A DNA stretch of 64,000 nt from an uncultured Nitrospiraceae bacterium (GTDB lineage: Bacteria > Nitrospirota > Nitrospiria > Nitrospirales > Nitrospiraceae): the NCBI GenBank assembly GCA_963706325.1, contig CAVPLT010000004.1, forward strand, positions 384,001-448,000, read 5' to 3'. The notes beneath the pieces are model-generated. The model was not told the origin of the DNA, ran no database searches, and saw nothing but the letters and a program-made list of their open reading frames with translations. The position numbers and the translations under genes were made by a program. Of this stretch, positions 1 to 64,000 are shown piece by piece; position 1 is the stretch's first letter; each line of letters starts with the position of its first letter.

Positions 1-312
1 GTGAAGCGCATCATTACCTCGGGCGGGCTCTATGTCAGAGGCAGCAATCTTCACTTCATTTTGGGAAATTGGCAGACGGTGTATGGAATCCCGGCTTACG
101 GCATGATCTACGATCGGCGCTACCCCATGAATCCCATTGTCTCCAAAGGATTCGATTTATTCTTCGATCTCGACGAGGCCCTGATTCGTCAGGGTAGCAG
201 TCTGTGGGACTCTCTTTTGGCCAACACCAAAGACGAAATCGTCATTGACCTCGACAAAGTTTTTCCCGGCCACCCCATTGAGCCACTGCCGGTGCAAGCA
301 GCAGAACGCTGA
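1..312 (+). CDS. Hypothetical protein, C-terminal part (5' end outside the window)
   Basis: Open frame from base 1 to TGA at 310-312; loosely resembles the lipoprotein at 62449-63183. Confidence 0.6.
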   Translation: MKRIITSGGLYVRGSNLHFILGNWQTVYGIPAYGMIYDRRYPMNPIVSKGFDLFFDLDEALIRQGSSLWDSLLANTKDEIVIDLDKVFPGHPIEPLPVQAAER

Positions 313-341
313 ATCTTTCTGGCTGGCTTTGAAGGAATACC

Positions 342-1781
342 TTAGTTAGGGGTCTCATGCGGGCTCTCCGTACGACCGAGGGTCGCAATCGGACCGCCGG
401 CTGCGGTGGAGCGGCTCAATAAGAGAATCCGGCCGGTATCGTCGCCCTGAGACGTGTAGGCCAGCGTGACCTCCGCAATCTTGTAATCGTATTGCATCTC
501 AGCTAAGCGTGTTTGCGCCGCCGTGACCGCCACTTCCGACTGGGTCACTTCCACCACTGTTCCCAGCCCCAATTTGTACCGCTGCTTTGAAAGTTGTAAC
601 GCTTCTTCGGCGGTTCTCATCTGTTCCTCCGCCAATTTGATTTGTTGGGCGAACGTGACGGTATCGAGGTAGGCGTTGGTGACCTGCTGGGTCAGCGCCT
701 GTTCGATGTTGCTGGTCGCGGCCGATGCCGCTTGGCGATTGGCGGTCGCCTCAACAACTTGGTTCTCGATCAAAAATCCCGTGAATAGGGGCATGGAGAC
801 CAAGGCGCCGGCCATCCACCATCCTCCGGTTTGCTGGTTCTGCCGTGGATCGAAGGGATCGAAGGTGCCGCCGCTGGCGATGGCCGACACCGTCGGCAGG
901 TACTGGCGTTTGGTCGCAGTCAGTCTCGCATCGGCGGAAGCGGTCTGTTCTTTTGCGCGTTTCACTTCCGGGTGTGACAGACTCTCATTGATCAGACTCT
1001 CCAAGGTTTTCTGCGGTCGCACGTCCACGGAGATGTTCTCAAGCACATAGTCGTCCGTCCCGGCAATGCCCATGGTCCGATTTAAATCGGCGAAGCTGGA
1101 TTTCAAATCGTTCCGGCTCCGTACTAATAAAGATTGCGCATTCACGAGCTCGACATAGGCCAGATCGAAATCAAGCTTGGACTTCAGTTGCTGACGATAG
1201 AGCGTTTCAATCTGGGCGGCGATTTGACCGCGTTCGCGGACTGTTTCTTCCGCAATCTGCACCAACCGACGCCGCTTCAAGCCGGTCAGATAGGCGCGTT
1301 GCACGTACAGCAGCACCAGGGCGCGCCTCGCGCTGACATCCTGCCCCAGCGCGCGCTCGGCCAGTTTGTTCGACTCGATCAAGTTGCTGGTATACCCGAA
1401 ATCGTAAATGCGTTGGTTGGCGATCACGCCGCCGGTAAAGGTGGATTGGTTTTCCCGAAGTAGACCGCCGCCCACAAGGAAGCGAGGGTTGCTGACGCCG
1501 GCGCCCGCTACGGTGTTGGCGTTGGCGTAGACCTGGGGATAATAGAGGGAGCGCGCCTGTTCGGTGCGGGCTTCCGATGCTTTGAGGTTAGCGGCGCCTT
1601 CTAAAAGCATCGGGTGATTCTTGACCGCAATCTCGACGGCCTGCTGTACGCCGAGAAAACTGCCGTGAGATAACGCGACTGGCCTGTCAGCCTCGGCAGC
1701 CTGCGAGGCGGAGGCAAGGGCTTGCGCCACAGCCAGAACGACCATCGTCATGTATGTGGTCCGATGCAACGAGCGTCTCAT
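342..1781 (-). CDS. TolC-family outer membrane efflux protein
   Basis: Signal peptide, two OEP repeats (YYPQVYA; YLPTVSA...RYKLGLGTVVEV), last gene of the RND operon. Confidence 0.92.
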   Translation of the reverse strand: MRRSLHRTTYMTMVVLAVAQALASASQAAEADRPVALSHGSFLGVQQAVEIAVKNHPMLLEGAANLKASEARTEQARSLYYPQVYANANTVAGAGVSNPRFLVGGGLLRENQSTFTGGVIANQRIYDFGYTSNLIESNKLAERALGQDVSARRALVLLYVQRAYLTGLKRRRLVQIAEETVRERGQIAAQIETLYRQQLKSKLDFDLAYVELVNAQSLLVRSRNDLKSSFADLNRTMGIAGTDDYVLENISVDVRPQKTLESLINESLSHPEVKRAKEQTASADARLTATKRQYLPTVSAIASGGTFDPFDPRQNQQTGGWWMAGALVSMPLFTGFLIENQVVEATANRQAASAATSNIEQALTQQVTNAYLDTVTFAQQIKLAEEQMRTAEEALQLSKQRYKLGLGTVVEVTQSEVAVTAAQTRLAEMQYDYKIAEVTLAYTSQGDDTGRILLLSRSTAAGGPIATLGRTESPHETPN

Positions 1782-1792
1782 GGGTGGTCTCC

Positions 1793-3082
1793 CTATTTCT
1801 TTTGTGTTGAGGGCGATGAGGTCTCGGCGGTCGAGCGTGGCGGGGGGCCGCCGGGCCCGCGCCGTTCGAATTTCTGTTTTGACAGCGTGGCCTCAGGCAA
1901 ATTGAACGGCGACACCCGGACCGGTGTGCCTTCCAAAAGTTTGCGTTTGCCGACGACGACGATGTCCTCATCGCCTCGCAAGCCGGAGGTGATTTCGATC
2001 CAACGGCCGTCGCTGATGCCGGTCTGTACTGGCACCGACGTGGCCTTGCCCTGTTCGACGATGAAAACGGATTTGCCCTTTTGCGTGCTGATCACCGCCT
2101 GGGGGGGCACGACCAACGCTTGCGGAATCTCCCGTAACCCGAGCGACACCTGGGCGAAGGTGCCGGGCCTGAGCGCGTGGTCAGCGTTGGGGAGATCAAT
2201 TTCAATCAGCAGGCTGCGGGTTGCGGGATCAAGCGCAAGCGTCGAGCGGGTGATGGTGCCGGTAAAAGATCGCGCGGGCAATTCCGTGACCTCGACCGAG
2301 GCTCTGGTCTTGCCGGGAACAATCCAGGGGCTGTCGTCTTGCGGCACGTTGGCATAGACGCGGACGGTGTCGAGGTCCATGATCGTGAACAGCGGGAGTG
2401 CCGTGGTGGCCGACGACGTGGCGATCTGAATCAACGCGCCGGGATCGGCAAAACGCGCGGTGACGATGCCGCCGTAGGGCGCGCGCACTTTGGTGTAGTC
2501 GCGCATGATCACGCGCTGCTCCATGAGATGCCTGGCCCCTTGGTACGTGGCTTCGGCGACGTCGACATCCTGCTTGGCGATGACATCCGGCGATTCATTC
2601 CAGACCTTGGCCAGACGCTCATAGGTCAATTTCTTGATCTTGAAGTCCGACACCGCCTGCTGATACTGCTCTTCCACTTCCGGCGCGTCGATGATCGCCA
2701 CAACTTGATTTTTGCTCACCCGGTCGCCCTTGTCGGGGCCGATCCATTTTAGATACCCGGAAACCTTGGCGTACAGGGTGGTTTGGTAGAACGGCGAAAT
2801 GTTCGCCGGGAGGGTAATCGTGTACACCAGGTCGCGCCTGGTCGCTTTTGCGGCCTGCACGTCAACCGGCTCGCTATCGGGTAGCGCGAGCGTTTCCTCG
2901 ACCGGCAGGGGCGCGGCACCGGCTGTGGGGGAGCCAGCGGGAACCGGCTGTCCGACCTCGTGGATGGTGCGCCAATAGAGGAGTCCGCCGATCACCAGGG
3001 CGAGCACGATCGCGATGCCGATCCAGCGGGCGGTCCGACCTGTGCCCCTGATCGGGCGGGGAGTCGTTGACGGTTCGTCCAT
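1793..3082 (-). CDS. RND efflux periplasmic adaptor (membrane fusion protein)
   Basis: N-terminal TM helix, AKVSGYL...GDRV lipoyl-like half, RAPYGGIVT, LDPATRS, LRPG; ATG at 3082 overlaps the RND stop (TAATG). Confidence 0.92.
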   Translation of the reverse strand: MDEPSTTPRPIRGTGRTARWIGIAIVLALVIGGLLYWRTIHEVGQPVPAGSPTAGAAPLPVEETLALPDSEPVDVQAAKATRRDLVYTITLPANISPFYQTTLYAKVSGYLKWIGPDKGDRVSKNQVVAIIDAPEVEEQYQQAVSDFKIKKLTYERLAKVWNESPDVIAKQDVDVAEATYQGARHLMEQRVIMRDYTKVRAPYGGIVTARFADPGALIQIATSSATTALPLFTIMDLDTVRVYANVPQDDSPWIVPGKTRASVEVTELPARSFTGTITRSTLALDPATRSLLIEIDLPNADHALRPGTFAQVSLGLREIPQALVVPPQAVISTQKGKSVFIVEQGKATSVPVQTGISDGRWIEITSGLRGDEDIVVVGKRKLLEGTPVRVSPFNLPEATLSKQKFERRGPGGPPPRSTAETSSPSTQKK

Positions 3083-6000
3083 TAAATTTCCTCCGAGGTC
3101 GCGCCGACCGTCGATGAGCGCGGTACACGTTCGCGGCGATAAAGCACGAGACAATGCAGCACCGGCACAACGAGCAGTGTCATGATCGTACTCACCGCCA
3201 ACCCGCCGACCACGGCACGCGCCAAGGGCACCATGGTTTCGTTCCCTTCACCGAAACCGAGCGCCAGCGGTAAGAGACCGAGAATCGTGGCCAGCGCGGT
3301 CATCAGAATCGGCCGGATACGTCGACGACCTGCTTCCAACACGGCATGTTCAGCCGTGGCTCCATGACGGACCATGCGATTCGCGAAATCCACGAGCAAG
3401 ATGCTGTTCGACACCACGATACCCATCATCATGAGCGTGCCGATCATCGATTCGACGTTCACCGAGGTGTTCGTCAAATGCAGGGTCAAGACCGTACCAA
3501 TCCATCCCAGCGGCACGGCCACTAGAATGATCAACGGATCGATGAAGGATCGAAACAATGCGACCATGACCAGGTAGATCAGCACCACGGCAAGGGGCAA
3601 AGCCAGCGCGAAATTCTGGATGGCTCCGCGCATGTTAGCCACTTCCCCGCGTAGCTGCACGGTCACGTCTTTGGGCAAAGTGACACCGGCCAATGTGTGT
3701 TCGATGTCTTTGGCGACCCGGCCGAGGTCGTTTCCGACCGGGGTTACCAGCACGTTGATCAAGCGCGACAAATCATAATGGTCCACAGAATCGGGGCCGG
3801 TTTTGAATTTCAGCGAAGCCACGTCCCGCAATAGAAGCGGCGGCCCGCGCCGATCGTCGCCCGACGCGTAATAGCCGCTCGTGAGTTCCATCTGCCGACC
3901 GGCGAACGGCGTGTTCTGCAATGCCAAGGTCGAACCTTGCATGCCGCCGCCCGTGAGGCTGGCGGTCGGCAATAATGGCGTCCGTGCGCCGATGATGGGA
4001 ATATTCAGCAAGTCTTCGGTCGTGGTCAGAGATTGTTCAGGATATTGCGCCAGCAGGAAATACCCGTTCGCGGTCTTCGGGTCCAGCCAATAGTTTGGAG
4101 AAAGAGCGAGATTCGAGCTAATGCCGGTGATCACGTCGACGACAACACGGTTCTGGTTAATACCGTAATAGGCGGCTTTGGTCCGATCCACATCGATGTG
4201 CAATTCGGGATAACTTTTCCCCTGCTTGATGCGCACGTCGACGGTATTGGGGACCTGGGCGATTCGTTGCTGGATTTGTTCTGCTACCGGCCTGATGATA
4301 TCGAGGCTGGGGCCCTTCACTTGAATATCAATCGGCGCCTTCAGACCAAAGTTCAACACATCGCCGATGATGCCGCCGGTTTGGAATGCGACTTCTACAC
4401 CGGGAAGATCCGACTGGAGTTTTTGACGTAATGCCGCAATGTAATCTTCGGTGCGACCTTCGTGGCCGGTCAGTAGATTCACGAGGATAAAGGCCGTATG
4501 GTTCCCTGTGTTCGGCGCGAACCGCGCGGCATCTCCGAAATAGAGACCAGTGTTGGAGATGACCTCTTCCAAGTCCGACTTCGGAATAACCTCCTGCACC
4601 AACCCTTCGATTTGCGTCACGATGGCTGTGGTCTTCTCGATCCGCGATCCTTCGGGAGCTGTGACCAGCATCGTGAAATTGCCTGCGTCGATTTTGGGAA
4701 AGAACTCGGTATGGAGGTGAGGGATCAATAACAGGCCTGTGCCGAGCAAGGCGATGGCGGCGAGACCAATGACAACCGCCTTGAAGCGTACACCCGCCTG
4801 TAGCAACGGGTCGTAGACCGCCAGCACATACCGAAACCAGCCTTGATTAGCCGACGACTCTTCTTCAGCTTTTTTGCCGTGGCCGACTCGGTAGAGCCAA
4901 GCCAGCAAAACGGGCGTGACCGACATGGAGACGACATAGTCCGCCAGCATGGCGAAGGCGACCGTCATCGCCAGCGGCACGAAGAGGTACTTGACGATGC
5001 CGGTAAAAAACATGATGGGCAGGTACACGATCAGGATGCAAATGGTCGCGACGAGAATCGGCAGCGTGAGTTCCGTGGCGCTATCCTCCGCCGCCGAGCG
5101 CCCATCTTTGCCCATCTCCAAGTGGCGGTGGAGGTTTTCCTGCACCACGATATTGTTATCGAGCAAGGTCCCGATGACTAGCGCCAGTCCGCCCAGAGTC
5201 ATGATGTTCACGCTTTGCCCGGTCAGATAGAGCGCGACGAGTGCAGCGGTGAGCGAAAGGGGAATCGCCAGGCCTACCACCAGCGCCGCCTTCACGCTCG
5301 CCAAGAAGATGAAAATCATCAAGCCGGCGAGTCCGGCGCCGAGCAGACCTTCTTTCTGCAAGTTGGCGATGGCCTGGCGGATGTACAACGACTGGTCATA
5401 CAGAAACTTCACCGTGGTGCCGGATGGAATTTCCGTGAGCTTCGTGAGCTTGGCGCGGATGCCGTCGGTGACCTCCAGCGTGTTGGCGCCTTCCTGCCTG
5501 GTTATCGGAATGTAGGTTGCTTCGCGACCGTTCACCCGCACGATCGAGGTCTGGACCGCGGCGCTGTCGGCGGCGGTGCCGATGTCACGGATCAGCACCG
5601 GGGTCCCATTCACAATCTTGATCGGTATGTCGTTGATCTTGTCCACCACGTCGATGAGGCTGTTGGAATAAACGAAATAGTCGAGGTCCCCGAGTTTGAC
5701 GTTGCCGGCCGGAATGATCGCACTTTGCGAATTGAGCGCCGTCACCACATCGGATGGAGAGATCCCCCGCGCGAGCAGTCGTTGCTGATCGAGAAAGACG
5801 GTGATCTGCCGGACTTTTCCACCCAGCGGAGGGCCGAAGGAAATCCCGGGGACGCTGGCGATTTGCCCCCGCACCGTGAAGTAGGCCAAATCGCGGATTT
5901 CCTTCGCGCCCAGTGAATCGCTGGCCACGGAGAGTAGCCCGATCGGAAGGCTGGACACGCCGAACTTGAACACGGAAGGAGGATAGACGCCGGGTGGCAA

Positions 6001-6351
6001 GGTTCGAATCACGCTATAGGCCAGGCTCGTCAGCTCGGATTGGGCCGCATCGATACCGTAGTCCGGTTGGAAAAAGACTTTGATATAGCTCATTCCGGCG
6101 AGCGATTGCGATTCGATGTGTTCGACGTAACTTGCCTCCACGAAGCGCTGTTCCAGCCGGAACGTGATGGCGCCTTCCATTTCACTCGGGCTCAGGCCTC
6201 GGTAAAACGTGGTGACGAGAATCGAGGGCAGTTTGATCTCGGGAAATATGTCTACCCGCATCTTCTGATACGAGACGCCTCCCAAGATCAACGCGATCAT
6301 GCAGAGCGCAAATACGGCGTAGGGATTTTTGAGAGCGGCGCGCGTCAGCAT
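3082..6351 (-). CDS. RND efflux permease (AcrB/CusA superfamily)
   Basis: 1089 aa; VDIFP, GTLLDNNIVVQEN, SNSILLVD and RPILMTALATILG motifs. Confidence 0.95.
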   Translation of the reverse strand: MLTRAALKNPYAVFALCMIALILGGVSYQKMRVDIFPEIKLPSILVTTFYRGLSPSEMEGAITFRLEQRFVEASYVEHIESQSLAGMSYIKVFFQPDYGIDAAQSELTSLAYSVIRTLPPGVYPPSVFKFGVSSLPIGLLSVASDSLGAKEIRDLAYFTVRGQIASVPGISFGPPLGGKVRQITVFLDQQRLLARGISPSDVVTALNSQSAIIPAGNVKLGDLDYFVYSNSLIDVVDKINDIPIKIVNGTPVLIRDIGTAADSAAVQTSIVRVNGREATYIPITRQEGANTLEVTDGIRAKLTKLTEIPSGTTVKFLYDQSLYIRQAIANLQKEGLLGAGLAGLMIFIFLASVKAALVVGLAIPLSLTAALVALYLTGQSVNIMTLGGLALVIGTLLDNNIVVQENLHRHLEMGKDGRSAAEDSATELTLPILVATICILIVYLPIMFFTGIVKYLFVPLAMTVAFAMLADYVVSMSVTPVLLAWLYRVGHGKKAEEESSANQGWFRYVLAVYDPLLQAGVRFKAVVIGLAAIALLGTGLLLIPHLHTEFFPKIDAGNFTMLVTAPEGSRIEKTTAIVTQIEGLVQEVIPKSDLEEVISNTGLYFGDAARFAPNTGNHTAFILVNLLTGHEGRTEDYIAALRQKLQSDLPGVEVAFQTGGIIGDVLNFGLKAPIDIQVKGPSLDIIRPVAEQIQQRIAQVPNTVDVRIKQGKSYPELHIDVDRTKAAYYGINQNRVVVDVITGISSNLALSPNYWLDPKTANGYFLLAQYPEQSLTTTEDLLNIPIIGARTPLLPTASLTGGGMQGSTLALQNTPFAGRQMELTSGYYASGDDRRGPPLLLRDVASLKFKTGPDSVDHYDLSRLINVLVTPVGNDLGRVAKDIEHTLAGVTLPKDVTVQLRGEVANMRGAIQNFALALPLAVVLIYLVMVALFRSFIDPLIILVAVPLGWIGTVLTLHLTNTSVNVESMIGTLMMMGIVVSNSILLVDFANRMVRHGATAEHAVLEAGRRRIRPILMTALATILGLLPLALGFGEGNETMVPLARAVVGGLAVSTIMTLLVVPVLHCLVLYRRERVPRSSTVGATSEEI

Positions 6352-6776
6352 GAGGGGATTGCCATTCGCTGGGTGCAGTTATGTTCGATCCAGAATTTCC
6401 AAAGATGCAGGGACAGGGTCACAAGGTCGTCAAAACGGTCGGGCTTTACTACGTAACCGTTCGCCCCCGCTTGGTAGCAGGCGCGAATATCCAGGGTGTC
6501 GTCGGAGCTCGTAAGCATCACGATCGGAATATGCCCGTAACGCGGATTCTGCTTGAGCTGCCTCAGCACATCGACACCGCGTTCGCCCTGCAATTTAAGA
6601 TCGAGCACAATGAGCGCCGGCTCACTGCTTTGGGGGAGCAAGTTAAGTTGCGTCAACGCGCCCAGATGGTCGTGCGTTACTTCCAAGCGGCCCTGGTACC
6701 CCGCCTGCGTCAGCGCCTGGCGAAGCAGTTCGCACTCGCCGGGGCTATCGTCGATGAGGAGAATGGTTGAAAGCAT
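6345..6776 (-). CDS. Single-domain response regulator (Rcp1-like)
   Basis: ILLIDD, IVLDLKL, MLTSS, GANGYVVKP; its stop overlaps the RND start. Confidence 0.88.
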   Translation of the reverse strand: MLSTILLIDDSPGECELLRQALTQAGYQGRLEVTHDHLGALTQLNLLPQSSEPALIVLDLKLQGERGVDVLRQLKQNPRYGHIPIVMLTSSDDTLDIRACYQAGANGYVVKPDRFDDLVTLSLHLWKFWIEHNCTQRMAIPSC

Positions 6777-6931
6777 GGCACACGAGTCCAATGATTCTGA
6801 TAGGAAAGAGAGCAGGAATTATGCCGGAGAAGATCTCGAGTGCAGCATCCCCAAATTGCCGAGAAGTGCCACTTAATTTTGCAAGTCCTGGTGTGAAGGC
6901 GACTAGGACGCCTTGTTAGTCGACGCGGAGG

Positions 6932-6967
6932 CTGGAGAAATGCCCTAGACCTAGGGAGTTTCTCCAG
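6932..6967. promoter_or_regulatory. Nested palindrome in the divergent intergenic region
   Basis: CTGGAGAAA-tg-CCCTAG-ac-CTAGGG-ag-TTTCTCCAG. Confidence 0.4.
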
Positions 6968-7199
6968 AGCATCGCCCGCCCGACCAAGTTGCCTTCGTCG
7001 CCAGCTTTTCCACTCCATCATCGTCGTCGCCAACTAGGACGATGCGGCCGTGGGGTCACCCTTAAGCCGATGTGACGCCGGCGGTCCAAGCTCCGGCACC
7101 CATGCTTCCGATCAGTCCTACAAGGCGAGAACAAACCATAAACAGCTTTCTCCGCCCCCCTAGGGAAACCCCTATTTTCCATGAACCTTGAAATAGTTC

Positions 7200-7718
7200 A
7201 TGGTAGATGTCCTAGGACCATCAGTCTTGGATAAAAACATCGACATTGAACAGGATCTGCCCTTTCAATACCGCCAGTGGCGACTGGAGCGGTTCGGGCA
7301 GGTTTTGATCGCATGCCTCATCATCGCCGCGCTTCTCGGCCTCTTTGGGCATAGCCCTCTTTCCACCGCGACCGAGCGGACCGCAGACGGACGCCTTTCG
7401 ATTCACTATGATCGTTTCGCTCGCATTGAAAGCAACAGCGATGTGCTGGTGACGCTCGAACCAGGTGAATCCGGGGAAGCAGTGGTTCGCTTATGGCTGG
7501 ATCAGGACTATCTTGATGCATTCAAAGTGACAGCCGTTTCACCTATACCTGTTCGGGGCGAGGCGCGCGACGGTGGCCGGGCGTTTGTTTTTCAGACCGA
7601 CGGTAGTCGGTTCACGGCAGTCTTATCGGGTCAATTCCAGGCCATCGGGATGGTGCACGGCAGCGTGAAGGTCGACGAAGGAGAGCCGCTCGCCATGACA
7701 CATTTCGTGTGGCCGTAG
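7200..7718 (+). CDS. Conserved hypothetical membrane-anchored protein
   Basis: One TM helix (W..ER.G...LLGLFG), then a beta-rich domain; directly upstream of the DUF421 gene. Confidence 0.75.
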   Translation: MVDVLGPSVLDKNIDIEQDLPFQYRQWRLERFGQVLIACLIIAALLGLFGHSPLSTATERTADGRLSIHYDRFARIESNSDVLVTLEPGESGEAVVRLWLDQDYLDAFKVTAVSPIPVRGEARDGGRAFVFQTDGSRFTAVLSGQFQAIGMVHGSVKVDEGEPLAMTHFVWP

Positions 7719-7730
7719 AAGGAGGAGCGC

Positions 7731-8177
7731 ATGGACGCCATTGTAAGAGGTCTCATGGTGTATCTGTTCCTACTGATCCTTTTTCGCATTGCCGGCCGTC
7801 GTACTCTCGGCAATATCACGAACTTCGACTTCGTGCTCCTGTTGATCATCAGCGAGGCCACGCAGAATGCCATGATCGGAAACGATTATTCGGTGACGAA
7901 CGGTTTCCTGGTTATTCTCACACTAGTCGGTCTCGACATAGTGCTTTCATTCATGAAACAGCGATTTCCAATCATGGAACGATATGTAGACGGGCTGCCA
8001 TTGGTCTTGGTCGACAAGGGCCGGCCGTTGAAGGAACTTATGAACCGAGCTCGGGTGGATGAGCAGGACATCCTCGCTTCCGCACGGGAGAAGCATGGCT
8101 TGGAGCGCATGGAGCAAATCAAGTATGCCATCCTGGAAACCAACGGCATGATTTCTATAATCCCAATGGGAGGATAA
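7731..8177 (+). CDS. DUF421/YetF-family membrane protein
   Basis: GRRTLG.IT.FDFVLLL, P..LV..G, AILETNG.ISII; RBS GGAGG. Confidence 0.9.
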
Positions 8178-8180
8178 TCG

Positions 8181-8486
8181 GTGTTCGCTCGACGTTCATG
8201 CAGGCTCTGGCGTTGGGGTTGTCTCTTGCTGCTCCCCCCTCTAGCTCTGCTAGGCTGTGTCCGTGCGCAACAAATGGCCGACGACGAGTTAGCCAATCGC
8301 ATCGATCAGGCGCTTCTGGCCTCCGACGAGTTGAATCTCAGCCGAATTGAAGTGAGCGTTGAATCGGGACTCGTCTATCTGAGCGGGATGTCAGACGATC
8401 ACGCTAGTAAGGTGCATGCAGAAAAAAAAGCGCAGGCGGTCCCCGGAGTCAAAACAATTATCAACAAAATCGAAGTGGACTTTTAG
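8181..8486 (+). CDS. BON-domain lipoprotein
   Basis: LLGC lipobox, D..LA..I...L, I.VSVESG.VYLSG, VPGVK.I.N. Confidence 0.85.
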   Translation: MFARRSCRLWRWGCLLLLPPLALLGCVRAQQMADDELANRIDQALLASDELNLSRIEVSVESGLVYLSGMSDDHASKVHAEKKAQAVPGVKTIINKIEVDF

Positions 8487-8547
8487 ACGCTGCAACTGCC
8501 GCTATGATACCTGTCACTTGGACGATAGTGATAGCGCCTATTACTCC

Positions 8548-9738
8548 ATGCAAGAAGATGTAGTCATAACCGGCGCCAGCGTCAAGCCTATCCTCGGCAA
8601 CCGGGCAAGATTACAGTGTTTGATCCTCTATTTCGTCATGGGCGGCCTTTTCCTTGAACCCGTGCAGGCTGCCGACCTCTGGCAATATGGGGGGTTTGTC
8701 GATGTCGGCTATCTGCAAAACTTCAATCATCCGGACAACCATCTGTGGAGAAGCAAGCAAACGTCACCTCGGACCAATGAACTAGCGCCCAATATGGGTC
8801 TTGTGTATCTACGCAAAGATCCAGCCGAGCAATCTCGATGGGGAATCGAAGTGGCATTGCAGGCCGGATACGACACCGACGACCTCGTTCCCGAGCCCCA
8901 ACCGGGCGGTCCTCAGCCGATTACCGGAGCAGATACCCTTCGACATCTCGCGCGCGCGAATGTCAGTTACCTGGCGCCCATCGGAGAGGGCGTCACCTTC
9001 ACCGCCGGATTGTTTAAGGGCGCCAAGTCCTACGAAGAGTTCTATGCGAAGTACAACCTGAACTACACTCGCGCTTACCTGACCGATTACAATCCGAACT
9101 TTCTGATTGGGTTCGGGGGGTCCTATCCAGTGACCAAATCATTGGAGCTGGGTCTCTATGTGGTCACTGAATATCTACATCTCTCGCACGCCAATGATCT
9201 CCCGAGCTATATCTCGAAGCTGGAATGGCGAGCGACCGACAATATGACGTTGTATCAAAGCGTCTACTACGGCCCGGACCAACAGGCCACTGCGATGCAA
9301 TATTGGCGGACGTTTGCTGATTCAACGGTGGAGTGGCGGACACCGGATTGGCGGGTGGCGCTCTCCTACGATGTCGGGACGGAGAAGGTGGCAGATGTCG
9401 GGGGCGCTCGAGCCACCTGGATGGGAGCCGCCCTGTTCACGCAACGTCACCTGACGGGTCCCTGGAGCGTTGCGGTGCGGCCGGAATTTTATTGGGATCC
9501 GCAAGGGCGGATGACGGAGCACGAGCAACTCATCTGGGCGAACACGACCACGCTCGAGTACAAAAAGCATCTGGGCCGACAGTTGGTCATTGTTCGGATG
9601 GAGCATCGGTACGACCATTCAAACGGGTCGCAAGGCGGGTTTTTTCGTGACGGCTTATCCGGGCCTGGTATGCCGGGACTGACCGCGGGTCAGCACCTGG
9701 CGATCCTGGGAGTGATCTGGGCGTTTGACTCGGGGTAG
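8548..9738 (+). CDS. Outer membrane beta-barrel porin-like protein (start uncertain)
   Basis: GGFVDVGY..NFN.P N-terminal motif, amphipathic beta strands, aromatic C-terminal strand. Confidence 0.75.
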   Translation: MQEDVVITGASVKPILGNRARLQCLILYFVMGGLFLEPVQAADLWQYGGFVDVGYLQNFNHPDNHLWRSKQTSPRTNELAPNMGLVYLRKDPAEQSRWGIEVALQAGYDTDDLVPEPQPGGPQPITGADTLRHLARANVSYLAPIGEGVTFTAGLFKGAKSYEEFYAKYNLNYTRAYLTDYNPNFLIGFGGSYPVTKSLELGLYVVTEYLHLSHANDLPSYISKLEWRATDNMTLYQSVYYGPDQQATAMQYWRTFADSTVEWRTPDWRVALSYDVGTEKVADVGGARATWMGAALFTQRHLTGPWSVAVRPEFYWDPQGRMTEHEQLIWANTTTLEYKKHLGRQLVIVRMEHRYDHSNGSQGGFFRDGLSGPGMPGLTAGQHLAILGVIWAFDSG

Positions 9739-9820
9739 AGATGCAGAGGGTCAGCTGACCGGGTAAATCATTCGCGCATGAAAATGAGGATACATGTGTG
9801 CTACCGAGGGAGTGGATCCC

Positions 9821-10327
9821 TTAGGACCGAGATGCCGGTCTTTGTGATACTTCAAAGGTCCCGGTGCCGCATCCCAACCCTCCATATGTCATGCCGAAGA
9901 ACCCGCAATAGACGCCGGCTTTGAATGCCCAGTCGGCGCGCGTGGCGCTTTCAATCTGTCCGTCATGAACGAGGAAGGAGACGTATTGCGATCCGACCGG
10001 GACCATAGCGGGCAGGGGAATAATGACGACATACAGCACCATACCAGCCCATCGCAATCCGCTTGTCTTATAGACCCATTCCTCCCGGTGGTCGCCATAC
10101 GGCTCCACTCGATCCGGATAACCCCACCGTTGACGTAGCTCAGCAGCCGTTGTGATTGTCCCTTCGACTGCGATGGTGCGCACATCCAAGGATCCTCTGG
10201 TCTGATCAATTTTCGGATAATCGCTCGATTCACTGCGACTACCGAGCGTCCAGGCTCCAAGACCGATGCATCCTTGAAGCGCCATCGACGCGGCTATGAG
10301 CATGGCAAACCGTATGTCTATCTGCAT
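9821..10327 (-). CDS. Hypothetical lipoprotein
   Basis: LQGC lipobox; WG.PD...EEWVY (SmpA/OmlA-like) segment. Confidence 0.7.
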   Translation of the reverse strand: MQIDIRFAMLIAASMALQGCIGLGAWTLGSRSESSDYPKIDQTRGSLDVRTIAVEGTITTAAELRQRWGYPDRVEPYGDHREEWVYKTSGLRWAGMVLYVVIIPLPAMVPVGSQYVSFLVHDGQIESATRADWAFKAGVYCGFFGMTYGGLGCGTGTFEVSQRPASRS

Positions 10328-10656
10328 GGAGCCCTTTCTTTCCTGAGATGTCCTTGTCCGTGGATCCCGGTCCTCACCTCGCACGTCGAGCTAGAACCAG
10401 GACTGGGCGACGATCCGCAGCCTACTCAGATCTCTTTCGCAAAACAAGAAGGCGCTTGTCGTTATCGGAATCTCTGCCGAAGCATGGGAGGCCCTTCTCA
10501 TAGGGAGAACCACCTGCGGCCATGGCTCCTGTGTACTTGGCAACGATTCATGGATATGGATGCTCCATTACTGTAGACTACGTTCTCTCAGCTAGGAGCA
10601 ATGCGCGAACAATATAAATGAACGTGTCCGGTTCAGCATCATGAACGGAGAGCCTG

Positions 10657-13467
10657 GTGTCTGACCCAATCCTTCCCGATCCTGTCGCAACTTCAAAGGC
10701 CACGCATCGCTCGACTGCCCCGTGGTTATCTCTTTTCCAACGGCATGCAGCGCTCCTGACCCTGGCCGTTCTCGCGTTGGCCACGGGCCTGCGTATGACC
10801 CTCACGCCCCTTTGGGGCTCGGCCTATACATTCATCACGTATTATCCGGCCATCATGTTCATTGCCGTGGCCTGCGGCTGGCGCTATGGCCTCGGGGCGA
10901 CGCTAGCGTCGGCGTTACTGTCCGCGGGGCTATTTCTCGACGGCACGTTTTTGTTTCGCGAGCAGGGAGTAGCCATAGCCGTCTTTATTGCTGTCAATGT
11001 TGTCATTGTCTTGCTGGGTGAGGGAGTGACACGAGCACGCCAATTGGCGCAGGCGGAGACTTCCTTGGCGCGGACGAATGAGCAACGGATCCGGAGCGAG
11101 ATGCATGCGCGAGCTGAAGTGGAGGCGGCGCTCCGCGCGAGTCAGCGGCAATTACAATTTGTGACGGATCATGCGCCGGTCCTCATCGCTCAATGCGGAG
11201 CGGACGGTTGTTATCGGTACGTCAACCGGCAGTATGCGGCGTTCTTCGGACGAACTCCGCAGGCGCTCATCGGGTTGCATCCGCAGCAAGTGCTTGGACA
11301 AACTGCGTATGAGCAGTCGGCTGCATTCATGAATGAAGCCCTATCTGGCGGGACGGTAAAGTTCGATCAGCAGCTCGTCGACACCGCGTCGGTCGGCCAC
11401 CTCCTCCAGGTGACCTTTGCGCCGGAGTTCAACGAGAAGGGGACGGTGGATGGGTTTATTGCGGTTCTCGTCGAGATTACGGACCGTAGGCAGGCGGAAC
11501 AAGCGCGTGCGACTCTCGCCGCCATCGTCGAGTCCTCGAATGATGCCATTATCGGCAAAAACCTCCACGGCGTGATCACTAGTTGGAACCAGGGGGCGGA
11601 ACGACTTTTTGGTTACACGGCGCGGGAGGCAATCGGTCAATCCGTGACGATGCTCATTCCTTCCGATCGGCTCGACGAAGAGCCCCCGATTTTGGATCAG
11701 ATTCGCCGCGGTAAGGCCATACAAAATTATGAAACGGTGCGACAGTGCAAGGATGGCAAGCTGCGGAATATTTCCTTGACCGTGTCGCCCATTAGAAACG
11801 ACGAAGGCCAGATTGCGGGCGTCTCCACAGTGGCGCGTGACATTACGGAACGTATTCGAGCCGAAGAGGGGCTTCGCGAAAGCGAGGCGCGATATCGGGC
11901 CACCTTCGATAACGCCGCCGTCGGTATTGCGCATGTCGGGCTGGACGGGCGCTGGCTTCGTTTTAACGATGCCACCTGCGCGATCACGGGCTATCCTCGT
12001 GAAGAATTACTGACTAAAACCTTTGCCGACATCACCCACCCGGATGACGTGGACGCAGACTGGTCTGAAGTGCGTCGCCTAGTGGCTGGTGAGACCGACC
12101 GCTTTTCAATGGAGAAGCGATATATTCGGCAAGACGGCTCGCTCATCTGGGTGTGTCTGACTGTCTCGCTTCAACGAGACGCACAAGGACGCGCACAAAA
12201 TTTCATTTCGATCATTCAGAACATTCAAGAACAGAAAGAGACGCAGGCGCAATTGCTACAGTTGGCAGATGACTTGGAACGCAGAGTCATAGCCAGAACC
12301 AGGGAGGTCGCTGTTTCGCAAGAGAAGCTTCGCGCATTGACGACCGATTTACATTTGGCTGAGCATCGCGTGCGACAAAACCTGGCCGTCGATTTGCATG
12401 ATTATTTGGCGCAGCTGCTGGTGTTGAGCCGGATTAAATTGGGACAAGCCAAGCTCGAAGCCGTGACGCCCACGGTCGCCCAGGCGATGACGGAGGTCCA
12501 GGAAGTCATGGACCAAGCCCTGTCCTATACTCGGACATTAGTGGCGGAACTCAGTCCGCCGGTGCTGAATGAATTCGGTCTGCCGATGGCATTGAAATGG
12601 CTTGCGGAGCAGATGCAGCTGCGCGGCCTCACGGTCTCGTTGGAATTGGAGACGACGAATCTACCCTTACCCGAGGACCAATCCGTATTGCTGTTTCAAT
12701 CGGTTCGCGAGCTCTTGATGAATATCCTGAAACATGCCGACACGATGGAAGCGTCAATTGCGATGACGATGGCAGGGGGTATGCTGCGCATTACGGTGTC
12801 CGATCACGGAGCCGGTTACGATGTCGCCGCGGCTGAAACCAGTTTGGAGCGAGGGTTCGGCTTATTCAGCATTCGCGAGCGCATGAAGGCACTTGGCGGA
12901 GGGTTTGAGCTGCAGTCGAAGTTGGGTGAGGGGACGATGGCCACGCTGCTGTTGCCGGTTGATCACTCGATGCTGTCGAATGTCGGGTCGACCGTTGAAC
13001 CAGGATGGAATTTCGAAGGAAGCAACGCCCAACTTGAGAGGGTTGAAGCCGAGATGCCCCTGGTATCTCAGACGAAAAGGTTTCCGCAGCCTTCCGCGGT
13101 ACGAGTGCTGTTAGTGGATGATCATCTCATGCTGCGGCAGGGCCTGAGGACCGTGGTGAACGGGCATCCCAGGCTGGAGGTCGTGGGTGAGGCGGGAGAT
13201 GGTCTGGAAGCCATCGACCTCGCCCGTACGCTCAGTCCGGATGTCGTGGTAATGGACGTCAACATGCCTCGCTGTGACGGCATCACAGCTACACAACGGA
13301 TCAAGCAAGAATTTCCCCACATCAGGATCGTCGCGCTTTCTATGCACAATTCTCCCGATATGGTGGAGCGGATGAAGCAGGCGGGCGCCTCTCACTATCT
13401 CACGAAGGAGAGTGCCGCCGGGCAGCTCTGCAGCGCGATCGTCGATACGATGTCCATCGGTGGCTGA
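10657..13467 (+). CDS. Hybrid sensor histidine kinase (DUF4118-like TM region, 3 PAS, HisKA_3, HATPase, C-terminal REC)
   Basis: SWNQGAERLFGY PAS, R.NLAVDLHD H-box, D.GAG and GFGLFSIRER, RVLLVDDH...MDVNMP. Confidence 0.93.
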   Translation: MSDPILPDPVATSKATHRSTAPWLSLFQRHAALLTLAVLALATGLRMTLTPLWGSAYTFITYYPAIMFIAVACGWRYGLGATLASALLSAGLFLDGTFLFREQGVAIAVFIAVNVVIVLLGEGVTRARQLAQAETSLARTNEQRIRSEMHARAEVEAALRASQRQLQFVTDHAPVLIAQCGADGCYRYVNRQYAAFFGRTPQALIGLHPQQVLGQTAYEQSAAFMNEALSGGTVKFDQQLVDTASVGHLLQVTFAPEFNEKGTVDGFIAVLVEITDRRQAEQARATLAAIVESSNDAIIGKNLHGVITSWNQGAERLFGYTAREAIGQSVTMLIPSDRLDEEPPILDQIRRGKAIQNYETVRQCKDGKLRNISLTVSPIRNDEGQIAGVSTVARDITERIRAEEGLRESEARYRATFDNAAVGIAHVGLDGRWLRFNDATCAITGYPREELLTKTFADITHPDDVDADWSEVRRLVAGETDRFSMEKRYIRQDGSLIWVCLTVSLQRDAQGRAQNFISIIQNIQEQKETQAQLLQLADDLERRVIARTREVAVSQEKLRALTTDLHLAEHRVRQNLAVDLHDYLAQLLVLSRIKLGQAKLEAVTPTVAQAMTEVQEVMDQALSYTRTLVAELSPPVLNEFGLPMALKWLAEQMQLRGLTVSLELETTNLPLPEDQSVLLFQSVRELLMNILKHADTMEASIAMTMAGGMLRITVSDHGAGYDVAAAETSLERGFGLFSIRERMKALGGGFELQSKLGEGTMATLLLPVDHSMLSNVGSTVEPGWNFEGSNAQLERVEAEMPLVSQTKRFPQPSAVRVLLVDDHLMLRQGLRTVVNGHPRLEVVGEAGDGLEAIDLARTLSPDVVVMDVNMPRCDGITATQRIKQEFPHIRIVALSMHNSPDMVERMKQAGASHYLTKESAAGQLCSAIVDTMSIGG

Positions 13468-13711
13468 ACCGGCCTCTCGCATCTAAACATCCATGAGCCT
13501 ATGGACGCCATTCGGGAGCGAGTGCCTATGCCATCACGGTTTGTCGGACAGGTTGAGACGGATAAATGGAGAGAATCCCGCCAGTGAGGGGGAGGATAGG
13601 AACCGCATTCCTATTCTAAAGAGAAAGCCTATCGAATGGTATATCTACCAGGGCGGAGTCGTTCATGACTCCTCCTAAAGGAGTCTTCCCGCGGGAACGG
13701 CCGAGGAAAGA

Positions 13712-14104
13712 TCAGCTGATGCCGTGATGACTCCCAGATTCTAGCGCAAGGGCTTCGGTGATGACGGCAAAGATTTTTTCAGGCACATGCTCTTTCGGTA
13801 GAAAGGCGCTGACGCCAACCGCCAACAGCGCGGCCTCGACGTCTCGGCTGGTATGGCAGGACATGCCGATCACGACGGTATCAGGAAGAAGCGCCCGAAT
13901 GTGGCGGGTCGCCTCGATCCCATCCATGCGCGGCATTCCGACATCCATGAGGACCACGTTCGGACGAAGGCTTTGGGCCAATTGCGCTGCCGAAATCCCA
14001 TCAGCTGCTTCACCGACCACGTGAAAGCCGGGCCGTTTATCTATGATCGTCCGTAAGACGCCTCTGAGCTTCAGATTATCGTCCACCACGAGAACTCCGA
14101 CCAT
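13712..14104 (-). CDS. Stand-alone NarL-type receiver domain protein
   Basis: VLVVDD, VGEAADG, MDVGMPRMDGIEAT; no HTH domain. Confidence 0.88.
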   Translation of the reverse strand: MVGVLVVDDNLKLRGVLRTIIDKRPGFHVVGEAADGISAAQLAQSLRPNVVLMDVGMPRMDGIEATRHIRALLPDTVVIGMSCHTSRDVEAALLAVGVSAFLPKEHVPEKIFAVITEALALESGSHHGIS

Positions 14105-14625
14105 GGTTCACCTCCAGTAGCTGAACAGAAGGCCACAGATCTTACGTTAGCACAAGGCCGAGCCTCGGGCGAATTGAATTGCATAACTCGCCGCAGGGTT
14201 GTCGCCGGAAAACCAGCCTGGCCCATTGAATAGCTCGTCGATATTCAATGTATGCCGGCTATCATCCCTAGAGCATAGTGCTTCGGCAATGGGTGCAGTT
14301 CCCGACGTTCTGCATGACTCATGGGGTGTGGAGTTTCTCATGGAAGCAGCATAGCGCTGAGAGCACTCTGTACTGTGTCGGCTGCTCCTACTCGTTCTTG
14401 ACGCACTTCTCATGTCAGTGTAGGGTCCCACCACAGTGCAGCTGAATCTAGGACCTCGAGCAGGCACAGCCGTCAGCAGGAAGACTTTCGGTCGGAGAAG
14501 AAATACAGTTTTGGCAATGATCCGCCATCGGGAAAATCTCTGAAGGCAGCGATGGTGAACAGGTCACGAGCGACTGAACAGGCGAAACGAAACGTGGGCT
14601 GGGGCGAGAAGGGAAATGGGAAAAG

Positions 14626-15918
14626 ATGGAGATGAGTGAACAACGACCGGTGGTGGCTATTCTAGTCGGGGGCGGGCCGGCGCCGGGAATCAATAGCGTG
14701 ATCGGGGCAGCCACGATTTGTAGCATTCTTGGCGGCTGCGATGTCATCGGCATTTTGGATGGTTTCAAGTGGATCATGGAAGGCAATACGAGCAAGGTCA
14801 AATCGTTATCGATCGAAGACATCAGTCGGATTCACTTCCGGGGAGGGTCCTACCTCGGCACGGCGCGCGCGAATCCCACCCAGAAAATGGATCATCTGGA
14901 TGCCTGTCTTGCATCACTCGCCAAGCTAGGCGTCACCAGGTTGATCACCATCGGCGGCGATGACACGGCGTTTTCAGCCCTCAAATTGGAGCAAAGGGCG
15001 GCCGGCCACCTCCAGGTGGTGCATGTCCCCAAGACGATTGATAACGATCTGGACCTGCCACATGGGATTCCCACCTTCGGGTTTCAAACAGCTCGCCACA
15101 TCGGCGTTGAGCTGGTGAAGAGCTTGATGGTCGACGCCGAGACGACCTCGCGTTGGTACTTCATCGTGACGATGGGTCGGAAGGCAGGACATTTGGCGCT
15201 GGGCATCGGTAAGGCGGCCGGCGCTACGTTGACGCTGATTCCCGAAGAGTTCCGGCACAAGCCCATCCGGCTGGCTACGCTGGTCGACATCCTGGCCGGT
15301 GCGATCATTAAACGGCAGAGCGCCGGGAGATCGGACGGCGTGGCAGTGTTGGCAGAAGGGTTGGTCGAAATCCTCGATCCGCAGGACCTCGAAGGATTGA
15401 AAGATGTGGAACGGGACCAGCATGGCCATGTGCGATTGGCGGAAATCAATTTTGGATTCGTGCTTAAACGGGCGGTCGAACAAACTTTGCGGTCGCTTGG
15501 AATAAAAATTACGGTCGTCGACAAAAATATCGGTTATGAGCTCCGCTGTGCCGATCCCATTTCTTTTGATATGGAGTACACCCGGGATCTCGGATATTGT
15601 GCAGCGCAATTTCTGCTGGAGGAGGGGAATGCCGCCATGGTGTCGATTCAAAATGGCCGGTTTATCCCGATCCCGTTTGAGCACATTTTGGATCCGGCGA
15701 CCGGCCGCACGCGCGTGCGCATGGTGGACGTGGAATCTGAATCGTACATCATTGCCCGCCGATACATGATTCGCCTTGCAGCGTCGGACCTGAATCAGCC
15801 GAAGGAATTGTCCCGCCTTGCGCAGACTGTCGGCCTGTCACCGGAACACTTTCGCCGTCGATTCGACTATCTCATGGACCAGGGACCCGTGAGCCCACCA
15901 GGACCAGTCATCGAATAG
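14626..15918 (+). CDS. pfp: Pyrophosphate-dependent 6-phosphofructokinase
   Basis: GGGPAPGIN, TIGGDDT (Asp, PPi-type), PKTIDND, MGRKAG, GYELRC. Confidence 0.9.
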   Translation: MEMSEQRPVVAILVGGGPAPGINSVIGAATICSILGGCDVIGILDGFKWIMEGNTSKVKSLSIEDISRIHFRGGSYLGTARANPTQKMDHLDACLASLAKLGVTRLITIGGDDTAFSALKLEQRAAGHLQVVHVPKTIDNDLDLPHGIPTFGFQTARHIGVELVKSLMVDAETTSRWYFIVTMGRKAGHLALGIGKAAGATLTLIPEEFRHKPIRLATLVDILAGAIIKRQSAGRSDGVAVLAEGLVEILDPQDLEGLKDVERDQHGHVRLAEINFGFVLKRAVEQTLRSLGIKITVVDKNIGYELRCADPISFDMEYTRDLGYCAAQFLLEEGNAAMVSIQNGRFIPIPFEHILDPATGRTRVRMVDVESESYIIARRYMIRLAASDLNQPKELSRLAQTVGLSPEHFRRRFDYLMDQGPVSPPGPVIE

Positions 15919-15938
15919 CCTGAGAGGCATAGTGTCAC

Positions 15939-16889
15939 GTGATGGACATCACACTCGACAGTGAACTGACGCTCTCGATAGGGAGCCAGCGCGTGGTTGT
16001 CTCGCCTTGGGGCGCTGCCTTGCGGCGGTATTCCGTCACAGCGGGCGATGGGGAGGAGACCGATATCGTCTGGGGTTATTCGGGCGGGGCGCACAAAAAG
16101 GGCGGGCAGGGGGACGTGCTCATTCCATTTCCCGGCCGCGTGGCCGAGGGCCGCTACTCGTTTGACGGACAGCGCTTCCAACTCGAACGAAACGACAAGG
16201 AAGGCCCGAATGCGATCCACGGATTTGTCAGAACCTTGCCTTGGAAGGTCCGTGAAATTCTTCCCAATCGCATCACATTCGAAATGGCTCTCGATGCTGC
16301 AATCTATGGGCGCAAGGGTTATCCATTTTCTCTCGCAATCAGCGTCACGTATGGGTTGGACCATCGTGGTCTGTCCTGCTCGTTCACGGTGCACAACGTC
16401 GGTCAGCAGGCGGCGCCGGTGGGGGTCGGCTTTCACCCCTATTTCACGGTCGGCACTGCGCTGGTCGACGAGGCTGATGCTAAAATTCCATGCGCGGGAT
16501 ATGTAGAGTTCAATGAACGGCTCGTGCCCACGGGAACAATCTTGGACGTGACGGGCAGTGAGTGGGACTATCGCCGCTATCGGCACATTGGCAGCCGACG
16601 GTTCAATCATTGTTATGTGGAACTGGAACGCGATGAGGAAGGAATGGCGACGGCGTCCCTGCGCCATGTAGAGAACGGTCGCACGATCGATATCGTCATG
16701 GACCGCTCATTCTCCGCGATCGTGGTCTACACCGGCGATGCCATCGTCGACGCCCCACGACGTGCGTTGGCCATTGAGCCGATGACTTGCGCAACGGACG
16801 CGTTGAATCATCCCGACTGGGGCTTAAAACGATTGCTTCCAGAAGAAGCGTTTACCGGCCGTTACCTGATACGCTCGCGACGCGACTAG
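15939..16889 (+). CDS. Aldose 1-epimerase family protein
   Basis: LIPFPGR, NAIHG, GYPF, GFHPYF, AIEPMT. Confidence 0.9.
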   Translation: MMDITLDSELTLSIGSQRVVVSPWGAALRRYSVTAGDGEETDIVWGYSGGAHKKGGQGDVLIPFPGRVAEGRYSFDGQRFQLERNDKEGPNAIHGFVRTLPWKVREILPNRITFEMALDAAIYGRKGYPFSLAISVTYGLDHRGLSCSFTVHNVGQQAAPVGVGFHPYFTVGTALVDEADAKIPCAGYVEFNERLVPTGTILDVTGSEWDYRRYRHIGSRRFNHCYVELERDEEGMATASLRHVENGRTIDIVMDRSFSAIVVYTGDAIVDAPRRALAIEPMTCATDALNHPDWGLKRLLPEEAFTGRYLIRSRRD

Positions 16890-17055
16890 ACCGGGCAAAG
16901 ACTCAACCTTCCTCATCTATCCGCCATACGAAAAGTTTGACCAGAGGTGCGTCGCGCTCCTTTAGACGCCGAAACAGGTAGGAAGCTCTTCTGGACATGA
17001 TGATCTATTCTAACGGCCGATTGTGGCGTGCGGTGATCGGCTGGCGCTAGTTGGT

Positions 17056-17916
17056 CTAGGCGTCATTCTCCGTGAGGCAGCGCCCGAGGCCCTGCTGTTC
17101 GGCCAGATGATAAGCATAGTGCAGCGCTGCCAGGTTCGCGACTCGTTCTTCGGCTTCCTCGCGACTATCGGCGTGGATAATGTGCAGGCCGTATCGCGCG
17201 GTCAGCGCATCCAGAAAATCTACCATGCCGTTTTTGTGATACTGGGCTAACCGACCTCCGCCCGTGGTGTATTGGATGGCGCCTTCGATGACGAGGAATC
17301 GATGGGGCACGGCGAGCAGGGGTTCGAGGTCCCGCAGAAATCGCGAACGATTGTCGGAAGGATTTGAGAAGATCGTATTGATCTCTTCCGCCCGCTTGCG
17401 TTCCACGCAAAACACATCAGGGGCTTCGGCGATGGCGTAATCACCCGCCCGCAGCGCCTGTCGCTTGGTGCCGGCGATCCGGACGAGTCCCTTAAACTCA
17501 TACGGCAGGTGTTCGTCAACATCGACGAGCAGATGAATGGCCGGTACCATGATTTTCGGATGGCTGAAGCGAGTCACGTTCAGCATCGTTTGCGGCCCAC
17601 GTAATTCCTGACGGGCTCGCGGGGTTGGCGCCGGACGTGGCGAGGGCGATGATCGAGGGGATGGTGTGCCGGACGGAGTCTGTTGCCTGGCGGAGTCATA
17701 ACGAGTCCGTGCGACGGGATCGCTGAGAGTCTGATAGGCCTGATTGATTAACTGGGTTCGGGCTTCGGCTTTTCGATGTAGGGTCGGCGAATGGACAAAG
17801 CGATCGGGATGCCAAACCTGCATGTGTTCATGCCAGGCTCGTTTAATCTCCGCCTCTGTGGCCGTGGGAGAGAGTTCCAGTACGGCGTAGTAATTAGTGA
17901 TCCGTTCGTCCCGCAT
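17056..17916 (-). CDS. J-domain (DnaJ) / ERCC4-type nuclease domain fusion protein
   Basis: NYYAVL...WHPDRF...INQAY..LSDP..R..YD, Pro-rich linker, then GDY...VERK...LVIEG. Confidence 0.8.
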   Translation of the reverse strand: MRDERITNYYAVLELSPTATEAEIKRAWHEHMQVWHPDRFVHSPTLHRKAEARTQLINQAYQTLSDPVARTRYDSARQQTPSGTPSPRSSPSPRPAPTPRARQELRGPQTMLNVTRFSHPKIMVPAIHLLVDVDEHLPYEFKGLVRIAGTKRQALRAGDYAIAEAPDVFCVERKRAEEINTIFSNPSDNRSRFLRDLEPLLAVPHRFLVIEGAIQYTTGGGRLAQYHKNGMVDFLDALTARYGLHIIHADSREEAEERVANLAALHYAYHLAEQQGLGRCLTENDA

Positions 17917-18092
17917 CGTTACTCCTGTTCACGTGACGAAGTGTAGCGAAGTACACGGGGGAAGCGCTAGATTGAAATGGTCGCGTGAGCGATGAGTGTC
18001 GTCAACGCGGCGCGCCATTGTGCGTGAAAGAGCGGCGGTGTATGGTAGGCCTTTGAACAAATTGATTTCTAATTGCTATCCTCGCGGAGGCG

Positions 18093-19118
18093 ATGCGTAT
18101 GATTCTGGTCACCGGCGGCGCCGGCTATATTGGTTCACATACCTGCGTGGAGCTTCTCAATGCAGGCTCGGAAGTTACGGTCTTCGACAACTTTTCCAAT
18201 AGTCATCCGGAAGCGTTGACCAGGGTGCAGCGAATCACGGGCAAGTCTCTACGCGTGATACGAGGGGACTGCCGTGATCGGGCCGCGCTGGTGGCGGCCT
18301 TGCGTGACAGTGGAGCGACCGCCGTGATTCATTTTGCGGGGCTCAAGGCGGTGGGTGAATCCGTCCAGCAGCCTTTGGCCTATTATGACAATAATGTGGT
18401 CGGTTCCCTGCGCCTACTGGAAGCCATGGGCGAATGTGGCGTGAAACAGTTGGTATTCAGCTCGTCGGCCACGGTGTACGGGGATCCGAAGAAACTGCCG
18501 CTTACGGAGGACCATCCCCTCTCCGCAACGAACCCCTACGGCCAAACGAAATTGATGGTGGAAGAAATTCTGCGTGACCTGCACCGCAGCGACACTTCGT
18601 GGCGGATCGCCATTTTGCGCTATTTCAACCCGGTTGGGGCGCATGCCAGCGGCCTGATCGGCGAAGATCCCCAGGGGATGCCGAATAATTTGCTGCCGTT
18701 CGTGGCACAGGTTGCCGTGGGGCGGCGGGAGTTCCTCAACGTGTGGGGCAACGATTATCCCACCCCCGATGGGACAGGGGTGCGGGATTATATTCACGTC
18801 GTTGACTTGGCGTTGGGGCATCTCAAAGCGCTCGACGGGCTGGTTCGGCTCGACCATCCGGCTGATTGTTTGACGGTCAATCTTGGCACGGGAAACGGAT
18901 ACAGCGTATTGGACATCGTCCGGGCATTTGAAGCGGCCAGCGGCAAGCCCGTTCCCTACAAGGTTGCGCCTCGTCGCCCTGGTGATGTGGCGTCATGCTA
19001 TGCGGATCCGAAACAAGCATTCACATCAATTGGGTGGCGCGCAACGCGTGGGCTCAAGGAGATGTGTGCGGACGCCTGGCGTTGGCAGAGTGCGAATCCA
19101 AAGGGGTACGCAGGCTGA
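18093..19118 (+). CDS. galE: UDP-glucose 4-epimerase
   Basis: [39 protein letters not shown]. Confidence 0.97.
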
Positions 19119-19420
19119 GGAGCATGGTCCGGCAAGTAATTTTTTGCAACGAGGGTGAGCTGTCGCAGGACCGTTGCCGAAAGATTGGTGCTTCGCCTCT
19201 CGTTGTGGTCACGTTTTCCAATCCATTCTCCAATTGGGCAGGCCTCACCGGCTGTGCCGGTCGCCCTCGCGCTTTGAGCAGCACTGCCGCACTCGCCATT
19301 GAACAACATCAAATCCCGCTGGTGATCGTAACTTCGCATCTCTCTGACTCCCATGCAGTCGGTCGATCGCGTCCCTTTCGGCCGAAGAATGTGTAGAATG
19401 TTGAGACTGGCCGAGCGATC

Positions 19421-20710
19421 TTGCCATTGCTGTCTCACTTTGCCGAGGGGGGAACGATGAGCCACCAAGCGATAGACACACAAAATAGTCAGGGCAGGTG
19501 GCATCGCGCGAAGGATTGCCGCGTGGGGTTGTTGGGTGCCCTCACGCTTCGAGTTCTCATTGCCGGCGTCATCGTGATCGGGGGCATGGTATTAGGGCAA
19601 TGGTCGCCAGTTGCGGCAAGCCATCAAGGGCATGAGCGACATTCCGACGATGAAAACCATGAGCAGAGCGGGCCTGGGCATCCGGTACCCGGTGCATCCT
19701 TCCATGTTTTTGCGGCTCCGGGCAAGACTACAGCCGAAGTGGAAGTGGTTGATCAAGGTGAAATGGAGGCGGCTGTGCAAACCATTATCGATGCTTTCGC
19801 CTTCATGTTGCAGCATCGGACGGACTATCCGCGGTTCGATGAGTCTCTTAAGAAAGACGCGCTCAAACAGGTCGTCATCGAACCCCATGTCCTTAATGAT
19901 GAGGGGAAGGAATTTCCGTTCCTAGTCGCACGGACGAAAGAGCCGGGGCGGGTCACATTGCTGATCAATGGCTCGAGTCTGAACAACAAAGGGTACCTGG
20001 GCCATCCGGACAAACTGGTGCCATTGCTGGCCCGAGAGTTTCAATGGGTCGTCAGCAAAGCGGATACCACGCCGAAGGCCAAAGCCGTCGTGGTTGAACG
20101 CGATCTCGCCCATGCTCCGGTACGTCCGGATCAGGAAATCCTATCCCTCTTGCCCGATGATCGCCTGCAGGTGCTACAAAAGCTTTTCAGCAGCTATCTG
20201 CGCACCGTGGATGAGCAGAAGAGTCTAGAGGGACAGTCCTACTATGAGGTGGGAACCACCAGCTTGGTAGCGCCTTCGCAACCTGATTCTACGACCAAGC
20301 TGTACGACATGCGAGTCCGCGAAGCGCTGCAGAAGATCGTGCGGGATCCTTACTTTGCGGAGAAGACTCCCCAAGCAGTGCGGAGCCTGCTGAATGGAAA
20401 AGTTTGGAACGTGTCGTTCGTGAAAATCGATCAGCGAGATTGGGCCACGCGCACGAGGGTGTTGCCGGAGAACAAATCTGTCCTGGTGGGAGACCACGAT
20501 CGGCGCGTTCAGCCCGCCTCCATTTTGGTGAACACCTATCGAGCGGCTGCGCCGGACGATCCGTTTCATTCGGCCACCAAAGGACTGCCGATGGGGGCGC
20601 TTTCCGCTGACCAGCTGGCACGGGTGATCGCAATGGAAATACAAAGCAACATCACAGAAAAGTCTCAGAGCGGGCATGTGGCCCAGGATGCGCTCACGGC
20701 GCCCCAGTGA
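19421..20710 (+). CDS. Conserved hypothetical exported protein
   Basis: Long ORF with signal/TM segment and His-rich linker; two internally similar halves. Confidence 0.75.
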   Translation: MPLLSHFAEGGTMSHQAIDTQNSQGRWHRAKDCRVGLLGALTLRVLIAGVIVIGGMVLGQWSPVAASHQGHERHSDDENHEQSGPGHPVPGASFHVFAAPGKTTAEVEVVDQGEMEAAVQTIIDAFAFMLQHRTDYPRFDESLKKDALKQVVIEPHVLNDEGKEFPFLVARTKEPGRVTLLINGSSLNNKGYLGHPDKLVPLLAREFQWVVSKADTTPKAKAVVVERDLAHAPVRPDQEILSLLPDDRLQVLQKLFSSYLRTVDEQKSLEGQSYYEVGTTSLVAPSQPDSTTKLYDMRVREALQKIVRDPYFAEKTPQAVRSLLNGKVWNVSFVKIDQRDWATRTRVLPENKSVLVGDHDRRVQPASILVNTYRAAAPDDPFHSATKGLPMGALSADQLARVIAMEIQSNITEKSQSGHVAQDALTAPQ

Positions 20711-21053
20711 GTGTGGTGAGAGGGGGAGCTTTCTGGCTCGGCGAGGATCTCGGTGATCCTGCAGGCGCTGAAGAGCTTGGTTGATTGTAACAATTGATCT
20801 GCTTTGGTTGGCCCGCCGTACTACGGGCAATCCGGACCGCGCCAGGCGGTGGGAGCCCTCCACTTCTTCCACTCGGTAATGAGCAATCGAGCGTAAGATT
20901 TTCGACGCAGTCGCTCACGATGGATCATCGGCAGAGTAGACCGAACAGACCTTGAACACGTACAATGCGCGATTCAGCGCAACCTGAGCCAGGACGGTGC
21001 GAAGGGCAGCGCCATGAGTCGGATACTATCGGAATGACCAGGAAGGGATCGTC

Positions 21054-22145
21054 ATGAGTGTGAAATGTGGAATCGTCGGCTTGCCCAACGTGGGGAAGTC
21101 TACCCTCTTCAATGCCCTCACCAAGTCGGGGATTGCGGCGGAGAATTATCCGTTCTGTACCATCGAGCCGAACATCGGCATTGTGGAAGTGCCTGATGCG
21201 CGGATACAGGCGTTGGCCGATATCGTGTCACCCCAGCGGATGCAGTATGCCACGACGGAGTTCGTCGACATCGCGGGGCTGGTCGCCGGCGCATCGAAAG
21301 GCGAAGGTTTGGGAAACCAATTCTTGGCCAACATTCGTGAGACCGACGGTATTGTGAATGTGGTGCGCTGTTTCGAGGATGATAACGTCGTGCACGTGGC
21401 AGGCAAGGTGGATCCTTTGTCGGACATCGAGACCATTGTCACAGAATTGGCCCTGGCAGACCTCACGACCGTGGAAAAGGCACAGGAGCGTAATCAAAAG
21501 GTCATCCGCTCCGGAGATAAGGACGCCGCGAAACTCGGCGAGTTGTTGGTGCAGGTGGCGGCCTGTTTGAATGAGGGCAAACCGGCGCGCACCTTGAAGT
21601 TCGATCCGGCGCAACGGGCATTGCTCAAACCGCTCTGTCTGCTCACGATGAAGCCGGTGATGTATGTGGCCAACGTAGGCGAGAAGGGCTTCACCAATAA
21701 TCCGCTCCTCACCCGAGTAGAGGAGTATGCGGCGCGGGAAGGCGCGCCGGTCGTGGCGATTTGCGCGGCGCTGGAAGCGGAAATCGCGGTGCTTTCCGAC
21801 GAGGAGAAACGAGAGTTTCTGGTGGATATCGGCATGACCGAACCGGGACTCAATCGGCTGATTCGCGCGGCGTATCAACTGCTAGGCCTACAGACGTATT
21901 TTACGGCGGGCGTGAAGGAAGTCCGCGCCTGGACGATTCATATCGGCGATACGGCCCCGCAGGCGGCGGGGGTCATTCACGGTGACTTCGAAAAAGGCTT
22001 TATCCGCGCGGAAGTCATCGGGTACGACGACTATATCGCCTGTAAGGGAGAAGCGGGCGCCAAAGAAAAGGGAAAGATGCGGCTGGAAGGCAAGGAATAT
22101 GTGGTGCAGAACGGCGATGTGATGCACTTCCGCTTCAACGTCTAG
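21054..22145 (+). CDS. ychF: Redox-regulated ribosome-binding ATPase YchF
   Basis: [32 protein letters not shown]-terminus HFRFNV. Confidence 0.98.
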
Positions 22146-22267
22146 CAGGATGCTGACAAAGTTCGCCAGTAGCGTTTTCGTCTCGTTCAGAACCTCAACG
22201 TACCGAAGGTACGCTTCGGCCCTTCACTCCCTGCGGCCTTACTGGACGGACTTTCTGAGCATCCTGC
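22145..22267. repeat. REP/MITE-like element with imperfect terminal inverted repeats
   Basis: GCAGGATGCTgacAAAGTtCG-CCAGT matches the reverse complement of ACTGGACGGACTTTCTGAGCATCCTGC; central palindrome CGTACC-gaa-GGTACG at 22199-22213. Confidence 0.75.
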
Positions 22268-22374
22268 GTGGGTGTCCCCATGTTGTCACACACATGCGGA
22301 ATATGGAATTCCCAACTGTCACAAATGTTTGTGTTGCATGCGACTGGGACGCCAAAACCCAGTCGTCAGGATGA

Positions 22375-22923
22375 ATGGCCTCTGCCTTTTCGCATGCTCT
22401 CGTGGCAGTGGCCATGGGGAAACTTTCGCGCCATCCTGTCATGGACCGCCGTGCCCTGTTGGTGGGCGCCCTCTGCGCAGTTCTGCCGGATATCGACGTG
22501 GTCGGATTCGGTTACGGCGTTCAATACGGAGATCTGTGGGGACATCGCGGACTGACCCATTCCCTGGTCTTTGCCGCGCTGTTGAGCGGGGCGCTTGTCG
22601 CTGTGTGGTATCGGCAAAGGGCCGCGAAGGTCAAGGCGATGCTGTGTCTGTATTTCTTTCTCGCCACGGCTTCACATGGCCTGTTGGATGCTCTGACGAA
22701 TGGAGGGTTGGGCGTGGCCTTCCTCTCTCCGTTTGATACAACAAGGTATTTCTTCGGCTTTCGACCGGTCGCCGTTTCTCCGATCGGTGTCAGCGAATTC
22801 TTCACCGCCTATGGTGCGCAGGTCTTAGCCAGCGAGGCGCTCTGGATCTGGCTGCCGTTAGCTGCGTTATTCCTGTCCGTTCGTCTGCTCCAACGTATGA
22901 GGCTCGGTCATCCAGTCGAATAG
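22375..22923 (+). CDS. YdjM-like inner membrane metal-dependent hydrolase
   Basis: SH, LPDID, HRGLTHS, SHGLLDALT motifs. Confidence 0.9.
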   Translation: MASAFSHALVAVAMGKLSRHPVMDRRALLVGALCAVLPDIDVVGFGYGVQYGDLWGHRGLTHSLVFAALLSGALVAVWYRQRAAKVKAMLCLYFFLATASHGLLDALTNGGLGVAFLSPFDTTRYFFGFRPVAVSPIGVSEFFTAYGAQVLASEALWIWLPLAALFLSVRLLQRMRLGHPVE

Positions 22924-23155
22924 CTCTCCGTCTTAGTAAGGGACAGTGTCGATGCCCCCGCCTCAAGTCAGAGGTCGGCTCGGTGCGGAGCCTCGATGGA
23001 GCAAGCTCTCGAGTTGACTCAATGAGGCTGAGGATACCGCATTCGTTCTTCGGGGCAGATTCTGAGGCTCAACTGTCCCATGAACCGCTTGAGGTCTCCT
23101 CCGAACTGCACCGCATATTGTGTACATTCGAGATGATCTTTTATGGTGACGGTAT

Positions 23156-23599
23156 CTATTTCTGCGTCGTTTCAAGCCGTAGGCGTTCCGCTGACCATGT
23201 AACACCTGCGAGCGGTTCATTGCGCCGGTCCACTGCTTGAATGGCAACCGTCACACTTTGCGCGTTTGCAAGTTGAGTCGTGAGGAGCTTCAGTGCTTGT
23301 GTGACGTCGATGAGTAGGGTGGGCAGGCGTCGTGGTCCCGACATGGTCGGTCGTACCGCCACGATACCTGCCGAGCCCAGGACCAGAATCTGTTGCTCCT
23401 CCGTAATGGTCGTCACGCGAAGCTTGAGTGGTCGATCTCCCGGCACGGTCACCCCTTCGAGCACCAGCCGAATTCCGGTCGCGTGCTGCCATTGTGCCGG
23501 CAGCGCGACGGTGAAGTGATGTTTCTCCTCGTCCGCATGGCTCGGCATGGAAAGACTCGTTATGAAACTCAACACCAGGAAAACCACTCGCCTCGTCAT
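23156..23599 (-). CDS. Exported hypothetical protein resembling a PPO C-terminal domain
   Basis: Sec signal peptide; ATGA overlap with the tyrosinase stop; LVLEGV...LGS...IDVT pattern. Confidence 0.75.
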   Translation of the reverse strand: MTRRVVFLVLSFITSLSMPSHADEEKHHFTVALPAQWQHATGIRLVLEGVTVPGDRPLKLRVTTITEEQQILVLGSAGIVAVRPTMSGPRRLPTLLIDVTQALKLLTTQLANAQSVTVAIQAVDRRNEPLAGVTWSAERLRLETTQK

Positions 23600-25032
23600 T
23601 TGTCCTCTCGTTCGACCTCCGCAATCGTGAGGTGGACGTCCTTTGCCCGTACAGGGATCACCGTTGGATTCTGATTCTTGTCCTTTCGTTCCACGAAGGC
23701 AAGCCGCACAGGACCCTGAGCACCGCTGAGCGCATCGAGCATCGGACGAGACAGATTGACGGCCATGTTGCGGGCCTGCTTGGATGTATGCCTTCCCGCA
23801 CGATCATTGAGAACGACTGGGAATGTGCCGAGGTATCCCTTGCCGCTTGGGCCTTCGTCGGCCTTGGCGGTTTCCGGCGTGGCGTATAACCGATAGACCA
23901 CACTTTTATCCAGCGGTAACGAGAGGTCGGTCAGGTGCAACCTGGCCCGTCCCCCCTGTTCGAGGATTCTGGAAATTTTTTCACGCGTCTGGCGAACCAC
24001 CTTGAGCGTTTTACTGACACGCCAATCGGTGCGAATGACCAACCAGTCGAGGAGGCAAGGCAGCAGTTCAAAAAACCGGGATGGTCCGTAGGTGTACCGT
24101 AACTGATGTTCGTGGTTGAGCACCTGCGCCGCCGTTATCGAGCGCCAAACTTTGTTCTCGTCGTAAAAGGTCCATGTGAGATTGAGGAAGGCGGGGTCGG
24201 TTGAATTCGTGTGGGTGGACGAGGCTTTGTTCCAGTCCGACCAGATCTTGTCCACGTTGGAATGGTGCGCGTAAAAGATGGGATCTTTGCCTGCCGAATC
24301 GAAGAATCCCATGTCGCCGCCCACGTCGACGTGTACCGACCCGTGCGGCGCTCCTTCAGGGATGCCGCTGCCTCCTGCCGTCCCGCCGAATTCAGCGAAG
24401 GTTCCGGCCGTGAGCGCGGCGTCCATCACTGAATCTCCGACATCCTCGTCTGGAATTTCGTCCGTCGGGCTCATGAGCCGCGTTCCGTTCCAAAGCGGGT
24501 TGCTGTTGTCGTTCGGCGACGTGTAACCGGCCGGCATGGTGCGGTGAGCAGGGCTATCCCAATCCCAGTAGGGGAGCCGGAAGTTCATGTCGCCGATGAG
24601 TTTGCCGAGAATGCGCTCGTGAAAATATAGATAGGCCCGGTGCCAGGCGAAAAACTGCCAGGAGAAATGCACCTGGGTACCTTCACCGCAATACCAACAA
24701 TGGATGTTCGCCTGGCGTTTGAATCCTCGCGGATCGCCGGGATCACTCGTATCCAGTGCCCGCATGGCCTGATAAGCTTCTTTTAGTTTCTTGAGTTCAT
24801 CCGCACTGAGGGTTGAGGCGGGGCGCCGGGGAAGGATCATGCGGCAATCCTTGCGCCAGCGTTTGGCGGTCCCAGGGTTGCCTGGCGGTTCGCACACAGC
24901 CAGGGCGGATTGAGGCCACGTCAGCCCGCCGAACAGGCCGAAGCTGAGCGCCCCGGCACCCAACCCGAGTTGCTGAAGAAACCTCCTGCGCGAAGGCAGG
25001 GGTGTGATTGCGCTCTCTTCACGTCCAGACAT
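23596..25032 (-). CDS. Tat-exported tyrosinase/polyphenol oxidase (type-3 copper)
   Basis: SRRRFL Tat signal; CuA HCWYC/QVH/WHR; LPYWDW; CuB PHGSVH and DPIFYAHHSNVD. Confidence 0.93.
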   Translation of the reverse strand: MSGREESAITPLPSRRRFLQQLGLGAGALSFGLFGGLTWPQSALAVCEPPGNPGTAKRWRKDCRMILPRRPASTLSADELKKLKEAYQAMRALDTSDPGDPRGFKRQANIHCWYCGEGTQVHFSWQFFAWHRAYLYFHERILGKLIGDMNFRLPYWDWDSPAHRTMPAGYTSPNDNSNPLWNGTRLMSPTDEIPDEDVGDSVMDAALTAGTFAEFGGTAGGSGIPEGAPHGSVHVDVGGDMGFFDSAGKDPIFYAHHSNVDKIWSDWNKASSTHTNSTDPAFLNLTWTFYDENKVWRSITAAQVLNHEHQLRYTYGPSRFFELLPCLLDWLVIRTDWRVSKTLKVVRQTREKISRILEQGGRARLHLTDLSLPLDKSVVYRLYATPETAKADEGPSGKGYLGTFPVVLNDRAGRHTSKQARNMAVNLSRPMLDALSGAQGPVRLAFVERKDKNQNPTVIPVRAKDVHLTIAEVEREDK

Positions 25033-25344
25033 GATCTACCTCCTCTATTGTTGGTCCGACCGCTCGTCTCCACTTCAGCATCTGTGACAGCCGATCGTTG
25101 GACTAACCGCGGTTACATCAATAAATATGCCAGGAAGAAAGTGCGAGCAGTCTTTCGTTTCTTTGAAATGGTTACGCCGATAGGCATCAAGATGTGGGGT
25201 AGAGGGAGCGTATCCGATGGGATACGGATGAAGGAAATGGATACATGGTGGTGTTCGCTATGTGCCTCCTCGTCGCAGCTCCATACGTTGACAGTGTCCT
25301 TCCTCAACGTCTAGCGTAACATCGTCATTAAGCCAGGAGAGGGC

Positions 25345-26823
25345 ATGCCCGAATATCTTCCGCCCGGTGTCTTCATTCAAGAGAGCAATCCAGGCGATCA
25401 GCCCATCGGCGGCGTCGCCACGAGTACGGTCGGCTTCTTCGGCATTGCGGAGCGAGGCCCAACGGCGCCGGCTCTCCTCACCAGCTTCAACGAGTATCGC
25501 GGGATGTTCGGCGGTTACGTGCTCGAGGGGAACCAGGATCGCTATTTAGCCTATGCGATCGAGGGCTATTTTCTGAATGGCGGTCGGCGCTGTTACGTCC
25601 GGCGAGTGGTTGCGAATGGAGCCACCGCAGCCGCCACAACCCTCGATGCAAAACTCAAGGTCGCCGCCGTCGGATCTGGGTTATGGGGAAACAGGGTGGC
25701 GGTCGTAATCGCCCCGTCGGCACTCATCCAATGTTTTAGGCTCACGGTGCGTTATTGGGAGCCAGATACACCCTGGTCAGAGGAACCGACAGTGGAGGAA
25801 ATCTACGATAACCTGTCGGCAGACGAAGCCTCGACAGATTTCTACGAAAAGCGAGTCAACGGCGTATCTCGACTCGTGACGATTGAAAGGGCCGGCGTCG
25901 CCGTGCGTCCGGCAGATGTCACCGCAGTCTGGTTAACGGGTGGAAGCGATGGGCAGGCCTACGCCGAAGACGATTTCGAAGCTGCTCTGGATTCTTTTGC
26001 GAAGCTGGAAGACATCGCCATCTTGTGTTGTCCTGAGGAGAGTAGAGTTCCTCGCATCACCGGGGACATGCTGGATCAATGTGAATTTCTGAAGGATCGT
26101 TTCGCCATTCTTCAGGCCCCATTGTTGGTCAGCGATCTCATGGCGCATCGGCCTCCGCGCGATTCACGCTATGGCGCCTACTACCTGCCATGGCTGCGCA
26201 TTCGACATGCCGGTACTGGAACGGAGAAACTGATTCCGCCCGGAGGTCACATTGCGGGCCTTTATGCTCGGACAGACAGGGAGCGAGGAGTGCACAAAGC
26301 CCCCGCCAATGAAACGCCTCGCGGTTTGCTGATAGATCCGCTCGACCCTGCGCGGGGCTTGGCTGGTTTGGTCACTACGGCGCAACAGGAGGGCCTCAAC
26401 TCGCGGGGCGTCAACGTGCTTCGATATTTTCCTGGAAGGGGAATTCTCCTGTGGGGGGCGAGGACGATGGCTTCCGACCCCCAGTGGAAGTATGTGAATG
26501 TTCGCCGTCTGGTCATCTTCATCGAAGCGTCTCTCAAGAAGGGTACGCGCTGGGTGATCTTTGAACCCAACGATGAAGCCTTGTGGAATCGTGCGCGCCA
26601 CAGTGTCAGCAACTTTCTCACGAGGTTGTGGAAAGACGGCATGCTACAGGGGCAGAAGCCGGAACAGGCATTTGTAGTCAAATGTGATCAAACGACGATG
26701 ACGCAAGCAGATCTCGAGAACGGCAGGCTTATCATGGTGATCGGCATCGCTCCGGTAAGGCCGGCTGAATTCGTCATGTTCAGAATCGGGCAGTGGGCGG
26801 GCGGTTCCGAAGTGACTGAGTAG
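25345..26823 (+). CDS. Contractile tail sheath protein (eCIS/phage type)
   Basis: EYLPPGVFIQE, YFLNGG..CYV, GVHKAPAN, WGART, YVNVRRL, VIFEPND, AP.RPAEFV.FRI. Confidence 0.93.
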   Translation: MPEYLPPGVFIQESNPGDQPIGGVATSTVGFFGIAERGPTAPALLTSFNEYRGMFGGYVLEGNQDRYLAYAIEGYFLNGGRRCYVRRVVANGATAAATTLDAKLKVAAVGSGLWGNRVAVVIAPSALIQCFRLTVRYWEPDTPWSEEPTVEEIYDNLSADEASTDFYEKRVNGVSRLVTIERAGVAVRPADVTAVWLTGGSDGQAYAEDDFEAALDSFAKLEDIAILCCPEESRVPRITGDMLDQCEFLKDRFAILQAPLLVSDLMAHRPPRDSRYGAYYLPWLRIRHAGTGTEKLIPPGGHIAGLYARTDRERGVHKAPANETPRGLLIDPLDPARGLAGLVTTAQQEGLNSRGVNVLRYFPGRGILLWGARTMASDPQWKYVNVRRLVIFIEASLKKGTRWVIFEPNDEALWNRARHSVSNFLTRLWKDGMLQGQKPEQAFVVKCDQTTMTQADLENGRLIMVIGIAPVRPAEFVMFRIGQWAGGSEVTE

Positions 26824-27010
26824 TGGTTGACTCAGGCCTCCCCGCAGCGGGGCAGCACCGAGTGTCATGACGCTCCAGACTGTTGCTCTCAAGCGGTAGG
26901 TTGCCTCAAGTCTTGCAATAGCCATGATAGACCACTAGACTTCTTTATCAGGGGCAGCAGTAAGTCCCAGAGTCATTTTTCCCGCTCAGCCAGAATAGAA
27001 AGGAGCCGCT

Positions 27011-27409
27011 ATGGGTTTATTCGGCACAATTTTAGAGAAGCTCGGGTTGAGCAAGTCCACTGCACAGGCTGCACCACAGCCGGCGCCGTCGGCACCCGCT
27101 CCCATGGCGTCGCAGCCCGCAGCTCCCCCGCCTCCCAGGGCGATGGCCGCCGTGGATGTCGTGGCCAAGCTCGAAGGTCTCGCGGCCGCGAACAAAGAAA
27201 AACTCAACTGGAAAACCTCCATCGTGGATCTCCTGAAACTCCTGGGTCTCGACAGCAGTCTTACTGCCCGGAAGGAACTGGCCACCGAATTGAAATGCCC
27301 GACCGAAAAGATGGCTGATTCGGCGCAGATGAATATGTGGTTGCACAAGACCGTGTTGAAAAAGTTGGCCGAGAACGGCGGGAACATTCCAAAGGATCTG
27401 CTAAGTTAG
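27011..27409 (+). CDS. DUF3597-family protein
   Basis: MGLFG.I..K, Ala/Pro linker, LNWKTSIVDLLKLLGLDSSL.ARKELA, SA.MN.WLHK. Confidence 0.85.
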   Translation: MGLFGTILEKLGLSKSTAQAAPQPAPSAPAPMASQPAAPPPPRAMAAVDVVAKLEGLAAANKEKLNWKTSIVDLLKLLGLDSSLTARKELATELKCPTEKMADSAQMNMWLHKTVLKKLAENGGNIPKDLLS

Positions 27410-27517
27410 CCCTAGGGAGATCAGGCAGCGGCTGATCAGAGTCTCGTGGTAGGCGTCGCGGTTCGATCTATTGGCGAGATATGCCGCGGTGCTCCTTCCC
27501 AACCGTTGACCCATCCA

Positions 27518-27982
27518 ATGTTCGACGTCATTCTTTTTCAGCCGGAAATTCCTCCCAACACCGGCAACATCATCCGGCTTTGCGCGAATACCGGCGCCAG
27601 GTTGCATCTTGTCAAACCGCTCGGATTTACGCTGGAGGATAAGCAGCTCCTGCGCGCGGGGCTGGACTATCACGAATTTGCTACGATTACGGCGCACGAA
27701 AGCTGGACTGAGTGTGTTGCAGGCTTGAAAGACTGCCGGCTGTTTGCCGTCTCCACAAAAGGCACGCAACGATACGATCTGGTTGACTACGCGGAGGGTG
27801 ATGCCTTTGTGTTCGGGCCTGAGAGCCGTGGGTTACCCGCCGATATCCTGGGCGGCGTCCCCGCGCAACAGCGAATTCGCGTCCCCATGGTAGCTGGCAG
27901 CCGTAGCCTCAATCTCTCCAATTCAGTTGCCGTGGTGCTCTATGAAGCCTGGCGGCAGCACGAGTTTGGGAAATCCGTGTAA
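27518..27982 (+). CDS. trmL: tRNA (cytidine/uridine-34-2'-O)-methyltransferase
   Basis: QPEIPPNTGNIIRLCA, RAGLDY, FGPESRGLP, RSLNLSN (SPOUT). Confidence 0.96.
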   Translation: MFDVILFQPEIPPNTGNIIRLCANTGARLHLVKPLGFTLEDKQLLRAGLDYHEFATITAHESWTECVAGLKDCRLFAVSTKGTQRYDLVDYAEGDAFVFGPESRGLPADILGGVPAQQRIRVPMVAGSRSLNLSNSVAVVLYEAWRQHEFGKSV

Positions 27983-28240
27983 CAGTGACGCGCACAGTCA
28001 TGGTTCTCTCATTCGACAAGGACTCGCGCAGGGCCGGGCCACGCACTCATTTCTCGGATTCCTCCGGGTTGCCGATGGCACACAACGTCCCGAGTGGATA
28101 CGCGAGGTCATTTCCCGTACACTGACGAATGGGCCGGCGTTGCTTTCCCGTGGGGGGCGGCGACGACTGGCTTGCTCGCGCCGAGCGACGGGCTTCACAC
28201 TTTTATGAGATAGGGTCATCGAGACTCACTGGAGACTGGA

Positions 28241-28696
28241 ATGAACGATCAAGAGAAGCAAACGTCTGTGGGAATTCTCAATCGCATTATGGAACTTGAG
28301 TTAGCCGGTGTGGTGCGTTATACGCATTACGCGCTGATGGTCTATGGGTACAATCGTATTCCGATCGTGTCATGGCTGAAGAGTAATGCCGACGAAAGTC
28401 TGGCTCATGCGCATAAAGCGGGTGAGCTCGTGACGCTGTTGGGTGGTCACCCCTCGCTTAAAATCGGTACGCTATTAGAGACCGAGAAACATGATGTGGG
28501 GGATATTCTGCGGGAAAGTTTGGAGCATGAGAAAGCGGCCGTCGCGTCCTACTACGAACTGCTTAAACTGGCTGAAGGAAAGTCCGTTCTGCTGGAAGAG
28601 TATGCGAGAGAGATGATTGTCGGTGAAGAGCTGCATCTGGACGAGGTCAATAAGATGTTGCGAAAATCGGGCGAGGTTCAGGCCTTTCGGTCCTAA
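28241..28696 (+). CDS. Bacterioferritin-like ferritin-domain protein
   Basis: ELAGVVRY, E..H pairs (DESLAH, EELH), LGGHP. Confidence 0.85.
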   Translation: MNDQEKQTSVGILNRIMELELAGVVRYTHYALMVYGYNRIPIVSWLKSNADESLAHAHKAGELVTLLGGHPSLKIGTLLETEKHDVGDILRESLEHEKAAVASYYELLKLAEGKSVLLEEYAREMIVGEELHLDEVNKMLRKSGEVQAFRS

Positions 28697-28879
28697 GTAT
28701 GACGTGAACCGGACGGCTTTGAGGCACTTGGATTCGTCCGGAGCTGTCCGGGCCATGCCCGCTGATTGGGAGAAGCCCATGCACCAACTTCTGCGCAAGC
28801 TCACCGGGGGTAACCGCCGCTCGATCGGGTGATCGAACGAAGACGGTGAAGGCTCACTTCCACCTCTCACTTCTCCACG

Positions 28880-28936
28880 TTGTTTGATGGCGTCTTTCCC
28901 AACCGGAAATTCCCCCGAATACCGGCAACATCATCC
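28880..28936 (+). pseudogene. Degenerate fragment of the trmL 5' end
   Basis: CAACCGGAAATTCCCCCGAATACCGGCAACATCATC encodes QPEIPPNTGNII, identical in protein to trmL; frameshifted upstream and with no continuation. Confidence 0.75.
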
Positions 28937-29170
28937 CATGGTTCACGGAAGCCGCAGCCTGAATCTCTCCAATAGGGTCGCGATGGTCATCTCTGACGCC
29001 TGGTGCCAGGTCGAGTTTGGATCCGCGACACGTGTGCCGTTTTCTTGACGAGTACGCGCGTGAAGAAGGCGGATGCACATCTGCTTGTCTTGCTCTGTTC
29101 AAGAATAGTCTGGTAGGCTCATACCTTCTGCTGCCAAGAGGCTCAATCCCCAGAACGGAGGAAGACTACC

Positions 29171-29605
29171 ATGGGAGAGGTCGATACAGCCCCGGAAGTT
29201 GCCGCCAAGGTCATCGAAGATCTCACGGCGTTGGAGGTGGATCCGGCCAAATGCGAGCGTCTCTATAAGGCCGCGCTGGTGCAGTCCAAATCAGGCACAA
29301 CCTATCGTATGTTGGCCAAGGTGGCCACGACCGGAAAGGTGGATCTTGTCCACTACGGCTGTGATCTGGATGCAGATGGGAAACCGACGACGAAGTGGAA
29401 GATCAGGCGCATCCTTGAACAAGCTCCTGAACGATTCGACAAAGAGCTTGAGGCCATCAAGAAGGGAGTCACGGACGATGGTGAGGTTGTGCAGGGCGCA
29501 TGGGTGCACGATATGACCGGCCTCCCGGACGTGGCGGCACAGGGCACGAGTTTGGACGAGTGGTCTCGGAATACGATCGCGGAGGTTCGGAAGAAACCGA
29601 GCTAG
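29171..29605 (+). CDS. Conserved hypothetical protein
   Basis: RBS GGAGG, 144 aa, protein-like composition. Confidence 0.75.
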   Translation: MGEVDTAPEVAAKVIEDLTALEVDPAKCERLYKAALVQSKSGTTYRMLAKVATTGKVDLVHYGCDLDADGKPTTKWKIRRILEQAPERFDKELEAIKKGVTDDGEVVQGAWVHDMTGLPDVAAQGTSLDEWSRNTIAEVRKKPS

Positions 29606-29640
29606 CCAATGCCGGGCCGCCACGGCTTTGCGAGTGGCAT

Positions 29641-30933
29641 TCAAAAACTCATGGCCGGAGAGCTTGGTGGCACGGGCGACGAGTCGGTTGCGGTCGCTGG
29701 TGAGGCAGTGATGACGACGGTCAATCGGCGGTGTGCGTCCCGTAGCGACCGTTCCACATCCGCGGGGGTATCCCCTCGTGCCACGAGAAATCCCAGATAA
29801 CGTGTCCCTTCCGGAAGGGGAACCAGTTCATCGCCAGGGTCTGCCGTGATCGTCAGTTCCTCGATTCCCGATACCGCCTTCGCGTCCACTTGCCCCCGCA
29901 CTTCATGCAGCCGGCCGCCGTATGGAATGGGGAGCATCATCACTCCCGCCGCCCGCTCTTGCCTGGTGAGGGGAGGGAGCGGCATCCGCAGCGCGTGGCG
30001 GAGGATCAGCTCTTCAAGCGACATCCCAGCTGCGAAGTCCAGCGTCCGGGAGCAGCGTCCCCCGATCGTTCGTGCCGCCATCTCAATGACCCACACCCCG
30101 TTCTGATTTACCCGAAATTCCCCATGTATCGGTCCTTCTCGGAGGTCGAGGGCCTCAGCTGTTCGACCGGCACAGGCGACAATGTTCTGCTGCACGTCCG
30201 AAGCGAGACGAGACGGAGTTACATAGATCGTCTCCTCGAAGTAGGGGCCGTCGAGCGGATCAGGTTTGTCGAACATCGCCAGAGGCTGGAGCACTCCGTT
30301 GGCGAGTAGTCCCTCCAGCGCGACTTCGATCCCCGGCACAAAATCCTCGACAAGAATCCACCGGGCCTGCTCATCGATTGCCGTCAGATCCAAGGTAACG
30401 AGGAGTGCGCCCACCCGACGGAACGCATGCACAAACTCCTCTTCGTCATTCGCGCGAATCACGCCGCAACTGCCGGAGAGGATCAGCGGCTTCACGACGC
30501 AGGGATAGACCACCTGTCGGGCGAACATCGTCGGATCACCATCGAGAGGGAAAACGGCATGGTGCGGGACGGGAATGCCATGTGCCGACAGCAGCTCGCG
30601 CATCCGGCGCTTATTTCCCGCTGCAGTCACAGACGCGATGGAGTTGTGAGGCAATCCGAGCGCCTCTGCCACGGCCGCGGCGATGACGGCGGTGACATCG
30701 TTCACTCCAATCACCGCATCGATCGGGTGACGCCGAGCAAATTCGACCGTGGCTCGTGCAGCTGCCTGCGGATCTCGAATATCCAACGCTAAGACATTGC
30801 CCGATAAGTCAGGCTGGGCGTCCGACACCCGATCCGTTCCAATAGTCACAGCGACATCAGTGCGGCGGGCTGCCTCGATGAACGCCTCTGCGCGGTAGGT
30901 GCGTGCTGGCAGGAGAAGGAGAACTCTCGACAT
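29641..30933 (-). CDS. ATP-grasp domain protein (L-amino-acid ligase-like)
   Basis: NK..MR..L...GIPVP, YPCVVKP..LSGS.GV, LVEDFVPG.E, HGEFRV, IEMAAR.IGG. Confidence 0.9.
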   Translation of the reverse strand: MSRVLLLLPARTYRAEAFIEAARRTDVAVTIGTDRVSDAQPDLSGNVLALDIRDPQAAARATVEFARRHPIDAVIGVNDVTAVIAAAVAEALGLPHNSIASVTAAGNKRRMRELLSAHGIPVPHHAVFPLDGDPTMFARQVVYPCVVKPLILSGSCGVIRANDEEEFVHAFRRVGALLVTLDLTAIDEQARWILVEDFVPGIEVALEGLLANGVLQPLAMFDKPDPLDGPYFEETIYVTPSRLASDVQQNIVACAGRTAEALDLREGPIHGEFRVNQNGVWVIEMAARTIGGRCSRTLDFAAGMSLEELILRHALRMPLPPLTRQERAAGVMMLPIPYGGRLHEVRGQVDAKAVSGIEELTITADPGDELVPLPEGTRYLGFLVARGDTPADVERSLRDAHRRLTVVITASPATATDSSPVPPSSPAMSF

Positions 30934-30996
30934 AGTTTGCGACACCAGTGAATCGTCCGAAAAAAGAGCATATGGCGTATAGAGACGAACGACGCT

Positions 30997-31698
30997 TCAT
31001 GACCGACGCACGGTTGCCGCGCGTGTCTTATGAAACGCTTCTAACTGATTATTGGCCTCGATGATGATGCCTAATTTTTGCACCACGGCGCGCACCTTGT
31101 CGCCGGGTATGGCGTAATAGCCCTCATCATCTCCGAGTCCGGTATAGACGCGGTTGCCGATACAACCAAAACTGGTGGCCGTTTGTCCCGATTGCAATGA
31201 TTCCGGCAGCACGGCGCAGGTCGGCCGTCCCATCGTCGCGCCACCGCCGGCCACGCCCGCAGACTGTGCGGCCTCCGCCAGCAGCATCAGCTGCTTGACG
31301 GTTCCGCGGACCAATACCACGTCGGGCGCGAAGGTGGCTTTCGTGAGCGGCGCATAGATGGCCACATGAAACGTCTTCTGTCGACGCGGGATCATCGGAA
31401 TATCTGCCATCGTGAGATACTGCATGCCCACCATGGTCTGTACCAGACCGTTGAGCTCCGTTGCGACCTGCGGAGGCAGTTCCACACCATGGGTATGGGC
31501 TCCGACCGGACAGGTATAGTGATCCGAGGCTTCCGTGTAGAAAACCTGTCCCTCAGCCGCCAACTTCCAATAACCGCACCCTGCCGGCGCCGGCGTGGCG
31601 ACGTGCGGAATGCCGACCGGAGCGGCATCCCGAAACGCGATCGCGACGGCCGGTAGTTGTAAACCCAAGAGTTCTTGTATCTGCGTGCCTTGTGTCAT
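30997..31698 (-). CDS. DUF169-family Cys-rich protein
   Basis: PAVAI.F, GC, CPVG, PDVV, PTC, SFGC.GNR motifs. Confidence 0.85.
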   Translation of the reverse strand: MTQGTQIQELLGLQLPAVAIAFRDAAPVGIPHVATPAPAGCGYWKLAAEGQVFYTEASDHYTCPVGAHTHGVELPPQVATELNGLVQTMVGMQYLTMADIPMIPRRQKTFHVAIYAPLTKATFAPDVVLVRGTVKQLMLLAEAAQSAGVAGGGATMGRPTCAVLPESLQSGQTATSFGCIGNRVYTGLGDDEGYYAIPGDKVRAVVQKLGIIIEANNQLEAFHKTRAATVRRS

Positions 31699-31912
31699 CA
31701 GCTCAACTTCCACCTGTCGTTCCCCCTCTCCACTGTATGTGACTCCATCCGAACGTTGGTTTAGTTTGATGTGCGCAGAGGTCGCTCAAGAGGGCCTGCA
31801 TGAATCGACGTCGAAGGAACTTGCATGCACTCTCCCGCACCGGTCTCCTGAGCACCTCTCGCGCCTCCGTGGAGTGGGAGCAGGGTCGCTGCCTCCTCTG
31901 CCCGGCATCCTG

Positions 31913-33433
31913 TTAGATCTCCCCATGCCCTTTCGTCACCAGCGGTCTGAACTGTCGGGTCGTCGGCTCGGCACAACAGAACCAGGATTCGGTCAAGCGA
32001 GGCGGCTTCTGACGGTCAGGCTGGCGCGTGATGGTCCGGGTCGATGAGCGCGGGGGACGGCCAGCCATCTCGTCGGCAACCGCCCTGATACGATTAAAGA
32101 TCAAGACGGCATCGTCTTCTTCCTTGTCGCCGGCTTCGACGATGGCGTTTACGGCCTGCTGTAGTCGGTCCATCCGCTCATCCGGGTGTGTCCATAGATA
32201 CTGGAATCCCGCCTGATCCAACGGCCCGAGAAACCGCTGTACGTCGGACTTCGCGAGCAGCGCCGATCCAGGCGGAATCAACAGGCGAATACTCAATTGG
32301 ACAGGGTCGGTCGCATCGATCAAGTCGTGCAGGTCCAGCATATCTAACATATGAAGATAATCGTCCAAACTGGTCCAGGGGGTGAAGGCCACCAGTGAGG
32401 GGCGCAATGAGAGGTCGGCCTCGCGTAGAAAGCCGAGCGTCGTGGTGATGTCAGCCCCTGTATGCCCCTTGTGGAGTGTCTCCAACACATGGTCACTGAA
32501 TGACTCCACTGCGGAGATGACGAACAGGCATCCTTGCGCGGCAAGTTCCGGTATGAGGGATCGGCGCTTTAGCAGGTGCTCGATCTTGGCGGTGACATCG
32601 AAGGTCAGGCGGGGAAACTCCGCATGCATGGCGCGAACGATGCTCATGGAGTGCCCAGGACCGTTCAGAAAATCCGGGTCGCCGAAGGTGATGTGTGTGG
32701 CGCCCGATCGCACCTGGCGTCGAATGTCTTCCAGGACGACGGGCTCCGGGACGAGGACGAAGCGCCCGTCATAGACCGGCACGATTGGGCAGTGGAGACA
32801 ATGGTGGAGGCATCCGCGACTGGCCTCGACATAGCCGACCAACCGTTCCGTGCCGTTGTGCGCGAGTTGCGCATATTGGTCTAACATCGGCAATCCACTG
32901 CGACTCGGAATCGGCGGTGGGGTGCTCGAGGTCGTTGCCGTGTAGACACGTTGCAATGAGGGAGCGGTGATCCGCTGTTGTGAACTGACCCCATTGAGAT
33001 GGTTGATCGTCTGTTCACAATCGAGGGCCTCAATCAGCGAGACCAACGGCAGATCGTACTCGCCGCCCACGACAGAATCGGCGAGGTGCTGGAGCAGGTA
33101 TTCCCCATTGATGGAAGCGTACAGCCCATAAAAACAGATATGGCAGGGCGGATTGATCCTGCGGATCAGCTCGGCGACCCGCACCCCAAGCCGGAGCGCC
33201 GTGTGCATGGGCACCGAGATGCCGACAAACCGCGCCAACCGAAAGGCTGACTCGTCGATGCTGTCCACGGCGATATCGAGGCCGACCGGCGCAAATCCGG
33301 CTTGTTCGAGAAATCCGATCGGCTGGGCGATGCCAAGGGGTTGATGACCCAGCTCGTAGCAGGAGACGAGCATGATCGCGCCCGGTTGTCTCAGCAACCG
33401 CCGTTCTGCTGCGCTGTCCGCGATTCGTCCCAT
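31913..33433 (-). CDS. CUAEP/CCAEP-tail radical SAM protein
   Basis: N-terminal SCYELGHQP, EASRGCLHHCLHC (CxxxCxxC), FGDPDFLNGP, C-terminal ESWFCCAEP; start approximate. Confidence 0.88.
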   Translation of the reverse strand: MGRIADSAAERRLLRQPGAIMLVSCYELGHQPLGIAQPIGFLEQAGFAPVGLDIAVDSIDESAFRLARFVGISVPMHTALRLGVRVAELIRRINPPCHICFYGLYASINGEYLLQHLADSVVGGEYDLPLVSLIEALDCEQTINHLNGVSSQQRITAPSLQRVYTATTSSTPPPIPSRSGLPMLDQYAQLAHNGTERLVGYVEASRGCLHHCLHCPIVPVYDGRFVLVPEPVVLEDIRRQVRSGATHITFGDPDFLNGPGHSMSIVRAMHAEFPRLTFDVTAKIEHLLKRRSLIPELAAQGCLFVISAVESFSDHVLETLHKGHTGADITTTLGFLREADLSLRPSLVAFTPWTSLDDYLHMLDMLDLHDLIDATDPVQLSIRLLIPPGSALLAKSDVQRFLGPLDQAGFQYLWTHPDERMDRLQQAVNAIVEAGDKEEDDAVLIFNRIRAVADEMAGRPPRSSTRTITRQPDRQKPPRLTESWFCCAEPTTRQFRPLVTKGHGEI

Positions 33434-33616
33434 CGCACGATTCTCCCACTCAAGCCACGGCCACTCTAACTCACCCCCGAGAGTAGGCGCAATGTTTCGC
33501 AAGCAGGCGCTGGTTGAATCAGGTCGTTCCTTCTTCCATAATGGAGACCCCGATAGAAGCAGACGATTTCTCCCTTCCTCTTCCGACGGCCGTTGCGCAT
33601 CTCCTGTGGAGGACAT

Positions 33617-34303
33617 ATGAAGATTCTCCCTCTCGTCACCATCGTCATGGCGGCCGTTCTCAGTCTGAGCGTTCCCGGTTGCGCAAGTGGACCACGTGAG
33701 AAGAAGATCGAGTTTGTGTATCTCGCGCTTGGTGCCAGTGACGCAACGGGGGTAGGCGCCACGCCGCTGACTGAGGGGTACGTGTTTCTCGTCAAGCGGG
33801 AACTGGATCGGCGGATGCCCGGAGTGTTTTTGATCAATCTGGGTGTGCCGGGGGCGCGCATTGATCTCATCAAGGAACAGGTGCGCGTCGCGAAGCGCCT
33901 TGGCACCAAGGCGAATCTTGTCACGATCTGGACAGGGGCAAACGATCTCGTGCACGGCGATGACCCGAAGACATTTCGGCAGGATCTACGGTTCATTCTT
34001 CAGACGCTTCGGGAAGATGTCTCGCCAAACATCGTGATCGGTAATCTTCCCGATCTCACGCGGCTTCCTCGTTTTCAACGGGTCTCTGATCCACGCGTGA
34101 CTGTGGCCAGGGTCAATGCGTACAACGAAGCCATCGCGCAGGAAGCGCGCGACGTGAAGGCGTCAGTCGTCGACTTGTTCGCGCAACCGGTTCGCGAGGA
34201 ACTCATCTTTGACGTGGATGGTTTTCATCCGAATGACGCCGGCCATCGAGAAATCGCTCGGCTGTTTGTGCAGGCGATTTTCACGAAGCTGGGCGTGAAA
34301 TAG
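33617..34303 (+). CDS. SGNH/GDSL hydrolase lipoprotein
   Basis: Lipobox, ALGAS, NLGVPG, GAND, DGFHPN. Confidence 0.9.
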   Translation: MKILPLVTIVMAAVLSLSVPGCASGPREKKIEFVYLALGASDATGVGATPLTEGYVFLVKRELDRRMPGVFLINLGVPGARIDLIKEQVRVAKRLGTKANLVTIWTGANDLVHGDDPKTFRQDLRFILQTLREDVSPNIVIGNLPDLTRLPRFQRVSDPRVTVARVNAYNEAIAQEARDVKASVVDLFAQPVREELIFDVDGFHPNDAGHREIARLFVQAIFTKLGVK

Positions 34304-34310
34304 AGCGGGC

Positions 34311-34625
34311 ATGGAACACACAGGGTATAAAACGCTGGCAGAAGCTATTGAGGGACTGCGGCAAAATGGTTTTACGGCAAACTTTGAACTACTCGACAAG
34401 AAGTTCCGCGCCGTCGATAGCGGGGAGACATTCACGGCTGATCAACTCACGATCGTTGAGCATCACCGGTTTGAAGGAGCCAGTGATCCGGATGACATGG
34501 CTGTGTTGTATGCCATCGAGGCCTCGGACGGCACTCGCGGAACCATTGCCGATGCGTTCGGTCCTCAAGCGAATCCTGACCTCGGCGCGTTCCTCAAAAA
34601 TGTAACGATGCATGAGAGCCTCTAG
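34311..34625 (+). CDS. Conserved small hypothetical protein
   Basis: TL.EAI..L...GF, RFEG.SDPDD..VLYAI, GT..DAFG pattern. Confidence 0.8.
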   Translation: MEHTGYKTLAEAIEGLRQNGFTANFELLDKKFRAVDSGETFTADQLTIVEHHRFEGASDPDDMAVLYAIEASDGTRGTIADAFGPQANPDLGAFLKNVTMHESL

Positions 34626-34675
34626 CGCTGCTCACTCGGCCAGCCTTTTCTCCCATAAGTCTCGGTGACTGCGCG

Positions 34676-36571
34676 TCAAATCTCCAGTACCAGACCGATC
34701 TCTACAACCTGCTCTGCCGGCAGATGGAAATAGGAACTGGCTCGCTGGGTATTCCGTGACAGAACCACGAACAGTTTTTCTCTCCAGATCGCCATCCCTG
34801 GTTTCGGTGTCGCCAAGAAGGTGATCCTGCTCAGAAAGAACGTCGTGTCCTCGACGGGGAGGACGTGGCCGTGCGCCGCGAGCTGGGTGAGGACGCGCGG
34901 GATATCCGGTCTTTCCATGAACCCGCATCGGGCCACCACCTGAACCAGATTCTCTTGAATGACGGTAATGTCCAACAGTCCTCCTGACGGAACGAATGGC
35001 ACGTGCTCAGTCCGGACCGTGAGCAGATAGACCTGTTCGTGGAGTGATTTGTTGTGCCTGACGTTTTGCAGCAGGGCCGGGGGTGTGACATCCGGATACT
35101 GAGATAAAAAGACGGCGCGCCCGGCCGTTCGGCACTGAACCTTCGACAACACCTCATCGACGAATTGGCGTAGCGGAGGAAATTGCGCCCGAAGATGATC
35201 TGCCACGATAGCCCGACCTCGCGCCCAGGTGCTCATGACGGTAAAAATGGCCGCGCCAAGGAGCAGCGGGAACCATCCACCATGCGGAATCTTTTGAGCA
35301 TTCGCGAGAAAGAAGGCGAGATCGATGAGTAAGAAACCCCCGACCGCCAGAGCTGCCAGCGGCGCACTCCATTGCCAGTAAGTGTGGGCTACGCGATACA
35401 TGAGCAGCGTGGTGATGATCATGGAGCCCGAAACCGCGATGCCATAGGCTGCGGCGAGATTGCTGGATGAGCCGAATGAAAGAATCAAGCCCACGGTCCC
35501 GACGAACATCAACCAGTTCACGACCCCAAAGTAGATCTGGCCATGTTGCTCGGCGGACGTGTGGGTAATCCGAAGCGGCGGCAGATAACCGAGTTGCACG
35601 GCCTGCAATGTGAGCGAGAAGGCGCCGGACAGCATGGCCTGTGATGCGATCACGGTGGCGATGGTGGCCAGCGCGATCAGGGGATACAGCATCCAAGCCG
35701 GCGCCAGGTGATAAAACGGATTGGCGAGGGCCGCCGGGTCTCGCATCAGAAGTGCGCCCTGCCCGAAATATTGGAGCAGCAGCGCCGGCAACGCGACTGC
35801 AAACCAGCCCAGCTGGATTGGTCGACGGCCGAAATGGCCCATGTCGGCATAGAGCGCCTCGGCTCCCGTGAGCACAAGGAAGACACCGCCCATCACCAGA
35901 AAACCGATTCCCGAATGACGAATTAGGAATCGGATCCCATACAGCGGGTTGGCGGCGAGCAACACGTCGGGGGTCTGAATCAAACTGTAAAGCCCGAGCA
36001 GGGCCATCGCGGCAAACCAAACGACCATGATGGGGCCGAAGATACTTCCAATTTGTCCGGATCCCCGGCGCTGAATCGTGAACAGCAGTGCGACGAAGGC
36101 GACCGTAATGGGGAGGATGTAGGGATTGAAGAGATCCGTGGCCAACGTCAATCCCTCGACGGCGCTGAGCACGGAAATGGCCGGCGTGATAATGCCATCG
36201 CTGTAGAGAAAGGCCACGCCGATTAATCCGAAGGTCGCGACCAAGCTGAGGCCTTTGCGAAGGCTTACCGGGTGGGATCGCTGACTCAGCGCCATGAGCG
36301 CCAGCATGCCGCCTTCACCGTCGTTGTCGGCTTTCATCACAAACAAAAGGTATTTGATCGTGACGACAAGCACCAACGACCAGACAATCAGGGAGAGGAT
36401 GCCCAAGACGTTATCGGGGGTGACCGTCAACCCATGCGACTCGTGGAAACATTCCCGCAGCGCATACAGGGGGCTGGTTCCGATGTCGCCATACACCACT
36501 CCCATGGCGGCGACGGCAAGTGAGATGGGTGGGGAGGACTCATTGGTGTGCTTCGGCATGTGCTTTTTCAC
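34676..36571 (-). CDS. kup: Potassium transporter Kup
   Basis: GVVYGDIGTSPLY, GEGG, TGAEALYADMGHF, AAAYGIAV. Confidence 0.97.
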   Translation of the reverse strand: MKKHMPKHTNESSPPISLAVAAMGVVYGDIGTSPLYALRECFHESHGLTVTPDNVLGILSLIVWSLVLVVTIKYLLFVMKADNDGEGGMLALMALSQRSHPVSLRKGLSLVATFGLIGVAFLYSDGIITPAISVLSAVEGLTLATDLFNPYILPITVAFVALLFTIQRRGSGQIGSIFGPIMVVWFAAMALLGLYSLIQTPDVLLAANPLYGIRFLIRHSGIGFLVMGGVFLVLTGAEALYADMGHFGRRPIQLGWFAVALPALLLQYFGQGALLMRDPAALANPFYHLAPAWMLYPLIALATIATVIASQAMLSGAFSLTLQAVQLGYLPPLRITHTSAEQHGQIYFGVVNWLMFVGTVGLILSFGSSSNLAAAYGIAVSGSMIITTLLMYRVAHTYWQWSAPLAALAVGGFLLIDLAFFLANAQKIPHGGWFPLLLGAAIFTVMSTWARGRAIVADHLRAQFPPLRQFVDEVLSKVQCRTAGRAVFLSQYPDVTPPALLQNVRHNKSLHEQVYLLTVRTEHVPFVPSGGLLDITVIQENLVQVVARCGFMERPDIPRVLTQLAAHGHVLPVEDTTFFLSRITFLATPKPGMAIWREKLFVVLSRNTQRASSYFHLPAEQVVEIGLVLEI

Positions 36572-36641
36572 ACCTACGGAGAGGGCCAGAGTAAGTGTTC
36601 CGGGACGCCTGCCGGGAATACGAGCAAGTCATTCAGGCGAA

Positions 36642-37754
36642 TCACTTGATGAGAAGGTCGCTCGGCTGGTCCTGAAATTCATCCTGATAAATACGAAACG
36701 TTTCTAACAGGACGGCCAGAATAATGGGACCTAGGAATAGACCGAGTAATCCGAACGAGGCCAGTCCACCCAGGGAGGCAAAGAACAGAAACAGCATCGG
36801 AAGCTGCGCCTTATTGCCGATGAGAAACGGTTGTAAGAGATTGTCCAGGAGCCCCACCAGTCCTGCGCCGATACCGATCATGATACAGCCCTTGAGGATC
36901 GAACCCGTCACGAACAGATAGATGGAGACGGGAATCCAAACCAGCGACGTGCCTCCGAACGGCAGCAGCGACAAGACAGCAGACAAGGCGCCCAGAAAAA
37001 TGGAGAAACGAACTCCGAGGAGCCAGTAACTTAGTCCGGCGGTCACACCTTGAGCGAGCGCCGTCAGCAATGTTCCCTGCATCACAGCACTGATGGTGCC
37101 GTCCAATCGTTCGAAAAGTTTTGTTTTATGTTGGGATTCCAGCGGAATGGCGGCATAAAAACTTTTGTAATAACGGTCACCGTCTCGAAAGAGGAAGAAA
37201 AGCGTGAAGACCATGACCAAAAAATCAGTCACAAACAGAAAGGCATTTTTGGCGAGGTCGGCGCCTTGTGCCAGGAGAAATGAGCTGACCACTTTCCCCC
37301 CTTCAATGACGGACGACTCAAGTTGTCCGCTGTTCGCCAAAATGAGGCGACCAAAGATATCTTGGCTGAACCGCCCGACGACCGGCAGTTGTGAGATGGC
37401 CACTCCCATTTCGTGCAATCGTCCGGCTCGAAACCATTGAACGACCGTGTCATAGGCCTGAGCGGCCTCGTTGATGCCCAGAAAAATCAAATAGACGGCC
37501 GGCAGCACCGCCATGGCCATGACCATGACCGTCATGATCGCTGCCGAGAGTTGCGGCCGACGATTGAGCCGGGTGAGAAGTTTTCGGTAGAGCGGATAAA
37601 ATGTTGTGGCCAGAATGAGCGCCCACATGATCGGGTAAAAAAACGGGCTGAGAATGACACCCAGCTGCCAGATGAGCAATAGCAGGATACAGAAAAACGT
37701 AAATGAAAATATTTGTTTGCGCGTCACGAATCCACCCGTGTGAAAGGCCTCCAT
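36642..37754 (-). CDS. AI-2E family transporter
   Basis: Multi-TM; FFLFRDG, LLPFGG..VWIP, DN.L.P, GLLGLFLGP. Confidence 0.9.
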   Translation of the reverse strand: MEAFHTGGFVTRKQIFSFTFFCILLLLIWQLGVILSPFFYPIMWALILATTFYPLYRKLLTRLNRRPQLSAAIMTVMVMAMAVLPAVYLIFLGINEAAQAYDTVVQWFRAGRLHEMGVAISQLPVVGRFSQDIFGRLILANSGQLESSVIEGGKVVSSFLLAQGADLAKNAFLFVTDFLVMVFTLFFLFRDGDRYYKSFYAAIPLESQHKTKLFERLDGTISAVMQGTLLTALAQGVTAGLSYWLLGVRFSIFLGALSAVLSLLPFGGTSLVWIPVSIYLFVTGSILKGCIMIGIGAGLVGLLDNLLQPFLIGNKAQLPMLFLFFASLGGLASFGLLGLFLGPIILAVLLETFRIYQDEFQDQPSDLLIK

Positions 37755-38031
37755 GGAGCAGCGCGATAAGCGCGTTTCTTTCCTATTCCAGGTGGCACTA
37801 TAGCATTTCCTGGATATGTAGGCGGATTCCGTTTTCCCTAGGTGGACTCTAAGCTGCCGCAGCCCTCTTGGGCCTGGAAGTTACCGCCCTCTTCTGCTAG
37901 ATTCCCGGACGGCCGGTGCGAACTTGCCATCGCATAGGCCAAATCTTTCGCCGTTACCTGATAAGAAAGCCTTTTGAGACCGGTGGATCGCCAACGGTCA
38001 CGCGTCGCTTTCGGAAAGCCTGACACAATAC

Positions 38032-40431
38032 ATGACTGCTTCAGCGACCCAGACCCTCTCAGCCTCCGCGCAGGCGACGATTGTGAACCTTATTGCCAAG
38101 GAACTCGGAGTCATGCCTCCGCAAGTGTCGGCGGCGGTGACATTGTTGGACGGTGGGGCCACGGTACCCTTCATTGCGCGGTATCGCAAAGAAGCCACCA
38201 ACAATCTCGACGATACCCATTTGCGTAACTTGGAAGAACGGCTGCTCTATCTGCGGGAACTGGAAGAGCGGCGCATGGTGATCCTGGCGTCGATTGAGGA
38301 GCAGGGCAAATTGACGGATGAGCTCCGGCGCGCCATCGGGCAAGCAGCCACTAAGCAGAGCGTGGAAGACATCTATTTGCCGTTCAAACCCAAGCGTCGT
38401 ACGAAGGCGCAGATCGCGCGAGAGGCGGGACTCGAACCGTTGGCCGACGCGCTCTTTGCCGATCCGACGCTCGATCCTGAGCAGGAAGCGGCCAAGTATG
38501 TGAGGGTGGCGCCGGCAGCCGAAGGGGTGGAGGCCATCAACGTTCCTGACGCGAAAGCCGCGCTTGAAGGAGCCCGCGATATTTTGGTGGAGCGATTTGC
38601 TGAAACGGCCGAATTGCTGGCCGTCCTGCGCGCGAAGCTGTGGAATGAAGGGATTGTGACTTGCACGGTCATGCCCGGTAAGGAAACGGCGGAAGAAGAG
38701 AAATTTCGCGATTATTATGCCTACTCAGAGACCATCCGTACGATTCCCTCCCATCGCGCCCTGGCGATGTTCCGCGGCCGCACGTTGGGGGTGCTGAAGA
38801 TCGATCTCGGCTTGGGCGAAAGCCTTGAAGCCGTCATGCCGCATCCCTGCGCCGGCATGATTGCGGCTCATTTTGGGATCGAGAACCGCGGCCGCCGCGC
38901 CGACAAATGGCTCACCGACCTTTGCTACTGGACCTGGCGGGTGAAGATGCAGGTGCATCTCAGCACCGAATTGCTGTTGCAGGTGCGTGAAGCGGCGGAA
39001 GCCGAAGCGATCAAAATTTTCGGGCGCAATCTCCATGAGTTGCTGCTGGCCGCACCCGCCGGCCCCAAAGCCGTGCTCGGACTGGATCCCGGTCTGCGTA
39101 CCGGCTGCAAAGTCGCGGTCGTGGATTCCACCGGGAAGCTGCTGGAGACCGCGACGATCTATCCGCATCAACCGCGTAACGACTGGCAAGGCTCGCTGTC
39201 GACGATCACGCAGTTAGTGGTTCGTCATGGGGTTCAACTGATCTCGATCGGCAATGGAACGGCCAGCCGTGAAACCGATAAGTTCGCAGTCGAGGTGATC
39301 AAGCTGGTGGCGGACAAGAAGCCGGAGCAGAAAGTGGCGAAGATCGTGGTGAGCGAAGCCGGCGCCTCCGTCTATTCGGCTTCGGCCTTTGCTGCGGCGG
39401 AGTTTCCAGCCTTGGACGTGAGCCTCCGCGGCGCCGTGTCGATCGCCAGGCGGCTGCAAGATCCGTTGGCCGAGTTGGTCAAGATCGATCCTAAATCGAT
39501 CGGCGTTGGTCAATATCAACACGATGTTAATCAACGTGCCCTGGCGCGATCGCTCGATGCCACCGTCGAAGACTGTGTGAATGCCGTGGGTGTCGACGTG
39601 AATACGGCCTCGTCCCCGCTCCTGGCCCGTGTGTCAGGCTTGAACCGCGTGTTGGCGCAAAACATCGTGGATTATCGCGATGCCCACGGCCCCTTCGTGA
39701 ATCGAGTCACGATTCGCAAGGTGCCGCGCTTGGGGGAAAAAACATTCGAGCAGGCGGCGGGTTTTCTGCGGATCAACGACGGCGACAATCCGTTGGATCG
39801 CTCTGCCGTTCACCCGGAAGCCTATCCGGTCGTGGAGCGGATTCTTACGCGGCTCGATAAAGGAATCGGTGAGGTGATGGGCCGCCCGGCGATGTTGAGA
39901 GGGCTCTCGCCAGCCGAATTCACTACTGAGACATTTGGACTGCCCACCGTGCGCGACATTCTTACGGAGTTGGAGAAACCCGGGCGCGATCCGCGGCCCG
40001 AATTCAAGACGGCGACCTTCCGGGATGGCGTGGAGTCGCTGACCGATTTACAGCCCGGCATGGTGCTCGAAGGCGTGGTTACCAATGTCGCGGCGTTCGG
40101 GGCGTTCGTGGATATCGGGGTACATCAGGACGGCCTGGTGCACGTGTCCGCGTTGGCGCACACCTTCGTCAAGGATCCCCACGAGGTCGTGAAGGCCGGC
40201 CAGATCGTTAAGGTCAAGGTGTTAACGGTCGATGTTCCGCGCCAGAGGATCTCTTTGACGATGCGCATCGACGACGCGCCGGTTGCGGCTTCGCCCTCAG
40301 AGCCTCGCGCCGGAGGTATGCGTGAGGCACGCGAGCGGCGTCCTTCCAATCAGCCGCTGGTGCACGTTCGGGAGCCGCAGCCCACTGGCGCGTTCGCATT
40401 AGCGCTGGCACGTGCAAAGCAGAAAAAGTAA
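38032..40431 (+). CDS. tex: Tex-family RNA-binding transcription accessory protein
   Basis: [34 protein letters not shown]-terminal S1 domain. Confidence 0.97.
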
Positions 40432-40505
40432 GCGTCAGGCAGCTGGCAACATTCGTGCGCGACGACGAGCCTGCGGAAAAGGAAGGCGGATGGTGCAGCA
40501 TCCAG

Positions 40506-41108
40506 CTACGGTCTGACCTTGAAGAAATTCCCGCCTTTGAGCCGCTCGTCATCAGTACCCCATGAAATCTGCTTATCCAGCCGCGTGAGGAGCGGCACGT
40601 GTTTGGAGCAGTGGATGTACGCCTCTTCGACGGTGATGAGGATCCAGGCTTCAGCGCGGCGGCCACCCTTCATCTGAGCGGCCTCGGTCATGCCGGGCGG
40701 AGGGTTCGACAGGTTGACCGCCTCACTCGGATCCAGCACGCGGGCGCGCCCATTCACATGTAGTCCTACGGTCGTCTGATAGTAGTCGATAAACATCATG
40801 CCGATGTGCGGGTTTTCCAGGATATTCCCCACGCTGGCTAGCACGCCGTTGCCTCGATATTCCGGATAGGCAAGCGTGGTGTCATCCAGCACCTGCACGA
40901 ACCCAGGCGGGCCGGCTCGAAAGGAACTGTCACAGTTGCCGTGGGCATCGGCCGTCGCGATGAATGCCATTTCCATCCGTGCGATAAACTCCTGCATCGA
41001 GTGGTTCAGACGTGACAGCACCTGATTTGAATAAAACGCTGTCGCGCGACCGGACGTGCCGAATCGTTCCTGTGCCCGCTGTACGCCCAATAATCCAGGC
41101 CACGTCAT
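40506..41108 (-). CDS. Pyridoxamine 5'-phosphate oxidase-like FMN-binding protein
   Basis: FIATAD..G.CD.SFR.GPPGFV, PEYRGNG, NPHIG, EAYIHC.K. Confidence 0.88.
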   Translation of the reverse strand: MTWPGLLGVQRAQERFGTSGRATAFYSNQVLSRLNHSMQEFIARMEMAFIATADAHGNCDSSFRAGPPGFVQVLDDTTLAYPEYRGNGVLASVGNILENPHIGMMFIDYYQTTVGLHVNGRARVLDPSEAVNLSNPPPGMTEAAQMKGGRRAEAWILITVEEAYIHCSKHVPLLTRLDKQISWGTDDERLKGGNFFKVRP

Positions 41109-41290
41109 ATCATTCGCTCCTTCACGATCATGACAGGGTATTACAATGCCGTGGTGATTGTCTCGCACCCGAGGTCACGCTGTCGATGGCTGGACCATGA
41201 GATCGGCGCGAGGCAGTATCCCCTCCAGTCTGCATCCAGCGTGAGCAGAGCCTAGAGAGAGTGGGGGCGGGGCGGTGTTGTAGGGCTGTC

Positions 41291-41324
41291 CGTGTAGGGA
41301 GCCTTCAGCGAGGCTCCCTGCACG
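41291..41324 (-). terminator. Stem-loop downstream of the 41335-41940 gene
   Basis: CGTGTAGGGAGCCT-tcagcg-AGGCTCCCTGCACG (14-bp stem, one non-Watson-Crick pair). Confidence 0.5.
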
Positions 41325-41334
41325 AAGCAAGCGC

Positions 41335-41940
41335 TTACTTCATCTTCTTGGGATCTTGGTAGATCATAAGGTGAGCGTAGGGACTGCCGTCGAACATGAC
41401 GTAACTGCCTGACGGGTTCGGGGCCGTCGGCAGCTTGGTAGCCGCCGGATCGAACGGCCACATCACCATCCAGTGCGGCGGCTCTTTGACTACTTTCGCA
41501 CCACCCTCCTGCTGCATTACCACTTTGTGATTGTTCTCGAAATGTGACCCGCCACGCGCCATGTACGCAATGCCTGGGATGGTGTTAGACGGCTTTGGCG
41601 CATTGTTCATGATGTCGGTCATCCACTGGTGAGCCGCGCCGTCCATGCAAATGGGGTCCGGATCCGGCAGGTTCATCACTGTGGGGATGCAGGTAAAGCC
41701 GTTCTCGCTTTTCTTCACCTCGGTGAGTTTCCCGTCGGCTCCGAACACCATGACCCCGGCTTCGCCGGCGATGTGTTTCGGCGCCCCGCTGAGGGCCAGC
41801 GTTGTCTGTTCCTTCTCTGACATGGCCTTGACCTCCTTGACGGAGGCGCTTTTCTTCGATGACGCGTCGGCATTGGCTGACAGGCCTAATAGGCTGAACG
41901 GCACAATGATGAGCAGCGAGAGCAGGACGGGGGACATCAT
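41335..41940 (-). CDS. Exported conserved hypothetical protein
   Basis: Signal peptide; ALS.AP, NGFTC, P.C.D, GIAYM..GG, PPHWM, PYAHLMI. Confidence 0.8.
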   Translation of the reverse strand: MMSPVLLSLLIIVPFSLLGLSANADASSKKSASVKEVKAMSEKEQTTLALSGAPKHIAGEAGVMVFGADGKLTEVKKSENGFTCIPTVMNLPDPDPICMDGAAHQWMTDIMNNAPKPSNTIPGIAYMARGGSHFENNHKVVMQQEGGAKVVKEPPHWMVMWPFDPAATKLPTAPNPSGSYVMFDGSPYAHLMIYQDPKKMK

Positions 41941-42060
41941 GATGACCTCCTTGCTGAAGGGTAGATGGGCTGTGTTGAGGTCACTCATGCTAGCGCGTTT
42001 TACATAGGAAAGCTATGCCAGTCGCGGGCGACGAGGAACAAGGTATGGAACAGCGCCGCA

Positions 42061-43419
42061 TTAGTTGGAAGGGAGATAGGCCTTCAATTTGGTCAGCAGC
42101 GTCTTGTAATCGATCTGGAGGGTATGCGCGGCTTTGGTTTTGTTGCCGCCGCTGGCTTTTAGCACGCGTTCGATGTGGAGGCGTTCGATCTCCTCCAGTG
42201 GTAACTGCGTCTGATCGATGAAATGGGGGAATGCGGATGACGGCGGGAGCGCCTGTACGACTTCTTCGCGCGTGATCAGACCGGTGTTGAAGCCCAGGAG
42301 CACGATGCGTTCAATGACGTTGCGGAGTTCGCGAACATTGCCCGGCCAACCGTAGGTCGTCAGTAGTTGTAGGCTCTCTGTCGTGAGGGTCCGTGTCGCA
42401 GTCCCGGGGATCCGAAGGCTGTTCAGAATGTGGTTGCTGAGCGCGGGAAGATCCTCCTGTCGTTCCCGGAGCGGAGGAACCCGCAACGTAACAGTGTTGA
42501 TGCGATAGAGGAGATCGTCACGAAATCGACCTTGCAATACGAGTTCCTGCACATCTCGATTGGTCGCGCAGATGATGCGGACATCGGCGCGCAGGGTGCG
42601 TGTGCTGCCGACGGGGCGGTATTCGTTCCGATCGAGAAAGCGCAGCAGTCCCACCTGCATCGGTCCCGGCATCTCCCCGATCTCATCGAGAAACAGCGAC
42701 CCACCCTCGGCGGCGGCGATTAATCCCGGTTTGGCCGTGGCGGCTCCGGTGAATGCGCCCTTCTCGTATCCGAACAACTCGCTTTCCAATAATTCTCGAC
42801 TCACCGCTCCACAGTTGACGGCAAGGCAAGGACCAGGAGCTCTTCGACTGCGCGCGTGAAGCAGACGCGCGACGACTTCTTTTCCGGAGCCGGTTTCTCC
42901 TTGAATGAGCACCGGAGCTTGGGAAGGCGCCACTTGAGCGATTTGAGCGTCCAGCCTCCGCCATATGTCGCTCACACCCTCCACGATCGTATCCTGCCGA
43001 TAGCCTCCATGACGTGCCGCGAGATTCTCCCGTCGCAGCCCGCGAATCGCGCGGAGTTTTGCGAGCGCGGCCTTCACCGTTGCGCCGTCAAAGGGAGTAT
43101 CTTTGACAAGAAAGTCCCACGCGCCATCTTTGATAGCAGCGACGGCATCTTTCACGTCGCCATGGCCGGTCAATACGATCACATCCACATCAGGCTGATG
43201 GTCCTTCACCCAGCGCAACAGGGCTCGACCGTCGAGGCCGGGCATTCTGAGATCGGTGATCACGCAGTCGAACGAAGCATTGCGGAGTCGATCGAGGCCC
43301 TGTTCTCCGCTCCCCACGCTCTCCACTTCGCAGCCTTCTTCGCGGAGCGCCTGTTCTACGATCAGGCGGACAAATTCTTCATCGTCGATAGTTAGGATGT
43401 GCATGCCGTGGATGGTCAC
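42061..43419 (-). CDS. Sigma54-dependent NtrC-family response regulator
   Basis: REC domain, GETGSGKE, GAFTGA, WPGNVREL, Fis-type HTH. Confidence 0.95.
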   Translation of the reverse strand: MTIHGMHILTIDDEEFVRLIVEQALREEGCEVESVGSGEQGLDRLRNASFDCVITDLRMPGLDGRALLRWVKDHQPDVDVIVLTGHGDVKDAVAAIKDGAWDFLVKDTPFDGATVKAALAKLRAIRGLRRENLAARHGGYRQDTIVEGVSDIWRRLDAQIAQVAPSQAPVLIQGETGSGKEVVARLLHARSRRAPGPCLAVNCGAVSRELLESELFGYEKGAFTGAATAKPGLIAAAEGGSLFLDEIGEMPGPMQVGLLRFLDRNEYRPVGSTRTLRADVRIICATNRDVQELVLQGRFRDDLLYRINTVTLRVPPLRERQEDLPALSNHILNSLRIPGTATRTLTTESLQLLTTYGWPGNVRELRNVIERIVLLGFNTGLITREEVVQALPPSSAFPHFIDQTQLPLEEIERLHIERVLKASGGNKTKAAHTLQIDYKTLLTKLKAYLPSN

Positions 43420-45008
43420 AGAAGGGGTTTCAGGTCATTCCCCGAGAGTGATGGCCGAACTGCGCGAGCTTCGACGCGTTCGGGAAAGGCGATGAAGAAC
43501 TTGCTGCCCGCTCCCGGTGTGGATTCAGCCCAGGTTCGTCCGTAGTGTTTGTCCATGACGAGTTTCACAATCGCGAGCCCAACTCCCGTTCCTTCGTAAT
43601 CCTGAGGACCGTGTAGTCGCTCGAAGAGGCCGAAGATCTTGTCATGCTGCGATGCGTCGAATCCGATGCCATTGTCCTGGACCCAAAGAACGCGCTCCGT
43701 GACGGTCTGCGTTCCGCCGATCGTGATGGTGGGAGACCCGGTTCGGCGCGCGAATTTTGCGGCATTGTCGAGGAGATTGGCAATCGCCTGACGGACACTG
43801 ACCGGCTCGCCATAGAGATCGGCGAAGGGCAATTCAACGTGGACCTTCGGCTTTGGGCCCTGCAGGCCGCTGAATCGGTCGGTGAGAAGGGTGGTGATGA
43901 TCTCCAGAATGTTGAAGCGTTGGCGGGGCAGGTCCTGCTGCTCCAGCCGTGAATATTTGAGTAGAGCGTCGATCATGTGGGTGAGGCGTAGGGCGGAGCG
44001 ACGGATGATATCGATGTGATGACGGATTTCCGGGTCGTTGCCGTCGGCGAATCGTTTTTCAAGGAGGGAGGAGAAACCTTCGATTTCCCGGAGCGGGCCT
44101 TTGAGATCGTGTGCGACGGAATAGGTAAAGGCCTCGAGCTCTTTCGTCTTGCGGTTGGTCGCGGCCGTCTGTTCACGCAGGCTCGTGACCATGGAGGACA
44201 GGGAAGCAGCCAGCGTGCCGACTTCATCACGGCTGGGCCAGGCTTCGAATTGAGCCGTGAGGTCATGGTGGGCAACGCGGTCGGCCGTCACCGACAGTCG
44301 CTGGAGCGGCTGAGCGATCCGTCGATTGACCATGAGATAGATCAGGGCGATCACCAGCCCCAGCACGGTTACGAGGCCAAGCGCAATCAGCCGAGCCTGC
44401 TGCAGCAGCCGATCGCCTTCCACTTTCATTTCGACGTCGATGTCCGTGTGGGCCTGGACCAAGTGATCGAGATCTTCCATGAGTTGGGTCAACAAGATAT
44501 TGGCTTGGATGAAGGGGAGCCGGCTGTCTGCATCAACTGCCTGTGAATGTAAAGCGATCTCCTTCCGTAAGCCATTGAACTCCTGCAAGGCTTGATCGAT
44601 GTGAGCGATGGCTCCGTCCTCTTTCTCCACCAGGTCCACGCGCTCGTGCTGAGTCAACATACCGAATAGGATCGGATGCGTACGCGCTGCATGGGTAGAG
44701 CGATACAGCTCAAGTAACCGACGGAGTCGTTCGTCCTCGGCGGCCAGACGCGAGACGGCCTGATCCGTATCCGCCCCTTTCCCTTGCTCCAGAGAGCGAA
44801 GTGTCAGATCCATTTCGTAGACCGAGCGTTGCATGGTGGCCGCCGTGACGATGGCCGGCACGGTGATGCGTTTGTGGCGGTCGACGTAGCTATTGATGCG
44901 GCTGAGGTACAGCAGGAGAGCCGTAAGGCTCAACGCCAGTAGGCTGAGGATGACTCCGAAGGAGATGAAGAACTTCTGTCCGATCGAGCGGTCTTGGAGC
45001 CAGCGCAT
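43416..45008 (-). CDS. Membrane sensor histidine kinase (HAMP, HisKA, HATPase)
   Basis: Two TM helices, HAMP DEVG, YSVAHDLKGP, NAAKF, DNGIG, GTGVGL. Confidence 0.95.
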   Translation of the reverse strand: MRWLQDRSIGQKFFISFGVILSLLALSLTALLLYLSRINSYVDRHKRITVPAIVTAATMQRSVYEMDLTLRSLEQGKGADTDQAVSRLAAEDERLRRLLELYRSTHAARTHPILFGMLTQHERVDLVEKEDGAIAHIDQALQEFNGLRKEIALHSQAVDADSRLPFIQANILLTQLMEDLDHLVQAHTDIDVEMKVEGDRLLQQARLIALGLVTVLGLVIALIYLMVNRRIAQPLQRLSVTADRVAHHDLTAQFEAWPSRDEVGTLAASLSSMVTSLREQTAATNRKTKELEAFTYSVAHDLKGPLREIEGFSSLLEKRFADGNDPEIRHHIDIIRRSALRLTHMIDALLKYSRLEQQDLPRQRFNILEIITTLLTDRFSGLQGPKPKVHVELPFADLYGEPVSVRQAIANLLDNAAKFARRTGSPTITIGGTQTVTERVLWVQDNGIGFDASQHDKIFGLFERLHGPQDYEGTGVGLAIVKLVMDKHYGRTWAESTPGAGSKFFIAFPERVEARAVRPSLSGNDLKPLL

Positions 45009-45242
45009 GCAGGCCTCGTGGTGAACAGCCACCGTACCACAGAGACGTAGCCCCTGTCAGTCAGGTGCGGTGGCATTGAACGCGAATATCCTGCCGGAGA
45101 AATAACAACTGAGTGAAGTCCAACTACCAATCTCTGTCGCAAATTCCGAGGAGGCCTGTTGTCGTAGAAGCAATCAGCCAACAGAAGTAGCTGCACCAGC
45201 CGCACCATCGTTCAGTTGGTCGATGAAAGAGGCGAATTTTGA

Positions 45243-45259
45243 AAGGCATGGGTTCTGCA
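45243..45259 (+). promoter_or_regulatory. Putative sigma54 -24/-12 promoter for mop
   Basis: aaGGCAtgggttcTGCa with exact GG-N10-GC spacing, about 80 nt upstream of the mop start. Confidence 0.55.
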
Positions 45260-45338
45260 TACACATAGCCATCGTTGAGCGAATCACACATAACCGGGAA
45301 GGTCGGAAGGCCATTCCCACATACCCAGAGGAGGAGAC

Positions 45339-45554
45339 ATGTCCATCCAAGCCATCAACTCACGCAATCAGTTCAAAGGTACCATCAAGGAAATCGTTCC
45401 GGGGCCGGTGGTCTCCGAGGTCGATGTGGAAACTCCCGCCGGGATCGTGACGTCCGTGATCACCAGCCGGTCGATCTCGGATCTCCAATTGAGGGTCGGC
45501 AGCCAAGTGCTGGCGCTGGTCAAATCGACGGAGGTGTCGCTCGCGAAGGTGTAG
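45339..45554 (+). CDS. Mop/TOBE molybdate-binding protein (molbindin-like)
   Basis: RNQFKG.I, SVIT..S...L.L..G, A.VKS.EV; strong RBS GAGGAG. Confidence 0.92.
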   Translation: MSIQAINSRNQFKGTIKEIVPGPVVSEVDVETPAGIVTSVITSRSISDLQLRVGSQVLALVKSTEVSLAKV

Positions 45555-45571
45555 GGGCGAGGGTCATACAC

Positions 45572-45664
45572 ATGGACATCACTCATTATTTTCATCTGCC
45601 TCTGGTGACACCCAAAGGTTTTCCTGGTTGTCGATGCTTCGCCATTCCTCGGGGACGGTGCTGA
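45572..45664 (+). CDS. Putative 30-aa Cys-rich leader peptide
   Basis: MDITHYFHLPLVTPKGFPGCRCFAIPRGRC*; GAGGG about 8 nt upstream; its end overlaps a 13-bp stem. Confidence 0.4.
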   Translation: MDITHYFHLPLVTPKGFPGCRCFAIPRGRC

Positions 45665-45695
45665 GCCACCACATCTGACTCGTCAGCACCGTCCC
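45652..45695 (+). promoter_or_regulatory. Perfect 13-bp hairpin
   Basis: GGGACGGTGCTGA (45652-45664) and TCAGCACCGTCCC (45683-45695). Confidence 0.6.
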
Positions 45696-45772
45696 GCGAC
45701 CGTTGTTCATCTATAGGAAATAGCAGATGGCACAAAGGTGCGATCCATTATTCATCTCCAAGCCCTTGCGAG

Positions 45773-46093
45773 GTGCACATGAATAGCCTTGTGGTAGGAG
45801 GTATAGCCAGACCGTTGGATCATGAATCGATCGATGAATGGATCGTCGAAACACTATGCCGGCGTGGGCCTCTGACGCTTGACTATCTTAATAGTCTGTT
45901 CCCGAAATTGGAGGAGGCGCGATTGTTGTTCGCCGTCGACCGTTTGAGTCGAGTCGGAAAAATCGTCATCGCTCCGCCCCACGGCGGGGACTACCTTATT
46001 TCCGCGAGACTGACTGAAGAGGTCGTGGCGGACCAAGGGGACAGCGGATCGTTCGTTAACTCACAAGAGCTGACGGTGGTTTGTACCCAATAA
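45773..46093 (+). CDS. Hypothetical protein (possible winged helix)
   Basis: IVETL...GPLTLD.L...L.FAVDRLSR.G.I pattern. Confidence 0.6.
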   Translation: MHMNSLVVGGIARPLDHESIDEWIVETLCRRGPLTLDYLNSLFPKLEEARLLFAVDRLSRVGKIVIAPPHGGDYLISARLTEEVVADQGDSGSFVNSQELTVVCTQ

Positions 46094-46143
46094 GTCGAAG
46101 CAGTGGATGAATAGGCAGCGAAGCGTCCGAGTCGTCGCGGGAA

Positions 46144-46620
46144 GTGGTGCGTACCATGAAGTTCAACATTTATTTCGAGAGCCGAGGGCAAAGATCGCGT
46201 GATCTAACCTTGACTGTCGTCGAGGCTCCTGCGAGATCTGGGGTGCTGGAGTTCACTCTTTCCGGAGAGCTGCGGTATGTCGATCGCCAGGCCGTCCAGT
46301 GGCTGCAACTGGATGGTAGGTCCGGATGGGGTGTTGAGCGTGATGGTTGTGTGCAGCAAGCGTTGCCCGTCGAGGTTACCGATCTGTTCGAAGATCTCCT
46401 TCACATTGTCAGGGTGAGAACTGAAGGGTCAGATTGGCGGCGGATCGAGATTACCAGCCTGATTCGCGGGCCCTCGCATCGTCTTATATTGAGAGGATTC
46501 GGTATTCCAGACAGGCGAGGGATCACCGAGGCGCGAATTGTGATGACAGTTGAGGAGGCTCGCTTTGATCAGGCGCCTCAGCCGGTGTCGTGGGCAGCAG
46601 CGGGCGAGGATATTGTCTGA
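46144..46620 (+). CDS. Hypothetical protein
   Basis: 158-aa ORF, codirectional with its neighbours. Confidence 0.55.
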   Translation: MVRTMKFNIYFESRGQRSRDLTLTVVEAPARSGVLEFTLSGELRYVDRQAVQWLQLDGRSGWGVERDGCVQQALPVEVTDLFEDLLHIVRVRTEGSDWRRIEITSLIRGPSHRLILRGFGIPDRRGITEARIVMTVEEARFDQAPQPVSWAAAGEDIV

Positions 46621-46652
46621 GGGCTTCGTCAGGTCCTGCAATGGAGGTGAGC

Positions 46653-47120
46653 ATGAAACGTATCGGAGACCCCGCACTGACTTTTCGGTTTCCGGTCATC
46701 ATTGATGGCGGCTTGGCGTCGATCGATCCTGCCCAATTGCTAGGCCAATGGGTGGCATTGTGCTTTCTGCCTCATCTGGGGGGAGTGGAGATCGATTTGC
46801 TGGATCGCCAAGGACAGGCGATGGAAGATCTGGGCGCGTTGTTGCTCGTGGTCTCACTGGAGACGCAAGCGCTGCAGCGAGAGGAGTGCCTTCGTATCGG
46901 TGCTGTGCATTTTACTCTGCTCGGTGATCCACTCAAGCGACTTCGGCGACTGTATGGTGGCGTGACCACTCAGTTATGGGGACGAGCGCAGACATTTTTG
47001 ATTGATCCGGAGGGACGATTACGGTTTCCGCTGGTGCACAGTCTCAGCGAGCAGGGGATGGGAGTGCTGACGGAATCGCTGCAAGCCCACCAAGATCAGG
47101 AGATCGCAGCACTGCTGTGA
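46653..47120 (+). CDS. AhpC/TSA (redoxin)-like protein lacking the peroxidatic Cys motif
   Basis: IGDPA.TF, GQWVALCF.P, F.LLGD, R.TFLIDPEG.LR; RBS GGAGGT. Confidence 0.7.
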   Translation: MKRIGDPALTFRFPVIIDGGLASIDPAQLLGQWVALCFLPHLGGVEIDLLDRQGQAMEDLGALLLVVSLETQALQREECLRIGAVHFTLLGDPLKRLRRLYGGVTTQLWGRAQTFLIDPEGRLRFPLVHSLSEQGMGVLTESLQAHQDQEIAALL

Positions 47121-47534
47121 GGGCGGCCGCACCCTCCGACGTCGACGGAGTGCGGTAAAAGAGGATGCGAGATAATGGTCACGCTGCTGGCGGACCCTGT
47201 CATGAGCCTCGTGCAAGGCAAGCGGTGCCGGCGCGCTGCTATTCTAGAGGGGCATAGAGCCGGCTAAAGGTCAGTGCCTGGGCGTTGTCGATTCGCAACT
47301 GGTGCGTGCTTGTGTGGCTCGTGCTGAAACGAAAGATGTTACACGATCTTACTTAATGAGTCTTCAAAGATCGGCTCGCCTATTCAAAGCTACTGGCCGT
47401 AATTATAACCGTCTGTCTGCTCTGATTTATGCTCGATCTGTCGGCCCACCTCGCCTATAAACTTCGGAACTGTAGGCCAATAGATCGGTAGGCATAGTCG
47501 ACGCAGTGAACAGCACGTCGCACATGTCATCCGC

Positions 47535-47759
47535 TTAGGCCAGGAAATCCCGACCCGCTCGGTTTGCTGTATCCTTCCATAGCCTCTCAACAAATCGCCG
47601 GGCCAACCTGGTGCCCTGCGCCCGTTGAAATGCTCGCCGACGGTGGATCGGATTCATCTTCAGGTACCATCGTACAGTTTCTTCCGGTCTCCTCATGCGA
47701 GGGGTCGGGTACAACCTGCGATCAGGACCCTCGTCTGGAAACAGATTATTCTGGCTCAT
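47535..47759 (-). CDS. Small basic hypothetical protein
   Basis: 74 aa preceded by GGAAGGGAACA-ATG; no recognisable domain. Confidence 0.35.
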   Translation of the reverse strand: MSQNNLFPDEGPDRRLYPTPRMRRPEETVRWYLKMNPIHRRRAFQRAQGTRLARRFVERLWKDTANRAGRDFLA

Positions 47760-48338
47760 TGTTCCCTTCCGGTGAGACAACCGATTGTCGGTGCCGCCCT
47801 CCGGCACCATCGGCACATCACCCTTCTAAAAAGACGTTTCTGACTGAGACCCCGCATCGGGAAGGACCGCATAGGTTCATTGTTCCTTCGTAACGAGGAC
47901 CATGTCGTCGCACTGTATCCGCCTCATGCATCCTGAGGGGGAATGAGCGGGCGGGGGGCTTCAAGAGGAAAGAAGGCGCCGCCCAGGGAGTGGGGAGGGC
48001 AGGCCCACTCCTGTGCCGATGAATGGACATCGGCTGCGCGTAGAAGTCGCAGTATGCAACTGCAGTCGCCGTGCCAAGGACATCTTTGTGATTTCAGCGA
48101 AACCTGGCGTGCTAATTCGTGCCCAGCAGCAATTGTTGCTGGGCGACTGTTGGGGAATCTGCAGAATGAAGGGGAAGACTTCGTGCAGGAGACTGATCGT
48201 TATGCGGAGGTGTTGCGATTCTGCCGTGGTTGATGCTTTGAGATTCTTGCGCGCGTTAATGGAGCGAAGCACGGAGCGGCGCACGCCCTGTCGGAGTCCA
48301 TCGCGCGCGAGCGTTATCGTTGGGTAAGGTAAGTCCGG

Positions 48339-49094
48339 TTATGATTCTTGTTGTATTTTGATCATGCGGCCGGCCAATAGGTTGGCCGGAATCGCGATAT
48401 CCATTTTTGCAGGCCGTGGCTGCTTTCTGCAGGCCATCATCTTGACGAAGGTATCCTTGTCGACGGAAAGGTTCAGCCGCTCGTTGAATTGCTTTTCCTC
48501 GCGGATGGTGGAAGACACCCGGCCGTTGTAATCGTGGCCGGGGTACAGGATCGTGTCGTCGGGGAATGTGAATAGTTTCCCGCGCACGGATTCGAACAGC
48601 TTCTCCGCTGAGCCGCCCTGCAGATCCGTCCGGCCGTTTCCTCGGATGAAGAGGGCATCGCCTGTGAACAGAGCGCCGGGTAACACATAGCTAGTGCAGC
48701 TGTCCGTGTGACCAGGGGTGGCCAGCGCTTTCATTACGCTGTTGCCGAAGCCCAGCTCTTGCCCATCGTGCAGAAACATGTCCGCACCGGTGACCACGCC
48801 TTCCGCGCCGCCTCCATAGACGATGCGCGCATCGAGGCGATCCTTGATCAGTGAGGCGCCGGTGATATGGTCGGCGTGAACATGCGTTTCTAGGACAAAA
48901 AGAAGCGTCAAGCACAGTTCGCGGGCGATGGTAAGATCGCGGTCGACATTTTCAATGACGGGATCGACAATGACGGCCTGTCCTGACTCTCGGTCGTAGA
49001 TGATATAGGTACGACTTTCAGCCCTGTCGTCGATGTCTTGCTTCTGGTTCACATCCGCCAGAACGGTGACGACATAGGTCTCACTGAGGGCCAT
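48339..49094 (-). CDS. Persulfide dioxygenase (ETHE1/Sdo-like MBL fold)
   Basis: ETHVHADH, TPGHT..C, TGDALF.RG.GRTD, PGHDY.G..ST..EE..FN.RL. Confidence 0.88.
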   Translation of the reverse strand: MALSETYVVTVLADVNQKQDIDDRAESRTYIIYDRESGQAVIVDPVIENVDRDLTIARELCLTLLFVLETHVHADHITGASLIKDRLDARIVYGGGAEGVVTGADMFLHDGQELGFGNSVMKALATPGHTDSCTSYVLPGALFTGDALFIRGNGRTDLQGGSAEKLFESVRGKLFTFPDDTILYPGHDYNGRVSSTIREEKQFNERLNLSVDKDTFVKMMACRKQPRPAKMDIAIPANLLAGRMIKIQQES

Positions 49095-49350
49095 GACGTG
49101 CACTCCTTAGGCGTTTTCAAGTTTTACGGACATTCGCAACGCCCAGGAGTACCGCGTCGTAGGCATAATTGTCCAGATTGCGGATGAGTCGGCATGGGCA
49201 TTGGGATTTCAGGCATCCGCATTGAATCGGCTACGGATGAGTCGCAGCCTAACCGGCTGAGGCCGACCTGGAGAGAAAAAGGATTCGCATGGTTCGAGTC
49301 ATTGGCTCACATGGCAGATTTGTCGAGGGGAGTTCAGCGGTTGCGCGAGG

Positions 49351-49740
49351 CTAGGACTGCGCCTCGCCTTGCCACAGCAGGTCATACCCCAGTTCCTTCG
49401 TGTCGGAGCAGAGCGCCGAGACCTTGGCGAACGTGTCTCGGAACAGTTGGTTGGCGTGGGATTGTTCGTGCTCCTCAAATGAGCGCCAATAGGTCACGAT
49501 CACATAGTGCTCGGCGGACTCTCTTGACGTATTGAGAGAGCCTTCGTCGGAGACGAAGCCGGAGAACTTGAACACTTGTCCGGCTATGAACCCGCCTTTG
49601 TCTCCGCCATAGGTCTCCTTGACGACACTGCACATTTGACCAACGGCCAGCTCCACATCATCAAAAGTCACGCCCGGTTTCAGAGTGACGCTGTTGAATA
49701 ACATTTTGGCGCCGAAGGGGATCGTAATCGGTCCGAACAT
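49351..49740 (-). CDS. Conserved dimeric alpha/beta-barrel-like hypothetical protein
   Basis: GFIAGQVF...TYWRSFEEHE.SH (ABM/SOR-like pattern); lies in the sulfur operon. Confidence 0.7.
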   Translation of the reverse strand: MFGPITIPFGAKMLFNSVTLKPGVTFDDVELAVGQMCSVVKETYGGDKGGFIAGQVFKFSGFVSDEGSLNTSRESAEHYVIVTYWRSFEEHEQSHANQLFRDTFAKVSALCSDTKELGYDLLWQGEAQS

Positions 49741-49818
49741 GGCAGCCTCCGAAGATCGAATGGATAGAACCATGCTGTGGGTAGCGAATGCAGTTTTTTT
49801 CTGAAAGCTGATTCTACC

Positions 49819-50796
49819 CTAAATCCTCGGTTGGTGGATCGCGTCGATCAAATGTTTGGGCTCAACGGTGGTATTACGCATTTGTGCTTGGAGCACATTG
49901 CTGCCTGGCGGCACGCTGTAGGTCAACCAGACATTCCCTCCAATGATCGATCCTTTACCGATGGTTATGCGGCCTAGGATTGTCGCGCCTGCATAGATCA
50001 CTACGTCGTCCTCGACGATCGGATGGCGGGCGTTGCCTTTGAGCAGCATGCCATTGTCACCTTCCTGAAATCGTTTTGCGCCGAGGGTGACGGCTTGATA
50101 GAGCCGCACGCGCTCGCCGATGATCGTGGTTTCGCCGATTACGACGCCGGTGCCGTGATCGATGAAAAAATAGCCTCCGATGGTCGCGGCCGGGTGAATG
50201 TCGATCCCCGTTGTGGAATGCGCGATATCGGAGATGAGACGCGCCGGCAGGCGCGCGCCCAACTCGTAGAGCGCGTGCGCGACGCGGTAGTAAATGACGG
50301 CGGTCATGCCGGGATAACAAAGCAGAATTTCGGAAGAACTGGTGGCCGCGGGATCTCCCTGGTAGGCCGCTTGCAAATCAGTGAAGAGCCGCGCACGAAT
50401 GGTCGGGAGCTGCGCCGCGAACTTGCTCGTGATGTCGATGGCCTTCTGTATCGAGGGGGCCTCGTCCTGCTCATCCTGTGCCGATATGAAGAGGAGTCCC
50501 CGGCGAACTTGATCCTGCAACATACCCAGTGTCAGGTGTAATTGGTCGCCGACAAAAAAGTCGATGTTCGACTCATTCACGTCCGATCGGCCGTAATGAC
50601 TGGGGAACAGGACGGCGCACACACCATCCAAGACTTCCATCAATGCTTTGCGGGACGGCAATTCACGCATACGGCCTTGATGGCGCACATTATGCTCGAC
50701 TTCACGCGAGTGCCGCAGCTCTTCCACGACCTGGTCGATATTCCAGGTCGATGGCGTTGCCGCCAGAGGTTGAATCGAGTTCCGGTCCATGAACAT
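49819..50796 (-). CDS. cysE: Serine O-acetyltransferase (EpsC/SrpH type)
   Basis: GDPAA, CYPG, TGIDIHP, FIDHGTGVVIGET, RHP hexapeptide repeats. Confidence 0.93.
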   Translation of the reverse strand: MFMDRNSIQPLAATPSTWNIDQVVEELRHSREVEHNVRHQGRMRELPSRKALMEVLDGVCAVLFPSHYGRSDVNESNIDFFVGDQLHLTLGMLQDQVRRGLLFISAQDEQDEAPSIQKAIDITSKFAAQLPTIRARLFTDLQAAYQGDPAATSSSEILLCYPGMTAVIYYRVAHALYELGARLPARLISDIAHSTTGIDIHPAATIGGYFFIDHGTGVVIGETTIIGERVRLYQAVTLGAKRFQEGDNGMLLKGNARHPIVEDDVVIYAGATILGRITIGKGSIIGGNVWLTYSVPPGSNVLQAQMRNTTVEPKHLIDAIHQPRI

Positions 50797-50824
50797 TCTG
50801 CCCTTTCAGTCCAGCCTGTTCGGC

Positions 50825-52603
50825 CTAATATCTCTTGAGTTGATGCAGGGCACCCACTAAGGCGTCAATTTCATCGTGTGTGTTGTAGAAAGCCAGCGAG
50901 GGGCGCACCGTGCCCTCCAATCCGTACCGCCGTACTGCCGGTTGGGCGCAGTGATGACCCGCACGGACTGCGATGCCATGTTGGTCCAGATGCCGGGCGA
51001 CTTGTTCAATAGAAAGGCCTTCCATTACGAAGGACAGAACGCTGGCCTTTGAGGCCGCGGTCCCGATAGGGCGTAGACCCCGAACCGACGAGAGGGCGTC
51101 AGTGGCGTACAGGAGCAACTCGTGTTCGTAGGCTGCGATGGCAGGCATCCCTACCTGGCTCAGGTAGTCGATGGCGACTCCAAGACCGATGACTTCGGCG
51201 ATAGCCGGCGTGCCCGCCTCGAATTTCTGAGGACTGCTTTGATAGGTCGTTTTTTGAAAAGACACATCCTTGATCATATTCCCACCGCCCTGCCAGGGAG
51301 GCATGGCTTCGAGCAGGTCGGCCTTCCCGTATAGCACGCCGATTCCGGTCGGTCCGAAGATCTTGTGGCCTGAAAACGTAAAAAAATCACAGTTCATTGC
51401 CCTGACGTCGATTGGCATGTGGGGCGTCGATTGCGCGCCGTCCACCAAGACGGGCACTCCCTGCGCATGGGCCATCGCAATCAGCTGTTCGACAGGGTTG
51501 ACGGTCCCCAAGGCATTGGACACTTGTGTGATGGCCACCAATTTGGTACGAGGGCCCAGGAGAGCTGCGAACTCATCGAGCAGCAATTCGCCTGCATCGT
51601 TGATCGGCGCGACCCGAAGCGTTGCGCCGGCCTGCTCTGCCAGCATTTGCCAGGGTACGATGTTCGCGTGATGTTCCATCGCAGTGAGGAGGATTTCATC
51701 ACCTCGGCCGACGTGAGCCCGCCCATAAGTCTGCGCCAACAAGTTAATGGCTTCGGTGGTCCCCCGAGCAAAGACGATCTCCTTCGAATCCGCAGCGCCG
51801 ATGAATCGCCGCACCTTGTCTCGTCCGCCTTCGTACAAATCGGTCGAATGTTGCGCCAAGGTGTGGGCGCCCCGGTGGATGTTGGAGTAGTCCCGGCTGT
51901 AAAATTTTGACGTGGCGTCGATTACGGCCTGCGGTTTCTGTGTCGTGGCTGCATTGTCCAGCCAGATAAGCGGTTTCCCGTTTACGTGGCGTTGCAACAG
52001 CGGAAAGTCCCGTCTGATGGCATCGATGTTCAGCGAAGATAGATTCAACCCATGCTTTGGAACGGGCGTAGCCTGCGGTGCTCTATGCGTGGCTCCATGA
52101 GATCCGCGCAGGAAATAGAAATCCGGGGTAAACAGGTCCTCATGGTGCTGCGAAGCAAATCCGAGGTCGGTGCTTTTTGCCCAATAGGGATCGGTGTGAC
52201 CGTTGCGTTCCCCATGTGGCTGGACGGGTGACGAGGCATGTCTATGGGTCTCGCCGCCGCCGTTGCATCGTGGCTCGCCGAAGGGATGGGTTTCGCTGGA
52301 GTTGTGGTCATGCCCACCCGATCCTGTGCCGGACCCCGCTGCCAGGGGGCCTTGTAGTCCAGGGTGCACAGGGGGGTGGGTGTCTGGTGTCGCGGATGGA
52401 TAGCCACCAGCTAGGCCCGGATACTGCGGTGTGCCCGTTGGAACCGCGGAGGCAAAGCTTTCTTCCCTTATCCCGTGCTGAAGAGCCGTCGGGTGAGACC
52501 CCTCGGCTGATTCCGCAAAGAATTCGTTTGCTAGCTTGGTGAGCAGCTCTGTGCCGAATGGATCAGGGCCGATACCCGTCATATTGTCCGGTGCTTGTGT
52601 CAT
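50825..52603 (-). CDS. SufS-type cysteine desulfurase with a disordered N-terminal encapsulin-targeting domain
   Basis: LTKLANEFF motif, about 180 aa low-complexity N-terminus, LDNAATTQKP, FSGHK (PLP Lys), RAGHHCA. Confidence 0.93.
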   Translation of the reverse strand: MTQAPDNMTGIGPDPFGTELLTKLANEFFAESAEGSHPTALQHGIREESFASAVPTGTPQYPGLAGGYPSATPDTHPPVHPGLQGPLAAGSGTGSGGHDHNSSETHPFGEPRCNGGGETHRHASSPVQPHGERNGHTDPYWAKSTDLGFASQHHEDLFTPDFYFLRGSHGATHRAPQATPVPKHGLNLSSLNIDAIRRDFPLLQRHVNGKPLIWLDNAATTQKPQAVIDATSKFYSRDYSNIHRGAHTLAQHSTDLYEGGRDKVRRFIGAADSKEIVFARGTTEAINLLAQTYGRAHVGRGDEILLTAMEHHANIVPWQMLAEQAGATLRVAPINDAGELLLDEFAALLGPRTKLVAITQVSNALGTVNPVEQLIAMAHAQGVPVLVDGAQSTPHMPIDVRAMNCDFFTFSGHKIFGPTGIGVLYGKADLLEAMPPWQGGGNMIKDVSFQKTTYQSSPQKFEAGTPAIAEVIGLGVAIDYLSQVGMPAIAAYEHELLLYATDALSSVRGLRPIGTAASKASVLSFVMEGLSIEQVARHLDQHGIAVRAGHHCAQPAVRRYGLEGTVRPSLAFYNTHDEIDALVGALHQLKRY

Positions 52604-52607
52604 CGCA

Positions 52608-53579
52608 TCACCTCTTCGGATAGACATAGTCGTGGTAGAAGTTCACGGATACGTTATCCAGACGCGCGATGGCATCTTCTGTTAGCACCGCGGTTGAGAA
52701 ATAGCGAGTCACGAGATGTGAGGCAATGCCGTGCTCATTCGTTCCCATGTAACGGATGGAAAGACCCGGCTCGACTTCTCCCGTTACCCCGCCCTTTTGC
52801 AAGCCGACGACACCTTGCTGTGGTTCACCGACGCGCAGGAGGAGGATGCTGGTCTTGCCTCCCTTGTCGATTTCCAATTTGTTGCTTGGAAGTAAGGGAA
52901 TTCCACGCCATGTTATGAATGGGGAACCGTAAAAATTCACGGTGGGTGGCGGCACCCCTCGCCTGGTCGCTTCACGACCGAAGGCGGCGATGGCTTTGGG
53001 GTGGGCAAGGAAGAACGCGGGTTTTTTCCATACCAGGCTTAGAAGCTCGTCGAAGTCATCTGGCGTGGGTGTGCCTTTCCGGCTGTTGATCCGTTGTCCC
53101 GGTACGACTTCCTTCAAGAGCCCGAAGTTCGGATGGTTAATCAACTCCCACTCCTCTTGCTCCTTAACCGCTTCTACCGTTAGCCGCACTTGCTCCCGCA
53201 ACTGATCGATGCGATTGCTGTACAGATCCGTCACGCGGGTATGGGTGTGGACAACTGTCTGGATACTACTGAGATGATATTCACGTGGATTCACTTCATA
53301 ATCGACAAAGGCCGTGGGGAGCTTTGGTTCGCCGCCATCGACGGTCAGCAGGTCGACATGCTCTTCTCCAAAATCGTTCTCCGGCGTGCCTTTAGCTGCC
53401 TTCGCCACCCTGTTCACGCGATAGACTCCGCCATCGATATTCACCCAGGGGAGAAGTTTGCGCAGCCACCGCGGGGTGATCTGCACCATCTGTGGAACTG
53501 TGACCGTCGCGGTTGCCAGATTGCGCGCTGCTTTGGCGCTCAAACTCTGTTGTCCTGATGCACTGGATCGTTCGCTCAT
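52608..53579 (-). CDS. Family 2A encapsulin shell protein (SrpI-like)
   Basis: AARNLAT, ITPRWL.KLLPW, GGVYRVNR, PREY.LS, RV.DLYS, E.ELIN...FGLL, PTPDD.DELL. Confidence 0.93.
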   Translation of the reverse strand: MSERSSASGQQSLSAKAARNLATATVTVPQMVQITPRWLRKLLPWVNIDGGVYRVNRVAKAAKGTPENDFGEEHVDLLTVDGGEPKLPTAFVDYEVNPREYHLSSIQTVVHTHTRVTDLYSNRIDQLREQVRLTVEAVKEQEEWELINHPNFGLLKEVVPGQRINSRKGTPTPDDFDELLSLVWKKPAFFLAHPKAIAAFGREATRRGVPPPTVNFYGSPFITWRGIPLLPSNKLEIDKGGKTSILLLRVGEPQQGVVGLQKGGVTGEVEPGLSIRYMGTNEHGIASHLVTRYFSTAVLTEDAIARLDNVSVNFYHDYVYPKR

Positions 53580-53706
53580 CGTGTCGTCCTTTCCATGGTG
53601 TTGGGCAGGTGCCCTGAAATCGTTCACTCACTACGCTTCTTGGCCCACGTCCTCACGTGATGCCCTCCAAGAATCCGGCATGGTCTGGGGCGGCTCGGTC
53701 GCCCGA

Positions 53707-54222
53707 TTATGGCTTCATCCCGTGCCCAGGAATAATCGTGAAGACACGCCGGTCGAAGCGCAGGATTCCGCTGTGTATGAGATGTTTTCTGGCAAAATAG
53801 CAGGCGTCGTTGATGAGAAATTTCGCCGGAAAATTATCCACTCCATCGATCACCACCGAATAATTACGAACAAGATCCAAAGCGTTGGCGGCCATAAACC
53901 GATCCTCAAACAGCACCACTTTGACGTCCGGATTCAGTGCCTCGATCTTTTCCTTGGCCGAGAGGACCTTGGGGCGTCCCACATCGGGCGTGTGATGAAT
54001 GACCTGTCGCTGAAGATTGGAGAGATCAACGACGTCGTTGTCGATCAGTCCGATGGTGCCCACGCCGGCTGCAGCCAGGTACAGAGCTGCCGGTGAACCG
54101 AGGCCACCGGCGCCGACGATCAGAATGCTTGCCTGCGAGATTTTGTTTTGCCCCTTGCCTCCCACCTCCGGAAGCAAGATGTGGCGGCTATATCGGGTGA
54201 TTTGTTCGTCGAAAAAATTCAT
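53707..54222 (-). pseudogene. C-terminally truncated MoeB/ThiF adenylyltransferase
   Basis: RYSRHILL, GAGGLG, SNLQRQ, DG.DNF present; stops at 171 aa, before the CYRC Zn motif and the active-site Cys. Confidence 0.75.
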
Positions 54223-54283
54223 ATGTCGCTTTCATCTGCATGCCAGTCATCAGCCTGGAGCTGACGGCTGAGAGCGTTCCTAC

Positions 54284-55213
54284 TTAGATATTGAAATATT
54301 TCTCCATGCTGATGTATCGCTCGCCCGTATCGCAGATCACCGTCACCACGCTTTTACCTGGACCGAGTTCCTGTGCCAGCTTCTGGGCGGCATAGACGTT
54401 TGCGCCGGACGAGATGCCTCCCAGGAGGCCCTCTTTCTTTGCCAGGAGCTTGGCGGTCTGGTGGGCCTCATTGTCGGTGACCGTGATCACCCGATCGAGG
54501 ATCTTCTGATTCAACACCTGCGGGATAAACCCCGCGCCGATGCCCTGAATTTTGTGGGGGCCTGGCGCGCCGCCTGAGAGAAGCGGAGATCCGCTCGGCT
54601 CCACCGCAACGATGTGAATGTGTGGATTGCGTTCCTTGAACACTTCCCCGCAGCCGGTGATGGTCCCGCCTGTGCCCACCCCCGCGACGAAGGCGTCGAA
54701 CCGGCCGTCCAGGGCCTCCCAAATCTCCACGGCCGTCGTCTGCCTATGCGCAGCCGGATTAGCTGGATTGGAAAACTGGTCGGGCATGAAGCAAGAGGGA
54801 TGCTGCGACACAATCTGCTCCGCTTCCTTGATAGACCCTTTCATGCCATCGGCGGCGGAGGTCAGCACCAATTGCGCGCCATACGATGAGAGGAGGCTCG
54901 CGCGCTCCGCGCTCATGCTCTCCGGCATCACCAGGATCACCGGATACCCACGGACTGCCGCGATGAGCGAGAGGCCGATCCCGGTATTTCCGCTGGTCGA
55001 CTCGACGATCGTCGTGCCGGGTTTGAGCCGACCGCTTCGTTCCGCTTCACTGATCATGCTGAGGCAGATTCGGTCCTTGACGCTTCCCCCAGGGTTGGAG
55101 AATTCGACCTTGGCATAGATAGTCGCCCCGCCCGCTGGCGAGAGCCGGTTCAGTCGAATCAGCGGCGTGCGACCGACCAGGTGTGTAATGTTCGGTTGTG
55201 CTCGCTGCGTCAC
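54284..55213 (-). CDS. cysK: Cysteine synthase A
   Basis: NPGGSVKDR, TSGNTG, GVGTGGT, PHKIQGIGAG, DTGERY. Confidence 0.96.
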   Translation of the reverse strand: MTQRAQPNITHLVGRTPLIRLNRLSPAGGATIYAKVEFSNPGGSVKDRICLSMISEAERSGRLKPGTTIVESTSGNTGIGLSLIAAVRGYPVILVMPESMSAERASLLSSYGAQLVLTSAADGMKGSIKEAEQIVSQHPSCFMPDQFSNPANPAAHRQTTAVEIWEALDGRFDAFVAGVGTGGTITGCGEVFKERNPHIHIVAVEPSGSPLLSGGAPGPHKIQGIGAGFIPQVLNQKILDRVITVTDNEAHQTAKLLAKKEGLLGGISSGANVYAAQKLAQELGPGKSVVTVICDTGERYISMEKYFNI

Positions 55214-55410
55214 CGGCCACCGCCCATGTAAAAGAGAAATTCCAGACGGTCGCCAGGCCGCAGCGGTGTAGAGCGCAACTGATCACGTTCGATCAGCGTC
55301 TCGTTCAATTCTACGGCGACCATCTGCGGGTCGATTTGTTTCGCCTTCAACGCGTCCAGTACGACTGACCCCTGGATCTCTTCTGATTTTCCATTGATCT
55401 CAACGAACAT
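55210..55410 (-). CDS. thiS: ThiS-like sulfur carrier protein
   Basis: INGK, VAVELN, GDRLE, C-terminal GGGR; GTGA overlap with cysK. Confidence 0.88.
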   Translation of the reverse strand: MFVEINGKSEEIQGSVVLDALKAKQIDPQMVAVELNETLIERDQLRSTPLRPGDRLEFLFYMGGGR

Positions 55411-55447
55411 AACCTCGGTTCTCCAATCGGTAGGGAGTGCCGTCCAT

Positions 55448-55867
55448 TCAAATGAACAACGAGGTCTCGGCGCCGGCTGTCAGTGCCAGAATCGCCGGCA
55501 ATCCCATGACGCTGTCAACCTGCTTCGTGACGGCGTCCGCGCTCACACCCATGTATTCAAGGCCCGCGCTGCAGGCCACCAGTCGGAAGTCACCGACCGC
55601 TCGGGCTTCCTGGAACATCTCAGACACGCGCGGGACTTTCTTTTCCTTCAGCAGCCGACGGACTTGCTCCGCAGATGCCTCATGCTCGGATGAAAAGTCG
55701 ACCTCATCGATTCGTCCTTCCGCCAGTTTACGAATCGTCCAGAAGAGCAGCACCACCGTGACGTCTTTTCCCATCGCGGCCGCAGTCAGTCCCAACGTGC
55801 CGACCTGGTGGAGGGTGTCGTAGGTGGCGTTGTGCGCAAAGATCACGAAACGTGGTTTCTGTGTCAT
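55448..55867 (-). CDS. DsrE/DsrF-like sulfurtransferase-family protein
   Basis: AAAMG..V.V..FW, LVACS, C-terminal LFI; ATGA overlap with the regulator. Confidence 0.8.
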
Positions 55868-56946
55868 GACGCAACCTTCTGCGAGCCGAGCCGTCCGTAC
55901 CGGATCAGCCGATCGCGGACGATATTGCGGCTGATGCCGAGGAGTCGGGCGGTCCGGAGTTGATTCCGATCGCAATACTCGTACGCGGCATGAAAAATCG
56001 TGTCATCAATCAGTTGATACAGCTGAGGCCGTTCTTCCTGGAACAACTGCTGCAAGGTATCGGTGAGGGCAACCAGTGACCGGCCGGCCGTCTCTGCCCC
56101 GACTGCGACGTGAGGGCGTGAGCTTGGCAAACGCAGATCCGCCGGGCTGATTTCTGTGCCCGGGCAGACTACCAACGCGTGATGAATCGTATTTTCAAGC
56201 TCGCGGATATTGCCCGGCCAAGGGTAGGTAAGCAGTCGGTCTGTGGCTTCCGCCGAGAGTCGGGCATCTGTAAAACCCAGTCGGGGCCCGTATATCGAGA
56301 GGAAATAGTGAGCCAACGGCAGAATGTCGCCGGGACGCTCTCGCAACGGCGGGAGGTTCACGGTGGCGACATGCAGTCGATAGTATAGATCCTCGCGGAA
56401 CCGTCCTGCCGCCACGGCTTCGTCGAGGTTCACGTTCGTCGCCGCGATCAATCGCACATCGATGGCAATCGGTTGGCGTGATCCGATGCGTACCACCTCC
56501 CGCTCCTGGATCACCCGCAGCAGTTTGGCTTGAAGCGTCAGCGGGAGATCGCCGATTTCATCCAGAAACAACGACCCGCCCTCGGCGGTTTCGAACCAGC
56601 CGGCCTTGGTGGTGATGGCGCCGGTAAAAGCGCCGCGTTCATGACCGAAGAGTTCGCTTTCCATCAGGGACTCAGTGATCGCCGCGCAGTTGACCGCCAC
56701 GAACGGACCGGTGCGTCGAGCACTGAGTTCGTGAATGTGGCGCGCGATCAGCTCCTTGCCGGTGCCGGTTTCGCCGATAATGAGCGCCGTGGCCTGGCTG
56801 GGGGCAATCCGCTGAACCAGCTCCAGGAGGGCCTTTGATTTGTCGTCTTCGAAAACCAGGCAACTCGCCCTGATCGAAAGGGCGAGCGTTGTCGGGTCGG
56901 AAGCGGCTAATACCTTTAGCGCGCGTTGGCTGTTCGTCGTGGTCAC
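55864..56946 (-). CDS. Sigma54-dependent activator without a sensory domain (SfnR-like)
   Basis: L+[53 protein letters not shown]. Confidence 0.9.
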
Positions 56947-56962
56947 GTTGTCCTTTCTGGCC

Positions 56963-58030
56963 CTATTCGACCGGCTCGGGAAACACGCGAAGCGACTTCG
57001 GCCGGATGAACACACGTTCGCCGGTGCTGAGGGCAAGATCCCGCCATTGTTCCTGGCTGACCTCCCCTTCGATTACCTCGCCGTTGTCGGTCCGTATCAT
57101 TTCCAATCGGGCGACGGCTCCCACTGGTTGTATTCGACCGACGGTGGCCTCGATGGCCCCGGTTCCATCGGAGAGGCGGTGGAGATCGATTTCATGCGGC
57201 CGCACATAACCGATCGCCGGCCCATCAGAAATGCCGCCTTGCTCGCGAAGCGCCAGGTCGAGATCCCCGACCTGCACCCGGCCTTCATGGACCCGGCCGT
57301 GAAACAGATTCACGCCGCCCAGAAAGTCATAGACGAACGGGCTGGCTGGATGTTCATAGACCTCCTCGGGAGTTCCGATCTGTTCGATACGTCCCTTATT
57401 CATGACGACCACCCGATCCGCCACCTCCAGGGCCTCGTCTTGATCATGGGTCACGAAGACGCTGGTCACGTGGAGGTTCGTGTGAAGTCGCCGGAGCCAG
57501 CGCCGGAGTTCCTTGCGGACCTTGGCATCGAGCGCGCCGAAGGGCTCATCGAGCAAGAGGACCGTCGGCTCGACGGCCAATGCGCGCGCGAGGGCGACTC
57601 GTTGGCGTTGCCCTCCAGATAGTTGTCGTGGATAACGATCTCCCAACCACTCCAGCTGCACAAGTTTGAGTAATTCACGCACCTTGGCGTCGATGGTGTC
57701 CTTGGGTGGCCGCGTGGCTCTCGACCTCACCCTCAGACCGAACGCGACATTCTCAAAAACGGTCATATGACGAAACAGGGCGTAATGCTGAAAGACGAAC
57801 CCCACGCCACGTTCGCCAATATGGCGATCGGTGACTTCCTGATCGTTGAGCAGAATCGAACCGGTCGTCGGGCCCTCCAAGCCGGCCAAGATTCTCAGCA
57901 GGGTGGTCTTGCCGCATCCCGAAGGCCCAAGCAGGGCAATCAGCTCACCGGTGTTGACGCGCAGATTGATCTCCTGCAGCGCGGTAAAGGTTCGGAAGGT
58001 CTTCGTCACGTTGCGTACTTCGATGCTCAT
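56963..58030 (-). CDS. cysA: Sulfate/thiosulfate ABC transporter ATP-binding protein
   Basis: [39 protein letters not shown]-terminal TOBE. Confidence 0.96.
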
Positions 58031-58902
58031 GGACGGTGCTCCTTCTGTTCAGCCGACGAAGTCCATTCCACCAGGCTCTTGGCGGCCAAGGTGACCACAG
58101 ACAGCAACGCCAGCAGTGAGGCGACTGCAAAGGCGGCCACATCGTTGTATTCGTTGTAGAGAATCTCGACGTGGAGCGGCATCGTATTGGTTTCGCCGCG
58201 AATATGCCCGGATACGACGGACACCGCTCCGAATTCTCCCATCGCTCGTGCATTGCAAAGAATGACGCCGTAGAGCAGGCTCCATTTGATTGACGGGAGC
58301 GTCACGCGCCAGAAGGTTTGCCAGCCGGTTGCGCCTAGCACGAGCGCCGCTTCTTCCTCGTCCTTGCCTTGCGCTTGCATGAGCGGAATCAGTTCGCGTG
58401 CGATAAAGGGAAACGTGACAAAGATGGTAGCCAGCACGATGCCCGGCACCGCGAAGATGATCTTGATATCGTGCGCGGCGAGCCAGGGCCCGAGGGCACC
58501 TTGCAAGCCAAAGAGCAGCACATAGATCAATCCCGCGACCACCGGTGACACGGAGAAGGGAAGATCGATCAAGGTGATAAGACCTGCTTGCCCCAAAATT
58601 CGAATTTGGCAATGGCCCATGCGGCCGAAATGCCGAAGACGACATTCAGCGGGAGGGCAATGGCCGCCGCCAAAAGCGTGAGCTGAATGGCGGCGATCGC
58701 ATCCGGGTCTTGAAACGAGGCCAGGTAGGTGCCAAGGCCATGCTTCAGCGCTTCGAACAGGATGGCCGCGAGCGGCACGAACAGAAATAGGCCCAGGAAT
58801 GCCAACGAAACCACGATTAGCCCCAGCGGACGAGGGCCGGCTCGGCCCGGTCGAGGCGATACGGGGAACTCTTTTCTCTAGGCTCAAGACACCGGTGGTC
58901 AT
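58027..58902 (-). pseudogene. cysW: Sulfate ABC permease CysW, frameshifted (three apparent -1 indels)
   Basis: AEPALVRW / [13 protein letters not shown]...AKFEFWGK / [12 protein letters not shown]...GEFGAV lie in different frames; shifts near 58847, 58822 and 58580. Confidence 0.88.
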
Positions 58903-58919
58903 ATTCCCTCCAAGTCCGT

Positions 58920-59756
58920 TCAGAATGCTTCCTGCCGTCTGCCACTCCACCACTGCAGTCCGTTGATGAGTAGGAGCAGAATGAACGAAGCCACCAGCAT
59001 CACGACCGCAATGGCCGTGGCGCCGGCATAATCGTATTGTTCCAGTTTCGTGATGATGAGCAGCGGCGTGATTTCCGTTCGCATCGGCATGTTGCCGGAG
59101 ATGAAGACGACGGAGCCGTATTCTCCGACCGCTCGGGCGAAGGCCAACGTAAAGCCGGTCAGCAGGGCCGGCAACACTTCCGGAAAGATCACCTCGGTGA
59201 AGGTTTTCCAGCGGTTGGCTCCCAGCTGGCGGCGGCCTCTTCGATCTCCTTCTCGAGATCTTGCAGCACCGGTTGGACAGTCCGCACCACGAAGGGTAAG
59301 CCGATAAAGGTCAGGGCTACCAGAACTCCCAACGGTGTAAAGGCGACTTTGATCCCCAGCGGTTCCAGATACTGCCCGATCCATCCGTTGACCGAATAGA
59401 TGGCGGTCAGCGCGATTCCGGCAACGGCCGTCGGAAGGGCAAAGGGCAGATCGACGAGCGCGTCCACGAGCTTCTTGCCGGGAAACGAGTATCGCACGAG
59501 GACCCAGGCCATGATCGACGCCGAAGACCGCATTGATGAGGGCGGCCAGAAAGGAGGCCCCAAACGTGAGCTGGTAGGAAGCGACCGTCCGAGGGTCTGC
59601 GACGGCCGACCAGAACTGGTCCCAGCTCAGGGTGGACGTCTTGACGAACAGACCGGTCAACGGGATCAGCACGATCAGGCTGAGGTAGAACAGCGTGAAT
59701 CCGAGCGTGAGGCCGAATCCGGGAAGCACGCTAGGTTGTTTCAAGACGGTTGACAT
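58920..59756 (-). pseudogene. cysT: Sulfate ABC permease CysT, frameshifted (two compensating indels)
   Basis: SVLPGFGL...INAVFG, then IMAWVLVRY...[12 protein letters not shown]...EEAAAS in another frame, then back to LGANRW...GEYGSV; shifts near 59519 and 59225. Confidence 0.88.
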
Positions 59757-59781
59757 GATCTCTCCTTCTGATGCCTGTTGC

Positions 59782-59804
59782 GCCGGTCACTGGAGGTGAC
59801 CGGC
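59782..59804 (-). other. Intercistronic 9-bp stem-loop after sbp
   Basis: GCCGGTCAC-tggag-GTGACCGGC. Confidence 0.5.
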
Positions 59805-59832
59805 ATTCATCACTACGACCTGCCGGCTGCGC

Positions 59833-60864
59833 TCATTTTCTGGTACGCGAAATCTCCTGATAGATCTGGTCGAACAATCCCCCGTCGGCAAAATGGACCT
59901 TGTTGGCTTTGTGCCAGTCGCCGACGATGTCCTTGAGGGTGAAGAGCGTCACCTTAGGAAACTGATCGGCATATTTGGCGGCCACTGCCGCCGATTGTGG
60001 ACGATAGTAATGTTTGGCCGCGATCTCTTGCCCTTCTTCGGAGTAGAGATATTCGAGATAGGCTTGAGCGACTTCTTTTGTGCCCTTCTTGTCCGCCACC
60101 TTGTCCACGACGCTCACGGTGGGCTCTGCGAGAATGCTGGTCGGCGGCACCACGATCTCGAATTTGTCTTTGCTCAATTCGGTTCCGCCCAAGAGGATCT
60201 CGTTTTCCCAATTGATGAGCACATCGCCGATGCCCCGCTCCACGAAGGTGGTCGTGGCGCCCCGCGCGCCGGAGTCGAGCACCGGCACGTTCCGATAGAG
60301 GCGGGAGAGAAAATCCCTGGCGGCGGTTTCATCGCCGCCGAATTTCTTGAGCGCATAGCCCCAGGCGCCTAGATAGTTCCAGCGTGCGCTGCCCGAAGTT
60401 TTCGGGTTGGGTGTGATGACGGAGACGCCGGGCTTGACCAGGTCGTCCCAGTCCTTGATGCCTTTGGGATTCCCTTTGCGGACCAGAAAAATGATGGTCG
60501 AGGTGTAGGGTGCGCTGTTATGGGGTAGCCGAGCTTGCCAATTTGCAGGGAGCAAAGCCGATTTTTCGGCGATGGCATCGACATCGTGCGCCAGCGCCAG
60601 CGTCACGACGTCAGCTTGCAGCCCGTCGATGACGGCCCGCGCCTGTTTGCTCGATCCACCGTGGGATTGCTTGATGGCAATCGTTTGACCGGTTTTCGTC
60701 TTCCATTCTTTGATGAAGGCGGTGTTGAACTCCTGATACAGCTCCCTTGTCGGGTCGTACGACACGTTCAGCAATGACACTGTCTCTGCCGCATCAACCG
60801 GTGCAAATGCGGCCAGAACTACCACTACCGACAATGAACTGATCACCTGTTTGAACGTCATCAT
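59833..60864 (-). CDS. sbp: Sulfate ABC substrate-binding protein
   Basis: [42 protein letters not shown]. Confidence 0.96.
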
Positions 60865-61041
60865 GATCTCCTTGGTTCCGACTGAGGTATGTTTGTTCGA
60901 TCAGGTCCACGACCTGTGTACAGTCTCCTGATCGAAGGTGTTCGAGAGAAAAAGGTCGCTTCGATGGTCAACAGTGATCTGGCGTGCACATGCCTGAGCA
61001 TGAGCGGGCATTGAATAGAATCGTTGCCCGATTGAGTCGGT

Positions 61042-62076
61042 TCATTTTGCTTGCCCCACTTCCTCTACGGCTTTCGTCCAGGCCCCTTGCGGACTGAACA
61101 GTGCCGCGAAGATCTGGTCCCACCCTCCAAGGTCTCCGATCGTGAACACATGGGGAGGGTGGGTGAAGGCGGCGGCCGAGGTCTTCACCACGTTCTCGTT
61201 TGTCGGGCGAAAACCGAACTCAACGAAGGCCTGTTGGGCTTCCTCGCCGTTCAGAAAGAGCACGAATGCATCGGCAAGGTCCCGGACATGATGACGGTCG
61301 GCGTTCCGATCGACGACCGCGATGGGGTTTTCGACCACAACGGTCTCAGCAGGAAAGATCAACTCATAAGGGCGCCCCTGTTTGATCCGCGGCAGTAATT
61401 CGTTTTCATAGGTGACAATGACGTCGCCCACGCCGCGCTCGAAGGTCGTGACGGATTCGCGACCGCTCTTATCCATGACTTTGACGTTCCGTTGCACCCG
61501 TTTGACGAGATCGACGGCGTGCTGATCGACCGCGGAGCCGGCAAGACCTTTTTGCTTTCCCTGGTTGAGGCCCGCGCCGTAGATCGCAATCACATCCCAC
61601 ATCGCTCCTCCGGAGGTTTTCGGACTGGGATAGAGGACTTCGACACCGGGCTTGGTGAGATCCTCCCAACCGTGAATGGCCTTGGGATTTCCTTTTCGAA
61701 CACCCAATGCGACGATTGAAGTCGTCACGATGCCTTTTTGAGCGCCTTGCTTCCAGTCGTAGGTCACGAGACCGGCCTTCACCAGTTGATGGAGATCGCT
61801 TTCCAACGACAGCGCCGCGATGTCCGCATCGAGGCCCCCCACAATCGCGCGCGCTTGCGCGCCCGATGCGGCAAAGGAGCTTCGAATCTGAATCGTTTCC
61901 CCTGTCTTCTGTTTCCACTGCTGGACGAAGGCAGGGATGATTCGTTTCTCGTAGGCTTCCTTCGGCACGCTGTAGGCGGCGAGCAGGAGTTCTCTAGTGT
62001 CAGCCCCGGCGATGGCCGGCAGGATCGTGAAAAAAGATATCAGCGCCGTGAGGCGGGTGATGGTTCTGGCGTTCAT
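61042..62076 (-). CDS. Second, divergent sulfate/thiosulfate-binding protein
   Basis: SFAASGAQARA, RKGNPK.I..W.DL, PSPKTSGGA, GDVIVTYENE. Confidence 0.9.
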   Translation of the reverse strand: MNARTITRLTALISFFTILPAIAGADTRELLLAAYSVPKEAYEKRIIPAFVQQWKQKTGETIQIRSSFAASGAQARAIVGGLDADIAALSLESDLHQLVKAGLVTYDWKQGAQKGIVTTSIVALGVRKGNPKAIHGWEDLTKPGVEVLYPSPKTSGGAMWDVIAIYGAGLNQGKQKGLAGSAVDQHAVDLVKRVQRNVKVMDKSGRESVTTFERGVGDVIVTYENELLPRIKQGRPYELIFPAETVVVENPIAVVDRNADRHHVRDLADAFVLFLNGEEAQQAFVEFGFRPTNENVVKTSAAAFTHPPHVFTIGDLGGWDQIFAALFSPQGAWTKAVEEVGQAK

Positions 62077-62121
62077 GGTGATACAGACTCCTGTGATGCG
62101 TAAAAAAATATCCGTCGCTGA

Positions 62122-62424
62122 CTATTTCCTGTCGAGCCAGTGCATGAGGTCGAGTGGCCGGTGATCGACTGCCTCGACTTGACGCCCTCGTTTCTGGAAG
62201 AAGACGGGAAGCCCGCGGCGTGTCGCTTCGGTCCGAACTTTTCTTGCCAGGGTGTGGTTCACGCGATCCAGCACGACCACCACGGCTTCCGTGTCCTTGG
62301 GAATGGACTTTGTCAGGTCTCGAGTCTTGCGCCCGCTCCAATGTTCGACGCATCCATGGCCGCCGGCGTGCGCCCGCTGTGTGATCGCATCCACCGAATC
62401 GCCACCGACGACCAAGATCGACAT
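62122..62424 (-). CDS. DUF2325-family protein
   Basis: ILVVGGD, HW.GR, IP......V..D.VNH, GLPV.F. Confidence 0.8.
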   Translation of the reverse strand: MSILVVGGDSVDAITQRAHAGGHGCVEHWSGRKTRDLTKSIPKDTEAVVVVLDRVNHTLARKVRTEATRRGLPVFFQKRGRQVEAVDHRPLDLMHWLDRK

Positions 62425-62448
62425 GGAACTCCTTTCTTCCTCGAATCC

Positions 62449-63183
62449 TTACGGATGGGGTTGAGAAACTTCTTTGTTTCGATCCAAGCCAGGTTGGGCC
62501 GGCATATTGCTCAGGGCATCGCGATATCGAATCTGCAGTTCCTCACGCTGATCAGGCGCGAACAGGCTGCCGGCGGACCTCACTTTTGCGAGGTATTCTT
62601 CCGGTTCGAAGGTCACGTCGAATTCCGCGGAGGCCTCGGGCACGTTAGGCAGTTGGCGTTCGTATTTGCCGATATCCGGCCCGGGACCATGCTGGTCGTG
62701 GGCTTCGCTGAGGGAGAGATAAAGAATCTCGTCCCTTACCGAGATCCAACCGGTGGTTGTTTCTTCATTGCCTTGATCGGTTGGATGGCTCAGATGGAAA
62801 TAGATACGTTCTGACGGTGCCGCTTGCGCCAATGCCTTAGAGAGAGGATAGGCTAGGATGTTGATTTCCTCATCTCGAAAGACCCTGCGCCGGTCCGATG
62901 GGCCGGCAAAGAGTCGATGAAGAGCGTTGCGACGTTCCCATGACCTCACCCCGCGCAGCAAGGTGCCGACTTCAGTCGCCGTGAGTGAAGCCGGGTGGGT
63001 ATTGGAGGTCGAGTCAGGGTCCGGCTCGAGCAACACGGTGTTCAAGCCAGATTGATGAATGGTCTTCTTGGGTGGCAACGGCTTGCTTGCGCATCCAGCG
63101 AGCAGGGATAGTCCCACAATTATTGCACTCACGCGGAGAGACCATGTAATTGATGGATTTTGATTCTTTTGGACCGACTTCAT
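62449..63183 (-). CDS. Hypothetical lipoprotein
   Basis: LAGC lipobox; start overlaps the modA stop. Confidence 0.75.
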   Translation of the reverse strand: MKSVQKNQNPSITWSLRVSAIIVGLSLLAGCASKPLPPKKTIHQSGLNTVLLEPDPDSTSNTHPASLTATEVGTLLRGVRSWERRNALHRLFAGPSDRRRVFRDEEINILAYPLSKALAQAAPSERIYFHLSHPTDQGNEETTTGWISVRDEILYLSLSEAHDQHGPGPDIGKYERQLPNVPEASAEFDVTFEPEEYLAKVRSAGSLFAPDQREELQIRYRDALSNMPAQPGLDRNKEVSQPHP

Positions 63184-63998
63184 CGCTGTCCCTCCTGGGT
63201 CTGAGCCACGCCTGCATCGGAAGATACGCGGTCAAACCCGTATTGTTGTAAGAGTTCCTGCACCGGGGGTGTGAGCAAGAACTGGACAAAATCACCGGCC
63301 CCCGAGATATTTTTAGCGGTCCATGGAAGCGCGACTCCGTACTGGACCGGTTCATGCGATTCAACCGGGGTGGTATCCAATATGCGGACTTTCTTGCTTA
63401 AGGCCGCATCCGTTCGATAGACAATGCCGACCTCGGCTTCGCCATTCGCGACGAGATCCAATACGGCTCGGGAGTGCTCGCCAAAGACATATTGGGATTT
63501 GAGCTTAGGCTCCAGTTGACTACTTTTCAAAAACTGCGCCGCGACTTTTCCTACAGAGGATGTTTTCGGATCACCTATGGCCAGTCGCCGAACCGAGGCG
63601 CTGTGTAGATCCTGAATGGATGTGATTGAAGCGGGGAGGGTCGCGCCGGTTATCAACACCAGCGAGGTGCCGGCATAGATGCGTTTGCTGCCATCTAGGA
63701 TCAGCCCTTTCTTCTGGAGCTGATCAATCTCGTCGACCAATGAGGGTAGAAACACATCGACCGGGGCACCCTGTTCAATTTGATTCCGCAACGTTTGGGA
63801 AGGTCCATAAATAATTCGAAGATTCGTCTCCGGATACTGTGTTTCATAGAGCGGGAGGACCTTTCGAAAGGCTTCCCTCAGACTGTTCGCGGCGACGATG
63901 GTCAGGGTTTCCGGCTGTGCCTGCGCGGGCTGCAGAGTCCACCCGGATATGACTAGGGCGCTCACAATAAAGGCTATTCCCAATAAACGGTTTCGTGC
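63180..63998 (-). CDS. modA: Molybdate ABC substrate-binding protein (5' end probably outside the window)
   Basis: AANSL, GPS..L..QI.QGAP.DVF, AIGDP, GIVY.TDA; frame stays open to the window edge. Confidence 0.9.
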   Translation of the reverse strand, partial: ARNRLLGIAFIVSALVISGWTLQPAQAQPETLTIVAANSLREAFRKVLPLYETQYPETNLRIIYGPSQTLRNQIEQGAPVDVFLPSLVDEIDQLQKKGLILDGSKRIYAGTSLVLITGATLPASITSIQDLHSASVRRLAIGDPKTSSVGKVAAQFLKSSQLEPKLKSQYVFGEHSRAVLDLVANGEAEVGIVYRTDAALSKKVRILDTTPVESHEPVQYGVALPWTAKNISGAGDFVQFLLTPPVQELLQQYGFDRVSSDAGVAQTQEGQR

Positions 63999-64000
63999 TC

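Follow-up and report, generated by a model that had tools for sequence, protein, structure and literature searches.

Judged by sequence, the only characterised family close to the radical SAM enzyme described here is ArsL, which belongs to the arsQML arsinothricin cluster. ArsL yields methylthioadenosine (MTA) and a 3-amino-3-carboxypropyl (ACP) radical from SAM, and its C-terminal tail binds As(III) (bioRxiv 2024.02.01.577332); it has been described as the sole radical SAM enzyme with a CxxxCxxC motif whose cleavage of SAM yields an ACP unit. Mass spectrometry showed that arsenite is held by all three tail cysteines of ArsL (bioRxiv 2026.04.29.721666), and the same preprint cites each single Cys-to-Ala change in the tail as abolishing activity. 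An "MCCA" tail mutant, which by our own reading is a CC-only tail, was the best catalyst on methylarsenate according to a review (PMC13598754). The ArsL gene cluster has a narrow range.

A second family, defined by a C-terminal CUAEP or CCAEP tail, is already catalogued as NF040546. It was termed uncharacterised in a description (bioRxiv 2022.07.06.499078), the accessible part of which makes no mention of a ligase partnership or of accessory genes, and we found no description of a pathway for this family in the literature.

Gene layout of the locus

The window, a stretch of 64,000 nucleotides from an uncultured Nitrospiraceae bacterium, contains a minus-strand run of three genes for a CUAEP/CCAEP-tail radical SAM enzyme, a DUF169 protein and an ATP-grasp enzyme of the L-amino-acid ligase type (Table 1). 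The intergenic gaps measure 199 nt between the radical SAM and DUF169 genes and 63 nt between the DUF169 and ATP-grasp genes. The DUF169 gene starts with a GTG at 31713, with an alternative ATG at 31698, and the start of the ATP-grasp gene was taken to be the ATG at 30933; the GTG at 30945 given by the ORF finder adds four codons compared to close homologues of 430 aa. The three genes occur together in 35 of the 203 loci that bear the radical SAM gene, so the arrangement is not due to chance. Short contigs from four soil RNA runs cover all three genes, with one contig spanning the first gap, in data where contaminating DNA is possible and a transcript is not demonstrable. A scan for promoters and terminators gave signals no commoner than in shuffled sequences.

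Table 1. Features of the radical SAM, DUF169 and ATP-grasp locus, in window coordinates.
Feature	Coordinates	Strand	Description
CUAEP/CCAEP-tail radical SAM enzyme (NF040546)	31913..33433	-	506 aa; N-terminal B12-binding-like domain; CxxxCxxC motif (C208/212/215); CC pair C486/C487 in the C-terminal tail
WFCCAEP tail motif codons	31961..31981	-	codon of the second Cys replaced by TGA (selenocysteine) in roughly half of the homologues
DUF169 (PF02596) protein	30997..31713	-	238 aa; optional accessory protein with four invariant Cys
L-amino-acid-ligase-type ATP-grasp enzyme	29641..30933	-	430 aa; R-x-[IM]-G-G-x-C motif with an invariant Cys

Family assignment and kinship with ArsL

The radical SAM enzyme scored 667.6 bits against NF040546, above the curated cut-off of 500, and 311.5 bits against the ArsL model NF040542, below the cut-off of 450, with the next-best model at 33 bits or less. 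It carries both the CxxxCxxC motif and the C-terminal C[C/U]AEP tail that membership of NF040546 demands, and as a CC-tailed member it displays no protein-level difference from the family. Tails of the two types are about equally common, with 60 C-TGA and 55 CC tails in 124 loci. All of the 66 family members aligned have C486.

In a quick version of a phylogenetic tree, in which P0093 forms a long branch, the family and ArsL made up one branch (SH-aLRT 100) relative to seven other B12-type radical SAM proteins, and ArsL paired with a CCAEP-tailed protein with a support of 92. Among 67 family-conserved positions, 47 are common to at least two of the three ArsL sequences. These results, together with the profile scores, ORF coordinates and motifs, agree with the sequence-only reading, which had reported three codirectional minus-strand genes, placed the enzyme in the CUAEP/CCAEP-tail family with selenocysteine variants and considered it related to ArsL.

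The same comparison also separates the two families. Although the architecture and the CC pair are shared with ArsL, the other 20 of the 67 positions differ, several of them next to the cluster motif or within the barrel (H214, P216, P253, D254 and K283), so that the family may act on another substrate or even cleave SAM in another way. A long insertion precedes the tail in the CUAEP/CCAEP family, and none of the 66 aligned members has a third conserved tail cysteine, as in the CCxxC of ArsL, but the CC pair only. Moreover, the locus in the window has no adjoining arsM, arsQ, arsR or ars operon, and a ligase partner is found instead; an ATP-grasp gene does lie near the Bacillus ArsL locus, at only 24% identity.

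A co-inherited ATP-grasp ligase

The radical SAM enzyme and the ligase are a conserved core, co-inherited across several bacterial phyla. Among the genomes sampled, the ligase gene accompanies the radical SAM gene in 24 of 25 carriers from the Acidobacteriota and in 34 of 36 from the Chloroflexota, often at an unlinked position; three of five further genomes likewise have it unlinked. The ligase thus looks like an obligate partner of the enzyme.

The ligase contains the domains PF13535 (ATP-grasp_4), LAL_C2 and ATPgrasp_N and, like the L-amino acid ligases BL00235, BacD and RizA, retains the catalytic Glu and Arg residues; it scored under every curated cut-off. Its closest solved structure is that of BL00235 (full-length match, E 7e-71), which is listed as a producer of Met-Gly and Met-Met (PMC6920838). 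Unlike BL00235 and BacD, the ligase family has a cysteine at a substrate-loop position, in the motif R-x-[IM]-G-G-x-C of the active-site loop, where it was found in 85 of 85 copies. In the alignment, this residue is located two positions past Trp332 of BacD, a pocket residue.

Radical SAM-ligase fusions were considered as Rosetta-stone evidence and rejected: five apparent fusions (P0276, P0277, P0280, P0282 and P0283) look like frameshift or gene-calling artefacts, because the tail is out of frame in all five. One further fusion, P0139, is not garbled and, as a single unverified sequence, was given little weight. The predicted complex of enzyme and ligase had a score of 0.00, which was weighed neither for nor against an interaction.

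Accessory and neighbouring genes

The DUF169 protein scored 88.4 bits against PF02596 (gathering cut-off 27), and all 36 of the homologues aligned retain its four cysteines. Its fold had no confident counterpart: Foldseek yielded nothing at E 0.001, the best VIA Z was 5.2, and a search of the Atlas returned only DUF169 clusters. Genes for DUF169 proteins were identified near 54 of the 203 loci and are thus optional, so that from the three-gene unit suggested by the sequence-only reading the coupling of the radical SAM enzyme to the ligase stands as the core, whereas DUF169 does not belong to it. Genes for the Fe-S helpers Nfu, Isc or YggX are near 79 of the 203 loci, and Nfu adjoins 7 of 10 unlinked ligases. 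A role for DUF169 as a strict substitute of Nfu/YggX was ruled out, since both were found together in six loci; DUF169 may plausibly act as an Fe-S or metal(loid) carrier.

Several other neighbours point to soft metals. Five family members are fused in frame to a MerB-like domain, MerT/CopZ-like selenoproteins are encoded in four planctomycete loci, and CpaM is found with HgcAB-like corrinoid proteins in five loci. The family resembles the SAO, MerB and HgcAB-like organometallic systems in its CC/CU motif and in the MerB-, SaoD-, MerT- and HgcAB-like genes that adjoin or are fused to a minority of members, but the genes of those systems are absent from the window and from most loci. The mercury-type neighbours are a small minority that probably arose by few independent events, and fused HgcAB proteins showed no mercury methylation in the organisms tested (PMC10087281). 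The survey of gene neighbourhoods identified no conserved exporter, metal transporter or metal regulator beside family members. Recurrent neighbours that handle amines or amino acids include a formyltransferase (15 loci), a PLP decarboxylase (6 loci) and NRPS genes (2 loci); HgcAB-like methylating proteins occur with NRPS genes in a minority of loci, and genes for cysteine desulfurase, IscU-like and SaoD/DsrE proteins in some. The loci with CpaM plus HgcAB-like proteins offer a parallel to ArsL plus ArsM.

Arsenic in particular is not supported by the gene context. As the sequence-only reading had already stated, no ars genes are present among the 48 window proteins scanned (own and other). 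Other contigs of the source genome do encode acr3/arsC and an arsM-like protein. The link to arsenic suggested by the sequence-only reading fared less well, as ars-type genes are near only 2 of the 203 loci, whereas the ArsL control locus has a full ars operon, and the three-cysteine tail of ArsL is not conserved. As a candidate partner, arsM was rejected, as it was not enriched (19/25 versus 82/126, p 0.36), and an ArsM-like methyltransferase with selenocysteine was enriched in carrier genomes but unlinked, which is probably a clade effect.

Discussion

We propose, with a probability of roughly 40% and largely by analogy to ArsL, that the ACP unit of SAM is transferred to a soft metal(loid) bound to the tail and that a dipeptide is then formed. 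The CC (or CU) pair would bind a thiol-loving metal or metalloid via two ligands, the [4Fe-4S] enzyme would split SAM into methylthioadenosine and the ACP unit, and joining of this unit to the tail-bound atom would create a methionine-shaped amino acid. As suggested by its family and conserved residues, the ligase may activate this metal(loid) amino acid and join it to a second amino acid, with the invariant cysteine helping to hold the substrate side chain. DUF169 here, and Nfu, Isc or YggX elsewhere, could deliver the cluster, repair it or act as metal carriers. The observed support consists of the genes, their motifs, the kinship with ArsL and the co-inheritance of enzyme and ligase. Trivalent arsenic, perhaps as methylarsenite, would be the likeliest single atom, although it accounts for less than half of the soft-metal(loid) proposal and is in itself rather unlikely, about as much so as mercury, antimony or another soft metal taken together. 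For methylarsenite, two ligands from the protein are enough.

In an unlikely but serious competitor, the enzyme would apply canonical radical SAM chemistry to an organic compound, perhaps the dipeptide made by the ligase in a reversed order of steps, and the CC/CU tail would serve as a redox shuttle, as in the CU tail of the thioredoxin-reductase type, or as an extra cluster ligand. ArsL binds SAM as ordinary enzymes do, so its odd cleavage lacks known determinants, and the 20 positions unlike ArsL, the insertion ahead of the tail and the lack of a conserved metal transporter or regulator all fit such chemistry, but every characterised close relative transfers ACP to a tail-bound atom, and the MerB-like fusions and metal-transport selenoprotein neighbours would have no obvious place. 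A shade less probable still is a transfer of ACP to sulfur or selenium, in which the tail would carry a persulfide, selenotrisulfide or small cluster that is reloaded by Nfu/Isc, much as the cluster of LipA that donates sulfur is restored by NfuA. The ligase would then receive homocysteine, selenohomocysteine or an oxidised derivative and turn it into a new small thiol or selenol dipeptide. The frequent Fe-S helper genes at the loci and beside unlinked ligases, the cysteine desulfurase, IscU-like and SaoD/DsrE genes, the in vitro coupling of the ACP species of ArsL to dithionite sulfur and the methionine preference of the nearest ligase are consistent with this route. Yet the conversion of SAM to homocysteine is close to circular, Fe-S helpers can be used by any radical SAM enzyme, the MerB-, MerT- and HgcAB-like partners point to metals, and the source genome has no match to selA and no selD over the cut-off.

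We consider it very improbable that the enzyme is a cobalamin-dependent methyltransferase that uses its N-terminal domain to methylate the tail-bound atom. In its favour are a weak match to PF02310 (28.5 bits), a predicted structure (pLDDT 93.5) with AprD4, OxsB and TsrM as the nearest folds, and His77, which is kept in 57 of 66 family members and absent from ArsL, but the PF02310 match falls under the Pfam cut-off of 32.1. In addition, 57 of 66 members carry a bulky residue (Tyr, Phe, His or Trp) just ahead of G103, and so does ArsL, whereas Gly is usual at this point of B12-binding domains, and separate genes for corrinoid methylating proteins adjoin the radical SAM gene in five loci.

Beyond ACP transfer to a metal(loid) at this locus, it is conceivable, if somewhat doubtful, that bacteria of soil and water have a widespread pathway, independent of ars genes, in which ACP is placed on a non-arsenic atom (selenium, mercury, antimony or sulfur) and the product is made into a dipeptide, which some lineages would methylate by an HgcAB-like corrinoid protein and load onto an NRPS. 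If such a non-arsenic pathway exists, it would extend radical SAM enzymes to a new carbon-heteroatom bond, yield natural products of a new class and give fused HgcAB-like proteins their first role. The mode of SAM cleavage and the atom alkylated bear on whether the chemistry of ArsL is ancestral and widespread, and the product may be an unrecognised bacterial dipeptide of organo-arsenic, -selenium or -metal type with relevance to element cycling. The near-fixed ligase partner of this sister family of ArsL, which is often a selenoprotein, therefore provides a defined two-enzyme system to reconstitute. The family is common in major soil phyla, with the radical SAM gene in about one sixth of the sampled Acidobacteriota genomes and about one quarter of the sampled Chloroflexota genomes.

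The module and its distribution

The sequence-only reading placed genes for a radical SAM enzyme, a DUF169 protein and an L-amino-acid-ligase-type ATP-grasp enzyme (hereafter ligase) on the minus strand of the window, and all three were found there (table below). The radical SAM protein belongs to an already catalogued family, the CUAEP/CCAEP-tail radical SAM (seleno)proteins (NF040546), within which it is unexceptional; it scored 311.5 bits against the ArsL model NF040542 (cut-off 450), with the next-best model at 33.

Positions of the features discussed (window coordinates unless a genome or locus is given)
Feature	Position	Strand	Details
Radical SAM	33433-31913	-	506 aa; NF040546 667.6 bits (cut-off 500)
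DUF169	31713-30997	-	PF02596 88.4 bits
ATP-grasp ligase	30933-29641	-	ATPgrasp_N + ATP-grasp_4 + LAL_C2 domains
144-aa protein	29171-29605	+	no Pfam or NCBIfam match
Phage-tail-sheath gene	25345-26823	+	no further tail gene among scanned neighbours
Tyrosinase-domain protein	23156-25032	-	twin-arginine-like N-terminus; overlapping 147-aa partner
Sulfur cluster	49819-63983	-	type 2A encapsulin, cysteine desulfurase-like cargo, ThiF, PLP cysteine-synthase-like enzyme, sulfate-type ABC genes
arsM-like gene, then radical SAM gene	G000:C7:67006-69298		window's own genome
CU-tailed enzyme cluster	L201:990-10637
CU-tailed enzyme cluster	L208:1066-9505

The module is real, conserved and uncharacterised, and its nearest named relatives are Nitrospira genomes. 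The window's own genome is 96% complete, and its single DUF169 gene is the one in the trio. In the window's phylum, 4 of 201 sampled genomes scored above the cut-off for the family; each of these falls within the window's taxonomic family (36 genomes), and the other three also carry the intact trio. The protein family is commoner elsewhere, with matches at E 1e-60 in 25/151 Acidobacteriota and 36/151 Chloroflexota genomes. The tails encoded at 124 loci were C-TGA (60), CC (55) or TGA-TGA (1), or were lost at a contig end (8), while 80 metagenome loci had CC (44) or C-stop (36). A search of the window's genome recovered no match to selA and none to selD over the cut-off, consistent with the CC (non-Sec) tail there.

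The radical SAM enzyme and the ligase form the core

When the same samples were searched with the ligase, a close orthologue (40-57% identity, leaving out a 32% match in genome G287) was identified in 24 of the 25 Acidobacteriota genomes with a family radical SAM gene (carriers) and in 5 of 126 non-carriers, including G228, a genome flagged as unpublished that affects only this count and the totals. In Chloroflexota, the corresponding numbers were 34/36 and 9/115. Fisher's p for the association, 6e-22, is overstated, since kin are not independent. The two genes were not within ~11 kb of each other in 12 of 24 Acidobacteriota genomes, and were at least 1 Mb apart on one contig in three; unlinked ligases were also seen in 3/5 further genomes and in 4/5 of another set. 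Such frequent separation argues that the pairing reflects co-inheritance, not mere linkage.

We surveyed by tblastn the neighbourhoods of 203 radical-SAM-bearing loci (2.38 Mb; 123 loci of at least 10 kb), which were picked by similarity, with five known duplicates or controls excluded, and counted irrespective of kinship. The ligase was detected at 99 loci, DUF169 at 54 and both at 35, followed by Nfu/Isc/YggX (79), aconitase-family (33), formyltransferase (15), MoaA (8), PLP decarboxylase (6), HgcAB-like (5), SaoD/DsrE (4) and MerT-like (4) proteins; DUF169 occurred together with Nfu or YggX at six. The core of the module is thus the radical SAM enzyme and the ligase, with DUF169 as an accessory: of the proposed co-occurrence of the trio, the enzyme-ligase pairing held across genomes, and DUF169 as a fixed member did not. 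The moaA loci span several phyla (e.g., L062, L097, L135, L137, L191), and one group of Chloroflexota (L150-L153) has the module next to lipoate and pyruvate-dehydrogenase genes.

Relationship to ArsL

A quickly built maximum-likelihood tree (50 proteins) joined the family with four sequences of ArsL, the characterised C-As bond-forming relative, on a single long branch (SH-aLRT 100), which excluded seven other B12-type radical SAM proteins encoded by the window's genome. ArsL paired with the CCAEP-tailed P0093 (92), itself a long branch; on this tree, ArsL is either the sister of the family or a lineage within it. Conservation in at least 85% of 66 family members defined 67 positions; 47 of these recur in two or more of three ArsL sequences, which bears out the suggested kinship, and the remaining 20 do not match, some of them next to the cluster motif. 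Three tests separated the window protein from ArsL, so it is not ArsL; it most likely works like ArsL.

Across the 66 aligned members, C486 is invariant, and the tail lacks a third conserved cysteine. Published statements conflict on whether two tail cysteines suffice: a review (section 5.1, PMC13598754) describes an 'MCCA' mutant as the best catalyst with methylarsenate, whereas work on ArsL (bioRxiv 2026.04.29.721666) found arsenite held by all three tail cysteines in mass spectra and cites a loss of activity when any one of them is changed to Ala. The AlphaFold model (pLDDT 93.5) suggests a docked tail, with residues 471-490 at a confidence of 87-89 after a looser linker. Its closest solved folds were AprD4, OxsB and TsrM, and no ArsL structure was among the structure-search matches.

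Arsenic and other soft metal(loid)s

Arsenic in particular, as named in the sequence-only reading, is unsupported by gene context. At the ArsL control locus there are genes for arsR, acr3, arsC, arsD, arsA and an aquaglyceroporin, and arsQML is described as a narrowly distributed ars operon that arsenite induces (PMC8552651), whereas family loci are nearly devoid of ars genes: acr3/arsC were found at 1/203 loci and an ArsM-like gene at 1/203, two loci in all. Nor was arsM enriched in Acidobacteriota carriers, with matches in 19/25 against 82/126 other genomes (p 0.36), or 11/25 against 74/126 over the cut-off (p 0.19). On contigs other than that of the window, the genome does encode acr3/arsC as well as an arsM-like gene that scores 240 bits (cut-off 263), which is common and uninformative. 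The radical SAM gene that follows this arsM-like gene resembles, we presume, ArsS, and the pair is probably an arsenosugar pathway. An ArsM-like methyltransferase with an in-frame TGA, unlinked to the module, was seen at L113-L120 and L122; such sub-cut-off matches occurred in 9/25 carrier and 3/126 other Acidobacteriota genomes, an excess that is probably a clade effect.

Pointers to a soft metal(loid) came from a minority of loci, all outside the window. In five protein clusters (P0011, P0286-P0289), an intact CCAEP enzyme is fused in frame to a MerB-like domain that retains the WCxxD and CxC motifs; these domains are 51-65% identical to that of P0011 and score 44-65 bits, under the cut-off, with MerB models. 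In planctomycete loci, a CU enzyme and DUF169 head a gene run with conserved in-frame TGA codons, which includes a MerT/CopZ-like protein and surrounds a PLP decarboxylase. The small TGA-codon genes downstream of DUF169 (L053, L056, L057, L060, L061, L068, L072) encode what are probably unannotated selenoproteins: one secreted, with a pair of adjacent TGA codons, one a small membrane protein, one a lipoprotein, and the MerT/CopZ-like protein.

Five loci combine the radical SAM gene with genes for CpaM and for an HgcAB-like corrinoid protein that exceeds the cut-off; MbtH-like and NRPS genes follow at two of them, and genes for SaoD/DsrE, IscU-like proteins and cysteine desulfurase are close by. 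Clusters with CU-tailed enzymes that combine such genes, or a divergent pyruvate-dehydrogenase-like pair (L201, L208, L217, L245, L067), are candidates for a methylated peptide with a 3-amino-3-carboxypropyl (ACP) unit on an atom X. By analogy, the enzyme and the HgcAB-like methylator may parallel ArsL and ArsM. Mercury methylation by fused HgcAB proteins was not seen in the work reported in PMC10087281, so the acceptor of the HgcAB-like proteins beside the family could be another atom.

Possible reactions of the module

The ligase profile matched BL00235 over its full length (E 7e-71), and BacD more weakly (2e-34). BL00235 is reported to make Met-Gly and Met-Met (PMC6920838). Methionine, too, is an amino acid with an ACP unit. 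The cysteine in R-x-[IM]-G-G-x-C, C294 counted from the ATG, is kept in 85/85 ligase copies and aligns two residues past BacD Trp332, which the same review names as a pocket residue; from this alignment, the invariant cysteine may bind a thiophilic side chain.

Our tentative reading, with a probability of about 0.4, is that ACP is transferred to a soft metal(loid) held by the tail and that the product is then ligated; within it, arsenic would be the likeliest single atom, though with no more than about half of that probability. NF040546 has been termed uncharacterised, and CU motifs tied to heavy-metal binding (bioRxiv 2022.07.06.499078). Canonical radical SAM chemistry is unlikely, if the least so of the alternatives. 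Transfer of ACP to sulfur or selenium is about as unlikely. Methylation by cobalamin is very improbable.

No description of a pathway joining the radical SAM enzyme and the ligase was found in the literature covered, from which most subscription journals were absent. This analysis contributes the pairing of enzyme and ligase at the level of genomes, arsenic controls that came out negative, the conserved cysteine of the ligase, and the occurrence of family members in MerB, MerT and HgcAB/NRPS contexts.

Other genes in the window

In 27 loci of the window's phylum, the gene for the 144-aa protein converges on that of the ligase, and it may mark the insertion site. The sulfur cluster lies 16 kb from the trio.
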